Shown: positions 1 through 64,000, counted from the first letter of the stretch. The stretch: DNA of 64,000 nucleotides from Hyalangium minutum (GCF_000737315.1 NZ_JMCB01000034.1:1-64000), one strand, 5' to 3'. Made by a program: numbers and translations. Notes: generated by a model not told the origin, from the letters alone.

Positions 1-8395
<8,395 letters not shown>

Positions 8396-8398
8396 GGA

Positions 8399-11300
8399 TC
8401 AAGTCACTTCCGTGGAGCGAGTGCCGCCCAGCAACTGCTCTCCCAGGCTTGCAAGCTCGTCGTCAGACATCTCGTCCAGCGCGCGCTCAGTGATTTCCTG
8501 CTTCAGTTCCCCGGCCGAGTGGGCAGCCTGCGTGGCAGCGGCTTCACCTCGCAGGCCCGCGGTGTCCACTGACACTCCGTCTTCGAGCGCCGCTCCGAGC
8601 AAGGAGCAGAGGTACTCAGTGAGCGCCGCGACATGGGGGTACGTCCACACCAGAGTCGCTGAGAGTGTGAAGCCCAGCCGGGCCTCCAACCTGTTGCGCA
8701 GTTCCAGGCCCATCAGCGAGTCGAAGCCCAGCGCCTTCAGGGGCGTCTCCCGATCGATACGTGAGGGCTTCAGCCGGAGCACCGCCGCCGCCTGCTCCCG
8801 TACCAGCGACTCCATCATCCCCGGCCGATCCACCGCGCTCGCGGCCCGCAAGCGCGCCACCAACTCGGGATCTCCCTTCTGCGGGGCTGCCTTCGTCTGC
8901 AGCAGCTCCTTGAAGCGCGTCATCGTCGCCAGGTGCGGATAGAACTCGACCCACTGGCGTACATCGAGCGGGACCACGCCCACCTGCGCCTCCTCGGCGT
9001 GCAGCAGTTCCCCCAGCACACGGAGCCCCTGCTGCGGCGTCAGTTGGCTCATGCCCCGCTGGGAAAGCCTCTCGCCCCGGTTGGCCAGCGCTGCGGCCAT
9101 GCCCACTTCCGAGAACGCTCCCCACTGCACGCTCACGCACGGCAGCCCCTGCGCCTGGCGGTACTCCGCCAGCCCATCCATGAACGCATTGCCCATCGCG
9201 TAGTTGCTCTGCCCGGGCGAGCCCAACAGCGACGCGGCTGACGAGTACATCACCACGAAATCCAGCTCCTTCTTCCTCGTCGCCTCGTGCACGTTCCACC
9301 CTCCACCCACCTTTGGCCTCAGCACTCGGCTCACCTTCTCTGCCGTCTGCTGCTCCAGCAGCCCGTCCTCCACCACTCCCGCCGCGTGCACCACTCCCTT
9401 CAACGGCCCCATCCCCTCCGCCATCTCCACCGCCTTCCTCACCTCTTCCACCTTCCCCACGTCACCTCGGCTCACCTCCACTCGCGCTCCCCGGGCCCTC
9501 AGCTCCTCCACCTGACCCCGCTGCTCCTCACTCTCCGCTCCGCCTCGCCCCATCAGCACCAGCCGCCTGGCTCCCTGCTCCACGAGCCACTTCGCCACCG
9601 ACAGGCCCAGCCCTCCCAACCCTCCTGTCACCAGGTAGCTGCTCTCTTCCTTCAGCAGCCCTGCTTCCGCTCCCATCGAGATTGGGACATCCGGCTCTGA
9701 CAGATCCACCACCAGCTTCCCGGTGTGCCGATCCTGCGCCGTCTCCTGGAGCGCGACCGGAAGGCGTGAGACGGGAAGGAGTTGATGCGCCAGCGGCTTC
9801 AGGATGCCGCTCTCGTTCAGCCGGGCGACCTCCTGCAACAAGCTCGCAGCCTGCTGGGGAGGGTTGCGCAGGAGGATGGCGACATCCACCAGGGCGAGCA
9901 TCGCCGCCGCCTGCTCGACCGACAGCGGCCTCGGCAATGGGACAACGGAGAACATGGGTGCGGTGATGACGGAGGTCACCTCCGAGCGCCCTGCCAACAT
10001 GACCTGCTGGCCCACCGTGAAACTCTCGACGCCGGAGCCCACCGCGTCGATGTGGCCCACGCAGTCTCCAGCCAAGCCCGCAGCATCTCCCGAGGGAACC
10101 TGCAGCACCACCGCCGCCACCCTCACCCGCACTTCACCGGAGCCGGGAGGGCGCACTGGGATCTCTCGCAGCGCCAGCCGGTCCGAGCCCGTGGACGCCC
10201 CCAGCTCCAACCGGAACGCTCGCGCACCCGCCTTCTCCTTCCGCTCGGCACGGCGCACCGTCTCCATCTTCTCGAGCCGGCCTACGTACGTGCCCGCCTC
10301 GCGCAGCACCCACTCCTCTTCCTGCGACTCGGCCAGCAGCTGCCTCACCAGCAACTCCTGACCTGAGGCCCCATCCACATCCACCCGTCTGCAGGACAGC
10401 TCCGGGCGCTCCATCGCCAGAGTCCGGCCCAGGCCCCACAGCCCGACCTGCCCCAGCGACACCGGGGTGGCATCTCCCTCCACCCGCTGTGCGCCCTTCG
10501 TCACCAGCCACAGCCGCGGCGCCTGGCGCCAACGCTGCTGGCCCATCGCCTTCACCAACTCCTGCACCCGCAGGAACGCCCTCTCCTGCCCTCCCAGCAC
10601 CTCCTCGGCGCTGCTGTTCTCCCGCACCACCACATCCAGGCCGTGGCACATCACCACGCCTCGCCCTCCCTCATCACTGAAGGCCTGCTCCAGCGCAGCG
10701 GCCATCGGAACGCCCGCTGACGGCTTCCACGCCACCACCTGCTGGCCTCGCGCCTCCAACTGCCGGGCGACTCGCTCGGCCCACCCGCCCTCATCGAGCA
10801 CCACCAGCCAGCGGCCCGGCTTCGACACTTCCTCCGCCGCAGCCTCCTGCTTGAGCCAGCGCTGCACCAGGAGCGGCAAGCCCTCCTGCTTCACAGTCTG
10901 CGTGCCGCCCAGCGGCGCCGCACGCAGCCCGCGCACCTCGGCCACCAGCTGCCCTGCGTCGTCCCTCAGCTCGATCTCTGCTTCCCACTCCCCGCCCTGG
11001 GCCGTGCCCACCCGCACGAAGCTCCACATGCGCGGGGACACCTCGCGATACACCCTCACTCGCGATAGCAGCACCGGGACGGAAGGGCCTGCGTCTCCTG
11101 CCGCCGCCTCCCCTGTCGGGCCAGCCGCCTGGCCTATCACCTGAAGCGCCGCGTCCAGCACGGCTGGGTGCAGCCGGTACGCGCGGTCCTGCACCACCGC
11201 CTCTGGCACTTCCAGGCGGCCCAGAGCCTCCCCGGCGCCGCTCCACAACTCGCGCACGCCCTGGAACGTGGGCCCGTACTCGAGGCCCTTGCCTCTCAGC

Positions 11301-14300
11301 TCTTCATAGAAGCCATCGACCGGCTTGCCTGAACTCATTCTGGCGCGAAGAACCTCCAGCGCCTCGAGCTGCACCGGCTGCTCCGCCACACGCCTCACCT
11401 GCCCGCTGGCGTGTAGCGTCCACTGCGCCTCGCCCTCCCCCTGGCTGCTGACACGGAAGCTACCTTCCGCCGGTCCCTCCACCGTCAGCGCCACCTGCAC
11501 GCGCCGGCCTTCCTCCCCCAGCACCAGCGCCGCTCGGAACCTCACCTCTTCCAGCTCGTACGCGCCCTCCGTCCCAAACGCCTCCTTCGCCGCCCACAGC
11601 CCCATCTCCACATACCCGGTTCCTGGCACCACCACTGCTCCGCCCACACGGTGATCCTTGAGGTACGTCACTCGTGACACGCTGAGCGTGCTCTCCCAGA
11701 AGCGCGTCCCCTGCTGCGTCGACACGCTGAATGCCGCTCCCGCAAGCGGGTGCCCTCCTTCCCCTCTCACCAGCCCTGCGCTCGCGGGCGCGTCCCCCTT
11801 CGTCTGCACCCAGAATTTCTCACGCTGCCAGGGGTAGGTCGGCAGCGGCACGCACCGGCCCTGACTCTCGGGGCCCTTGCTCCACTCCACTCGCCCTCCC
11901 CACGCATACACACTCCCCAGCCCTTCCAGCAGCGCCCTCCTCTCCCCCTGCTGCCTCCTCAGGCTCCCCACCACCCTCACCCTCTCCTTCGCTCCTGCCT
12001 CCTCCACCACCTGCTGCATCACCGCCATCAACACCGGGTGCGCGCTCACCTCCACCACCACGCTCCTCCCTCCTCCCATCGCTCCCTTCAATCCCTTCGC
12101 GAAGTACACGGGCTCTCTCATGTTCCTCACCCAGTACTCCGCTCCCATCCCTCGCCCCTCCTCCTTCTCCCCTGTCACTGTCGAGTACAGCGCCACCTTC
12201 CCCGCCTGTGGCCTCAGCCCCGAAAGCTCTCTCCTCAGCGGCTCCTTCAGCTCCTCCATCTGCGGGCTGTGTGCCGCCACATCCATCTTCACTCGCCGGC
12301 TGAACACTCCCCTCTTCTCCCAGCCCCTCAACAACTCCTCCACCGCCTCCTTCTCCCCCGCTATCCCCGTCATCCTCTCGCTGTTCACCGCGCTCACCGC
12401 CACCCGCCCCTCGTAACCCTTCAGCTCCTCCTTCACCTGCTCCCACCCCAACTCCACCACCCCCGTCGCCCCCTGCCCGCTCTTGCTCTTCATCAACTGA
12501 CTTCTCTTCCAAATCACCTCCGCTCCCTGCCTCGCGCTCAGCACTCCCGCCGCATACGCAGCCCCCACCTCCCCCATGCTGTGCCCCACCACCGCCTCGG
12601 GCTCCACTCCCCACGCCCTCCACTGCTCCGTCAGCCCCACCTGCATCGCGTACAGCGTCGCCTGTATCTGGTCCGTCCTCTCCGGCTCCTCTCCCTTCAG
12701 CGCCTCCACCACCGAGTAGCCACCCACCTCCCTAAACCCCGCCTCACACTCCTCCACCGCTCGCCGGAACACCTCCGAGCTCTCCATCAGCTCCTTCCCC
12801 ATCCCCTTCCACTGCGCTCCCTGCCCCGAGTACACGAACACCACTCGCGCGCTCCCCTCTCCTCCCCTCCCGCTCACCACCCCACTCACTTCCCTCCCCT
12901 CCGACCAGCCCCTCAAGCCCTCTCTCACCTCCTCCACGCTGCTGCCCACCACCGCCAGCCGGTGCTCGTGCTGGCTCCTCCTCATCAGCCCCGTGTACGC
13001 GACGTCCCCCAGCCTCAACCCCTCCTCTCCCTCCAGGTACCCCGCGTACTCCTTCGCCGCCTCCTTCAGCGCTCCTTCACTCCTCGCTGACACCACCACC
13101 ACGTGCTCCCCTCCCTCCTCTCCTCCCCTCTCCTCACGCCGGGGCCCCTCCTCCAACACCACGTGCGCGTTCGTCCCGCTCAGCCCGAACGAGCTCACTC
13201 CTGCCACCCGCGCCTTCTCTCCCCTCTTCCACTCCTGCCCACCTCCCACCACTCGCAGCCGGCTCCCCTCCAGCTCTATCCGCGGGTTCAACGCCTCGAA
13301 GTTCACGTGCTTCGGCAGCTTCTCCTTCTCCAGCGACAGCACCGTCTTGATCAGACCCGCTATCCCTGCCGCCGCCTCAAGGTGCCCCACGTTCGTCTTC
13401 ACCGAGCCCACTGCGCACAGCCCGGCCCCTTCCCCCGGCGCGCCCAACACCTCCCTGAGCGCTTCCATCTCGATCGGGTCCCCCAGCGGCGTCCCCGTCC
13501 CGTGCGCCTCCACGTAGCTCACGTCTGCCGGCTTCACGCCCGCGCTCTCCAGCGCCTTGCGCAGCAACGCCTGCTGCGACAACACGTTCGGCGCCGTCAG
13601 CCCCGTGCTCCTCCCGTCCTGGTTCACTGCTGAGCCTCGGATCACCGCTCGGATCCGGTCTCCATCCCTCACCGCGTCCGACAACCTCTTGAGCACCACC
13701 ACCCCACAGCCCTCTCCCCTCACGAACCCGTTCGCCTTCGCGTCGAACGCTCGGCACCTCCCGTCCGGCGACAGCGCCTGCATCTGGATGACCAGCTGCA
13801 TCGTCCATGGAGACAGGATGAGGTTCACGCCCCCGGCGAGCGCCACGTCGCTCTCGCCCGAGCGCAGGCTCTGACAGGCCAGGTGCACCGCCACCAGCGA
13901 CGACGAGCACGCCGTGTCCACCGTCATGCACGGCCCCTGCAACCCCAGCACGTACGAGAGCCGGCCACTGCCGAAGCACGCCCCCACTCCTGTCGTGGCG
14001 TAGGCGTCCAGCGTCTCCTCTCCCGCATCCCGCGTCAGGTGCAGGTAGTCCTGGGTCATGATGCCGGTGAAGACTCCGGTGCGCGTCCCGTTCAGCGCCT
14101 CCAGCGGAATGCCCGCGTTCTCCAGAGCCTCGGTGGAGACCTCGAGCAGGAGCCGATGCTGTGGATCAATCCCGGACGCCTCTCGCGGCGAGATGCCGAA
14201 GAACGCCGCGTCGAAGCCGTCCACCTCGTCGAGCAGCGCCGCCCACCGTCCTCCCTGCAGCGACGGCTCCACGCGCCAACGGCTATTGGGGATTTCCCTC

Positions 14301-14473
14301 ACCGTGTCGATGCCCTGCTCCAAGGTCCGCCAGAACGACTCGGGATCCTTTCCTCCGGGGAAGCGGCAGCTCAGTCCGACTATCGCGAGTGGCTCGCTCC
14401 TGGCCCGCTCGAGCGCTGCAATCTTCGCTTCCGCCTTCTCTAGCGCCTGAATGGCACGCTGGATCGTCGACAC
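8399..14473 (-). CDS. Modular type I PKS, monomodular: dock-KS-AT-DH-(degenerate ER)-KR-ACP-dock
   Basis: 2024 aa ORF, GTG start with GAAGGA upstream. [24 protein letters not shown]; AT GHSMG and DVAAHS; DH DHRVGGAVVVPG and HPAVLD; truncated ER remnant; KR GGLGGLG...NYAMGN; ACP LGFDSLMG; helical docking segments at both ends. Confidence 0.96.
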   Translation of the reverse strand: MSTIQRAIQALEKAEAKIAALERARSEPLAIVGLSCRFPGGKDPESFWRTLEQGIDTVREIPNSRWRVEPSLQGGRWAALLDEVDGFDAAFFGISPREASGIDPQHRLLLEVSTEALENAGIPLEALNGTRTGVFTGIMTQDYLHLTRDAGEETLDAYATTGVGACFGSGRLSYVLGLQGPCMTVDTACSSSLVAVHLACQSLRSGESDVALAGGVNLILSPWTMQLVIQMQALSPDGRCRAFDAKANGFVRGEGCGVVVLKRLSDAVRDGDRIRAVIRGSAVNQDGRSTGLTAPNVLSQQALLRKALESAGVKPADVSYVEAHGTGTPLGDPIEMEALREVLGAPGEGAGLCAVGSVKTNVGHLEAAAGIAGLIKTVLSLEKEKLPKHVNFEALNPRIELEGSRLRVVGGGQEWKRGEKARVAGVSSFGLSGTNAHVVLEEGPRREERGGEEGGEHVVVVSARSEGALKEAAKEYAGYLEGEEGLRLGDVAYTGLMRRSQHEHRLAVVGSSVEEVREGLRGWSEGREVSGVVSGRGGEGSARVVFVYSGQGAQWKGMGKELMESSEVFRRAVEECEAGFREVGGYSVVEALKGEEPERTDQIQATLYAMQVGLTEQWRAWGVEPEAVVGHSMGEVGAAYAAGVLSARQGAEVIWKRSQLMKSKSGQGATGVVELGWEQVKEELKGYEGRVAVSAVNSERMTGIAGEKEAVEELLRGWEKRGVFSRRVKMDVAAHSPQMEELKEPLRRELSGLRPQAGKVALYSTVTGEKEEGRGMGAEYWVRNMREPVYFAKGLKGAMGGGRSVVVEVSAHPVLMAVMQQVVEEAGAKERVRVVGSLRRQQGERRALLEGLGSVYAWGGRVEWSKGPESQGRCVPLPTYPWQREKFWVQTKGDAPASAGLVRGEGGHPLAGAAFSVSTQQGTRFWESTLSVSRVTYLKDHRVGGAVVVPGTGYVEMGLWAAKEAFGTEGAYELEEVRFRAALVLGEEGRRVQVALTVEGPAEGSFRVSSQGEGEAQWTLHASGQVRRVAEQPVQLEALEVLRARMSSGKPVDGFYEELRGKGLEYGPTFQGVRELWSGAGEALGRLEVPEAVVQDRAYRLHPAVLDAALQVIGQAAGPTGEAAAGDAGPSVPVLLSRVRVYREVSPRMWSFVRVGTAQGGEWEAEIELRDDAGQLVAEVRGLRAAPLGGTQTVKQEGLPLLVQRWLKQEAAAEEVSKPGRWLVVLDEGGWAERVARQLEARGQQVVAWKPSAGVPMAAALEQAFSDEGGRGVVMCHGLDVVVRENSSAEEVLGGQERAFLRVQELVKAMGQQRWRQAPRLWLVTKGAQRVEGDATPVSLGQVGLWGLGRTLAMERPELSCRRVDVDGASGQELLVRQLLAESQEEEWVLREAGTYVGRLEKMETVRRAERKEKAGARAFRLELGASTGSDRLALREIPVRPPGSGEVRVRVAAVVLQVPSGDAAGLAGDCVGHIDAVGSGVESFTVGQQVMLAGRSEVTSVITAPMFSVVPLPRPLSVEQAAAMLALVDVAILLRNPPQQAASLLQEVARLNESGILKPLAHQLLPVSRLPVALQETAQDRHTGKLVVDLSEPDVPISMGAEAGLLKEESSYLVTGGLGGLGLSVAKWLVEQGARRLVLMGRGGAESEEQRGQVEELRARGARVEVSRGDVGKVEEVRKAVEMAEGMGPLKGVVHAAGVVEDGLLEQQTAEKVSRVLRPKVGGGWNVHEATRKKELDFVVMYSSAASLLGSPGQSNYAMGNAFMDGLAEYRQAQGLPCVSVQWGAFSEVGMAAALANRGERLSQRGMSQLTPQQGLRVLGELLHAEEAQVGVVPLDVRQWVEFYPHLATMTRFKELLQTKAAPQKGDPELVARLRAASAVDRPGMMESLVREQAAAVLRLKPSRIDRETPLKALGFDSLMGLELRNRLEARLGFTLSATLVWTYPHVAALTEYLCSLLGAALEDGVSVDTAGLRGEAAATQAAHSAGELKQEITERALDEMSDDELASLGEQLLGGTRSTEVT
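12400..13231. repeat. Near-identical copy of 1-832
   Basis: Same alignment, offset 12399. Confidence 0.92.
13154..13780. repeat. Near-identical copy of 7046-7672
   Basis: Same alignment, offset 6108. Confidence 0.9.
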
Positions 14474-14723
14474 GATTGAGAATCCTTCGCGGGGATCACG
14501 CGAGTCAGTTCATGGATATGCGAGAGCTCGCAGAGGCCGATTGGCAGCCTCGGGCGCGATCCGAGGCCGCGCACCAGGCGCTCGCTCCGCAACCAGGGCA
14601 GCATTGTCTGGTCCCTGATCAGTTCGGTAGCATCGCATTTCGAACATTATTGGCATGACCCGAACAGGACGAACACGCCCCATCTGGTCATGCGAAAACC
14701 AGAGAACCTGGACTGACGGAAAC
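14474..14723. promoter_or_regulatory. Divergent promoter region between the two PKS arms
   Basis: Non-coding gap between opposite-facing starts (14473 minus, 14724 plus). Contains palindrome TGCGAG-AG-CTCGCA (~14519-14532), inverted repeat GCCTCGG-N7-CCGAGGC (~14546-14566) and three CGAACA copies (14641, 14661, 14670). Actual promoter elements not identified. Confidence 0.55.
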
Positions 14724-15767
14724 ATGAAGCCTGGCAATGCAGATCCGGCTGACGCCTCACTCCCGGAGGGAGTCGATGAGGCGCTCGCCCTCGAGCTGTA
14801 CCGGCAGATGGTGTTCCTGCGCATCTTCGACGAGCGGGCGCTCGTCTACCATCGGCATGGACGCATCGGGACGTGGGCGATCTCGTGGGGCCACGAGGCC
14901 ATCCAAGTCGGTGCAATGTTGGCCTTGAAGGCCAGCGACTGGGCGTTCCCCTCCTATCGCGAGAACAAGCTCGGACTGGTGCGAGGGATGTCTCCGGCGC
15001 ACGTGCTCGCCGGATGCCGGGGACACCCTCAGGGCTGGTGGGATCCACATCAGTGGCGGCTCGGCGCGATCAGCATCCCCGTGGCCTCGCACGTTCCCCA
15101 CGCCGCGGGCTTCGCCTGGGGCGAGCGGCTCCAGGGGCGGGATACTGTCGCGCTCTCCTTCTTTGGAGATGGAGCGACGTCCCAGGGGGAGTTCCACGAG
15201 GGCGCCAATATGGCCGGAGTGATGAACGCTCCGCTAATCCTCCTGTGCACCAACAACCAGTGGGCGATCAGCACGCCCGTGCACCGGCAGACCCGGGCCC
15301 GCACGCTCGCGGACAAGGCCGCAGGCTATGGCATGCTGGGCGTGCGCGTGGACGGCAATGACGTGCTCGCCGTCTACCAGGCGGTGTCCCAGGCGGCGGC
15401 CCGGGCCCGCGCAGGAGAAGGCCCCACCTTCATCGAGTGCCTCATCTACCGCGCACAGGCCCATGCGTTCCCCGATGATCCTTCCGCCTACCGCGACGAC
15501 ACCGAGGCGGAGCAGGCCCGGCGTGAGGAATGCGTGGGGCGCTACGCGAACCTCCTCATGCGGCGTGGGCTGCTGACGGAGGAGCTGGCGGCCCGGTACC
15601 GCGAGGAGTTCCTGGCGAAGATGGCGGATGCGATCGCCGAGGCTGAGGCATTGCCTATCCCCGGTCCCGAGCTCGCCTTCGCGCATGCCTATGAACGGAA
15701 GACCCCTGCCCTGGAGCGGGATCTCTCGGAGCTGCAGCGCATCCAGGCCAAACAGGGCACAAGGTAA
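14724..15767 (+). CDS. 2-oxoacid dehydrogenase E1 alpha-like subunit (ThDP-dependent), cluster-encoded
   Basis: ThDP motif GDGATSQGEFHEG...NNQWAIS, also FPSYRE and YRAQAHAFPDD. The ORF track starts at 14655; the in-frame ATG at 14724 (MKPGNAD) is preferred but the start is uncertain. Confidence 0.92.
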   Translation: MKPGNADPADASLPEGVDEALALELYRQMVFLRIFDERALVYHRHGRIGTWAISWGHEAIQVGAMLALKASDWAFPSYRENKLGLVRGMSPAHVLAGCRGHPQGWWDPHQWRLGAISIPVASHVPHAAGFAWGERLQGRDTVALSFFGDGATSQGEFHEGANMAGVMNAPLILLCTNNQWAISTPVHRQTRARTLADKAAGYGMLGVRVDGNDVLAVYQAVSQAAARARAGEGPTFIECLIYRAQAHAFPDDPSAYRDDTEAEQARREECVGRYANLLMRRGLLTEELAARYREEFLAKMADAIAEAEALPIPGPELAFAHAYERKTPALERDLSELQRIQAKQGTR

Positions 15768-15774
15768 CTTCATC

Positions 15775-16752
15775 ATGAGCACGATGCTTTTCGCGGAGGC
15801 GCTCACGAGCGCCCTGCGTGAGGAGATGGAGCGCAACCCGAAGTTGATCCTCCTGGGCGAGGACATCGGCCGTAGCGGGGGCGTCTTCCGCATCACGGTG
15901 GGCCTCCAAGCCCGGTTCGGAGCAGAGCGCGTGGTGGACACGCCCGTGGCCGAGGCAGGCATTGTGGGCTCGGCCGTGGGCCTGTGCCTCTCCGGGCTGC
16001 AGCCCGTCTGCGAGCTGCAGTTCGACGCGTTCAGCTACCCGGCGCTGAACCAGATCCTCACCCACGTGAGCCGCTACCGCTGGCGCACGCAGGGCAAGGC
16101 GCCGATGCCCATGGTGATCCGGATCCCCTGCGGCGGCGGCGTGCGCGCGCCCGAGCTGCACTCGGACTCGCCGGAGGCGTACTTCTGTCACACGCCCGGG
16201 CTCACGGTTGTCTCTCCTTCGACGCCCGCGGACGCGAAGGGGCTGCTGACCTCCGCGCTGCGCAGCCCCGATCCCGTGGTGTTCTTCGAGCCGAAGAAGC
16301 TCTACCGCCACTTGCGCGGCGAGGTGCCAGACGGCGAGCACCTCGTGCCGTTCGGCAAGGTCCGGACGGCCCGCGAGGGCAGCGACGTCACCTTGATCGC
16401 GTGGGGCGCGATGATGGAGATCGCGCTGGCTGCAGCGGAGGCGCTGGCCACGGAGGGAGTCTCCTCGCATGTGTGCGATGTGAGAACCCTGTCGCCGCTC
16501 GATGAGGAAGGACTGCTCCAGGCGGCTCGCGTGACAGGGCGGGTTGTCATCATCCAGGAGTCACCGCGGAACTGCAGTGTGGCGAGCGAGCTCGCCGCCC
16601 TCCTGGCGGAGCATGCGATGTACGACCTGAAGGCACCGATCAAGCGGGTGAGCGGCTTCGATGTGCCGCACCCTTACTACAGCATCGAGCACCACCAGCG
16701 CCCCGACTGCGCGCGCGTCGTCGACGCAGTTCACCGCATCTTGGAGGCGTAA
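15775..16752 (+). CDS. 2-oxoacid dehydrogenase E1 beta-like subunit
   Basis: MSTMLFAEAL...LLGEDIGRSGGVFRIT...RVVDTPVAEAGIVG...ELQFDAF...HSDSPEAYF...VVFFEPKKLY, typical of PDH/BCKDH E1 beta. ATG at 15775, 7 bp after the E1 alpha stop. Confidence 0.94.
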   Translation: MSTMLFAEALTSALREEMERNPKLILLGEDIGRSGGVFRITVGLQARFGAERVVDTPVAEAGIVGSAVGLCLSGLQPVCELQFDAFSYPALNQILTHVSRYRWRTQGKAPMPMVIRIPCGGGVRAPELHSDSPEAYFCHTPGLTVVSPSTPADAKGLLTSALRSPDPVVFFEPKKLYRHLRGEVPDGEHLVPFGKVRTAREGSDVTLIAWGAMMEIALAAAEALATEGVSSHVCDVRTLSPLDEEGLLQAARVTGRVVIIQESPRNCSVASELAALLAEHAMYDLKAPIKRVSGFDVPHPYYSIEHHQRPDCARVVDAVHRILEA

Positions 16753-16756
16753 CACG

Positions 16757-18457
16757 ATGGGACTGGTCTATGCCCTCCCCGATCTGGGTGAGGGAGTCGC
16801 GGAAGCGGAAGTCGTTCACTGGTGGGTGTCCGAAGGCGATCGCGTCGAGGAAGACGCGCCCATGCTGGAGGTAACCACGGCCAAGGCCACCGTGCAGGTG
16901 CCCGCGCCGGGGAAGGGCGTGGCGCTGCGGGTGCTCGCGCGCAAGGGAGACAAGGTCGAGGTGGGCATGCCGCTCATCGTCATCGGGGAAGCCGGTGAGG
17001 ATGCGGATGCGCTGCTGCGGCAGTGGAGCCCCGCGGGCCATTCAGCCGCTCCCGCGGCTCCCACGCCGCAGCCCTCTGCCCCAGCGCCAGCGCCGCGCTC
17101 GATCCAGGCGCTCCCGAGGGTGCGCAAGCTGGCCGAGCAACTCGGTGTCTCTCTGGAGGCGATTGCCAAGAATGGGCCCATCACCGAGGAGGACGTGCGC
17201 GCGGCGGCGGCCTCTTCCACGGCCCGCTCTCTGCCCGGGCCCGCCCGGAAGCCGGAGCCCACGCCCACAATTCCTGCCCAGGGCGTGAGGGCCCGAGTGC
17301 CCCTGAGCGGGATGCGCCGCACGGCGGCCGAGCACCTCACCCGGACCCAGTCGATTCCGGCGGTCACAGTGGTGGAGGAGGCCTCCTTCGACACCTTGGA
17401 TCTGCTGCAAGGGTTGCTGGGCGTCAGCTATGTCCCGTTCCTGATTCAGGCGGCTGTCTCCGCGTTCACCGAGGTGCCGGAGATCAACGCCCTCTTCGAC
17501 GAGAAGCTGCAGGAGCTGGTGATCTACGACCGGGTGGATCTCGCGATCGCGGTCCACACCGAGGAGGGGCTGGCTGTCCCCGTCATCCACGACTGCGCGA
17601 AGATGACGCTGCGGGAACTGGAGGCCCGGGTGCAGGAGTTGGGCACGCAGGCCCGGGCTCGGAAGCTGAGCCTCGCCGACAGCATGGGCGGGACGTTCAC
17701 CATCACCAGCCCAGGCGATGCCGGAGCCTTGCTGGCCACGCCTCTGCTCAATGTGCCTCAGGTGGCCATCCTCGGTCTGCACCGGCCCACGCGCCGGCCC
17801 GTGGTGGCCGACGGCGAGCTGCGCGTGGGGCTCGCGGCCCATGTCACCCTGACGCACGATCACCGCGTCATTGATGGCCTCACCGCCTGCCGCTTCCTGC
17901 GCCGGATCACGGAGCGCCTCTCGCACCCGCTCCAGGCGCTGGACGAGGGTGTGTTCCGTCCTGGCTCTGCCCCCAAGGCTACGGCGGAGGCTGCGGCCGG
18001 GCAGCGTTCCCCCATGGGAGGTCCGGAGCAGCCGGGGAGCCCTGCCACCGGCCAGCCTGGAGAGCTGGCTCGCGAGCTGTCGAGCTTGGATCCGCGCAAG
18101 CGCCGTCTCCGGCTCGAGGCCTTCTTGGATACCGAGCTGCTGCGGCTCATGAAGCGCACGCGCGCCATCGATCGGAAGTCGACCTGGAAGGATCTGGGCT
18201 TGGATTCGTTGGTCGCGGTAGGGCTGCGAAACGTGCTGGTGCACGCGCTCGATCGCTCGCTGCCTGCCACCCTCCTCTTCAACCGCACCACGCCCGCGGC
18301 GCTCGCCGAGCACCTGCTGGGAATGCTCGAGGATGACCCGCCCGAAACCCAGGAGATGGATCCAGACGCGCTCCTCGCGAGCTTGAAGGGTCTGCCAGAG
18401 AACGAGGCACGCGCTCGGCTCGCGGAGCGGCTGGCGGCGGGGATGGAGCGACGATGA
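16757..18457 (+). CDS. Dihydrolipoamide acyltransferase (E2) fused to a C-terminal PKS-type acyl carrier protein
   Basis: Lipoyl domain (LPDLGEGVAEA...EVTTAKA), Pro/Ala linker, short subunit-binding domain (PRVRKLAEQLGV), catalytic TLTHDHRVIDG, then ACP (DLGLDSLVAVGLRN...LPATLLF) and a helical tail. The stop overlaps the next ATG (ATGA). Confidence 0.93.
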   Translation: MGLVYALPDLGEGVAEAEVVHWWVSEGDRVEEDAPMLEVTTAKATVQVPAPGKGVALRVLARKGDKVEVGMPLIVIGEAGEDADALLRQWSPAGHSAAPAAPTPQPSAPAPAPRSIQALPRVRKLAEQLGVSLEAIAKNGPITEEDVRAAAASSTARSLPGPARKPEPTPTIPAQGVRARVPLSGMRRTAAEHLTRTQSIPAVTVVEEASFDTLDLLQGLLGVSYVPFLIQAAVSAFTEVPEINALFDEKLQELVIYDRVDLAIAVHTEEGLAVPVIHDCAKMTLRELEARVQELGTQARARKLSLADSMGGTFTITSPGDAGALLATPLLNVPQVAILGLHRPTRRPVVADGELRVGLAAHVTLTHDHRVIDGLTACRFLRRITERLSHPLQALDEGVFRPGSAPKATAEAAAGQRSPMGGPEQPGSPATGQPGELARELSSLDPRKRRLRLEAFLDTELLRLMKRTRAIDRKSTWKDLGLDSLVAVGLRNVLVHALDRSLPATLLFNRTTPAALAEHLLGMLEDDPPETQEMDPDALLASLKGLPENEARARLAERLAAGMERR

Positions 18458-21400
18458 AGCCCGCGGTGCCCTCTTCCACTCTCGAGCCCATTGCCCTCAT
18501 CGGCATGGCGTGCCGTTTTCCCGGCGGTGCGGACTCCCTGGATGACTTCTGGAAGCTGCTCCGCCAGGGCACGGACGCCATGGCCGCGGTCCCCGCTGAC
18601 CGCTGGGACGCGGCCGCCTACTACGACGCCGACCCGAACGCCTCGGGGAAGATCCATGCTCAGCGCGCCGGTTTCCTCCGGCAGGTGGATCAGTTCGACG
18701 CCGAGTTCTGGGGCATCTCCGCGCGCGAGGCCGAGAGCATGGATCCTCAGCAGCGGCTGCTGCTGGAGGTCGCGCACGAGGCGCTCGAGCACGCGCTGCA
18801 GCCCACCGAGGAGCTCGCCGGGAGCCGTACGGGCGTCTTCGTGGGCATCTCCACGGATGACTACGGGCGGATGATGAGCCCGTCTGACGTCTACTCGGGC
18901 ACCGGCGCGTTCTTCAGCGTCGCCGCAGGGCGCCTCTCCTATCTGTTGGATCTGCGGGGGCCCGCAATCTCGGTAGACACCGCCTGTTCGTCATCCCTGG
19001 TGGCACTGCACCTGGCCTGCCAGAGCCTGCGCTCCGGAGAGTGCGATCTGGCGATCGTGGCGGGCGTCAACGTCATCGCCAGCCCGGACAAGAGCATCTA
19101 CTTCTCCAGCCTGAGGGCCTTGTCGCCGGATGGCCGGAGCAAGACGTTCGATGCCAGCGCGGATGGCTACGGCCGGGGCGAGGGGTGTGGCGTCCTGGTG
19201 CTGAAGCGGCAGACGGACGCCGCGAAGCAGGGGGACCGTGTGCTGGCGCGGGTGCGTGGCACGGCGGTCAACCAGGATGGGCGCAGCAATGGATTGACCG
19301 CGCCCAATGGCCTGGCCCAGGAAGCGGTGCTGCGAGAGGCGCTCTCGCGCTCGGGCCTGAAGCCGGGGGATCTGCAGTACATCGAGGCGCACGGCACGGG
19401 CACACCTCTCGGGGATCCGATCGAGATCGAGGCGCTCGGGTCCGTGCTGTGCCAGCGGCGATCTGCTTCGGATCCGCTGCTCGTCGGATCGGTGAAGACG
19501 AACATCGGCCACCTGGAGGCGGCCGCAGGCGTCGCGGGCATCATCAAGGTGGTCCTGTCCCTGCAGCACAAGCAGATCCCACCGCACCTGCACCTGAAGA
19601 ACCCGAACCCGCTCATTCCCTGGAACGAGCTGGCCCTGAAGGTGCCTGTCGATCTGACCCCGTGGCCCTCGCGCGCTTCTCGGATGGCAGGGGTGAGCTC
19701 GTTCGGAATCAGTGGGACCAACGCCCATGTCATCCTCGAGGAGGCTCCTGCTGAGCCGCCCCCGGCTCCCGTCGAATGGGATGACTCCAAGGGCGTGCTG
19801 CTGCCCCTCTCCGCTCGCTCCACTCAAGCCCTGCGCTCCCTGGCTCTCTCCTACGCTCAGCTCCTGGACTCCGGCTCCTTCGACTCTCTGCTGCCTCAGC
19901 TCTCCTTCTCTTCAGGCACTCGCCGCTCTCACCACCCCCACCGCCTGGCTGTCGCTGGCCGCTCTCCCCAGGAACTGGCTGCCTCTCTTCGCTCCTTCTG
20001 CGAGCAGCCCTCCTCTCAGCCTCGCTCCTCTCCTCCCAGAATCGCCTTCGTCTTCCCGGGCCAGGGCTCTCAGTGGCTTGGCATGGGCCGACAGCTCTAC
20101 TCCTCCGAGCCTGTCTTCCGTCAGGCTCTCGACTCCTTTGACGCCGCCGTCCTCAAACTCTCTGGCTGGTCCATTCTTCAGGAGCTCTTCTCCGACGCTC
20201 CTCACCCTCGCCTTCTCTCCGACGTCGACGTCATCCAGCCCTGCATCGTCGCCCTCCAGCTCGCCCTGGCCTCCCTCTGGCGCTCCTGGGGCGTCGTCCC
20301 AGAAGTCGTCATCGGCCAGAGCATGGGCGAAGTCAGCGCCGCTTGCTTCGCCGGCGCTCTGTCCCTCGAGGATGCTGCTCGCGTCATCTGCGCTCGCAGC
20401 TCCCTGGCCAAGCGCACCAGCGGCCAGGGCGCCATGGCCACCGTGGAACTCTCCTCGGACCAGCTGACTCCTCTTCTCGAGCCCTCCGTCTCCATCGCCG
20501 CCATCAACGGCCCCTCCTCCTGTCTCGTCTCAGGCGAGGCCGCTGCCGTCCATCGCCTCATCTCTTCTCTCTCCTCCTCTGGCGTCTTCTGCCGCCCCGT
20601 CAAAGTCGACTACGCCTCTCACAGTCCTCAGATGGAGCCTCTTCGCCAGCCTCTGCTCGACGCACTCCACGGCGTCTCGGGCCTCAACTCCCTCATCCCC
20701 CTTCGCTCCACCGTCACCAACTCCTGGCTCGACGGCTCTCAGCTCGGGCCCGACTACTGGTTCTCTAACCTCCGTCAGCCCGTCCTCCTCTTCCCTGCTG
20801 TCCATTCCCTCCTCTCTGAGGACTCCATCGACCTGCTCCTGGAGATCAGCCCTCACCCTGTCCTCATTCCCTCCCTGGAGCAGGCTGTCTCCCTGGCCAA
20901 AGTCGACTGCGCTGTCCTTCCTTCTCTTCGCCGCGAGCAGCCTGAGCGCCTCACACTTCTCTCCTCTCTGGCCGCCCTTTTCTCTCGCGGCTTGAACCCA
21001 CACTTCTCCAACCTCCTCCCTCCTTCCCTCAAGCCTCTCCCTCTTCCCTCTTACCCCTGGCAACGAAAGCGGCACTGGATCGCAGCCCCTGCGCGCACGG
21101 GTGCCGGACGCCCACAGGATGCCGGGGCCCATCCGCTGCTGGGACACGGACTCGTCTCCTCGGTGCAGCAAGGGGCCCGCCTCTGGGAGACCGAGCTCAG
21201 CCTCCAGGGAGTGCCGTACCTCTCCGAGCACACGGTCGAGGGGAGGCCCATCCTCCCCGGAGCGGCCTATCTGGAGATGGCCCTCTCCGCAGCAGTCCAG
21301 GCTTTCGGGCGTGGCACCTTCACTCTGGAGGATGTCACCCTGCACGAGGCCATGGAGCTGCAGGAATCGGCTCCTCGCACCGTGCAGCTCGCGATGACCG

Positions 21401-24400
21401 AGACCCGCACGGGGGCTGGCTCCTTCCGCATCTCGAGCCGCGAGCCCACAGCGAGTGGCACGGGAGGATGGACGCTGCATGCCAGCGGCACCGTTCATGT
21501 GGAGGCCGCGAGCCCGTCCGCGACCGAGCGGCACGACCTCGGCGCCACCCAGGCCCGCTGCCCTGAGCGCGTCTCGAGAGACGCCCACTACGCCTCGCTC
21601 CAGGCCCGGCGGCTGCAGCACGGCACAGCCTTTGCCGGCATCGTCGATGTCTGGCGCTCCTCGAACGAGGCGCTCGCCCGCATCTGCTCACCCGAGCGTC
21701 GAGCCTTCGATGGCCAGTCCTACCGGATCGATCCCGCGCTCCTGGACTCTGCGCTCCAAGCGTCCCTGGCGACGCTGAGCGGGTATCCGTCCTCCCAGAA
21801 CTCCGCGCCCGTGGTCCCCACCGGTTGGCAGACCGTGCGCGTGCATGGCATCCCGAATCATGCCGGTGAGCTGTGGAGCCACGCCTCGCTCAAGAGCCAC
21901 GATGAGGCAGCGGGCGAGACTCGGGTGGACCTGGCCTTGCTGGACTCCTCGGGACGCGTGCTCGTCGAGGTGCTCGGCCTGCGCATGAAGCGGCTAGGAT
22001 CCGCGGCCAGCTCGGCCCGCTCCGTCCTGGCCATCGAGTGGCGCGCCGCTCCCGCAGCCGAGACTCCGGCCCGACAGCCCGGCAGCACTCAGGGGGCTTG
22101 GGTCCTGGTCTCCCAAGAGCCTGACGAGGCTCTGGCCGCGGCGCTCCAGCAGCAATTGGAGGCGCATGGAAGGTCCGTGCTCCGCATCCACGCGGGCCGT
22201 CTCGCTGCCAGTGGCGGGCCAGCGGCCTCGGATGCGTTGCTTCAGGAGGCGCTGGGCAACGCCACCTCGTGCGAGGGCGTCGTCCTCCTCGCCAGCCCCG
22301 CGGCGGGTACCTCCGTGGAGCCAATGTCCGCAGTGGAGGCAGGTGAGCCGGCGTGGTCGAGTGCCCTCACCCTCGTCCAGACCCTGACGCGGAGGCGCTG
22401 GCGCGATGCCCCACGCCTCTGGCTGGTCACCCGGGCAGCCCAACCGTTCGGCTCCAGCCCCTCGGAAGGTTCACTCACCACCTCACCCCTCTGGGGCTTC
22501 GGGAGGACGCTCGCGTACGAGCACCCCGAGCTGCGGTGCACCCGTGTGGACCTGGGTTCCCTCTCCGGCAAGGAGGAGGCCGAGCGCCTGGCCGCGGAGC
22601 TCCTGTCCGAGCCCCGCGAAGAGGAGATCGCGCTCCGCCCGGACGGACGGTATTCCGCCCAGCTCGTGCAGCGGGAGCCGCGTCCCCCTGCCCTGATCAC
22701 CGCTCCCGCGAAGGGGCGGCCCTTCCGGTTGGAGATCGATGCTCCAGGCTCACTCGATCGCCTCTCCCTGCGAGAGACCGAGCGCCGCGCTCCAGGCCCT
22801 GGCGAGGTGGAGATCGCCGTCAAGGCAGCGGGTCTGAACTTCCTCGACGTCCTCGTGGCGCTCGGCGTGATCACCAACGATCCCCAGGCTCCGTCGTCCT
22901 TCCTGGGCGTGGAGTGCGCCGGGACCGTGGTCTCCACGGGCGAAGGCGTCACCGGCCTACGTCCGGGAGACCGGGTGGTGGCGCTCGTGCCCGGCGCGTT
23001 TGCCTCCTTCATCACGACGTCCGCCCACCTGGTCTCGCCCATCCCCGGCACGCTCACGTTCGCGGAGGCGACGACCCTCCCGATCGCCCACACCACCGCC
23101 TACTTCGCCCTGGCCCACAAGGCGAGGCTCGCGAAGGGCGAGCGCGTCCTCATCCACTCCGCCGCGGGAGCCGTGGGCGAGGCAGCCCTCCAGTGGGCCC
23201 GCCATATCGGCGCGGAGATCTTCACGACCGTGGGTACCGAGGAGAAGCGCGAACACCTGAAGTCGCTCGGGGTGCGCTTCATCTCCGACTCGCGCTCGCT
23301 GCGCTTCGTGGAGGACATCCGCGAGTGGACGGGCGGCGAAGGCGTGGATGTCATCCTCAACAGCCTCTCGGGAGAGGCCATCCCCAAGGGCCTGGAGCTG
23401 CTCCGCGACGATGGGCGCTTCATCGAGCTGGGCAAGCGGGACTACCTGGACAACGCGCAGCTCGGCTCGCGGCCCTTCCTCAAGGGGTTGTCCTTCTCGC
23501 TCGTGGACCTGCGCGCCATGCTGCTCAAGCGGCCGGAGCAGCTGGGCCAGCTCCTGCGAGAGGTGCTGGCGCTGGTGGAGCAAGGCACGCTGAAGCCCAT
23601 CCCGCACCGCGCCTTCCCCATCGCCGAGGCTGCCGAGGCCTTCCGCGCCATGAGCCAGGGTCGGCACCTCGGGAAGCTCGTTCTCGAGTTCGAGGAGACG
23701 TCGACGCCCATCGCCGCGCCGCGCTGGGCAGGCCACTTCCGGCCGGATGCCACCTACCTGGTGACGGGTGGACTCGGCGGACTCGGGCTGTCCCTGGCGC
23801 GGTGGATGGTGGAGCGAGGCGCCCGGCACCTCGTGCTCGCCAGCCGGAGTGGCGCGGACTCCAAGGTAGAGGAGCCTCTGGCAGCCCTGAGACGCACGGG
23901 CGCGGAGGTTCAGGCCGTGCGCGCGGATGTGGCGAACCGGGCCGAGGTCGCCCGGTTGCTGGAGGGTATTGCCACCTCGGGCCGACCCCTGCGCGGCGTG
24001 TTCCACCTGGCGGGTCTGCTGGACGATGCGCTGCTCGCGCAGCAGGACCGGGAGCGCTTCCGCCGGGTGTTGGCGCCCAAGGTGGACGGAGCGTGGAACC
24101 TGCACGTGCTGACCCAGGACCTGCCGCTGGACCTGTTCGTCCTCTACTCCTCGGTGGCGTCGCTGGTGGGCTCGCCTGGGCAGGCCAACTACGCCGCGGC
24201 CAACGCGTTCCTCGACGCGCTCGCGGAGTACCGGCGAGCCCACGGATTGCCGGCGCTCAGCCTCGGCTGGGGGCCCTTCTCCGAAGCCGGACTCGCGGCC
24301 GCCCAGGCCAACCGCGGCAGCCGCGTCCAGGAGCGTGGCATGGCGAGCCTCACTCCCGCCGAGGGCGAGACGCTGCTCGCGACCCTCCTCGGCCGGGACG

Positions 24401-24942
24401 AGGCCCACGTCGGCGTGGTCCAGTTGGATGTCCGGCAGTGGCTGGACTTCTATCCCACCCTGGCTTCCTCCACCCTCTTCTCGCAGTTGGCGCGGGGCTC
24501 CGAGGGCGCTACCCGCCAGGACGCGGCGCCTCGCCAGGCGATCCTCGCAGCGGCACCCGAGCGGCGCAGGATGCTGATGGAGCGCTTCGTCCGTGACCAG
24601 CTCGCCCGCGTGCTGCGAGCGGACCCGACGCATATCCCCGCCACTGCGCCGCTCAAGACGCTGGGCCTGGACTCGCTCACGGGCCTGGAGCTGCGCAACC
24701 GGCTGGAGTCCGGGACGGCGCTCAAGCTGTCGTCCACGCTGATCTGGACCTACTCGAGCGTGTCGGCGCTGGCGGAGCACCTGCTGGGGCTCATCGCGCC
24801 GGTGGAGCCTCAGCCCCCGAGCAGCGCTCCGCCAAAGCAGACGGAGGAAGAGCGGCTGTACGCAGAGGCCAAGACCATGTCCGACGAGCACCTCATGGCC
24901 GAGCTGGCACGTGAGCTGGAAGACGCGGAGCAGGAAGCATGA
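18454..24942 (+). CDS. Modular type I PKS: KS-AT(methylmalonyl-type)-DH-ER-KR-ACP
   Basis: 2162 aa. [10 protein letters not shown]; AT GQSMG and DYASHS; [14 protein letters not shown]; [13 protein letters not shown]; [19 protein letters not shown]; [11 protein letters not shown]; C-terminal docking helix. No N-terminal docking extension. Confidence 0.96.
19687..21078 (+). repeat. AT cassette copy 1 (~1.39 kb), near-identical to 26241-27632
   Basis: Constant offset of 6554 checked at 19687, 20101 and 21051. Runs from [14 protein letters not shown] to YPWQRxRHW. Confidence 0.94.
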
Positions 24943-27900
24943 CACCTGACCCGAACAACCTGCGGGAGCTGCTGGAGCGCGCCACCGTCCAGGTGAAGAA
25001 GCTGCGCGCGGAGAACAAGTCCCTGCGCGGCGCTCGCGAGGAGCCGATCGCCATCATCGGCATGGCCTGCCGCTTCCCGGGTGCGAAGGACCTGCAGGAG
25101 TACTGGCGCCTGCTCAGCCATGGCGTGGACGCCATCCGGGAGATTCCTCCCGAGCGGTGGCCCGCGGGGCCCGAGACGGAGGAGCTGCCGGCGGTGCGCT
25201 GGGCCGGGTTGCTGGACTCCGTGGATGGCTTCGATGCCGAGTTCCATGGCATCAGCCCCCGCGAGGCCGCCAGCCTCGATCCCCAGCAGCGGCTGCTGCT
25301 GGAGGTGAGCTGGGAGGCGCTGGAGGATGCGCTGCAGCCCGTCAGCGGGCTCATGGGTGCGCCGGTCGGCGTGTTCGTGGGGATGTCGTCGGTGGACTAC
25401 CAGCACCACATGCTCGCCCGCCCGCCCGAGGAGCTGGATGGGTACTCGGCCACTGGAACCATGACCAGCGTGGCCGCGGGTCGCATTGCGTACACGCTCG
25501 GGCTCCAAGGTCCCTGCGCGGCGGTGGACACAGCGTGCTCGTCGTCGCTGGTGGCGGTGCACCTGGCCTGCCAGAGCTTGCGCGATGGGGAGAGCCAGCT
25601 CGCCCTCGCAGGCGGAGTGAACCTGCTGCTGTCGCACGATTGGATGGTGGCCGCGGGGCGGACGCAGTCGCTCTCTCCAGATGGGCGCTGCCGGACCTTC
25701 GACGCGGGCGCCAATGGGTTCGTGCGTGGCGAGGGGTGCGGCATCCTCGTGCTCAAGCGCCTGTCCGATGCGCTTCGCGATGGAGACCGCATCTGGGCGC
25801 TGCTGCGCGGCTCGGCCATCAACCACGACGGCCGCTCGGGGGGGCTGACCGTGCCGAACGTCCTCTCGCAGCAGGCCTTGCTGCGCAAGGCGCTCGAGGC
25901 AGCCCGCGTCACGGCCGCGCAAGTGGGTTATGTCGAGGCGCACGGCACCGGAACCTCGATCGGTGACCCCATCGAGCTGGAGGCAATCAAGGCGGTGCTC
26001 GGGGCTCCGCGCGAGAATGGCGCCCCCTGCGCCGTCGGCTCGGTGAAGACGAACGTGGGCCACCTGGAGGCCGCCGCGGGGGTCGCGGGCATCATCAAGG
26101 TGGCGTTGTCCCTCAAGCACCAGGCCATCCCCCGCCATCTCCACTTCCGCACGCTCAACCCTCGAATCTCGTTGGAGGGGACACCGTTGGTGATCCCCAC
26201 CGAGGGACTCCCCTGGAAATCGGGAGAGGCCCCGCGCTTCGCAGGGGTGAGCTCGTTCGGAATCAGTGGGACCAACGCCCATGTCATCCTCGAGGAGGCT
26301 CCTGCTGAGCCGCCCTCGGCTCCCGTCACCTGGGATGACTCCAAGGGCGTGCTGCTGCCCCTCTCCGCCCGCTCCACCCCAGCTCTGCGCTCCCTGGCCC
26401 TCTCCTACGCTCAGCTTCTGGACTCCGGCTCCTTCGACTCTCTGCTGCCTCAACTCTCCTTCTCCGCGGGCACCCGCCGCTCTCACCACCCCCACCGCCT
26501 GGCTGTCGCAGGCCGCTCTCCTCAGGAGCTGGCTGCTTCTCTTCGCTCCTTCTCCGAGCAGCCCTCCTCTCAGCCTCGCTCCTCTGCTCCCAGAATCGCC
26601 TTCGTCTTCCCGGGCCAGGGCTCTCAGTGGCTCGGCATGGGCCGCCAGCTCTACTCCTCCGAGCCTGTCTTCCGTCAGGCTCTCGACTCCTTTGACGCCG
26701 CCGTCCTCAAACTCTCTGGCTGGTCCATTCTTCAGGAGCTCTTCTCCGACGCTCCTCACCCTCGCCTTCTCTCCGACGTCGACGTCATCCAGCCCTGCAT
26801 CGTCGCCCTCCAACTCGCCCTGGCCTCCCTCTGGCGCTCCTGGGGCGTCGTTCCCGAAGTCGTCATCGGCCAGAGCATGGGCGAAGTCAGCGCCGCTTGC
26901 TTCGCTGGCGCTCTGTCCCTCGAGGATGCTGCCCGCGTCATCTGCGCTCGCAGCTCCCTGGCCAAGCGCACCAGCGGCCAGGGCGCCATGGCCACCGTCG
27001 AGCTCTCCTCCGAACAACTGACTCCTCTTCTCGAGCCCTCCGTCTCCATCGCCGCCATCAACGGCCCCTCCTCCTGTCTCGTCTCAGGCGAGGCCGCCGC
27101 CATTCATCGCCTCGTCTCCTCTCTCTCCTCCTCTGGCGTCTTCTGCCGCCCCGTCAAAGTCGACTACGCCTCGCACAGTCCTCAGATGGAGCCTCTTCGC
27201 CAGCCTCTGCTCGACGCACTCCACGGCGTCTCGGGCCTCAACTCCCTCATCCCCCTTCGCTCCACCGTCACCAACTCCTGGCTCGACGGCTCCCAGCTCG
27301 GGCCCGACTACTGGTTCTCTAACCTCCGTCAGCCCGTCCTCCTCTTCCCTGCTGTCCATTCCCTCCTCTCTGAGGACTCCATCGACCTGCTCCTGGAGAT
27401 CAGCCCTCACCCCGTCCTCATTCCCTCCCTCGAGCAGGCTGTCTCCCTGGCCAAAGTCGACTGTGCCGTCCTTCCCTCTCTTCGCCGCGAGCAGCCTGAG
27501 CGCTTCACCCTGCTCTCCTCTCTGGCCGCCCTCTTCTCTCGCGGCTTGAACCCTCTCTTCTCCAACCTCCTCCCTCCTTCTCTCAAGCCTCTCCCTCTCC
27601 CCTCCTACCCTTGGCAGCGACAGCGGCACTGGCTGCCTGCTTCGAAGTCCCAGAGCGCTCGCACCGACGATCACCTCCCTCCTGGAAAGCGGGTGCAGTC
27701 ACCCGCGCTCGAAGGCGTGCTCTACGAGTCCCGACTTCGTCCAGACTCGCTGAGCTGCTTCGAGAGCCACCATTTCGAAGGAGGCGTGCTCGCTCCGGCG
27801 ACCTGGATGCTGTCGCTCGCCCTGGCTGCCGCTCGGGACTGTCTCGGCGACGGCGAGGTGGTGCTCCGCGAGGTGACCATCCCTCGGCCCCTCTTCATCC

Positions 27901-30398
27901 CTGACGAGGAAGAGCGGTCGATCCAGCTCGTGCTGTCTCCAGACGCCCGGAAGCCATCGCGCTTCGAGCTGTTCGCCGCGATCGAAGGAGCAGACGCCGA
28001 GGCCGATTGGGAGCTCTGTGCCGAAGGCTCATTCCACACGAGGGGGCCGACGGCGGCCCCGGCTCGCCTCGATGTCAGCGCACAACGCCAGCGGCTCTCG
28101 CCTGTGGCGGAGGCGGAGATCGCGGCCCGGGTCGACGCAGCGGGTCCGTCCCCCTGGACGACCACGCTCCACTCCGGCCAGGGAGAGATCCTGTGCGGGA
28201 TCCGCGCTCCTCAGCCCGGCGATCGCCTCGATCGGTTCCGGCTCCACCCGGATCCCCTCAACGAGGCCATCGCGGCACTCCTCCGCAGCTTCGGCATCGA
28301 GAAGAACACCTACGCGCCCGTGGCATTCGGCCAGGTGCACTTCCTCTCGAGCGCGCACGGTCCCGTTTGGATCCACGGCACCGTGGAGCGGCGCGAGCAG
28401 GCCGGGCGCACCAGCTTGAGCGCCAACCTGTGCCTCTACGACGAGGCGGGACAACCGCTGGCGGCGCTGTCGGACCTGACCTTCGTGCCGGCGTCGCTCG
28501 AGGCGCAGCTCCGCAAGAGCGTTGGCCTGCTCCGGAGCTCCCGCTATGAGCTGGCCTGGCAGCCCCTGGAGCTCGCTTCTCCCGCTCGCAAGCGTGCCCC
28601 CGGAAGCTGGCTCATCTTCCAGGATCGCTCCGGAGTGACCGAAGCGTTGGCTCAGCTGCTCGAAGCGGAGGGCCACCGCTGCGTGCGCGTCGAGCACGAC
28701 ACGGAAGATCCCCGGACCACGCGCTACGATCAGCTCGTCGCGAGCAACTCCGGGACTCCTCCCCTCGTGGGTGCGATCTACGGCCGGGCGCTGGAAGCCA
28801 ATGGCCTGGAGACCTGCGCCGGTGCGCTGCGGTTGGTCCAGGCGCTCGCGACGGTGCCGGGCGCGCGGCTCTGGATTCCCACCCGGGGCGCATGGTCCGT
28901 GGCGGAGGGAGATCAGCTCGGCTCGCCCGATGCGGCAGCGCTCTGGGGGTTCGGCCGGGTCGTCGCCAGTGAGCATCCGGAGCTGGCCACCCGCCTGATC
29001 GAGCTCGATCCACGGCTGGCCCCGGAGACCTGCGCCCGCCAGTTCCTCCGCGCCATCTCCGGTGAGAGCACGGAGGATCAGCTCGCCTTCCGCGGTGACC
29101 GCACCCTGGGCCTCAGGCTGAAGCGAGCCCGTGCGGCGTCCAGCACGGCTCCCGTGACCTTGTCCCCTGAGGCGACCTACGCCATCACCGGTGGCTGGGG
29201 AGACCTGGGCCTCGCGGTGGCCGAGTGGATGGTACAGAACGGTGCCCGCCACCTCGTCCTGCTGGGGCGCTCCCAGCCCTCGGAAGAGGGGGCGCGGACC
29301 CTCCGCCGGCTCGAGGAGCAGGGAGCCCGCATCCTGCTGGCACGCGCCGATGTGAACAATGAGGCCGCGCTGCGCGAGGCGCTCGACCGGGCAGAGCGCG
29401 AGCTGTCCCCTCTGCGCGGCATCATCCACGCCGCGGGCCAACCGCACGAGACGCTCATCCGCAACCAGGAGTGGGCGGACTTCGAGCGGGTCTTCGCGTC
29501 CAAGGCCTCCGGAGCCTGGAACCTGCACCTGGCGACCCAGAACCGGAAGCTCGACTTCTTCATCCTGTTCTCATCCATCGCCGGCACGCTCGGGTTCGGC
29601 GGCATGGGCAGCTACGCGGCGGCCAACGCCTATCTGGACGCGCTCGCTGCCTACCGCCAGCAGCGCGGACTGCCAGCGCTGAGCATCGCATGGGGCCTGT
29701 GGGATCGCGGCCTGAGCGAGGATCGGGCCCGGCGCTCGGAGGGAATCGGGCTTCGGGCCTTCCCCACCGACGAGGGCCTGCAGGCGCTCGGGGCGCTCCT
29801 CGGGGAGAAGGGGCCGCAGGTCATCGTGGCCTCGATGGACTGGAGCCGCCACGCTGCCCAGCGGGCCGGGAGCGGAGTCCCGCCGCTGCTCACCGAAGTA
29901 GCGGGAGCCCTCACGCGCGACCCTGCACGCAAGGGCCGGCTGGAGGAGCTGAGCCAGAAGCTCGCCCCGCTGGCCGGGAGCGATCGCGAGCACGCGGTGC
30001 GCGAGTACGTGAACGGGCTGGTGGCACAGACGCTCGGCTACCCGCCGCACCACCCGTTCGATCACAAGCGCGGACTGTTCGATCTGGGGTTCGACTCGCT
30101 GATGGCGATGGAGTTCCGGCGGCGGCTCTCCGCGGACCTGGGCCGCCCGTTCCCCGCCACGTTGGCCTTCGATCACCCCAGCATCCAAGCCTTGGCGGCG
30201 CACCTGCTGGCCAGCGTCTTCGCTCCGGGCGAGGCCACCGCCCCCCCACAGACGCCGACGCGAAGCACCCCTCCTCCGGCTCCCGTTCCTGGCACCGACC
30301 TGAACGCCGCGGAGATCGCGAAGCTCTCCGAGGCGGAGGTGGCGTCGCAGATCCGGGCCATCTTCGACTCGCTGTACCCCCCTCCCCCGAGGCGTTGA
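24939..30398 (+). CDS. Modular type I PKS: KS-AT(methylmalonyl-type)-DH(probably inactive)-KR-ACP
   Basis: 1819 aa. [10 protein letters not shown]; AT GQSMG/DYASHS; DH HHFEGGVLAP but HPDPLNE in place of HPALLD; KR GGWGDLG, SYAAAN, no LDD; ACP LGFDSLMA. Confidence 0.96.
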   Translation: MTPDPNNLRELLERATVQVKKLRAENKSLRGAREEPIAIIGMACRFPGAKDLQEYWRLLSHGVDAIREIPPERWPAGPETEELPAVRWAGLLDSVDGFDAEFHGISPREAASLDPQQRLLLEVSWEALEDALQPVSGLMGAPVGVFVGMSSVDYQHHMLARPPEELDGYSATGTMTSVAAGRIAYTLGLQGPCAAVDTACSSSLVAVHLACQSLRDGESQLALAGGVNLLLSHDWMVAAGRTQSLSPDGRCRTFDAGANGFVRGEGCGILVLKRLSDALRDGDRIWALLRGSAINHDGRSGGLTVPNVLSQQALLRKALEAARVTAAQVGYVEAHGTGTSIGDPIELEAIKAVLGAPRENGAPCAVGSVKTNVGHLEAAAGVAGIIKVALSLKHQAIPRHLHFRTLNPRISLEGTPLVIPTEGLPWKSGEAPRFAGVSSFGISGTNAHVILEEAPAEPPSAPVTWDDSKGVLLPLSARSTPALRSLALSYAQLLDSGSFDSLLPQLSFSAGTRRSHHPHRLAVAGRSPQELAASLRSFSEQPSSQPRSSAPRIAFVFPGQGSQWLGMGRQLYSSEPVFRQALDSFDAAVLKLSGWSILQELFSDAPHPRLLSDVDVIQPCIVALQLALASLWRSWGVVPEVVIGQSMGEVSAACFAGALSLEDAARVICARSSLAKRTSGQGAMATVELSSEQLTPLLEPSVSIAAINGPSSCLVSGEAAAIHRLVSSLSSSGVFCRPVKVDYASHSPQMEPLRQPLLDALHGVSGLNSLIPLRSTVTNSWLDGSQLGPDYWFSNLRQPVLLFPAVHSLLSEDSIDLLLEISPHPVLIPSLEQAVSLAKVDCAVLPSLRREQPERFTLLSSLAALFSRGLNPLFSNLLPPSLKPLPLPSYPWQRQRHWLPASKSQSARTDDHLPPGKRVQSPALEGVLYESRLRPDSLSCFESHHFEGGVLAPATWMLSLALAAARDCLGDGEVVLREVTIPRPLFIPDEEERSIQLVLSPDARKPSRFELFAAIEGADAEADWELCAEGSFHTRGPTAAPARLDVSAQRQRLSPVAEAEIAARVDAAGPSPWTTTLHSGQGEILCGIRAPQPGDRLDRFRLHPDPLNEAIAALLRSFGIEKNTYAPVAFGQVHFLSSAHGPVWIHGTVERREQAGRTSLSANLCLYDEAGQPLAALSDLTFVPASLEAQLRKSVGLLRSSRYELAWQPLELASPARKRAPGSWLIFQDRSGVTEALAQLLEAEGHRCVRVEHDTEDPRTTRYDQLVASNSGTPPLVGAIYGRALEANGLETCAGALRLVQALATVPGARLWIPTRGAWSVAEGDQLGSPDAAALWGFGRVVASEHPELATRLIELDPRLAPETCARQFLRAISGESTEDQLAFRGDRTLGLRLKRARAASSTAPVTLSPEATYAITGGWGDLGLAVAEWMVQNGARHLVLLGRSQPSEEGARTLRRLEEQGARILLARADVNNEAALREALDRAERELSPLRGIIHAAGQPHETLIRNQEWADFERVFASKASGAWNLHLATQNRKLDFFILFSSIAGTLGFGGMGSYAAANAYLDALAAYRQQRGLPALSIAWGLWDRGLSEDRARRSEGIGLRAFPTDEGLQALGALLGEKGPQVIVASMDWSRHAAQRAGSGVPPLLTEVAGALTRDPARKGRLEELSQKLAPLAGSDREHAVREYVNGLVAQTLGYPPHHPFDHKRGLFDLGFDSLMAMEFRRRLSADLGRPFPATLAFDHPSIQALAAHLLASVFAPGEATAPPQTPTRSTPPPAPVPGTDLNAAEIAKLSEAEVASQIRAIFDSLYPPPPRR
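26241..27632 (+). repeat. AT cassette copy 2, near-identical to 19687-21078
   Basis: Same alignment, offset 6554. Confidence 0.94.
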
Positions 30399-30404
30399 GA
30401 CACC

Positions 30405-33400
30405 ATGGCACCCCCACTGCCAAGAGAAGGGCTCACCCCGCTCCAGCAGGCACTCCTTGCCCTCAAGGAGATGCAGCGCCGCCTGGACGCCCAACACGAG
30501 CCCATCGCCATCGTCGGGATCGGCTGCCGGTTTCCCGGCGGCGTTTCCGGCCCTGAGGCCTACTGGAAGCTCCTCTGCGACGGAGTGGACGCGACGGGCG
30601 AAGCTCCGAGCGGCCGCTGGGATGCCGATCGCCTCTTCGATCCAGATCCCACCACTCCCGGCAAGCTGCACGTCCGCCGGGGTGCCTTCCTGAATGACAT
30701 CGAGTCCTTCGACCCGTCCTTTTTCGGCATCTCCCCCCGAGAGGCGGCGAGGATGGACCCGCAGCAGCGGCTCCTGCTGGAGGGAGTCTGGGAGGCGCTC
30801 GAGGACGCAGGACAGCCGACCGAGCAGCTCATCGACTCGGACACCGGCGTCTTCATCAGCGGAGCCCCGAGCCAGTACCTCCAACGCTTCAGCGACAACC
30901 TGACCGAGTTCGATGCCTACGCGCTGACGGGCAACATCCCCTGCACCCTGTCCGGCCGCGTCTCGTACGTGCTGGGACTGCGGGGGCCGAACCTCTACAT
31001 CGATACCGGCTGCTCGGCCTCGCTGGTCGCCATCCACCTGGCGTGCCAGAGCCTGCGCTCTCGCGAGTGCCAGCTGGCGCTCGCCGGAGGTGTCAACGTC
31101 ATTATGTCCGCGGACATGATGGTGGGACTCTGCAAGACGGGAGCACTGGCACCCGACGGGCGGTGCAAGACCTTCGATGCCTCGGCGAACGGCTTCGCGC
31201 GCGGAGAGGGCTGCGGCGTGGTGGTGCTCAAGCGACTCTCCGACGCGGTGGCGAACGGTGATCGCATCATCGCGCTGGTGCGCGGCTCCGCGGTGAACCA
31301 CGACGGCCGCAGCAGCGGGCTGACGGTCCCCAGTGGACCCGCGCAGCAACAGCTCATCCGCAGGGCACTCGAGAGCGCCCAGGTGTCACCCGCGGACGTC
31401 AGCTATGTCGAGTCGCACGGCACGGGCACCGAGCTGGGCGATCCCATCGAGGTAGGCGCGCTCGCGGCGGTGTATGGGCGTCTGTCTGGCAGACCGTCCC
31501 CCTGCGTCCTCGGGGCGGTGAAGAGCAACCTGGGTCACCTGGAGGCAGCCGCCGGCATCGCGGGCTTCATCAAGGCCGCGCTCAGCGTCAACCGGGGGGA
31601 GATCCCTCCCAATATCCACTTTTCGCAACCCAACCCGAAGCTGCCGGTGGAGGACGAGCCCTTCGAGTTCCCGACTCGCCTGACGCCCTGGCCGGCCGCG
31701 GAGCAGCGGTTCGCCGCAGTGAGCTCCTTCGGGCTCGGCGGGACCAACGTGCACATCATCCTGGAGCAGCCTCCCGCTGCTTCGGAGCAGACTCCTCGCT
31801 CCGCCGAGGAGCGGCCGGTCCATGTGCTCGCGCTGTCCGCCAAGAGCGAAGAGGCGCTTGTGGAGCAGGCGCGGCGGTTCTCTGCCTACCTGGCCGCGCA
31901 CCCCGAGCTGAGCGCCGCGGACGTGTGCCACTCCGCCAACCGCGGACGCACGCGCTTCGCCCACCGGCTCTCCTTGACAGGGGCCTCGGCGGAGGAGCTC
32001 CGTCGCGAGCTGGACGCGTTCGCGGCGTCCTCACCTGGGCGCGGGCTCGTGCGCGGGGTGGTGGACGACAGCCGCCGTCCGAAGATCGCCTTCCTCTTCA
32101 CTGGGCAGGGCTCTCAGTACGTGGGGATGGGGCGCGAGCTGTACGCAACGCAGCCTGTCTTCCGCGAGGCCATCGACCGCTGTGCCTCCCTGCTGGAGGG
32201 CAAGCTGTCCGCTCCGCTCACCTCCCTGCTGTTCAACGAGGAGAGCCCGGCCGACCAGACGGGCAACGCGCAACCCGCCCTCTTCGCGGTGGAGTACGCC
32301 CTGAGCGAGCTGTGGCGCTCGTGGGGCATCGTGCCGGACGCCGTGGTGGGCCATAGCGTCGGGGAGATCGTCGCGGCCTGTGTCGCGGGGGTGCTCACGC
32401 TGGAGGATGGGCTGACGCTCATCGCCGAGCGGGCCCGGCTGATGCAGTCGCTCCCGTCCGGAGGCGCGATGATGGCCCTTCGCGCCACGCCCGAGCGTGT
32501 CCAGGCGGCCCTCGTGCCGTACGCGCAGACGGTGTCCATCGCCGCCATCAACGGGCCGGATCGGGTCGTCATCTCGGGCGAGCGCGCTGCGGTCTCGGCG
32601 ATCGCGGCCACACTCGCCTCCGAGGGAATCGAGGCCAAAGAGCTGCGCGTCTCGCACGCCTTCCACTCACCGCTGATGGAGCCGGTACTGGAGCCGTTCC
32701 AGCAGGCGATCCAGGCGCTGACCTTCTCCCCGGCGCGAATCCCCTGGCTGACGAACCTGACGGGCAAGGCTCAGGAACGCGTCGACTCCGCGTACTGGGT
32801 CCGGCAGATCCGCGAGCCGGTCCGATTCGGGGACGCGATGGCCACGCTGGCGGAGATGGGCTGCGAGCTGTTCGTCGAGCTCGGCCCGCACCCCACGCTC
32901 TTGGGGCTGGCTGCGGAGTGCCTGCCCGAGGAGCGCTTCACGGGCTGCCCCTCGCTCCGGCGCGGTCAGGCGGACACGCGGATCATCACGGGGAGTGTCG
33001 CGCGCCTGCACGTGGCGGGAGCGGCCATCGACTGGCGCGGCTTCGACGCGCCCTATTCACGGAAACTCGTTCCGCTGCCCACGTACCCCTTCCAGCGGCA
33101 GCGCCACTGGGTGGAGTTCACACCCGCCCGGTCCGTTGCCTCCGCACCGGCTCCGGCCGCCGAAGCCGACCAGGAGGCCTGGTATCACGCGCTGGAGTGG
33201 CGAGAGGCGCCGGTCCCTGCGAGCCCGCCCGCGTTCTCGGAGAAGGGGCACTGGATCGTCTTCGCCGACCGGGGTGGCGTGGCCAAGGCTCTGACACGCC
33301 AACTCGCGGAGAGAGGCGAGAGTTATCGGCTGGTGCGCCCACTCGGCGCAGAAGGCACGGGTGTGGACGAAGTCTGCGTCGATCCTCAAGTCTCCGAGGA

Positions 33401-35108
33401 GCTCGAGGCGCTGCTCACCCGCGAGCGCCAGGAGGCGGGTAGACCCCTCCGCGGGATCGTCCACCTCTGGAGCCTCGACGCCCCCTCTACGCCGGAGTTG
33501 ACGGACGAGACGCTGGCGCACGCGCAGCAACTGAGCTGCGGCAGCACCCTCCATCTGATCCAAGCCCTGGCGCGCAGCGGCACTGAAGAGGGCTGCCGGC
33601 TGTGGTTGGTGACCCGCGAAGCCATGGAAGCAGGCGGGCGCGCGAGCCTCTCGGTGGCCCAGGCGCCGCTGTGGGGCCTGGCCGGGGTCATCGCGGCGGA
33701 GCACCCGGATCTGTGGGGCGGAGCGATCGATCTGGAGCAAGCACCGGAAGACATCCTGGCCGCGAGACTCCTCGCGGAGCTCAGCTCGAGGGACGGAGAG
33801 GATCGCATCGCGTGGCGCGAAGGCCGTCGCCTCGCAGCCCGCCTGGTGCGCACCACGCCTGCGCCCAAGCAGGTCCTCACGATCAGACCGGACGCGACCT
33901 ACCTCGTGACAGGAGGGCTCGGCGCGCTGGGACTCGCCACCGCCCGCTGGCTCGTCGAGCGGGGCGCGCGGCATGTGGCCCTGGCCGGCCGAAGCAGGAA
34001 CGAACAGGCCACAGGCCCCATCCAGGAGCTGGAACGCTCGGGCGCCACGGTTCGCGTCTACCAGGCTGACATCTCCGAACAGACCCAGGTGAAAGCGCTC
34101 CTGGCCTCCATCGCCCAGGAGGGCCCGGCGCTGCGCGGCATCCTCCACGCCGCCGGAGTGGTGGAGGACGGCTTGCTGCTCAACCAGCGGTGGGACCGGT
34201 TCGCGTCCGTGCTCGCCCCCAAGGTGCGCGGCACCTGGAACCTCCACGCCGCGGCTCCGGCGCTCGACTTCTTCATCTCCTTCTCCTCGGTGTCCTCGCT
34301 GCTCGGCGCGCCCGGCCAGGGCAACTACGCGGCGGGCAACGCGTTCCTGGACGCGCTGGCCCACCATCGGCGTGCACAGGGAGCTCCCGCGCTCAGCATC
34401 CACTGGGGTCCGTGGGAGGTCGGCATGATGGCGCGGCTGGACGAGCGCCTCCGGAAACGCGCCGCTGGGCGCGGCTGGGGTGTCCTCTCCGTCGCGCAGG
34501 GCCTCCAAGCGCTGGACCGGGTCATCGGCGATGGACGCGCGGAGCTGGCCGTCCTGCCAATGGACTGGACATCCCTCGGAGAGGCGGGAGGCCGCGTGCC
34601 TCCGCTGGTCCGCGAGCTCGTCCAGTCCGGCGGGAGTGGATCGGCGGCCCCGAAGCCCGACCCGGTGCGCATCCTGCGCGAAGCCCTCCAGGCCGCACCG
34701 CCGGCCGAGCGGCCGCAGATGGTCGAGCTCCAAGTCGGCCGAGAGGTCCGCAGCGTCCTCGGGCTCGACTCGGGAGAGGGCGGTGGGCATCTCGATCCAC
34801 GCCACCGTTTCTCCGAGCTGGGCATGGACTCGCTCATGGCCGTCGAGCTCAAGAACCGGCTCCAGCGCGAGCTGGGCGTGCGGCTGTCGCCCACCACCAT
34901 CTTCAACTACCCCAGCGTGGCCGCGCTGACGGCGCACCTCCTGGAGCTGCTGGCCTCGTCTGACCTGTTCCCTCAAGCGACCCGGCCGCCATCTACGGCG
35001 CCTCAGGCCGCGCCCACGGAGGCCCTGCCCGAGGCTCCCGTGCCCGACGATCTCTCCGATGAAGCGCTGATCGCCCTCATCGCCCGTAAATACGAATCCC
35101 GCAGCTGA
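30405..35108 (+). CDS. Modular type I PKS: KS-AT(malonyl)-KR-ACP
   Basis: 1567 aa. [25 protein letters not shown]; AT GHSVG and SHAFHS; no DH region; KR GGLGALG, VED, NYAAGN; [11 protein letters not shown]. Confidence 0.96.
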
Positions 35109-35113
35109 GCACC

Positions 35114-38100
35114 ATGGCCCCCCAGAAACCCGCCCCCTCGCCCCTGCAACAAGCGTTCTTCGTCATCCGCGACCTGGAGTCCAAGGTGGCGGCGCTGACC
35201 TCGGAGCCAATCGCCATCGTCGGCATGGCGTGCCGCTTCCCCGGCGGCTCCAACACTCCGGAGGCCTTCTGGGATTTGCTCGAGAAGGGCCGGGACGGCG
35301 TGGTGGACGTGCCCGCGAACCGCTGGGACGTGGGTGCCACCTTTGATCCGGACCCGGACGCACCGGGGAAGATGTACACCCGCCAGGCAGGGTTCCTCGG
35401 CCCCATCGATCAGTTCGATGCCCGCTTCTTCGGCATCTCCCCGCGAGAGGCGATCCACATGGATCCCCAGCAGCGGCTGCTGCTCGAGGTCAGCTGGGAA
35501 GCGCTCGAGCGCGCCGGAGTGGCACCTGGGGGCCTCTCGGAGACACGGACGGGCGTGTTCGTGGGCGCGAGCCCCAGTGACTACGCGCAGCTCCACTTCC
35601 ACGCGGGGGATCCGTCCGTCATTGACGTCTACGACGGCACGGGCAACGCGAGCTGCTTCACCGCGGGCCGGCTCTCGTACGTGTTGGGCGTGCAGGGCCC
35701 GAGCCTCATGGTGGATACGGCGTGCTCCTCGTCGCTGGTGGCCGTGCACCTGGCCTGCCGCAGCCTGCGCAGCGGAGAGTGCGACGTGGCGCTCGCGGGC
35801 GGCGTCCAGCTCATGGTGACGCCCGAGACCTTCATCTTCCTCTCTCGGGCGCGCGCCCTGGCACCGGATGGCCGGTGCAAGCCGTTCGATGCCTCCGCGA
35901 ACGGGTACGGCCGAGGAGAAGGCTGCGGCGTCGTTGTCCTGAAGCGCCTGTCCGCGGCCCAGGCCGCGGGCGATCGCATCCTGGCCGTCATCCGGGGCTC
36001 GGCCGTCAACCATGATGGGCCGAGCAGCGGGCTCACGGTCCCCAATGGGCGCGCCCAGCAGGCGCTCTTGCGCAGTGCCCTGGAGACCGCCGGTGTCTCG
36101 CCTACGGACGTCGGCTACGTCGAGGCGCACGGCACCGGCACGTCGCTCGGGGACCCCATCGAAGCAGACGCCCTGGCCGCAGTGCTCGGTACGGGGCGCT
36201 CGCCCCAGAAGCCGCTGTGGATTGGCTCCGTCAAGAGCAACATCGGCCACCTGGAGTCCGCGGCGGGCATCGCCGGGCTGATGAAGGCCGTGCTCACGCT
36301 GAAGCACCGGATGGTGCCCCCAAGCCTGCACTTCTCCCGCCCCAACCCGCACATCGCCTGGGATGAGCTGCCCCTGCGCGTCCCCACTGCCCCCATGGCC
36401 TGGGAGGAGAATGGCAAGCCCCGCATCGCGGGCGTCAGCTCGTTCGGCCTGAGCGGCACCAACGCCCATATCGTCCTCGAGGAGGCGCCCTCGACAGAGA
36501 GCCCCGCTGTGAATTCCGCCGAGGGTCCTCGGGTCCTGTCCCTGTCCGGACGCTCGCCCTCGGCGCTGGAGGCGCTCGCCTCGTCCTGGAGCGAGGCCCT
36601 GAAATCACCCTCGCTCGAAGGATCGCTGGAGGCCATTGCCTATACCGCGGGCGTACGCCGCACCCACCACGAGCATCGTCTGGCGGTCATCGGGAGCACT
36701 CGCGCCGAGTGGGCCACGGGGCTGGAGGCCTTCCTCCGCGGCGCCGCTCACCCGGGCGTGGTCTCGGGGCACGCGGAGCCGGGAGCACCCGCGAAGGTCG
36801 TCTTCATCTTCCCCGGCCAGGGCTCGCAGTGGATCGGCATGGGGCGCGAGCTGATGGCCTCGGAGCCGGTCTTCCGCGAGGCGCTCAGCGCGTGCGCCGA
36901 GGCCTTCCGTCCCTACGCACAGTTCTCCCTGCTGGAGGTGCTCCAGGCCAGCGACACGGCGCAGCTGGAGCGGATCGACGTCATCCAACCCGTCCTCTTC
37001 GCCATCGAAGTAGGGTTGGCGAAGCTCTGGCGCGCCTGGGGCGTGGAGCCGGCTGCGGTGGTGGGCCACAGCATGGGTGAGGTGGCGGCGGCGCACATCG
37101 CAGGGGCGCTCTCGCTGGAGGACGCGGCGCGGGTCATCTGCGAGCGCAGCAAGCTCATGCTCCGGCTTCGGGGCGCCGGGGCGATGGCCGTCGTGGAGCT
37201 GCCAGCGGACGAGGCCGAAGCGGCCCTCGGAAGCGAGAAGGACCGCGTGTCCATCGCGGCGAGCAACAGCCCTCGCTCGACGGTGCTCTCGGGTGACACC
37301 GCCGCCATCGACGCGCTGGTGAAGCGGTTCGAGGCGCTCGGCGTATTCGCGCGGCGGGTCAAGGTGGACGTCGCCTCGCACAGCTCGCAGGTGGATCCGA
37401 TCCTGGAGGAGCTGCGTGGCAAGCTCGCAGGCCTCCAGCCGCGCCCCGGCATCCTCCCCCTCTTCTCTACGGTCACCCGCGAGCGGACGGACGGAGCCTC
37501 CTTCGATGCGGGCTACTGGGTGCGCAACCTCCGCGATCCCGTGCACTTCTCGCACGCCATCCAGAGCCTCCAGCAGAGCGGGCACACGCTCTTCCTGGAG
37601 ATCAGCCCCCACCCCATCCTCTTGGCGTCGGTCGAGCAGACGCTGAAGGGGAACACCGCGGCACGCGTGCTCCCATCGCTGCGCCGCGAGCGTCCCGAGC
37701 GCTCCAGCCTGTTGGAGTCCCTGGCCACGTTGTACACGCGCGGGTACGCGCTCGACTGGCGCAAGCTGCACTCCGCGCCTCTGCCTGTCGTGGGGATGCC
37801 CACCTACCCGTGGCAGCGGGAGCGACTCTGGGTCAGCCGCCCGGCACGCCAGGGAACGGCGGTGGACGTGGACACCTCCGCCGTCCGGCCACTCGCCGGG
37901 GACCGGCTGCTCACACCCGGCGAGGAGATCCACTTCGTCCGCAAGGTGAGCGGGGTGGACATGCCCTACCTGGAAGATCACCGCGTCTTCGGCGAGGTCG
38001 TCGTCCCCGGCGCCTTCCACCTGGCCACCCTGCTCTCGGTGGCGGACGAGCTGGTGGGCCCAGGGGGCTGTGTCGTGGAGGCGCTGGCGTTCGCGCAGGC

Positions 38101-40603
38101 GCTGGTCCTCGCTGAGCAGGAAGCACCCTCGGTGCACCTGACGGCGACACCGGTCGGCGATGGGCGGATGCGCATCCGACGCGCGAGCCTGGATCCAGAG
38201 CAGGGCCGTGCCGGAAAGTGGCGCGACCACGCCACCGCGACCCTCGCGCCCCTGGGGAGCGCCCGCGCGCCGGACGCGTCCGTGCGCCCGGGACTCGAGC
38301 TGGCCTCGAAGCAGGTCGTCGAAGCCGACACGGCCGCCTTCTATGCCGGCGTGAGCAGCCGAGGCATCGAGCTCGGGCCCTCGTTCCGGTGGATTCGGAA
38401 GCTGTGGGTGGGGCCGGGAGAGTCGCTCGCGCTGCTGGAGGCGCCTGCCTCGCTCCAGGGTCCCAAGCTCCCGGTGCACCCCGCTCGGATGGATGCAGTC
38501 TTCCAGGCCTTCGCCGCCGCGGTGCCCGACAGCTCGACCACGACGTTCGTCCCCTTCGGGCTGGAGCGGCTCGTGTTCCACGGGGCTCCCGAAGGCGCCT
38601 GGTGGTGCCACGCGACCTGCCGGCCCGAGCAGGGAGGAGAGCTGTGGACGGGAGATGTCCGTCTCTACGCCGAGGATGGCCGAGCCATCGCGCACCTCGA
38701 GGGGCTGCGCATGAAGCGCGCCTCCCGCGAAGCCTTCCTGCAACGCGGCGGGAACAAGCCCGTGTGGGCCGACTGGCTCTTCGAGCAGCGCTGGGAGCGC
38801 CAGAGCGTCCCGGGCACCGCCTCGGCCCCCACCTCGCCAGGACGCTGGCTGCTGTTCGCCGACCGGCACGGAGTCACTACCGGGCTCGCGGCGAAGCTCA
38901 CCGCGCAGGGGGAGACGTGCGTCACGGTCACGCCCGGCCTGCGCTACGAGCGGCTCAGCGACACCGCGTACACGGTGGCTCTGGAGAGCGCTGGAGACTT
39001 CCCTCGGGTCCTCGCTGCCGCCCAGGAAGGAGGCCCGCTGCGGGGTGTCGTCTTCCTCTGGGGCCTGGACTGCGAGCCGCCCACGGAGACGGGGCTCGCC
39101 TGGCTGGCGGACGCGGAGGCGCGCGGCTGCGGAGGGCTGCTGCACGTCGTGCAGGCACTCGCCTCCAGCTCGTTCCGCAATCCGCCGCGGCTCACCGTGG
39201 TGACGCGGGGAGCCCAGAGCCTCGGCGACGAGGGCCCCGTCCCGGCGGCACAGACGATGCTGTGGGGCATGGCCCGCAGCCTGGCCTACGAGCAGGATGC
39301 GTTCGGGCTCGCCCGGATCGATCTGCCTCCCTCCAGTGACGCCGGTGTCCTCGATGCCCTGGCCCGCGAGCTGGTGGCTCCGGACGGCGAGGAGGAGCTC
39401 CTCCTGCGCGGCTCGGATCGCTATAGGGGCCGCTTCTCGCGTTGCTCGGAGCTGGGCACCGCGAGCACCGAGCTCCGGATTCGCGAGGACGCGAGCTACC
39501 TCATCACCGGAGGCCTGGGGGGCCTGGGGTTGTCGGTGGCTCGTTGGCTGGTGGGCCGCGGCGCCCGCCACCTGGTGCTGGTGGCCCGTGGAGGCGCCCG
39601 AACGCCAGAGCAGCACGAAGCCCTCGCTGCGCTCAAGGAGCTGGGAGCGGAGGCCACCGTGGTCCAGGCCGATGTGGCGGACCCGGCGCAGCTCTCACAC
39701 GCCCTGAACGAAGCCGGAAGGCGAGCACCTCTGCGTGGCGTCATCCACGCCGCGGGTGTCCTGGATGACGGCTTCGTGGCACAGCAAACAGTGGAGCGGC
39801 TCCGCCGGGTCATGGCCCCCAAGGCAGCGGGAGCATGGAACCTGCACACGCTAACGCGAGACCTGGACTTCTTCGTTCTCTACTCCTCGGCAGCCTCACT
39901 CGTGGGCTCGCCGGGGCAGAGCAACTACGGCGCGGCCAATGCCTTCCTGGACGGGCTCGCCTGGCACCGGCGCTCGCTGGGGCTGCCCGCCCTCAGCATC
40001 AACTGGGGCGCCTTCTCAGAGGTAGGACTCGCGGCCCAGCAGGAGAACCGCGGCGAGCGGCTGGGCAAGCGCGGCTTCGGGGCCATCTCTCCGGAGGCGG
40101 GCCTGGAAGCACTGGCAGGCTTGCTGCAGAGCCGCTTGACGCAGGTGGCCGTCACCCCGCTGGACGCGCGTCAGTGGGTGGAGTTCTACCCGCAGCTTGC
40201 CAGCTCGAAGCGCTTCTCTGAGTCCGTACGGGAGGCACGGCGCACCCGGCGGGCCACCGCGGACGGCGCGACGCTGGAGTCCCTGCGCGCGGCGGCCCCG
40301 AAGGAGCGGCTGGGGATGCTCGAGGGGCTGGTCCGCGATCAGGTCGCACAGGTCCTCCGCCTGGAGTCCTCCTCCATCGAGCGGCAGACGCCGTTCAAGA
40401 CGCTGGGCTTCGACTCGCTCATGGGCCTGGAGCTGCGCAACCGCCTGGAGGCCACGCTGGGCCTGACGCTCTCGGCCACGCTCGTGTGGACGTACCCGAC
40501 ACTGGAGACCCTGGCCCCGCACCTCGCGGACAAGCTGGGCCTGTCTCAGAGCGCCGAGCCCCAGCCCACTCACCTCGTGGCTGTGCACGGCACGCTCGAA
40601 TGA
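35114..40603 (+). CDS. Modular type I PKS: KS-AT-DH-KR-ACP (no TE, no evident C-terminal dock)
   Basis: 1829 aa. [10 protein letters not shown]; AT GHSMG and DVASHS; DH DHRVFGEVVVPG and HPARMD; KR VLDD, NYGAAN; ACP LGFDSLMG; only ~25 residues follow the ACP. Confidence 0.96.
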   Translation: MAPQKPAPSPLQQAFFVIRDLESKVAALTSEPIAIVGMACRFPGGSNTPEAFWDLLEKGRDGVVDVPANRWDVGATFDPDPDAPGKMYTRQAGFLGPIDQFDARFFGISPREAIHMDPQQRLLLEVSWEALERAGVAPGGLSETRTGVFVGASPSDYAQLHFHAGDPSVIDVYDGTGNASCFTAGRLSYVLGVQGPSLMVDTACSSSLVAVHLACRSLRSGECDVALAGGVQLMVTPETFIFLSRARALAPDGRCKPFDASANGYGRGEGCGVVVLKRLSAAQAAGDRILAVIRGSAVNHDGPSSGLTVPNGRAQQALLRSALETAGVSPTDVGYVEAHGTGTSLGDPIEADALAAVLGTGRSPQKPLWIGSVKSNIGHLESAAGIAGLMKAVLTLKHRMVPPSLHFSRPNPHIAWDELPLRVPTAPMAWEENGKPRIAGVSSFGLSGTNAHIVLEEAPSTESPAVNSAEGPRVLSLSGRSPSALEALASSWSEALKSPSLEGSLEAIAYTAGVRRTHHEHRLAVIGSTRAEWATGLEAFLRGAAHPGVVSGHAEPGAPAKVVFIFPGQGSQWIGMGRELMASEPVFREALSACAEAFRPYAQFSLLEVLQASDTAQLERIDVIQPVLFAIEVGLAKLWRAWGVEPAAVVGHSMGEVAAAHIAGALSLEDAARVICERSKLMLRLRGAGAMAVVELPADEAEAALGSEKDRVSIAASNSPRSTVLSGDTAAIDALVKRFEALGVFARRVKVDVASHSSQVDPILEELRGKLAGLQPRPGILPLFSTVTRERTDGASFDAGYWVRNLRDPVHFSHAIQSLQQSGHTLFLEISPHPILLASVEQTLKGNTAARVLPSLRRERPERSSLLESLATLYTRGYALDWRKLHSAPLPVVGMPTYPWQRERLWVSRPARQGTAVDVDTSAVRPLAGDRLLTPGEEIHFVRKVSGVDMPYLEDHRVFGEVVVPGAFHLATLLSVADELVGPGGCVVEALAFAQALVLAEQEAPSVHLTATPVGDGRMRIRRASLDPEQGRAGKWRDHATATLAPLGSARAPDASVRPGLELASKQVVEADTAAFYAGVSSRGIELGPSFRWIRKLWVGPGESLALLEAPASLQGPKLPVHPARMDAVFQAFAAAVPDSSTTTFVPFGLERLVFHGAPEGAWWCHATCRPEQGGELWTGDVRLYAEDGRAIAHLEGLRMKRASREAFLQRGGNKPVWADWLFEQRWERQSVPGTASAPTSPGRWLLFADRHGVTTGLAAKLTAQGETCVTVTPGLRYERLSDTAYTVALESAGDFPRVLAAAQEGGPLRGVVFLWGLDCEPPTETGLAWLADAEARGCGGLLHVVQALASSSFRNPPRLTVVTRGAQSLGDEGPVPAAQTMLWGMARSLAYEQDAFGLARIDLPPSSDAGVLDALARELVAPDGEEELLLRGSDRYRGRFSRCSELGTASTELRIREDASYLITGGLGGLGLSVARWLVGRGARHLVLVARGGARTPEQHEALAALKELGAEATVVQADVADPAQLSHALNEAGRRAPLRGVIHAAGVLDDGFVAQQTVERLRRVMAPKAAGAWNLHTLTRDLDFFVLYSSAASLVGSPGQSNYGAANAFLDGLAWHRRSLGLPALSINWGAFSEVGLAAQQENRGERLGKRGFGAISPEAGLEALAGLLQSRLTQVAVTPLDARQWVEFYPQLASSKRFSESVREARRTRRATADGATLESLRAAAPKERLGMLEGLVRDQVAQVLRLESSSIERQTPFKTLGFDSLMGLELRNRLEATLGLTLSATLVWTYPTLETLAPHLADKLGLSQSAEPQPTHLVAVHGTLE

Positions 40604-40651
40604 TGAAACGCCTGTAAGCCACCTCCCGCTGTGACGCCGGAGCTGCCACCT

Positions 40652-41335
40652 ATGTCAGTCGACGCCATCGTCTCGTTGAAACAGGTGCACAAGAGCTATG
40701 CGCTCGGGGAGACCCGGGTGCAGGCCCTGCGGGGCGTGGACCTGGAGCTTCACCGGGGTGAGTTCACCGCACTCGTGGGGCCCTCGGGCTCCGGCAAGAG
40801 CACCTTGCTGCACCTCGTGGGGTGCATCGATGAACCGGACTCGGGCAGCGTCCTCTTCGATGGGACGGACGTCGGCAAGCTGGACGACAACGCGCGCAGC
40901 CGGCTGCGCAACCACAAGGTCGGCTTCATCTTCCAGTCGTTCAACCTGGTCCCGGTGTTGAGCGTCTACGAGAACATCGAGCTGCCGCTGCTCATCCACC
41001 CGAACCTCACGCCCACCGAGCGGCGAGAGCGCGTCAAGGCGGCGATCGCGGACGTGGGACTGGAGGAGTTCGCCCAGCAGGTGCCAGACAAGCTCTCGGG
41101 GGGCCAGCGCCAGCGCGTCGCCATTGCCCGAGCCCTGGTCACCCAGCCGCTGCTGGTGCTCGCGGACGAGCCCACCGCCAACCTGGACTCGGTGACGGCG
41201 CACCGGATCATCGATCTGATGTTGGAGCTGAACGAGAAGCGGAAGGTGACCTTCCTCTTCTCCACGCACGACGAGAAGCTCATGGTGCGCGTGGCCCGGA
41301 CGCTCCACCTGCAGGATGGAGCGCTGCGCCCATGA
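40652..41335 (+). CDS. ABC transporter ATP-binding protein (LolD/MacB-like)
   Basis: Walker A GPSGSGKST, GFIFQSFNL, signature LSGGQRQRVAIARAL, Walker B LVLADEPTANLD, H-loop STHD. Confidence 0.95.
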   Translation: MSVDAIVSLKQVHKSYALGETRVQALRGVDLELHRGEFTALVGPSGSGKSTLLHLVGCIDEPDSGSVLFDGTDVGKLDDNARSRLRNHKVGFIFQSFNLVPVLSVYENIELPLLIHPNLTPTERRERVKAAIADVGLEEFAQQVPDKLSGGQRQRVAIARALVTQPLLVLADEPTANLDSVTAHRIIDLMLELNEKRKVTFLFSTHDEKLMVRVARTLHLQDGALRP

Positions 41336-42699
41336 AGGGGGCCTGGAAGCTGGCGCTGCGAGGACTGCGCCGCAACCAGCGGCGGAACCTGGCCACGGGC
41401 ATGGCCATCGCGCTGGGCTATGCCGGGATGGTGCTGCTGAGCAGCTACATCCTCAGCGTGAACGCCTACCTGCGGACGGTGGCCATCTACCTCCAGAACT
41501 CGGGCCACCTGTCCATCTACCGAAAGGAGGGGCTGGAGCTGCACAAGGTGCGGCCGGTTCGCTACAGCCTCTCGGCGGATGATCAGGCCGCCATCGCGGA
41601 GGTGCTGGCGGCGGACTCGAACGTGGAGCTGTCCGTCCCCTTCCTGCTGGGGACAGGCATGGTGGGCAACGGCTGCAAGTCCGTCCCCTTCACCGCCCGA
41701 GGCGTGGATCCCGAGCTGGAGCGGCGCATCCGCACCCACTCGGACGTGCTCGCCACCACGCCCGAGCTGTCCAAGCCGCTGCGAGGGGGGGACCTCGCCA
41801 ACCACTCCAGCGTGGCCAATCCGCTGGAGCTCAGCGCGGGGCTCGCCCGGATCCTGGGCAAGCCGCAGGTCCTGGATGAGCTCCAGGGGACCGCTTCTGG
41901 CCCCACCACGCTCATCCGTGACTGCCAGTCCCCCGAGGCCGCAAAGAAGATCGCCGCCGAGGCCACCGTGCAGTTGGCGGGCTCGGGAGACGCCGGTGGG
42001 TTCTCCGCCATGGAAGGAGAGATGGTGGGCGTCATCTCCACGGGACTGACGACGACCGAGGACAGCACAGTGGTGGCGCCGCTGGGCGCCCTCCAAGAGC
42101 TCTACGGCACGGATCGGGTGACCTATGTGGCGGTCTTCCTCCGGGATGCCTCTCGCATCCCAGCCCGGGCGGCGGAGCTGCAGGCGAAGCTGCAAGCGAA
42201 GGGGCTGGATGTCTCCGTCCACCCCTTCACCGATCCGGCGGTGAATCCGTTCTACATGGGCACGGTGGGCTTCCTGGGGGTGATGGCGGGCTTCCTGGGC
42301 ATCGTCGTCTTCGCGGTGGTAGCGCTCTCCATCCTCAACTCGATGACCCTCAGCATCCTCGAGCGAACCCGGGAGATCGGAACGCTGCGCTCGCTCGGGT
42401 TCACCCGGACACAGCTGCTAGGGCTCTTCGTGCGCGAGGGGGTGGTACTGACCGCGCTGGGCGTGGGCTGCGGGCTCGTCTTGGCCGGGGTGACGGCGGC
42501 GCTCGTCAACCTGCGGGATGTCCGCGTCACCCCACCGGGGGTACCGGGTTCGATGCAGCTCGTGCTGACACCCAACCCCGGGCTCTGCCTGGGAATCGCC
42601 GCGATCCTGGGAGTGCTCTCCCTGATCGCCACAGTCATCGCCACCCGGCGCCGGACGCGCCAGAACATCGCCCATCTGATCACCGCGTTGACGGGGTGA
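41332..42699 (+). CDS. ABC transporter permease (FtsX/LolC-E/MacB-like)
   Basis: N-terminal TM helix, large periplasmic domain, ERTREIGTLRSLGF motif, three C-terminal TM helices; ATGA overlap with the ATPase. Confidence 0.92.
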   Translation: MKGAWKLALRGLRRNQRRNLATGMAIALGYAGMVLLSSYILSVNAYLRTVAIYLQNSGHLSIYRKEGLELHKVRPVRYSLSADDQAAIAEVLAADSNVELSVPFLLGTGMVGNGCKSVPFTARGVDPELERRIRTHSDVLATTPELSKPLRGGDLANHSSVANPLELSAGLARILGKPQVLDELQGTASGPTTLIRDCQSPEAAKKIAAEATVQLAGSGDAGGFSAMEGEMVGVISTGLTTTEDSTVVAPLGALQELYGTDRVTYVAVFLRDASRIPARAAELQAKLQAKGLDVSVHPFTDPAVNPFYMGTVGFLGVMAGFLGIVVFAVVALSILNSMTLSILERTREIGTLRSLGFTRTQLLGLFVREGVVLTALGVGCGLVLAGVTAALVNLRDVRVTPPGVPGSMQLVLTPNPGLCLGIAAILGVLSLIATVIATRRRTRQNIAHLITALTG

Positions 42700-42728
42700 C
42701 CCGCGCGCGACCAAGGAGATCTGTGCCC

Positions 42729-43541
42729 ATGAGGCCTCAGACCACTCGTTGCACCTCCGCCTGGAGAGCCTGCGCTACCGCCACCCTGCTCACAGCCCTG
42801 TCCGCGCTGGCGGGGGCCCCCAAGGCTCCTCCGCCCAAGGCTCCACCCGCCGCGCCCGCGCCCGCGCCCACCGCGCAGGAGCTGCTCACGACGGCGGATC
42901 GCTCCCGTGGCGCGCTCGAGAGCGGTGTCACCTGGGACATGACGATCGAAACCGTGGAGGACCAGCAGAAGTCCACCCGCACGGCGGCGGTCAAGGCGCT
43001 CAAGTTCGACACGCGGGTGGAGATGAGCGCGCCCGCGTACGCGAAGGGGCAAGTCATCCTCCTCAAGGATCGCGAGATGTGGTTCACCACGCCCAAGCTG
43101 AAGAAGCCCATCTTGATCTCGAGCAAGATGAAGCTCTCCGGCCCCGCGTCCAATGGGGACATCGCGACCACCAGCTACTCCAGGGACTACCAGGGCACGA
43201 TCTCGGGTGAAGAGGCCGTGAGCGGCGAGGACGCCTGGCTGCTCGACCTGAAGGCGAACGAGAAGAACGTCACCTACGATCGCATCCGCTACTGGATCTC
43301 CAAGAGTCGCCGGGTGGCGCTCAAGGCGGAGTTCCTCACCCTCCAGGGACAGGTGTTCAAGAGCGCCACGTTCGAGTATGGGAACACGCTCAAGGCTGGC
43401 GCGCAGGAGGTCCCCTTCCTCAGCCGGGTGACGATCACGGACGCCGCCGTTCCGGAGAATGTGTCGACGATCCAGTACAGCGCGCCCCGGATGGAGGATC
43501 TTCCGACCACCCTTTTCGACGTCCAGTCGCTCGTGCGCTGA
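42729..43541 (+). CDS. Outer membrane lipoprotein-sorting protein (LolA-like fold)
   Basis: Signal-peptide-like N-terminus, Pro/Ala linker, then ...GQVILLKDREMWF...GDIATTSYSRDY...YDRIRYWISK...KAEFLTLQGQVFK, characteristic of the LolA-like proteins found between such permeases. Alternative start GTG 42696. Confidence 0.75.
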   Translation: MRPQTTRCTSAWRACATATLLTALSALAGAPKAPPPKAPPAAPAPAPTAQELLTTADRSRGALESGVTWDMTIETVEDQQKSTRTAAVKALKFDTRVEMSAPAYAKGQVILLKDREMWFTTPKLKKPILISSKMKLSGPASNGDIATTSYSRDYQGTISGEEAVSGEDAWLLDLKANEKNVTYDRIRYWISKSRRVALKAEFLTLQGQVFKSATFEYGNTLKAGAQEVPFLSRVTITDAAVPENVSTIQYSAPRMEDLPTTLFDVQSLVR

Positions 43542-43560
43542 CGGGCTGGGAGAGACGAGG

Positions 43561-44859
43561 ATGAAGCCCCTGCTCCAAATGGCCGTCCGTAACGTGCTCA
43601 AGAACTGGCGGCACAGCCTCGCCTCGATGCTGTCCATCGCAGTGGGGGTGATCGCCCTCGGCCTGTTCGAAGGATACATGGCGGATCTGCGGGCCCTCTA
43701 TGACGATGGCTTCTCCAAGCGGGGCATGCTCGGAGACGTCCTCATCGAGAAGGCAGGCTCCGAGGAGGGAGCGAAGGCGGATCCCTGGAAGTACCTCCTG
43801 GGGGACGCGGAGCAGTCCTTCCTGGAAGGGTATTTGAGGCAGGCCAGCGGGGTGGAGGCGCGGGTGCGGTTCCTCAACCTCTCGGGGCTGGCGTCGAACG
43901 GGCGTACCTCCGCGGTGATCGTCGGGTTCGGCTACGACGTGGCAGAGGGCGCCATCACTCGCGGGCCTCGCTGGGCATGGAACACGCTGGCCGGCAAGCC
44001 GCTCCAGGATGCAGGGCCAGACTCGGTGCTGCTGGGCCGGAGCATCGGGCAGATCTTCGGCTGCCTCCCCGAAGAGCCAGGCGTCCAGGCCGGGAAGGAT
44101 CCTCGAGAGGTGCCGGTGAGCTGCAAGCGCAAGATCCAGATCTCCTCGACGACGGGCGCGGGTCAGCTCAACGCGTTGGACGTCGAGGTGGCGGGTCTGG
44201 CCACGGTGTCCTTGAAGGAGCTCGAGGCGAAGTACGCGATCATGCCCCTACCGCTGGCCCAGCAGCTGCTGGATACAAAGGGAGTGACGATGTACAGCGT
44301 GCGGCTGTCGGACCCGTCTCAGGCGGGTGCCTTCGCGGAGCAGCTGCAGGCCGCGGCCCGGCAGAAGGGGTTGGAGCTGCAGGCCAAGAGCTGGCGCGAA
44401 CACCGGCTGGGTGAGGTCTTCCGGCGCGGGATGGGCGTGCTCGCGGTCTTCCGGACGCTGGTGGCGCTGGTGGTGCTGATCGTCGCGGGAATGTCGGTCC
44501 TCAACACGCTCTACAAGGCGGTGAGCGAGCGCACGCGAGAGATCGGCACCTTGAGGAGCCTGGGCTTCCTGCGGCGGCACATTCTCGTGCTGTTCGGTTT
44601 GGAGGGCGGGCTGCTGGCGCTCGCAGCCTCGGTGGGCGGAATCCTCGTCACCGTCGTGCTCGCGACGTTCGTGAACCGGGCAGGCATCACCTACAAAGGA
44701 GGGCTGCTCGCGGAGGCCATCCCGCTGAGCATCGCCATCACGCCTGGGCTCTACGTGCGCAGCGCGGTCACCCTGTGTCTGCTGGCCGTCATCGCCGCGC
44801 TCATACCCGCCCGCCGAGCGACCCGAATGAAGATCCCGGACGCGCTCGGCCACGCGTAG
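43561..44859 (+). CDS. Second ABC transporter permease (FtsX/LolC-E-like)
   Basis: MKPLLQMAVRNVLKNWRHS, periplasmic domain, SERTREIGTLRSLGF, C-terminal TMs ending IPARRATRMKIPDALGH. Confidence 0.92.
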   Translation: MKPLLQMAVRNVLKNWRHSLASMLSIAVGVIALGLFEGYMADLRALYDDGFSKRGMLGDVLIEKAGSEEGAKADPWKYLLGDAEQSFLEGYLRQASGVEARVRFLNLSGLASNGRTSAVIVGFGYDVAEGAITRGPRWAWNTLAGKPLQDAGPDSVLLGRSIGQIFGCLPEEPGVQAGKDPREVPVSCKRKIQISSTTGAGQLNALDVEVAGLATVSLKELEAKYAIMPLPLAQQLLDTKGVTMYSVRLSDPSQAGAFAEQLQAAARQKGLELQAKSWREHRLGEVFRRGMGVLAVFRTLVALVVLIVAGMSVLNTLYKAVSERTREIGTLRSLGFLRRHILVLFGLEGGLLALAASVGGILVTVVLATFVNRAGITYKGGLLAEAIPLSIAITPGLYVRSAVTLCLLAVIAALIPARRATRMKIPDALGHA

Positions 44860-44860
44860 T

Positions 44861-44899
44861 GCTGGCGGGCCTCATCGTTAGGAATTTCTCGCCCGCAGC
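44861..44899 (+). terminator. Possible hairpin at the end of the PKS/export operon
   Basis: GCTG(G)CGGGC...GCCCGCAGC stem with one bulge and a 20-nt loop directly after the permease stop; no U-tract. Confidence 0.25.
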
Positions 44900-44928
44900 T
44901 CCTGGGATTTGGCGTAAGGAGCCAGCGC

Positions 44929-45828
44929 ATGGCGCGGATTATCGACGGGACCGAGATCAGCCGGGTGATGCGGGAGCAGATGGCCCAGGAGGTGGCGGCG
45001 CTCAAGGCCGCTGGGATCACTCCCGGGCTGTCCGTGGTGCTGGTGGGCAACAACCCCGCGAGCCAAGCCTATGTGTCCAGCAAGACCAAGGCGTGCGAGG
45101 CCCTCGGGATGCGAGGCCAGACGCTGAACCTGCCGGAGAACGTCTCCACGCAGGAGCTGTTCGCGGTCATCGACCGCCTCAACGCAGACTCCTCGGTGCA
45201 CGGCATCCTGGTGCAGCTCCCGCTCCCGGCTCACCTGCCCTACAAGGCCGTGCTGGAGCACATCCACCCGGACAAGGACGTCGACGGCTTCCATCCCCTC
45301 AACGCCGGGCTGGCCTTCGTCGGCGACCCTCGCGCGTTCGTGCCCTGCACCCCCGCCGGCATCATGGAGATGATCCGCCGAGAGAACATTCCCACCCGGG
45401 GCAAGCACGCGGTCATCGTCGGGCGCAGCCTCATCGTCAGCAAGCCTTTGGCCTCGCTGCTCATGGCTCCCGGCCCCGACGCCACCGTCACCCTCACGCA
45501 CCGGCACACGCAGGACCTCGCCTCGTTCACCCGGCAGGCGGACATCCTCATCGTCGCCGTGGGCAAGCAGAACCTCATCACCGCTGACATGGTGAAGCCC
45601 GGTGTCGTGGTCATCGACGTGGGCCAGAACCGGGTTCCCGATGACAGCTCCCCCCGCGGCTACCGCATGGTCGGCGACGTCGACTACGCCGCCGTCAGCG
45701 AGAAGGCCGAGGCCATCACCCCCGTACCCGGTGGCGTGGGCCCGATGACCATCACCATGCTGCTCGCGAATACGCTTCAGGCCGCGCGCCAGATGCAGGC
45801 GCGCGGGACATCAGGGAATCCGCGGTAG
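44929..45828 (+). CDS. folD: Bifunctional methylenetetrahydrofolate dehydrogenase/cyclohydrolase
   Basis: IIDG...PGLSVVLVGNNPASQAYVSSK...HGILVQLPLP...KDVDGFHP...PCTPAG...GRSLIVSKP...DILIVAVG...VIDVG...ITPVPGGVGPMT. SD AAGGAG upstream. Confidence 0.97.
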   Translation: MARIIDGTEISRVMREQMAQEVAALKAAGITPGLSVVLVGNNPASQAYVSSKTKACEALGMRGQTLNLPENVSTQELFAVIDRLNADSSVHGILVQLPLPAHLPYKAVLEHIHPDKDVDGFHPLNAGLAFVGDPRAFVPCTPAGIMEMIRRENIPTRGKHAVIVGRSLIVSKPLASLLMAPGPDATVTLTHRHTQDLASFTRQADILIVAVGKQNLITADMVKPGVVVIDVGQNRVPDDSSPRGYRMVGDVDYAAVSEKAEAITPVPGGVGPMTITMLLANTLQAARQMQARGTSGNPR

Positions 45829-45837
45829 AGCCAGGGA

Positions 45838-47580
45838 TCAGCCCCGATCCCGGCGGACAGGGACCTTCCTGCCCCGGAGCGTCGCGTGGCGCAGCGCTGT
45901 GATGATCCGTTCAGCGTCTGGCTCCGGCACCTCCACCAGGGAGAAGGCGTCAGCGATCTGGATCGCTCCGATCCGTGAGGACTCCAGGCCCGCTTCGCCT
46001 GCGATGGCACCCACCAGATCCGCAGGGCGCATGCCCGCATTCCGGCCCGCGCCGATGTAGAGCCGCGTGATGTCCCAGTCAGACCGCTGCGCGGGCCCTC
46101 GAGGCTCCCGCTCCTCTCGCCCAGGACGTCCCCCAGGCCCCTTGCCCTTCCCTGGCCTTTCAGCAGGTGCCTTCCCCTCGGGCCGCTCGGAGCGCGGACG
46201 CTTCTCGGAGGGCGGGGCGACAACTGGAATCTCCTCTTCGCCCGCCGCCTTGCCGTCGTCGCGGTTCTCCTGGATGAACTTCACCGCAGCTGCCGCCACG
46301 TCCATCACATCGAACTCTGCCGCCAGTTCCTCCGCCACCCTCCGGAACGGATCCAACCCGCCCGCCACCAGCACCTCTCTCAGCGAGGCCCGGGTCAGCT
46401 CCAGGTGTCGCGCTCGGAGATCCGCCACCGTGGGCACCGCCGCCACTTCGATGCGCTGACCCGTCAGCTTCTCCAGGTTGCGCAGCAACCGGTGCTCCTT
46501 GGGCTCCACGAGCGTGATCGCCACTCCCTCGCGCCCCGCCCGGCCCGTGCGCCCAATCCGGTGCACATAGGCCTCCGGCGCGTTGGGCACGTCGAAGTTC
46601 ACCACGTGCGACAGCCTCGGAATGTCCAGGCCCCGTGCCGCCACATCCGTCGCCACCAGCAGATCCGCCGCGTGCGTCTTCAGCTGCTTGATGACCCGAT
46701 CGCGCTGCTCCTGGCTCATGCCGCCATGCAGCGCCAGCGCTCGCCAGCCTCGGCCATTGAGCGACACCGAGAGTTCATCCACCTCGGTCCGCGTCCGGCA
46801 GAACACGATGGCCGCCGTGGGCGACTCCACATCCAGCACCCGGCACAGCGTGGCCACCTTGAAGGCCCTCGTGACGATATACGCCGTCTGCCGCACCCGC
46901 GGCAGCTCGCCCTGCTGCACCTTCTCCTTGGCGATCTTCACGCGCACCGGCTCGCGCAGGTGCCGCTCCGCAATGGCCGCGATACGCGTGGGCAGCGTCG
47001 CGGAGAAGAGCGCCGTCTGCCGCTCCTCGGGCGTCGCGGACAGGATCGCCTCGAGATCCTCCGCGAAGCCCATGTCGAGCATCTCGTCCGCCTCGTCCAG
47101 CACCACCACCTGCACGTCGTCCAACTTCAGTGTCTTGCGCTGCAAGTGATCGAGCGCCCGTCCCGGCGTCGCCACCACCACGTCCACGCCGCGCTTGAGC
47201 ACCCTCAACTGCTGCCCAATCACCTGCCCCCCGTACAGCGGGAGCACCGTCACGCCGAGCTTCTGGCCATAGCGATGGATGGCCTCGGCCACCTGCATGG
47301 CCAGCTCGCGCGTGGGCACCAACACCAGCGCGGACGTCGTGAACGGCGCCCGAGATCCAGGCTCGATCTTCTGCAACAACGGCAGGGCAAAGGCCGCCGT
47401 CTTCCCGGTCCCCGTCGCCGCGATGCCCAGCAGATCCTTGCCCGCCAGCAACGGCGGAAGCGCCGCGCGTTGGATCGGCGAGGGCTCCTCATAGCCGAGG
47501 GCTCGAATGGACTCGAGGAGGGGTGGGATGAGCCCCAATGAATCGAAGCTGCTGTCGGGTGGCGTCGTCGGTTCCTTCAC
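45838..47580 (-). CDS. deaD: DEAD-box RNA helicase with C-terminal DbpA-type RNA-binding domain (DeaD/CsdA-like)
   Basis: Q-motif PSPIQ, ATGTGKT, PTRELA, ATPGR, DEAD, SAT, HRIGRTGRAG; C-terminal RLYIGAGRNAGMRPADLVGAI. Start inferred at GTG 47580 (GAGGTGG upstream) rather than 47724. Confidence 0.93.
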   Translation of the reverse strand: MKEPTTPPDSSFDSLGLIPPLLESIRALGYEEPSPIQRAALPPLLAGKDLLGIAATGTGKTAAFALPLLQKIEPGSRAPFTTSALVLVPTRELAMQVAEAIHRYGQKLGVTVLPLYGGQVIGQQLRVLKRGVDVVVATPGRALDHLQRKTLKLDDVQVVVLDEADEMLDMGFAEDLEAILSATPEERQTALFSATLPTRIAAIAERHLREPVRVKIAKEKVQQGELPRVRQTAYIVTRAFKVATLCRVLDVESPTAAIVFCRTRTEVDELSVSLNGRGWRALALHGGMSQEQRDRVIKQLKTHAADLLVATDVAARGLDIPRLSHVVNFDVPNAPEAYVHRIGRTGRAGREGVAITLVEPKEHRLLRNLEKLTGQRIEVAAVPTVADLRARHLELTRASLREVLVAGGLDPFRRVAEELAAEFDVMDVAAAAVKFIQENRDDGKAAGEEEIPVVAPPSEKRPRSERPEGKAPAERPGKGKGPGGRPGREEREPRGPAQRSDWDITRLYIGAGRNAGMRPADLVGAIAGEAGLESSRIGAIQIADAFSLVEVPEPDAERIITALRHATLRGRKVPVRRDRG

Positions 47581-47658
47581 ATGGGGGCTTGTACCACCTC
47601 GCCCAGAGCCAGAGAGCCCAAAGACGCGAGAACCGTTGAGCGGTATATGAAGGGGACA

Positions 47659-48381
47659 ATGACCGAGCAGAGCCCGCGTTTCTCCAACGCCCCGCCCCCA
47701 CAGCTGGGGCGCGTGGCGTTCCACGCCGTCGCCTCAGGCCTTGCCCCCCTCATCCCCATCCCCTTCCTGGATGACTACGCCCTCCGCCAGGTGCGCGAGC
47801 GCATGGTCCGCGCCGTCCTCCAGGACCACAGCCTCCCCACCCCCGCCAAGGCGGTCTCCGTCCTCGCCGGCTCGCAGAACTCCATCACCCTCGGCGGCCG
47901 GGTGATCAACCTCTTCAAGGGCCTGGCGCTCCTGCCCCTCAAGAAGGTCTTCCGCAAGGCCTTCATCCTCTTGTGGGTGAAGGACTGCGTGGACATGGCC
48001 TCCTACTCCCTGCACCACGGCTACCTGCTCCAGCACGCGCTCACCCGGGGCGATCTCACCGCGCTCACCCTCGACGGAGACGCTCCGCTCCGCGTCCATG
48101 ACGCCATCCTCGCTGCCTGCAAGGAGCAGGACTCCCGCCCCATCAACCAGCTCCTGTCCCGGCTCTTTGCCAGCTCCAAGCTGCTGCTCTCCGAGGCCAC
48201 CAAGGCCATCATGAACCCCTTGCTCGGCCAGCCCCGCGTCCCCGAGAAGGGCGAGGAGGCCGAGGTCGCCTCCCTGGCCGACCGGCTCGCCGCCGCCCTC
48301 TGGGAGCAGCGCGGCTACTTCTCCACGCTCGAGGAGCGCTACCAGAGGCACCTGCAGGGCGGCCCGACCCCCTCCCTCTGA
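47659..48381 (+). CDS. Hypothetical protein, DUF697-like N-terminal motif
   Basis: High GC3 ORF with AGGGGA upstream of ATG 47659; VASGLAPLIPIPFLDDYALRQVRERMVR resembles the DUF697 xxIPxPxxD...QxxM motif. Confidence 0.65.
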   Translation: MTEQSPRFSNAPPPQLGRVAFHAVASGLAPLIPIPFLDDYALRQVRERMVRAVLQDHSLPTPAKAVSVLAGSQNSITLGGRVINLFKGLALLPLKKVFRKAFILLWVKDCVDMASYSLHHGYLLQHALTRGDLTALTLDGDAPLRVHDAILAACKEQDSRPINQLLSRLFASSKLLLSEATKAIMNPLLGQPRVPEKGEEAEVASLADRLAAALWEQRGYFSTLEERYQRHLQGGPTPSL

Positions 48382-48401
48382 GCTCGTGACCCGTGACTCA
48401 C

Positions 48402-48433
48402 CGTGAGAGGTCTCCTCACGTTCTGTCCTTTTT
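48402..48433 (+). terminator. Possible intrinsic terminator
   Basis: CGTGAG-7nt-CTCACG stem followed by TTCTGTCCTTTTT; the stem is short. Confidence 0.3.
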
Positions 48434-48463
48434 CCAACGGTGTGGCAGTCTTTCAGTCACACC

Positions 48464-49879
48464 ATGCGTATCGCGATCATCGCCACATACACCCACCCCA
48501 CCCGGAAGCGCGTCAAGGAGTACTCGATCATGCAGTCGTCGGTGCCGGAGCTGATCGCCGGCATCTGCCCCCCGCATGTAGAGGTGGAGATCTTCAACGA
48601 GAAGGAGGTGGACATCCCGCTGGATCGCCACTGGGACCTCGTCTTCTTCTCCTACCTGCACTCGTACTACGAGCACACCAAGGTGCTCTCCACGCTGTTC
48701 CGCCAGCGCGGAATCACCACCGTGGCGGGCGGGCGGCACGCCGGGCACTTCGCCGATGACGTGGAGAAGTACTTCGACGCCGTCGTCATCGGCGAGCCCG
48801 AGGCCAACGTCCCCGCCGTCATCGAGGACTTCGAGAAGGGCCAGCTGAAGCGGCGCTACGCCCTGCCCTCGCTTGGCCCGGCCGCCATCAAGCCGCAGCG
48901 GTACGAGCTGCTCGACTTCAAGCTCAGCCCCATGCGCATGTCGAGCATCGAGGCATCGCGCGGCTGCCCCTTCACCTGCAACTTCTGCGTGCTCACCGGC
49001 CACGAGAAGTACCGCTACCGCCCCGTCGCGGACGTCATCGACGAGATCCGCACGAAGATGGCCTTCAACAAGAACTTCTTCGGGCTGATCGACAACTTCT
49101 TCGGGTTCGTGGACAACAACCTGGGAGGCTCGCCCAAGTACCTGCGCGAGCTGTGCGAGGCGCTCATCCCCCTGAAGAAGAACTGGGGTTGCTCGCTCAC
49201 CTTCAACATCCTCAAGGACGAGTCCCTGGTGAAGCTCATGGCCCAGGCCGGGTGCCGCTACATCTACACGGGCCTGGAGTCGCTCAACCCTGACTCCATC
49301 AAGGCCATGAACAAGGGCCAGAACAAGCTGTCCGACGTGGACGCCGTCATCCGCCGCGCCTTCTCCAACGGCATCATCCTGTCGTTCGGGCTGCTGGTGG
49401 GCTCGGACGGCGACACCAACGAGTACCTGGAGAAGGTCCCCCAGTACCTGGCGGACCTGAAGCACTTCTCCATCACCTTCCTGGGCATCGTCTGCCCGTA
49501 CCCGGAGACGCCGTTCTACCGCCAGGTCCAGTCCGAGGGCCGGCTGCTGCCCGGCACCATCAGCCGGGACTATGACGGCTACACGCTGTGCCACCGCCCG
49601 AAGAACCTGCACCCCTCGGAGGCGGCCGAGCACTTCGTTCGGCTGTGCAAGCAGCTGGGCTCCTTCCCCAACCTGCTGCGGCACTACAGCTCCAAGCTGC
49701 TCATGAGCAACCTGCCGCGCTACAGGAGCGGGATACTCTTCTCCGGGCCGGAGATCCTCAGCATCCGCAACCCCGTGAAGAACCCGGAGCGCCGCTACAT
49801 CGCCGGCCTGGATTCCATCGAGGCCTGGGACGCGGAGCAGATGGCGAAGCTGGGACTAGAGCCGCAGCGCCTCAGTTGA
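48464..49879 (+). CDS. B12-binding-domain radical SAM protein
   Basis: N-terminal cobalamin-binding-like Rossmann segment (DLVFFS...TVAGGRHA...DAVVIGEPE), CxxxCxxC motif RGCPFTCNFC, FVDNNL, YIYTGLESL, PYPETP. Confidence 0.9.
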   Translation: MRIAIIATYTHPTRKRVKEYSIMQSSVPELIAGICPPHVEVEIFNEKEVDIPLDRHWDLVFFSYLHSYYEHTKVLSTLFRQRGITTVAGGRHAGHFADDVEKYFDAVVIGEPEANVPAVIEDFEKGQLKRRYALPSLGPAAIKPQRYELLDFKLSPMRMSSIEASRGCPFTCNFCVLTGHEKYRYRPVADVIDEIRTKMAFNKNFFGLIDNFFGFVDNNLGGSPKYLRELCEALIPLKKNWGCSLTFNILKDESLVKLMAQAGCRYIYTGLESLNPDSIKAMNKGQNKLSDVDAVIRRAFSNGIILSFGLLVGSDGDTNEYLEKVPQYLADLKHFSITFLGIVCPYPETPFYRQVQSEGRLLPGTISRDYDGYTLCHRPKNLHPSEAAEHFVRLCKQLGSFPNLLRHYSSKLLMSNLPRYRSGILFSGPEILSIRNPVKNPERRYIAGLDSIEAWDAEQMAKLGLEPQRLS

Positions 49880-52800
49880 GGCAGCCGTCGAGGCGGGCAG
49901 CGCGGCGGCGGGCGGCGGGAGCTGGGGCGTGCCATCCGCCTCCAGCCGCTGCACGCGCCGCAGCTCGGCCTTGGCGCCAATGGCGGTGAACACCTCGCGC
50001 GCACGCGCCAGCAGCGCGGCGCGCCGGTGCGGCAGAGCCACCGCCGCGTCGTAGCACGCCACACCCAGCTCCCACCGGTTGGGCGCCTTCTCGAGCACCT
50101 CGATGGCCTGGAGGAACACGGGCTCGGCGGCGGCCATGCCCTTGCGCAGCCGCAGGAAGCGGGCCGTCACCCGAAGCGCCGGGCCCTTCATATATGGGTA
50201 GATGCGCGACAGCGCCCGCGCCTTGAAGCAGCCCAGCCGGACGATCCGCTGCAGCTTCGAGCGAGGCACCGACGTAGCCCCGTTCTCCAGCGCGAAGAGC
50301 GCCGCCTCGGCCGCGTCCACCAGGCCGATCTGCAGGAAGGGCACCAGCACCTGGTACTTCCACACCGTGTCGAAGGCCTGCACGGCCACCCGCGCCGCGT
50401 CCTCCACGCGGTGCTCGCGCACGTACACGTTGGCCAGGTGGTTGAGCGCCGCGCACTGGTTGGCCAGGTCATCCACCTCGATGCTGATGCGCAGCCCCTT
50501 CTCCAGCTCCTCGCACAGCTGCGCTACGTCGCCGTCCCCGCGCAGGTAGCGGCACATGGGCACCCAGGCATGGGACCAGCCCTGGTGCATCAGCGCATTG
50601 AGCTCTACGCCCATCTCGCCCATCTCGCGGTAGTACTTCTCCGCCACCTCGAAGCGCGAGGCGAGGAAGTGGCTGGTGGCCACCACCATCATCGCGGTCT
50701 GCACCTCCCACCGCTCGCCCACCTGGCGCAGCATGTCGATGGCTTCCACGCCCAGCTTGCCGGCCTTGTCCTGCTCGTTGAGGAAGATGGCGCTGAAGCC
50801 CAGGCGGCCCAGCGCAATGCCCTCCGCCACCGCATCCTGCGAGCGGCGGCCGAAGTCCCGGGCCTCCTCCAGGTACCGCACCGAGCGCTTGAGCAGCCCC
50901 GCGCCGAACAGCACCGTGCCGTAGTACGAGCCGGCCTGGCTGAGCCCCCAGTCCGTGCGGGCCCGCTGCGCCATGTTGATGGCCGCCAGCGTGGCCCAGA
51001 TGAGCTTGGACAGGTCCACGAAGTAGTAGATGCGGCCCAGGGAGTAGAGCGTGCTGAGCTGCTTGAGGAAGAGCGCCCGCTGGTGCGCCGGCACGGGCCG
51101 CAGGATCCACGGGAAGACGAGGCTCACCAGGTGGACGCCCAGGTTGAGGGCCGTGCGCGCCACCAGCCCCACCATGGTCCTCGGCGTCGTACGCCCCATC
51201 AGGTTCAGCGCGCGCTCCAGCTCCTGGATGGCGCGGCCGGACTCGCCCTTCTCCTGGAAGGCGCGGCCCAGGCCCACGTGGATGTCCGCGCGCACCTCCG
51301 CCGCGTCCTCCTCCGCCAGCCGCTGCTCGAACATCTGGATGGCGGCCGCGTAGTTGCCCGCCTGCAGCAGCGTCTGCGCCAGCTCCAACATCACCTGGCG
51401 CGTGTCCTCCAGCACCACGTGCTGATCCAGCGTCTCCGAGTGGGAGAGCACCTCCAGCACGCGGTTGTAGTGGTGGATGGCTTCTTCGTTGGCGTACTGG
51501 CGCTTGGCGGCGCGCGCGGCCATGAGCGTGTACTCCAGCCCCTTGGCCTCGTCGTTCCCCGCCATGTAGTGGTACGCGAGGATGCCCGCGGGCTTCACCG
51601 CGGTGTCCGCCGCGCGCTTCTCCAGGAAGCGCGCCAGGCGCCGGTGCAGCTGCTCGCGCGCAGACACCATCAGCGTGTTGTACGCCACGTCACGGATGAC
51701 GATGTGCTTGAAGAGGCAGGTGTACGGCTCCTCCATCTCCAGCAGCACCATGCCCAGGCTCGTCAGCTGCGCCATGGCCCGCTTCGCCTCCTCCAGCGCG
51801 ATCCCCTCCGGCAGCAGCGCGTGCACGGCATCCAGCGAGAAGATGCGGCCGATGACGGAGGCCACCTTGACGATGAGCTTCTCCAGCTCCGGCAGCAAGT
51901 CGATGCGGTTGAGCACCACGTCCTGGATGGAGTCCGGGATGCGCAGGCTCTGCAGACTGCGGCGCAGCACCCGCCCGCCCCCGGTCGTCTCCTCCAGGTG
52001 CCCCTCCTCCACCAGCCCGCCCACCAGCGACTCGATGAAGAACGGGTTGCCCTGGACCTTGGTGATCATCAGGTTCTCGAGGGCCGGGTTCGGTGGGTTC
52101 AGCCTCAGGTGCAGGCGCAGCAGCGCGCGTGTGTCCTCCTCATCCAGCTGCGTCAGGTCCACCCGGAGCACGCCGCCCGGAACCTGCAGATCCTTCAGCG
52201 CATCACCTGGCCGCATCGTCACCAGCATCGCCAGCCGCAGCGAGCTGCTCCGCGCCGCCACGTACTCGATCAGGTCCAGGGAGATCTGATCGGCCCAGTG
52301 CAGATCCTCGAAGAAGAGGAGCACCGGCATGGCCTCGGTCAGCTTCTCCAGCAGCCGGTGGATGATGTGGAAGACCTGCTGGTTCTTCTGGCGCGCGTCC
52401 ATGGACGCCGTACGCTCATCCTCCGCCACCGCCAGGCCCATGATGTTGGCCAGCACCGGCACCCACTCCAGCCCCACATCCTCCAGGCCCTCGAAGACGG
52501 TGCGGATGCGCTCCAGGCGCTCCTGGGCATTGTTCCCCTCGTGGAGCTGGAACAACTGGACCAGCACCTCCTTCCACGGGAAGAACGGGGTGAACGTCTC
52601 GTACGAGTAGCAGATGCCGTACAGCGTCAGCGCACCGTGTGCCTCCGCCTCTTCCACCAGCCGGCTGGACAGGCGCGACTTTCCGATGCCCGCCTCTCCC
52701 GAGATGATGCTCACCCGGCCACTGCCGGCGATGGACTCCTCCATCGCCTCGCGCAGCAGTGCCAGCTCCCTGCGGCGCCCGACAATCTCGCCTTGCCCCT

Positions 52801-54163
52801 TCACCAGCAGGCTGCGCACCTGCCGCGACTGCACCCGGTAGATGGGCACCACGCGAGAGATGCCCTTGAGCTTGGCGTCCTCCACGTGCTCCAGGGAGAA
52901 CTCGTGCAGCACCTTGCGCTGGGTGCTGGCCTCGATCTGAATGCCCGGCTCCTTCAAGTGGGCCATCAGCCGCGCCGCGGTGTTCACCACCTCGCCCAGC
53001 GCCCAGTAGCCCTTGCGCGACGGCGCGCCCATTTCGCCCCAGTACGCCGGGCCCGTGGCGATGCCGATCCGCAGCTCTTCGATGGAGGGAAACTCCCCCT
53101 GCCCCTGCAACAGCTTCGAGGCGAAGTGGCAGGCCAGGGACTCCTTGTTCTGCTGCGCCGTGGGCGCGCCGAAGACGAAGTAGAGGACGTTGCCCTTGTC
53201 CGTGAAGTCCGGCATCAGCAGCACGCCCCGGTGGGCGGTGCTCTCGCGCTGGGCGAACGTGAAGAAGCCGTTCAGCTCGTTCACGAACACCTCGGCCTGC
53301 GAGTGCTCATGCCGGCTCTTCACCCGCACGAAGACGCAGGTGATGTCGCGGAAGTCACCCTTGAAGCCCTCGTGCGAGGTCATCACCTTGCGCAGCAGCT
53401 CCGGGTGCAGCAGCAGCGAGCACTGCCCCAGTGCCCGGGCCCCGCCCACCGGCAGCGCCCGCTGAGGTGGCGCGGTGAGGTTGCCCGGCGCCAGGAACCG
53501 CCAGAACCCATCCCGGGACTCACCAGGGCTGCCGTCGGGCAGCAGCGCGGCGGCCTGGGGACTGAGCACCACCTCTCCGCCGGAGGCCTTCTTCTCCGCG
53601 GCCACCGCCTGCTCCAGCGGCTGGCCCACGAGCCCCGGCTGCAGCCACTGGTCCGGCTCTCCGAGGACGATGCGGTGGCACTCGCCAAAGCCCACGCCAA
53701 TGCGCGAGGACACGGTGAAGCGCTGGCCCAGCACCTCCACGCGGCTGAAGCGGGCCAGCTTCCGCTGCACGTGCGCGCCGCAGATCGCCGCGCGCCGCAC
53801 CACATCCCCGTCTGTCTCTCCGCGATCCGGCTCGAAGAGCGCCAACACCGAGTCTCCGGCGAACTGGTAGATGTCCCCGCCGTAGTCGCGGATGCCCTCG
53901 ATCATCTCCGTGAAGCAGTTGGAGAGCAGGCGCTGGAGCGCGTCGATGCCCCGCGGCCCCTCGTTGCCCAGCGAGACGACGATCGGGGTGAAGCCGGCGA
54001 TGTCCAGCAGCAGGCTGGCGCCGCGCGCGGACTCCACCGGAGGCAGCGGGGCCTCGCCCAGCTGCGCCAGCTTGCGCACGATCGCCGCTGGGACGTACGG
54101 AGCGAGCGCCGCCAGCGTCATCCGCTCGTTGCGATCGTTCAAGAAGCGCTCCTCATGAGCCAC
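49856..54163 (-). CDS. Soluble adenylyl cyclase (ADCY10/sAC)-like protein: two class III cyclase domains, P-loop STAND NTPase, TPR region
   Basis: C1: LLDIAGFT and QFAGDS (metal-binding Asp residues). C2: TDKG and GEVVNTAARLM. Walker A GEAGIGKS, Walker B LFFEDLHWAD, then helical TPR-like repeats. Start GTG 54163 or ATG 54121. Confidence 0.88.
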   Translation of the reverse strand: MAHEERFLNDRNERMTLAALAPYVPAAIVRKLAQLGEAPLPPVESARGASLLLDIAGFTPIVVSLGNEGPRGIDALQRLLSNCFTEMIEGIRDYGGDIYQFAGDSVLALFEPDRGETDGDVVRRAAICGAHVQRKLARFSRVEVLGQRFTVSSRIGVGFGECHRIVLGEPDQWLQPGLVGQPLEQAVAAEKKASGGEVVLSPQAAALLPDGSPGESRDGFWRFLAPGNLTAPPQRALPVGGARALGQCSLLLHPELLRKVMTSHEGFKGDFRDITCVFVRVKSRHEHSQAEVFVNELNGFFTFAQRESTAHRGVLLMPDFTDKGNVLYFVFGAPTAQQNKESLACHFASKLLQGQGEFPSIEELRIGIATGPAYWGEMGAPSRKGYWALGEVVNTAARLMAHLKEPGIQIEASTQRKVLHEFSLEHVEDAKLKGISRVVPIYRVQSRQVRSLLVKGQGEIVGRRRELALLREAMEESIAGSGRVSIISGEAGIGKSRLSSRLVEEAEAHGALTLYGICYSYETFTPFFPWKEVLVQLFQLHEGNNAQERLERIRTVFEGLEDVGLEWVPVLANIMGLAVAEDERTASMDARQKNQQVFHIIHRLLEKLTEAMPVLLFFEDLHWADQISLDLIEYVAARSSSLRLAMLVTMRPGDALKDLQVPGGVLRVDLTQLDEEDTRALLRLHLRLNPPNPALENLMITKVQGNPFFIESLVGGLVEEGHLEETTGGGRVLRRSLQSLRIPDSIQDVVLNRIDLLPELEKLIVKVASVIGRIFSLDAVHALLPEGIALEEAKRAMAQLTSLGMVLLEMEEPYTCLFKHIVIRDVAYNTLMVSAREQLHRRLARFLEKRAADTAVKPAGILAYHYMAGNDEAKGLEYTLMAARAAKRQYANEEAIHHYNRVLEVLSHSETLDQHVVLEDTRQVMLELAQTLLQAGNYAAAIQMFEQRLAEEDAAEVRADIHVGLGRAFQEKGESGRAIQELERALNLMGRTTPRTMVGLVARTALNLGVHLVSLVFPWILRPVPAHQRALFLKQLSTLYSLGRIYYFVDLSKLIWATLAAINMAQRARTDWGLSQAGSYYGTVLFGAGLLKRSVRYLEEARDFGRRSQDAVAEGIALGRLGFSAIFLNEQDKAGKLGVEAIDMLRQVGERWEVQTAMMVVATSHFLASRFEVAEKYYREMGEMGVELNALMHQGWSHAWVPMCRYLRGDGDVAQLCEELEKGLRISIEVDDLANQCAALNHLANVYVREHRVEDAARVAVQAFDTVWKYQVLVPFLQIGLVDAAEAALFALENGATSVPRSKLQRIVRLGCFKARALSRIYPYMKGPALRVTARFLRLRKGMAAAEPVFLQAIEVLEKAPNRWELGVACYDAAVALPHRRAALLARAREVFTAIGAKAELRRVQRLEADGTPQLPPPAAALPASTAASTEALRL

Positions 54164-54183
54164 TCAGCACCCAGGGACATGGC

Positions 54184-54585
54184 TCAGGACAGCACCGAGA
54201 AGCGAATCCACACCGCGAACACGAACGCCACCGCCCATACGGCGATCTCGATGGTCTCCGAGAGCGGCTGCGTTTTGCGGATGGCTCCCCACACATGGAT
54301 GATGATCATCAGCCCGGAGACGAGCGACACCATGTCGAACAGGATGTGGTGGCTCTTGGGATCGGGGATTCCATGCGCCACGGCGAAGAGCATGGAGAGC
54401 GCCGCCGCGCCCAGGCACCGCCCGAAGTACACCGTCAGATCCTTGTTGCCCTCTGGGATCTTCCATCCGAACCACTTCGCCCACGTCAGCGGAGCAAAGA
54501 GCAGCGGTAGGGCGATGACCACCACGAAGAACGTCGTGGCGATCACGAGGTACCAGCTGGCCAACGGGTAGTCGGGGTTGATCAT
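54184..54585 (-). CDS. Small integral membrane protein (about four TM helices)
   Basis: 133 aa with four hydrophobic stretches; ends 20 bp before the cyclase start. Confidence 0.8.
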   Translation of the reverse strand: MINPDYPLASWYLVIATTFFVVVIALPLLFAPLTWAKWFGWKIPEGNKDLTVYFGRCLGAAALSMLFAVAHGIPDPKSHHILFDMVSLVSGLMIIIHVWGAIRKTQPLSETIEIAVWAVAFVFAVWIRFSVLS

Positions 54586-54705
54586 GGCGAAGGCAACGCC
54601 CCAGAGGCCGCTTCATTCGCGTGCGGTAGTCCCTGGAGGGAGTGTTCGCCACCCAGCATACCAGAGGAGCCGCTCGGACGACCTGTGAGGTTTGCGCGCA
54701 GCGGC

Positions 54706-55233
54706 TCAGCGGACCGTGGCCAGCAGCCATTCGCAGACGCGCTCCAGCGAGTCCGTCCGCTCGAGCTCCTCCGGGAATCTCCTGAATTCTCGTTCAGGTC
54801 CAAAGAGAATGGCGGGCTTGCGGTAGCTCTGCGCCAGGGAGGCCTCGGAGAGCGTGCCCGGACCGCCGGGCAGGAAGACGAGCCCATGGGCGGTGAGCAC
54901 GTTCACGTGGTTGCGGCTCATGGGCTCCTGGCCCCGGACTCCGCGCAGCGGCAGGTGGGTGAGCACGGGCAGCTCGATGTTCGGGTTGGGGTAGCCCAGG
55001 GGTGCCTTGTACACCCCGTCCACCACCTCGCCGGGGATGATGCCAATGGAGAGCCCGTGGCGCCCCGGCACAGCCACGAAGGCCTCGGCCGCCACGCGCA
55101 TGACGCCCTCGCCTGCCCCCGTGAGCAGATCGTAGCCGTGCTCGGCGATCCACCGCGCCAGCGGCACCACCCTCTCGCGGAACTCGTCTCGCCCCGAGCC
55201 CATCACGCCGATGATCTTTCTGCGCTGGAACAT
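54706..55233 (-). CDS. SLOG/LOG-superfamily nucleotide-binding protein (TIGR00725/MoCo-carrier-like)
   Basis: IIGVMGSG, LLTGAGEGVM, GIIPG, RNHVNV and the LOG motif PGGPGTLSE. Start uncertain (55233 or 55245). Confidence 0.82.
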   Translation of the reverse strand: MFQRRKIIGVMGSGRDEFRERVVPLARWIAEHGYDLLTGAGEGVMRVAAEAFVAVPGRHGLSIGIIPGEVVDGVYKAPLGYPNPNIELPVLTHLPLRGVRGQEPMSRNHVNVLTAHGLVFLPGGPGTLSEASLAQSYRKPAILFGPEREFRRFPEELERTDSLERVCEWLLATVR

Positions 55234-55448
55234 GATCCTTCCCATGTAGGGAGGCAGTGCCTCGGATTCCAGTATTTCGGCCGACCCCCCAGGGCGCCTG
55301 AGCCTTGAGACACTCCGAGAATCCACCCTGTTCCCGAGCCACCCGAGCAAAAAGGCTGCGCGGAGCGCGCCCTACCCGTGCGCCGCGTCACCGCCCACCA
55401 TGTCGGACCAGCCCCCTACCTTGCGCGAGGAAGCCTGGAGGTTCCGAG

Positions 55449-55793
55449 ATGTTCGATCTGTGCGCGGGCTGCGCGAGGCGCGGCAAGGCCTATGAGATCT
55501 TCGACTGGTGCGCGCACTGCGAGCGCTCACTCTGCCCCAACTGCATGATGGAGGGCTGCTGCGAGAACCTCCCGGCTCGCTCCGGCCAGCTCGCCTTCAA
55601 GCAGCTTCGAGGACGGCTGAGCTGGCGCGCCACGTGGCTCCGCTCCCTGCCTTCTTCCGAGGAGGTGCCTGCCGTGCTCGAGGCACACTTCGGCGGGCGG
55701 TGCTGCTCCAGGGCCCGTGCCGTGCCGTGCTCCTGCGCGTTCCACTGGATCTGCCCCAGCCACGGCGACCAACACGTCGGCTCGCACGACTGA
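55449..55793 (+). CDS. Small Cys/His-rich putative metal-binding protein (114 aa, 13 Cys, 6 His)
   Basis: GGAGG SD upstream of ATG 55449, high GC3 codons; CxxC-x12-CxxC-x4-CxxC-x4-CC plus a C-terminal CC...CxC...CxxH...H cluster. Confidence 0.72.
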   Translation: MFDLCAGCARRGKAYEIFDWCAHCERSLCPNCMMEGCCENLPARSGQLAFKQLRGRLSWRATWLRSLPSSEEVPAVLEAHFGGRCCSRARAVPCSCAFHWICPSHGDQHVGSHD

Positions 55794-55812
55794 GGCACGG
55801 TGGCGCGAGAGC

Positions 55813-55838
55813 GGGAGGAGCCCGAAGCGGCCCCTCCC
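55813..55838. terminator. Hairpin between convergent genes
   Basis: GGGAGGAGCC-CGAAGC-GGCCCCTCCC, a 10-bp stem with one mismatch, between stops at 55793 and 55851. Confidence 0.4.
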
Positions 55839-55850
55839 CCACGCCCGCCG

Positions 55851-58800
55851 TTACTTCTTCGGCCAGGGATCCAGCTCGACTTCCTGGCCCGGTACCGCCA
55901 TCACCGACACAGCCAGTCCGTCACCCCCCGGGCACGTGATGATGACCGGCAGCTCCTTGCCGGCCTCGATGGACGTCTTCGCGCTGCTCTCCGGGAGCAC
56001 GTTCTCCCCGATCTTGATGGTGCAGCCCTTGATGTTGCCCACGAGGCTCAGCGTCCCCGTGCTGCCCGGCTGCGGCAGCGCCTCGGGGATGGTGCGCACA
56101 TCGATGCGATCCCGGCGCTCGGTGCGCCCGAAGCGGCGCAGCTTGCCGTCCATGGCGGTGGAGACGAGCAGTGCGCCCGGCTTCTCCACGCGCGGCGCCT
56201 TCGAGTCCACCTGGAGCCCGCCGATGTAGAGCTTCTCGCCCGGCGCAAGGTTGATGACCTGGATGCCGTCACCCGAGCTCATGACGCGCATGGCGATGAA
56301 GCCCACGATGGCCAGCAGCACGGCGCCCACGGCCACGAGGATCCACGTCTTCGATGAGCTCGGCTCGGCCACCTCCGGCTGCACGGAAGCAGGCGTGGTT
56401 GTGGCCGCGACCGGGATGGGGTTGGGAATGGGGGCTGGCGAGGGCACCGCCGGCATGGCCGTCCGGGACGGAGCCTGGTTGGGGGCGGGCACACTGGGAC
56501 GCGGGGCGGGCGCATGCGCCGCCACCTGGGTGCTAGGACGGGACACCGGCGCCGTGGCGACCGCAACGGCCGGAGTGCCCACCACGGAGGGCCGCTGCCC
56601 CGTCTGAGACGGGGCCACGGCCGCCACGGGAGCGGTGTTGCCCTGCGCCATGACTTGAGCCGGAGCGCCCTGAGCCGTGGGCATCTGGCGAATGCCGGAG
56701 CGCGTGGAGCCGGAAGAGGGAGCCTGCGGCACCGCGCCCAAAGCGGGCCTCGAGCTCGTGCTGGGACGCGCCTGCTGGCCGGCCGCCTGCCTCATCCGAG
56801 CCTGCTCGGCGGCCTCGGCGCTGGCGGCCTCGGCGGGAGGCTGCGTCGCCGCGGTGGGAATCGGCCGAGGGCCACTGCCGGACTTGGGGTTCGGCGTGGC
56901 AACAGGACCGGAGCCCGTACCGGGGCGAGAGCCCGTCAGGTTGGGACGCGAGCCTGAGCCTGTCCCCGAGCCGGAGGCCGCGCCCGCCAGCCGCGCCGAG
57001 GAGCGCGTATTGCTCGGACTCTCCAGATCGCCGGTGCCGCCGGCGTTCAACCGCGGGTGCGAGCCAGAGCCGGACGAGGTGGAGGCGCCTGCGGGCGCGT
57101 ACTCGGACAGCCGGTCCGCCAGCGTATCCTTGAAGAACTGCGCCACCGCGGCCGGCGAGGAATTGAGCCGGTGGTGCGCCATCACCGCCTCGATCTCCTC
57201 GCGCATCGCCGCCGCCGAAGGCGTGCGCCGCGACGGATCCTTCACCAGGGCGCGGAGGATCAGATCCGACACGTCCTGGGGAATGCTCGGCTTGAGCTGC
57301 GAGGGCACGGGGGCCGGCTCGCGGACGATGGCGTTGAGCGTGGCCGCGTCGTGATCGCGGCGGAACGGTAGCTGGCCGGTGAGCAGCTCGAAGAGCACCA
57401 CGCCCAGCGCGAACACGTCGTTGCGCGCGTCCAGCGGGCGGCCCGCGGCGGCCTCCGGGGAGATGTACGAGATCTTCCCCTTGAGCACGCCGGCCTGGGT
57501 GTGATCCTCGCCCTGCACCTTGGCGATGCCGAAGTCGCTGAGCTTCACCGCGCCGTCGAGCGAGATGAGGATGTTGTGCGGGCTGACGTCGCGGTGCACC
57601 ACGGGGTGCGCGTTACCGGCCGGGTCCACGTAGCTGTGGGCGTAGTGAAGGCCCGCCGACGTCTCCGCGACGATGCGCAGCGCGTGCTCCATGGGCAGCG
57701 CCAGGCCCTTGCGGCGCAGCTCGTTCATCAGCCGCTTCAGGTCCGGGCCGCGGACGTACTCCATGAGGATGTACGCCACGCCATCAGTGACGCCCACGTC
57801 GAACGTCTGCACGACGTTGGGGTGCGTGAGACGTGCGTTCGCCCGGGCCTCGGCGAAGAGCATGTCCACGAACTCGGGATTCTCCGCGAACTGCTGGAGA
57901 ATCTTCTTCATCACCAGGAACTTCTCGAAGCCCTTCACGCCGACCTGCTTGGCGAGAAACACTTCGGCCATACCGCCCTGGCCCAGCCGGCGGATGATCT
58001 GCAGCTTGCTGCCGCTGTGGTTGCCGCTGATGTCCGTGTTGCCCGCGTTGCCCTGCTGGGGCTCCGCGTTGGCCTGGCCAAAGAGGAACTGGGTGATGGC
58101 CTTGGACTCGAGCGCCTCGATGTCCTCGTGCGGCCTGTCCGTCAGCGGCACGCGCGCCAGGAACTGAGGCAGGTTGGGAATGGAGGCCAGGCGCGAGGCC
58201 CCGCCGCACACCACGCAGGGGCGCTCCTGGCCCTCGTTCTGCTTGAGCAGCTGCAGGAACGAGGCGGCGTGCTGGCGCTGGTGGTGCAACTGGCCGCAGT
58301 TCTGGCACTCGTACGGCAACCAGAGCGAGTGAATCTTCGCCGGCAGCGGCTTGCCGGACTTGGCCAGCGGCGAGAGCACCGAGGGCGGCACCCGGCACAG
58401 CACCACGTGGGCGCCCTTGGCGGACGTCTCCAGCACCTGCTCCAGCTTGAGCACGCCCTCCAGTTCCACCTTGGCGACGTGCGAGAAGTCGAACGCGACG
58501 CGGCCCTCCAGGCCCGAGGCCAGGCGGCGCACGTTGAGATCACCCCGGATGACGCTGGCCAGGGTGACGTACGTCATGTCGTCCTGCACCACCTTCAGCG
58601 TCTGGGGCAAATCCAGAGGCTCGGCGGCGACGGTCAGGCGCAGGTAGCGCATCACCACCGGATCCACGGAGCTCAGGTTCTGCCGGCGCATGTAGCCGAA
58701 GAACTCGCTGGGCAGATCCGCGAACTCCAGCGGGTTGGAGCAGACGGGGCAGTTGTGCTCGGGGGCGCGGTTCTCGGATATGATCTGCGCCTCGTCCATC

Positions 58801-59183
58801 AGGTTGACGGCGCGCAGCCGATCCTCGCTGCACGTCTTGCACGTGTACGGCGCCAGCACCGTAAGCACGCGCGAGACACCCGCGAAGCCCTCCACCATGT
58901 TCAGCTGGTCCACCACCACCGGCGGCGCGTAGACCACGTACATGCTGATGGCGCCCTGCGGCAGCCTGGAGACGAACTCGATCCACTTCCGCACGCCAAA
59001 CGAGCTGATGCGGTCCACGGCGCCGAGATCGAGGATGACGATCCCGGTGAGGTCCGGGCTGGCGGACGTGAGCGGGAACGTCTCGTCAATGACGCCGGAG
59101 ATCTTCACGTGGGTGATGTTGCCCACGCGGCTCCGGCTGATGTGTGCGTTAGAACCCTGGTTCTCCACCGGCCCTACCCTCAT
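55851..59183 (-). CDS. Membrane-anchored Hanks-type Ser/Thr protein kinase with tandem N-terminal STAS-like/Zn-ribbon units
   Basis: Kinase motifs LGQGGMAEVF, MKK, HRDVSPHN, DFGIAK, YISPE, DVFALG. N-terminal VILDLGAVDRISSFG and VAFDFSHVAKVELEG (STAS-like), each followed by CxxC...CxxC. Pro/Ala linker, TM helix, C-terminal extracytoplasmic domain. Start 59183 supported by an ATGA overlap. Confidence 0.92.
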   Translation of the reverse strand: MRVGPVENQGSNAHISRSRVGNITHVKISGVIDETFPLTSASPDLTGIVILDLGAVDRISSFGVRKWIEFVSRLPQGAISMYVVYAPPVVVDQLNMVEGFAGVSRVLTVLAPYTCKTCSEDRLRAVNLMDEAQIISENRAPEHNCPVCSNPLEFADLPSEFFGYMRRQNLSSVDPVVMRYLRLTVAAEPLDLPQTLKVVQDDMTYVTLASVIRGDLNVRRLASGLEGRVAFDFSHVAKVELEGVLKLEQVLETSAKGAHVVLCRVPPSVLSPLAKSGKPLPAKIHSLWLPYECQNCGQLHHQRQHAASFLQLLKQNEGQERPCVVCGGASRLASIPNLPQFLARVPLTDRPHEDIEALESKAITQFLFGQANAEPQQGNAGNTDISGNHSGSKLQIIRRLGQGGMAEVFLAKQVGVKGFEKFLVMKKILQQFAENPEFVDMLFAEARANARLTHPNVVQTFDVGVTDGVAYILMEYVRGPDLKRLMNELRRKGLALPMEHALRIVAETSAGLHYAHSYVDPAGNAHPVVHRDVSPHNILISLDGAVKLSDFGIAKVQGEDHTQAGVLKGKISYISPEAAAGRPLDARNDVFALGVVLFELLTGQLPFRRDHDAATLNAIVREPAPVPSQLKPSIPQDVSDLILRALVKDPSRRTPSAAAMREEIEAVMAHHRLNSSPAAVAQFFKDTLADRLSEYAPAGASTSSGSGSHPRLNAGGTGDLESPSNTRSSARLAGAASGSGTGSGSRPNLTGSRPGTGSGPVATPNPKSGSGPRPIPTAATQPPAEAASAEAAEQARMRQAAGQQARPSTSSRPALGAVPQAPSSGSTRSGIRQMPTAQGAPAQVMAQGNTAPVAAVAPSQTGQRPSVVGTPAVAVATAPVSRPSTQVAAHAPAPRPSVPAPNQAPSRTAMPAVPSPAPIPNPIPVAATTTPASVQPEVAEPSSSKTWILVAVGAVLLAIVGFIAMRVMSSGDGIQVINLAPGEKLYIGGLQVDSKAPRVEKPGALLVSTAMDGKLRRFGRTERRDRIDVRTIPEALPQPGSTGTLSLVGNIKGCTIKIGENVLPESSAKTSIEAGKELPVIITCPGGDGLAVSVMAVPGQEVELDPWPKK

Positions 59184-60046
59184 TCCGTACAGAACAGCAG
59201 CGACTTGGGGAACCCTGCGCGACGGCGCGCATCCCCGAGATCCACCGCGCACAGCACGCGCGACTCACGCCCTCGGAGAACGCGCACAGCGATGACATCG
59301 CTGTGCTCGATCATCCGCCTCAGCCCCAGCCCCGCCCCACCCCCTTCAGAATTGACCTGCACACGCCCCCCGTAAGAATCCAGCGCCCGGGCGAAGGGCC
59401 CGGTCGTCAACCGCCCGAACCGATCCACCGCCTCCAGGTAGATGCGCGAGCCGTCCACCGCCAAGCCCAGCTCGCAAGCATCCCCGGCATCCACCTCGTG
59501 CACTTCGGTGCGCCGGTGGGCGTACTTCGCTTGCCCCTGCGCGTCCACAGGCGCGTCCAGCAGGGCATTGACTGCCAGCTCGTGGAGCACGTCCGCCGCG
59601 AGCTGGCTGGCCACCTTCGAACCTCCGGCCTCCTGCACCACCATGCTGGCGGCGTCCGAGGCGTGCTGCACATCCTTCATCCGCCGCAGCTTCTGCCGGG
59701 CCACGGCCAGCCCCGGAGGGACCAGGGAGCCGCCCCGCAGCACGGCCCCTAGCAGCTGCGCTTCCCACTCGGTGGGCCCGCTCTCCGGCTCCCGCGTGGC
59801 CAGCAGCAGCGCGGGCGGATCCCTCCGGAGCAGATCCGCATGCGAGGGCAGTAACTTGCCGTCGTACAGCACGAGCCGACGGCGCACGGCGGAGCTTGGC
59901 CCACTCGCATCCTCGGTGCCGGAGAACAGGGAGACCCCACCCCTCGCCAGGGTGGGGGCTACCTGCTCGAGCACTGTGGGCGCGAGCGAGGGGTCTGCGA
60001 TCAACAGGAGGCCGGGGTCGGCCCCCAGGTGGGAGGCGGGTCTCAA
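59180..60046 (-). CDS. GHKL/HATPase-like (RsbW-like) domain protein
   Basis: N-box-like HELAVNAL, EAVDRFG and G2-like GGAGLGL; N-terminal part resembles a degenerate receiver fold. TTG start. Confidence 0.65.
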   Translation of the reverse strand: MRPASHLGADPGLLLIADPSLAPTVLEQVAPTLARGGVSLFSGTEDASGPSSAVRRRLVLYDGKLLPSHADLLRRDPPALLLATREPESGPTEWEAQLLGAVLRGGSLVPPGLAVARQKLRRMKDVQHASDAASMVVQEAGGSKVASQLAADVLHELAVNALLDAPVDAQGQAKYAHRRTEVHEVDAGDACELGLAVDGSRIYLEAVDRFGRLTTGPFARALDSYGGRVQVNSEGGGAGLGLRRMIEHSDVIAVRVLRGRESRVLCAVDLGDARRRAGFPKSLLFCTE

Positions 60047-60052
60047 GGGGGC

Positions 60053-62686
60053 CTAGTAGCGGAGCTTGACTTCGCTGAAGACGCCGCGCGGCGGCGCCGG
60101 GAAGCCGTGAGACTCCTCGTACTTCGAGTCGAACAGGTTGGTGCCCAGCAGCGACACGGACACGCCCTCGTTGACGTTCACGCCCACGCGGGCGCTGGCG
60201 GTAACGTAGCCCGGCAGCTTCACGCGCTCCACCGAGCCCGTCTCCTCCACGATGAAGCCCGGGTCGAAGCGCGAGCCCACGTACAGGCCGTACAGCTCCA
60301 CGAAGCCCACCTTGCCAATGTTGGTCCGGGCGCGAGCGTACAGGCGGTGCTGCGGCGCGTAGTCCAGCTGCGCGCTCTTCACGTCCTCGCCGTAAGGCAC
60401 CGACTCCGCATCCAGGAACTGGTAGGCCACGTCGAACGAGGAGTTGATGGAGGGGATCTGCGCGGCCGCCTCGAGCTCCGCACCCACCACGCGCGCGTCG
60501 CCGATGTTCCGGAACTGCGAGGTGGAGCCGAACATCAGCGTCTGGTTGATGAAGTTCTGCGCGCGGTTGTAGAAGCCCGTGGCCGTCAGGCGCACCCGGC
60601 GCTGGAAGGGCCAGAAGTCCACCGCCAGCTCGTAGGTGTCCAGCGTCTCGGCGCGCAGGTCGGAGGCGCCGAGCAGCGTGGCCGCGTACATCTGCTGGTT
60701 GATGGCGAGCTCCGCCAGTGTGGGCGCGCGGAAGGCGCGGCCGTAGTTGGTGCGCAGCGTGAGATCATCCGTCGCGTGGAACACGATGGAGGCGCGGGGC
60801 GACAGCTGGCCCTTGTCCTCGCTCACGGCCCACACCTTCTCCGGGATCTGGTACCGGTCGTAGCGGGCGCCAGCGCTGAGCACCAGCTTGCTCATCGGAC
60901 GGAACTCGGCATCCACGAAGCCGCCGATGATCGTCTCCTTCGTGTCGTCCAGGGTCAGCCCCGGCAGGATGTTCTGGTTGTTGACCAGGTCGTCCTTGAT
61001 GTCGCCACCGAAGGTGACGTTGAACTTCTCCAGCGTGAGCAGGGCGCGCACCTCACCGCCGAAGCGGCGGCGCTTGCCGAGCGTGGGCTGCAGCTCCTCG
61101 GTGACCATGTTCTTCAGGTCGATCTTGCGGCGCTTGAAGAACGCGTAGCCCTGGCCAAACACGCGCACGTTGTCCGTCACCTGGGAGTCGAACTGGGCGG
61201 AGGCGTTCAGGTTCTCCACGTGCTCGTTGTCGTCCGGGGTGTAGTGGCAGCGGCCGCAGTTGCCCACGGTGGAGATCTGCTGGCCACCCGGGCGGCCGAG
61301 GTTGGCGTTGGTGTAGTCCGCGTCCAGCGAGAAGTTCTTCACCTTCACCTTGCCGCTCACCTGGTGGACCAGCGAGTCCTCGTTGGTGTCCACGCGGTTG
61401 ACGCGCGCGTCGTTGAACAGCTGCGGGCCGTCCGAGGTGAAGCCGTAGTAGCTGGCCAGCGCCTCGACGGGGCCCATGCGGCCGGCCGCCGTGGACTGCA
61501 CGCGGAAGGTGTTGTCCTGGCCCGCCAGGATGCGGCCGTCCACACCGAAGTCGCGGCCCTCCTGGATGAGGTCCGAGGGCTGGCGCTCGATGAGGTTGAT
61601 CACGCCGCTGAAGGCGTTGGAGCCGTACAGCGCGGACCCAGGGCCACGGATGACTTCCACCTGCTTGAGGTTGGTCAGCGGGGTCGTCTCATCCGCGTAG
61701 AACTGGCCCGTCCAGGGATCCGTCAGCGGGCGGCCGTCCTTGAGCAGCAGCAGGCGGTTGGAGAGGTAGTTGGAGCCCAGGCCGCGCGCGCTCACCGCCA
61801 CCTTGCGCATGGCGCCGCGGCGGCACTCGAGGCCAGGGAAGTACTGGATGGCCTCGCAGAGCGAGAAGGCGCCGGTGCCCTCCAGCTCCTCGGCGGGGAT
61901 CCACGCCACCGTCAGCGGAACATCCTGCAGCTTCTGGTTGCGCTTACCTGCGGTGGTCACCACCGCCTCGCTCAGGAGCTGGTTCACCGCCGACTCGATG
62001 GAGTTCGGGCCAGAGGAGAGCGGATCATCCAGGCCCACGCCCGCCATGCTGGACGGGGGCGGGAGCGGACGGTTGCCCTCGGGACCAGCGAACGGCGCGG
62101 AGTTCGGGATGTTGGAGGGGGTGGACGTGGGGGCCGGAGCGGCCACGCCGCCCTGAGCAGGCAGCGCGGGCGAGCCCGACAGGGAGGACGGAGCGGGCGC
62201 GGACACCGAGGACGGAGTGGGCTCAGGAGCGGGCTCGGGCACCACCGGGCTGATGGAGTGGCTGCTGCTGGAGGAAGCGGGAGGCTCCTCCGGCGTCGGC
62301 GGGGTCACCGTCGGATCGTCCACGGGCGGCGCATCGAACGGAGATGGCGTGGACGTGGACGAGGGCGCCGTCGTGGGCGCCGCGGTGGCGGGCGTGTTCT
62401 TGCCCTTCTTCAGGCCCTTGCCAGCCTTGGCCTTGGCCTTGGCCTTGGCGTCTCCCGCGGCAGCCTTCGGCGGCTTGGCCGGAGCCTGCGCCTCGGCAGC
62501 ACCCGACCCCAGCCCCACAGCGAGGCAGAGGGCGAGTGAGAGGCGCAGCAGGCCGCGCGTCTGGCGCTGCCCAGAGAGGACCATGGCCGCGACACGGCGC
62601 GACCAACTCATTCCAGTCGAGTGCATCATTCTCACGTCCGCTAGTGGAGAGCGTTGGAGCCCCCTCCAACCCAGAGTCTGGCTCAA
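60053..62686 (-). CDS. TonB-dependent outer membrane receptor with Pro-rich N-terminal extension
   Basis: Signal peptide, plug motifs VVTTAGKRNQKLQDVP and VEVIRGPGSALYGSNAFSGVINLI, beta-barrel motifs RYDRY, SPRASI, YGRAFRAP, NLFD, C-terminal aromatic (VKLRY). True start may be ATG 62584. Confidence 0.93.
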   Translation of the reverse strand: MSQTLGWRGLQRSPLADVRMMHSTGMSWSRRVAAMVLSGQRQTRGLLRLSLALCLAVGLGSGAAEAQAPAKPPKAAAGDAKAKAKAKAGKGLKKGKNTPATAAPTTAPSSTSTPSPFDAPPVDDPTVTPPTPEEPPASSSSSHSISPVVPEPAPEPTPSSVSAPAPSSLSGSPALPAQGGVAAPAPTSTPSNIPNSAPFAGPEGNRPLPPPSSMAGVGLDDPLSSGPNSIESAVNQLLSEAVVTTAGKRNQKLQDVPLTVAWIPAEELEGTGAFSLCEAIQYFPGLECRRGAMRKVAVSARGLGSNYLSNRLLLLKDGRPLTDPWTGQFYADETTPLTNLKQVEVIRGPGSALYGSNAFSGVINLIERQPSDLIQEGRDFGVDGRILAGQDNTFRVQSTAAGRMGPVEALASYYGFTSDGPQLFNDARVNRVDTNEDSLVHQVSGKVKVKNFSLDADYTNANLGRPGGQQISTVGNCGRCHYTPDDNEHVENLNASAQFDSQVTDNVRVFGQGYAFFKRRKIDLKNMVTEELQPTLGKRRRFGGEVRALLTLEKFNVTFGGDIKDDLVNNQNILPGLTLDDTKETIIGGFVDAEFRPMSKLVLSAGARYDRYQIPEKVWAVSEDKGQLSPRASIVFHATDDLTLRTNYGRAFRAPTLAELAINQQMYAATLLGASDLRAETLDTYELAVDFWPFQRRVRLTATGFYNRAQNFINQTLMFGSTSQFRNIGDARVVGAELEAAAQIPSINSSFDVAYQFLDAESVPYGEDVKSAQLDYAPQHRLYARARTNIGKVGFVELYGLYVGSRFDPGFIVEETGSVERVKLPGYVTASARVGVNVNEGVSVSLLGTNLFDSKYEESHGFPAPPRGVFSEVKLRY

Positions 62687-62953
62687 ACGCCCGAACTGTC
62701 AGATTCAAGTTACCCTACTGCATTGATGTGAGCCAAGTGCAGGACCAAACCTGCCCGGGAGCCGCATCCCCTACCCCCCCGCCGGACCAGATGACGCGGC
62801 GCGAGGAGGCCCCGCCGCGGGCCCACGCCGCGACCCCACCCTTTGGATTCCCCCTCCACCTCCACCTGATGGGTAGGGGGAACACTTGACTCATCCTACC
62901 TGAACGGGCGGATCACCGCCCGAGCCCTGCCCCTGCTCTGTCACGGTCCCATG

Positions 62954-63850
62954 TCAGTCGTCCGGCTGCTCGTCGGAGACGTCCATCGCCGTGGTGAAGT
63001 TGGGCAGCACCGGGTTGAGCTCGCCGGAGGTGACGAGCGCGTCCGTGTCCACCCGCAGTGTGGGCGAGTCGACGATGACGGGCTGGCGGCGCGGCGGGCC
63101 CTGCTGGACGAGCTTGCGGAAGTCCTCGAAGTCCTTGGACTGCATCTTCACGAAGGCGCTGAAGGGCGCCACGGCCCCCAACTTCGGCAGGCTCTCCTCC
63201 AGATCCTCACCGTGCAGCGTCACCAGCACCGCGCCGGGGACCTTGGCGCTGCGGTAGAGCACCTTGGCGTCCTTGGGCGCGTGCGACAGCGGGACGAGCG
63301 CGGCCTCGGCACCCTTGGCCTCGAGCATCTTCAGCGCGGACTCCACGTTGGGCACGGACACCAGCTTGAAGTGCTTCTGCGCGTCCAGGTCGCCCGCGAA
63401 GATGACGTTGGAGACGAACTTCGGATCCGAGGGCCCCGCACCCTTGGCGATCGCCAGCCGCTTGCCGGACAGATCCTTCACGGCGCCCTTACCGTAGGAG
63501 ATGACGGCCCAGCGCTGCGCGGTGTCCCCCGAGAGCGCGGCGAACGCCACCGGGGTGGCCTTGGAGCCCAGCTGTACCGCGGCCCAGCCGTCCACCACGG
63601 CGAAGTCCAGGCTTCCGTCGGAAATGGCCTTGGAGAAGTCCTCGTAGCGGCCGAAGCTCTTGGCCGCCACGGTGTCCCCCAGCGAGGTGCCGAGCTGCGC
63701 CGCCAGCTTCTCGGCGAACTGGAAGCGCTCCTGGCCATCCGCCAGGCTGGTGGGCAGGAAGACGCCCAGGGTGGTCTTCTTCTGGGCCCACGCGGAGGGT
63801 GCAAAGGCACACACCAGCAGGAGCCCGATCAACAAGCGTGCGGTCTTCAT
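62954..63850 (-). CDS. Periplasmic substrate-binding protein, PhnD/phosphonate-binding-like fold
   Basis: Signal peptide MKTARLLIGLLLVCAFAPSAWA; FEDF...DFAVVDG, DLSGKRLAI, ESALKMLEAKGAEAALV match type 2 periplasmic-binding fold proteins. Confidence 0.7.
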   Translation of the reverse strand: MKTARLLIGLLLVCAFAPSAWAQKKTTLGVFLPTSLADGQERFQFAEKLAAQLGTSLGDTVAAKSFGRYEDFSKAISDGSLDFAVVDGWAAVQLGSKATPVAFAALSGDTAQRWAVISYGKGAVKDLSGKRLAIAKGAGPSDPKFVSNVIFAGDLDAQKHFKLVSVPNVESALKMLEAKGAEAALVPLSHAPKDAKVLYRSAKVPGAVLVTLHGEDLEESLPKLGAVAPFSAFVKMQSKDFEDFRKLVQQGPPRRQPVIVDSPTLRVDTDALVTSGELNPVLPNFTTAMDVSDEQPDD

Positions 63851-64000
63851 GGCAGGGTCTCCGTGGCGGTGGCCTCGTTGGTGTTGGAGTCGGTGTCGGA
63901 CGCGCCGCCCCTCAAGTCATAGAGAGATTCGAGGCGATCCTTCCACTCCTTCACGACGGCCATGCGCGGGCCACCACTCGAGGACAGGTAGCGCCGGTAG
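63847..64000 (-). CDS. C-terminal end of a gene starting outside the window
   Basis: Open frame ...YRRYLSSSGGPRMAVVKEWKDRLESLYDLRGGASDTDSNTNEATATETLP-stop; the stop overlaps the ATG of the PhnD-like gene (ATGA). Confidence 0.7.
   Translation of the reverse strand, partial: YRRYLSSSGGPRMAVVKEWKDRLESLYDLRGGASDTDSNTNEATATETLP

Follow-up and report, generated by a model that had tools for sequence, protein, structure and literature searches.

Three genes of the pyruvate dehydrogenase (PDH) type, the third of which carries a fused carrier domain, stand at the head of an uncharacterised PKS line of Hyalangium minutum; they lie in the 64-kb stretch of DNA analysed here (GCF_000737315.1 NZ_JMCB01000034.1:1-64000, in the following called the window). 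The cassette is probably a dedicated PDH-like loader of the ripostatin/phenalamide type, which would convert an arylpyruvate, most likely phenylpyruvate, into phenylacetyl-S-ACP and pass it to module 1 of the line. Support for this reading comes from the domain content, equivalog scores below the cut-offs, the conserved gene order, the orthology to a locus of Myxococcus stipitatus, and the ripostatin precedent. A preliminary description of the same DNA had proposed that an aromatic or branched 2-oxoacid is turned into the ACP-bound starter; the loader part of that proposal stands, and of the two substrate types the evidence is far stronger for an aromatic one (phenylpyruvate).

The cassette and the assembly line

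E1alpha (347 aa; 14724-15767; Pfam E1_dh, E=8e-81), E1beta (325 aa; 15775-16752; Pfam Transket_pyr and Transketolase_C), and the E2-ACP fusion (566 aa; 16757-18457; Pfam Biotin_lipoyl, E3_binding, 2-oxoacid_dh, and PP-binding) are all encoded on the plus strand, with 7 nt between E1alpha and E1beta and 4 nt between E1beta and E2; the stop codon of E2-ACP overlaps the start of the gene for PKS module 1 in an ATGA at 18454-18457. The start codon of E1alpha matches both the gene call and the orthologue. These genes, their intact ThDP, lipoyl, and E2 motifs, their coordinates, the position of the ACP serine, and the overlap with the next PKS gene had already been pointed out, and Pfam matches and motif positions bear out every detail that was checked. 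Domains, motifs, gene coupling, orthology, and the clade signature are direct observations. Upstream, a divergent intergenic region of 250 bp (14474-14723, no strand; ORF map) separates E1alpha from the minus-arm PKS and is presumed to be the promoter region for both arms; it contains no match to the sigma-70 consensus, which is uninformative for a myxobacterium.

According to domains and motifs, four modules follow on the plus strand: module 1 (18454-24942; Pfam, motifs) is KS(Cys)-AT-DH-ER-KR-ACP with a methylmalonyl-type AT (YASH), module 2 (24939-30398) is KS-AT(YASH)-DH-KR-ACP, module 3 (30405-35108) is KS-AT-KR-ACP with a malonyl-type AT (HAFH), and module 4 (35114-40603) is KS-AT(VASH)-DH-KR-ACP. 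KS1 contains DTACSS and is preceded by just 10 residues, and module 1 thus has no N-terminal docking helix; module 4 ends without a thioesterase in a short C-terminal tail that is not an obvious docking tail. Twenty-eight nt downstream, genes for an ABC ATPase, an FtsX permease, a LolA-like protein, and a further FtsX permease (40631-44859, plus strand), possibly an exporter, mark the right edge of the cluster. The minus arm consists of a PKS with an N-terminal docking helix (8399-14473, minus strand; KS-AT(VAAH)-DH-KR-ACP with a degenerate ER remnant between DH and KR) and a second one (2-8398, minus strand; KS-AT(HAFH)-DH-ER-KR-ACP-KS-AT...) that ends at the contig end. The window begins at contig position 1, and since this minus-strand gene runs off there, the assembly line is incomplete in the window; bases 1-832 share 96% identity with 12400-13231, and this similarity accounts for the assembly break.

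Immediately followed by a Cys-KS extension module, the cassette takes the head position in a modular PKS. The preliminary description had found no canonical AT-ACP or CoA-ligase loading module, and we likewise detected no AT-ACP, KSQ, or CoA-ligase loading module in the 64-kb window, where the contig end truncates the line. The same description spoke of a purely cis-AT, two-armed line. Cis-AT the line is, but this is not new because the phenalamide cluster, the closest precedent and one that had been missed, is already cis-AT; as for the two arms, the cassette is demonstrably coupled to the plus arm only, and it is by inference that the plus arm hands over to the minus arm.

Related loci

The order E1alpha-E1beta-E2-ACP-KS opens PKS lines in at least four distinct myxobacterial contexts; it is found in M. 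stipitatus (at 5.56 Mb), in Sorangium So ce381, in two soil metagenome relatives, and on two further contigs, and at these loci the cassette is seen solely at the heads of PKS lines. Judged by sequence comparison, its closest named relative is the locus whose position coincides with that of the M. stipitatus phenalamide cluster, with a Sorangium cis/trans-AT hybrid next. Identities to M. stipitatus are 75% for E1alpha, 81% for E1beta, 60% for E2-ACP, and 50% for the collinear PKS1, and the first KS shares 76% identity with its M. stipitatus counterpart as opposed to 55-60% with every other KS compared. Identities, synteny, signature residues (see below), and the grouping of KS1 make the cassette an orthologue of those in characterised clusters, in a clade distinct from housekeeping enzymes.

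Phenalamide is lost when MYSTI_04326 is disrupted by an insertion (PMC13218925 Table 1), a locus tag consistent with where the cassette locus (MYSTI_04326-04329) lies in the M. stipitatus DSM 14675 genome. The two loci have in common the gene order from E1alpha through to PKS1, the overlap of the E2-ACP stop with the PKS1 start, a first module of the type KS-AT-DH-ER-KR-ACP whose KS lacks an N-terminal docking helix, the tail LKGLPExEA behind the ACP, and a cis-AT line. Three pyruvate dehydrogenase subunits have reportedly been assigned to the phenalamide cluster (Park et al. 2016, J Microbiol Biotechnol 26:1636). Unlike the M. stipitatus locus, that of Hyalangium has no type II thioesterase upstream of the cassette. 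The reductive domains of modules 1-4 (DH-ER-KR, DH-KR, KR, DH-KR) fit C17 to C10 of phenalamide. The AT of module 3, however, is of the malonyl type here, unlike in phenalamide, and one of the methyl branches would therefore be missing; apart from this AT the first four modules fit the phenalamide cluster. The rest of the Hyalangium line is encoded on the opposite strand and has ER modules, whereas polyene-forming modules and an NRPS would be expected for phenalamide. Hence, the line was rejected as a phenalamide cluster proper (eight PKS modules leading to a hexaene, then an NRPS): its minus-strand modules contain ER domains, and there is no NRPS in the window, in which the line is truncated at the end of the contig. 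The stereocentres at positions 12, 13, and 16 of phenalamide have been confirmed (PMC13148359).

The second precedent, ripostatin of Sorangium cellulosum, had been named in the preliminary description and is confirmed at second hand: a PDH-like complex decarboxylates phenylpyruvate and keeps the product as phenylacetyl-S-carrier protein, according to the part of PMC5490192 that cites Fu et al. 2017, Angew Chem 56:2192. The chemistry proposed there, ThDP-dependent decarboxylation of phenylpyruvate, is the same as that proposed here. The So ce381 hybrid locus, which is probably of the ripostatin type, has the same gene order (identities 68/73/52%) and all loader signatures; it differs in being a cis/trans-AT hybrid with AT-less KS modules and a TE immediately upstream, in its first module (DH-KR versus DH-ER-KR here), in the N-terminal docking helix of its first KS, and in a longer ACP tail.

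E1 and its substrate

E1alpha, the ThDP-binding subunit, and E1beta make up a 2-oxoacid decarboxylase of the split, heterotetrameric, ThDP-dependent type, in which the motifs for cofactor binding and catalysis are intact. E1alpha contains Tyr78-Arg79, the ThDP motif GDG148...NN177 (beginning at 15165), and the catalytic-loop His247; in the alignment, Tyr78 and His247 correspond to aTyr102 and aHis271 of 1W85. E1beta, with a pyrimidine-binding and a C-terminal transketolase-like domain, carries Glu60 (DTPVAE) and His129 (ELHS). Loader E1alphas have a signature of 26 positions (among them W51, S54, A74, N81, K82, G97, C98, Q245, A246, F249, and P250), which are invariant in 11 loader E1alphas except for six that are conserved in 10/11, and at which the non-loader residue differs in at least 70% of the 106 nearest non-loader relatives. 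When mapped onto 1W85, many of them adjoin the catalytic Tyr-Arg and His, with four flanking His247; W97G, W98C, F54S, and I74A exchange bulky for small residues.

It is possible, if unlikely, that the same machine acts on another 2-oxoacid, be it branched-chain, pyruvate, 4-hydroxyphenylpyruvate, or indolepyruvate, and that the starter is not phenylacetyl. Relatives of E1 go by the names PDH or 2-oxoisovalerate dehydrogenase in the databases, and the nearest solved structures are the PDH E1 of G. stearothermophilus and BCKDH E1; furthermore, the loader E1alpha clade (65-87% identity inside) is separated from the very large non-loader clade (57-64%) by just ~10 identity points, so the substrate is not fixed by identity alone, and the line deviates from that of phenalamide in the module 3 AT and the minus-arm ER modules. 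On the other hand, the orthologues from M. stipitatus and Sorangium have all 26 signature positions in common with the cassette, KS1 and its M. stipitatus counterpart are clear orthologues, and the reductive loop of module 1 is complete in both species, all of which argues for phenylpyruvate.

The E2-ACP fusion

On the plus strand, the third gene encodes a lipoyl domain (aa 7-76; 16775-16984; Biotin_lipoyl, 2.5e-15) with Lys43 in TAKAT at 16883-16885, a peripheral-subunit-binding domain (aa 117-148; 17105-17200; Pfam E3_binding), an acyltransferase core (aa 179-394; 17291-17938; 2-oxoacid_dh, E=4.6e-61) with Ser318 and the catalytic His369 in DHRVIDG at 17861-17863, a PKS-type ACP (~aa 441-522; 18077-18322; PP-binding, E=3e-8) with Ser484 in GLDSL at 18206-18208, and the conserved tail LKGLPExEA (aa 523-566; 18323-18454; family alignment). 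A linker sits between core and ACP, and the whole extension beyond the core, ACP included, comprises 172 residues. Matches in the PDB are E2 cores of PDH and OGDH as well as ACPs of modular PKSs, and the serine for phosphopantetheine attachment is kept in 12/12 fused family members of the alignment.

The cassette agrees with housekeeping complexes that have a heterotetrameric E1, such as the PDH of G. stearothermophilus (1W85/3DUF) and BCKDH (1UM9, 1DTW), in its fold families, ThDP motif, catalytic Tyr-Arg and His, lipoyl and binding domains, and acyltransferase core with its His. Such a complete E1, E2, and binding-domain architecture, with all catalytic motifs intact, would also suit a housekeeping operon for acyl-CoA formation that just happens to have a PKS as its neighbour, a comparison that had been named at the outset; as far as sequence goes, however, this is refuted and very improbable. 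All three proteins score below their NCBIfam equivalog cut-offs (E1alpha, 379.2 bits versus 411.35 for TIGR03181; E1beta, 291.6 versus 321 for NF006667; E2, 248.2 versus 449 for NF004309), the E2 has gained linker, PKS-type ACP, and tail and is coupled by its stop codon to the KS gene, wherever else the cassette occurs it heads a PKS line, and the 64-kb window contains no gene for E3 (dihydrolipoamide dehydrogenase). In addition to the 26 changes in E1alpha, 27 signature positions were listed for E2, with D42A, R218Q, G263A, and R358G as loader-specific substitutions: the Asp of the lipoyl motif DKA is present in 105/105 non-fused relatives and replaced by Ala (AKA) in 12/12 fusions, and R218Q and R358G remove basic residues conserved in non-fused E2s. 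The acceptor would be an ACP in the cassette, in contrast to CoA in the housekeeping complexes.

Just as improbable is an inactive relic, either of the cassette or of the whole cluster; the truncated contig, the lack of an assigned product, and the degenerate ER of the minus-arm module at 8399-14473 would fit a relic, but all frames of cassette and PKS genes are open and their catalytic residues intact (motif check), and an independent metagenome relative has both cassette and module 1 in the same layout, with 84-88% conservation at the protein level. In actinomycetes, the quinocarcin/naphthyridinomycin system is said (Peng et al. 2012) to use a transketolase-like enzyme and a ketose phosphate donor, to pass the ThDP-bound unit via a lipoyl group to an ACP, bypassing CoA, and to feed an NRPS; by this description the logic is the same as in the cassette, but donor and enzyme are different. 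Least probable of all is that the Hyalangium cassette itself loads such a glycolaldehyde unit as glycolyl-S-ACP, as its E1 is of the split alpha/beta 2-oxoacid type with PDH/BCKDH E1 as best matches, transketolase models fit weakly (Pfam Transketolase_N, E=2e-4; NF004559, 5e-10, 38 bits versus a cut-off of 488), and the lines headed by its orthologues give products that begin with a phenyl-C2 unit (PMC13218925, PMC5490192).

Proposed mechanism

For the loader, we infer the following chemistry, substrate, and product. E1alpha-beta with ThDP would remove CO2 from an arylpyruvate, most likely phenylpyruvate derived from phenylalanine, and reductively acylate the lipoyl group on Lys43 of E2; the His369 core would then move the phenylacetyl group from dihydrolipoamide not to CoA but to the phosphopantetheine on its own ACP (Ser484), and the loaded ACP would prime the Cys-KS of the translationally coupled module 1. 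This mechanism predicts that Lys43 would be lipoylated and Ser484 phosphopantetheinylated; the window contains no gene for a lipoate ligase or a PPTase. The lipoyl group would presumably be re-oxidised by a housekeeping E3 encoded elsewhere, which the retained binding domain could recruit, although this domain may equally tether E1. Modules 1-4 would yield Ph-CH2-CH2-CH(CH3)-CH=C(CH3)-CH(OH)-CH2-CH=C(CH3)-CO-S-ACP, i.e., the phenyl-terminal part of phenalamide minus one methyl branch.

Implications

Loading of the dehydrogenase type itself has precedents in the pathways to ripostatin and phenalamide, and the cassette is a homologue of that published system. To our knowledge, no phenyl-terminated polyketide has been described from H. 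minutum. We tentatively suggest, as one joint proposal that we hold to be less likely than not, that the cassette heads the line for an undescribed phenyl- or aryl-terminated polyketide of H. minutum DSM 14724 and that the fused E2s are a class of enzymes which has abandoned CoA. If this is true, the product of H. minutum would have the phenyl-terminal part of phenalamide followed by a partly saturated chain, and the changes in the fused E2s, namely the loss of the Asp of DKA, of two basic residues, and possibly, owing to the extended C-terminus, of the usual core assembly, would be determinants of an obligate transfer from lipoyl group to ACP.

The predicted loading cassette and its distinction from housekeeping enzymes

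The genome project JMCB00000000 belongs to Hyalangium minutum DSM 14724T (PMC5441343), and the window is an exact match to positions 1-64000 of JMCB01000034.1 in assembly GCA_000737315.1. Three plus-strand genes, delimited by ORF mapping and translation, make up the cassette, a predicted 2-oxoacid-dehydrogenase-like starter loader: E1alpha (14724-15767; Pfam E1_dh, 8e-81), E1beta (15775-16752; Transket_pyr and Transketolase_C) and E2-ACP (16757-18457), the last composed, in this order, of Biotin_lipoyl (aa 7-76), E3_binding (117-148), 2-oxoacid_dh (179-394) and PP-binding (468-520) domains. Diagnostic residues are present throughout, namely Tyr78-Arg79, GDG148...NN177 and His247 of E1alpha, Glu60 and His129 of E1beta, the lipoyl Lys43 of E2 within TAKAT (16883-16885), Ser318 and His369 of the E2 core, the latter within DHRVIDG (17861-17863), and Ser484 of the fused ACP within GLDSL (18206-18208). 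Between the genes lie 7 nt (E1alpha/E1beta) and 4 nt (E1beta/E2-ACP), and at 18454-18457 the E2-ACP stop codon overlaps, as ATGA, the start codon of a gene encoding a KS-AT-DH-ER-KR-ACP protein; thus, ORF map, Pfam domains, motif positions and overlap bear out every detail that the preliminary description had given for the cassette. The 44 C-terminal residues of E2-ACP (18323-18454) form a tail carrying the motif LKGLPExEA; Myxococcus, Corallococcus and Hyalangium-like members conserve it, and Sorangium-type members have a still recognisable counterpart, (L/I)RGMxE. A scan of the 250-bp intergenic region upstream of the cassette for promoters and terminators gave no matches.

Four lines of evidence set the cassette apart from housekeeping enzymes. 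The NCBIfam best-equivalog scores all lie under the curated cut-offs (379.2 vs 411.35, 291.6 vs 321 and 248.2 vs 449); E2 carries an extension of 172 residues whose PDB matches are exclusively ACPs of modular PKSs; no E3 gene is present within the window; and the fusion to a PP-binding domain is rare, being found in 14 clusters (at 90% identity) among the best 120 of 3,987 E2 relatives, where all members with a named organism are myxobacteria (Myxococcus, Corallococcus or Sorangium). The retained E2 binding domain may tether E1, or may recruit a housekeeping E3 for re-oxidation of the lipoyl group. When the last 237 residues of E2-ACP were used to search 1.84 billion representatives at 50% identity, two fusion representatives (P0001 and P0008) were recovered; the other rows were dominated by giant multi-ACP PKSs, so that this list is weak evidence for the absence of fusions, and distant ones may still exist. 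A scan with E2-ACP of genome contigs, among which the H. minutum genome itself was not returned, yielded 35 ordinary E2 genes, matched through the generic THDHRVID alone, and no fusion.

Relatives of the cassette

The gene order E1alpha-E1beta-E2-ACP-KS recurs in Myxococcus stipitatus DSM 14675 (CP004025.1, 5.555-5.577 Mb), in Sorangium sp. So ce381, in a soil metagenome contig (84-88% identical and with a matching divergent PKS upstream), in a second metagenome contig and in two further short contigs. In M. stipitatus, insertion into MYSTI_04326 results in a phenalamide-minus strain (PMC13218925, Table 1). The number of this locus tag agrees with where the cassette locus lies on the chromosome; there, a type II thioesterase gene precedes the cassette and a gene for a 2,176-aa KS-AT-DH-ER-KR-ACP protein follows it. 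The defining phenalamide paper, by Park et al. 2016, reportedly lists three pyruvate-dehydrogenase subunits in the loading system. The Sorangium locus, probably of the ripostatin type, differs: AT-less KS modules and a TE lie immediately upstream and cis-AT modules downstream of the cassette, which makes it a cis/trans hybrid, as the ripostatin cluster is said to be. In a distant relative (on a contig from SRR14712099), a free-standing ACP and an adenylation-domain fragment of 128 aa (4566-5715) lie ahead of the cassette, after a PKS whose last domains are KS-AT; this is a fourth, distinct loader context. Full-text literature searches brought up no relevant further account of loaders of this kind.

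The H. minutum proteins are collinear over their full length with those of M. stipitatus (75% identity for E1alpha, 81% for E1beta, 60% for E2-ACP and 50% for the first PKS); identities to the Sorangium E1alpha, E1beta and E2-ACP are 68, 73 and 52%. KS1 of the window is 76% identical to KS1 of M. stipitatus and 55-60% identical to all other KS domains compared, and KS2 likewise pairs with its M. stipitatus counterpart. In both organisms only 10 residues precede the KS1 core (18454-18486 in the window), the docking helix is absent, and E2-ACP ends in the LKGLPExEA tail; the KS1 reading frame cannot be extended upstream. The first KS of the Sorangium locus does not have this short, helix-less start. 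Identities, KS1 pairing, short KS starts and the common tail together suggest that the cassette and module 1 were inherited as a unit.

Probable substrate of the loader

The preliminary description had read the cassette as a 2-oxoacid loader, an interpretation which is supported here, although the cassette is a homologue of published systems. As to which 2-oxoacid is loaded, identity alone is not decisive: among thousands of E1alpha relatives, beside the loader clade (65-87% identity internally) stands a non-loader clade of very large size at 57-64% identity; its members, Gaiellaceae among them, come mostly from soil metagenomes, and the E2 relatives found in those sources lack an ACP. The argument from identity being weakened in this way, signature positions were analysed instead, defined as fixed in 11 loaders (10 of 11 at six positions) and as differing in 70% or more of 106 non-loader relatives. 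This gave 26 positions, among them (non-loader to loader) Y51W and F54S; I74A, S81N and A82K beside Tyr78-Arg79; W97G and W98C, each a bulky residue exchanged for a small one; and A245Q, P246A, T249F and A250P around His247. In an alignment to the PDH E1 of G. stearothermophilus (1W85), Tyr78 and His247 correspond to aTyr102 and aHis271, both active-site residues of that enzyme. The pocket of the loader clade is thus predicted to be reshaped, and is probably enlarged.

All signature positions are common to the window, M. stipitatus and Sorangium proteins. For ripostatin, PMC5490192, in summarising Fu et al. 2017, reports that phenylpyruvate is decarboxylated by a PDH-like complex, on which the product stays bound as phenylacetyl-S-carrier protein, and phenalamide assembly proceeds outward from the phenyl terminus (PMC13148359). 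The shared signature, the ripostatin precedent and the direction of phenalamide assembly make phenylpyruvate the best-supported substrate, and it is likely the one used by the H. minutum cassette; a different 2-oxoacid, for which the proximity of the non-loader clade leaves room, is rather improbable.

The fused E2 bears a signature of its own, with 27 listed positions (agreement 12/12 at 20 and 11/12 at seven) distinguishing 12 fused E2s from 105 non-fused relatives. The Asp of the lipoyl motif DKA, present in 105/105 non-fused E2s, is Ala in all 12 fusions (D42A, 16880-16882); Arg218 (104/105) is replaced by Gln (R218Q, 17408-17410), Gly263 (105/105) by Ala, and Arg358 (97/105) by Gly (R358G, 17828-17830). 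D42A, R218Q and R358G may relate to lipoylation recognition and loss of CoA binding. Loss of the conserved basic residues would fit a fused E2 that has given up binding CoA at its nucleotide end.

The assembly line and its neighbourhood

Downstream of the cassette the plus arm encodes four modules: KS-AT-DH-ER-KR-ACP (module 1, from 18454; AT motif YASH), KS-AT-DH-KR-ACP (module 2, 24939-30398; YASH), KS-AT-KR-ACP (module 3, 30405-35108; HAFH) and KS-AT-DH-KR-ACP (module 4, 35114-40603; VASH). The minus arm, which diverges from it at the 250-bp intergenic region, starts with a KS-AT-DH-(ER remnant)-KR-ACP protein (14473-8399, minus strand), followed by a second minus-strand PKS (KS-AT-DH-ER-KR-ACP-KS-AT...) that runs off the contig start. 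Each AT in the window is in cis, as anticipated for a purely cis-AT line, and the window contains neither an AT-ACP nor a KSQ nor an adenylating loader, in agreement with the absence of a canonical loading module noted before. The description as a two-armed line holds for the map, but only the plus arm is physically joined to the cassette. No thioesterase follows module 4. The tail of module 4 is short and shows no obvious docking helix, unlike the clear docking tails of the three preceding proteins; at the N-terminus of the first minus-arm protein a docking helix is present. A putative hand-over from the plus to the minus arm is the simplest reading of the map.

The first minus-arm protein (2,024 aa) is of intermediate size and has an unusual AT motif, VAAH; a weak partial match to ADH_zinc_N_2 (aa ~1476-1589, E=4e-6) covers the C-terminal half of an ER, ADH_N is lacking, and the enoylreductase looks degenerate. 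The ATs of modules 1 (20314-20328) and 2 (26868-26882) contain GQSMGE instead of the usual GHSxGE, that is, Gln for His immediately before the active-site Ser, their YASH being otherwise of the methylmalonyl type; both lie within a 1.6-kb repeat (19482-21078 and 26033-27632, 92% identical). Two further repeats connect 1-832 with 12400-13231 (833 bp, 96%, a repeated AT segment) and 7033-7849 with 13140-13963 (826 bp, 93%). The three span KS-linker-AT, AT or KS segments, and such long near-identical repeats between modules point to recent duplication or gene conversion within the cluster; the repeat at 1-832 is also the probable reason for the assembly break at the contig start.

Genes for an ABC ATPase, an FtsX permease, a LolA-like protein and a second FtsX permease (40631-44859) start 28 nt past the PKS and may encode a pump for product export or self-resistance, or else a Lol-type system with no relation to the cluster. 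Beyond 44859 follow FolD, a DEAD-box helicase and unrelated regulators; farther right, genes for a radical SAM protein (48440-49879, plus), a 1,435-aa cyclase-AAA-TPR regulator (49856-54163, minus), a 1,133-aa STAS-Ser/Thr kinase (55851-59252, minus) and a TonB-dependent receptor (60053-62686, minus) have no visible link to the loader.

Predicted product

The product was predicted from the AT motifs. VASH was read as methylmalonyl-type, because the VASH AT of M. stipitatus module 1 presumably installs the C16 methyl of phenalamide. The plus arm would then yield Ph-CH2-CH2-CH(CH3)-CH=C(CH3)-CH(OH)-CH2-CH=C(CH3)-CO-S-ACP, which resembles the C10-C18 part of phenalamide and differs from it in lacking the C12 methyl. 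The product is not phenalamide, given that ER domains occur in the minus-arm modules and that the window shows no NRPS. Hyafurones, hyapyrrolines and hyapyrones, polyketides of H. minutum, are unlikely candidates: the stereocentres reported for the hyafurone group at C-18, C-19 and C-20 imply a methyl-hydroxy-methyl terminus, a misfit to a line in which module 1 is fully reducing and the next one is DH-KR. No assigned product for the cluster was found.

Significance

The loader mechanism itself is already published, and phenalamide, the closest published system, is itself cis-AT; what is new are two more assembly-line contexts, a third and a fourth, signatures for E1alpha and for E2, and a prediction for a culturable type strain. 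For this orphan cluster a phenyl-C2 starter, a +118 Da ACP adduct and loss of C1 of phenylalanine are predicted, and so concrete a prediction makes the product easy to seek by labelled feeding and knockout. The signatures tell loaders apart from ordinary PDH-like enzymes, which are abundant, and thus offer a key for genome mining, and their residues are specific mutation targets for re-engineering starter choice. Finally, cassette and module 1 seem to move jointly between different assembly lines, a property of use in PKS engineering.
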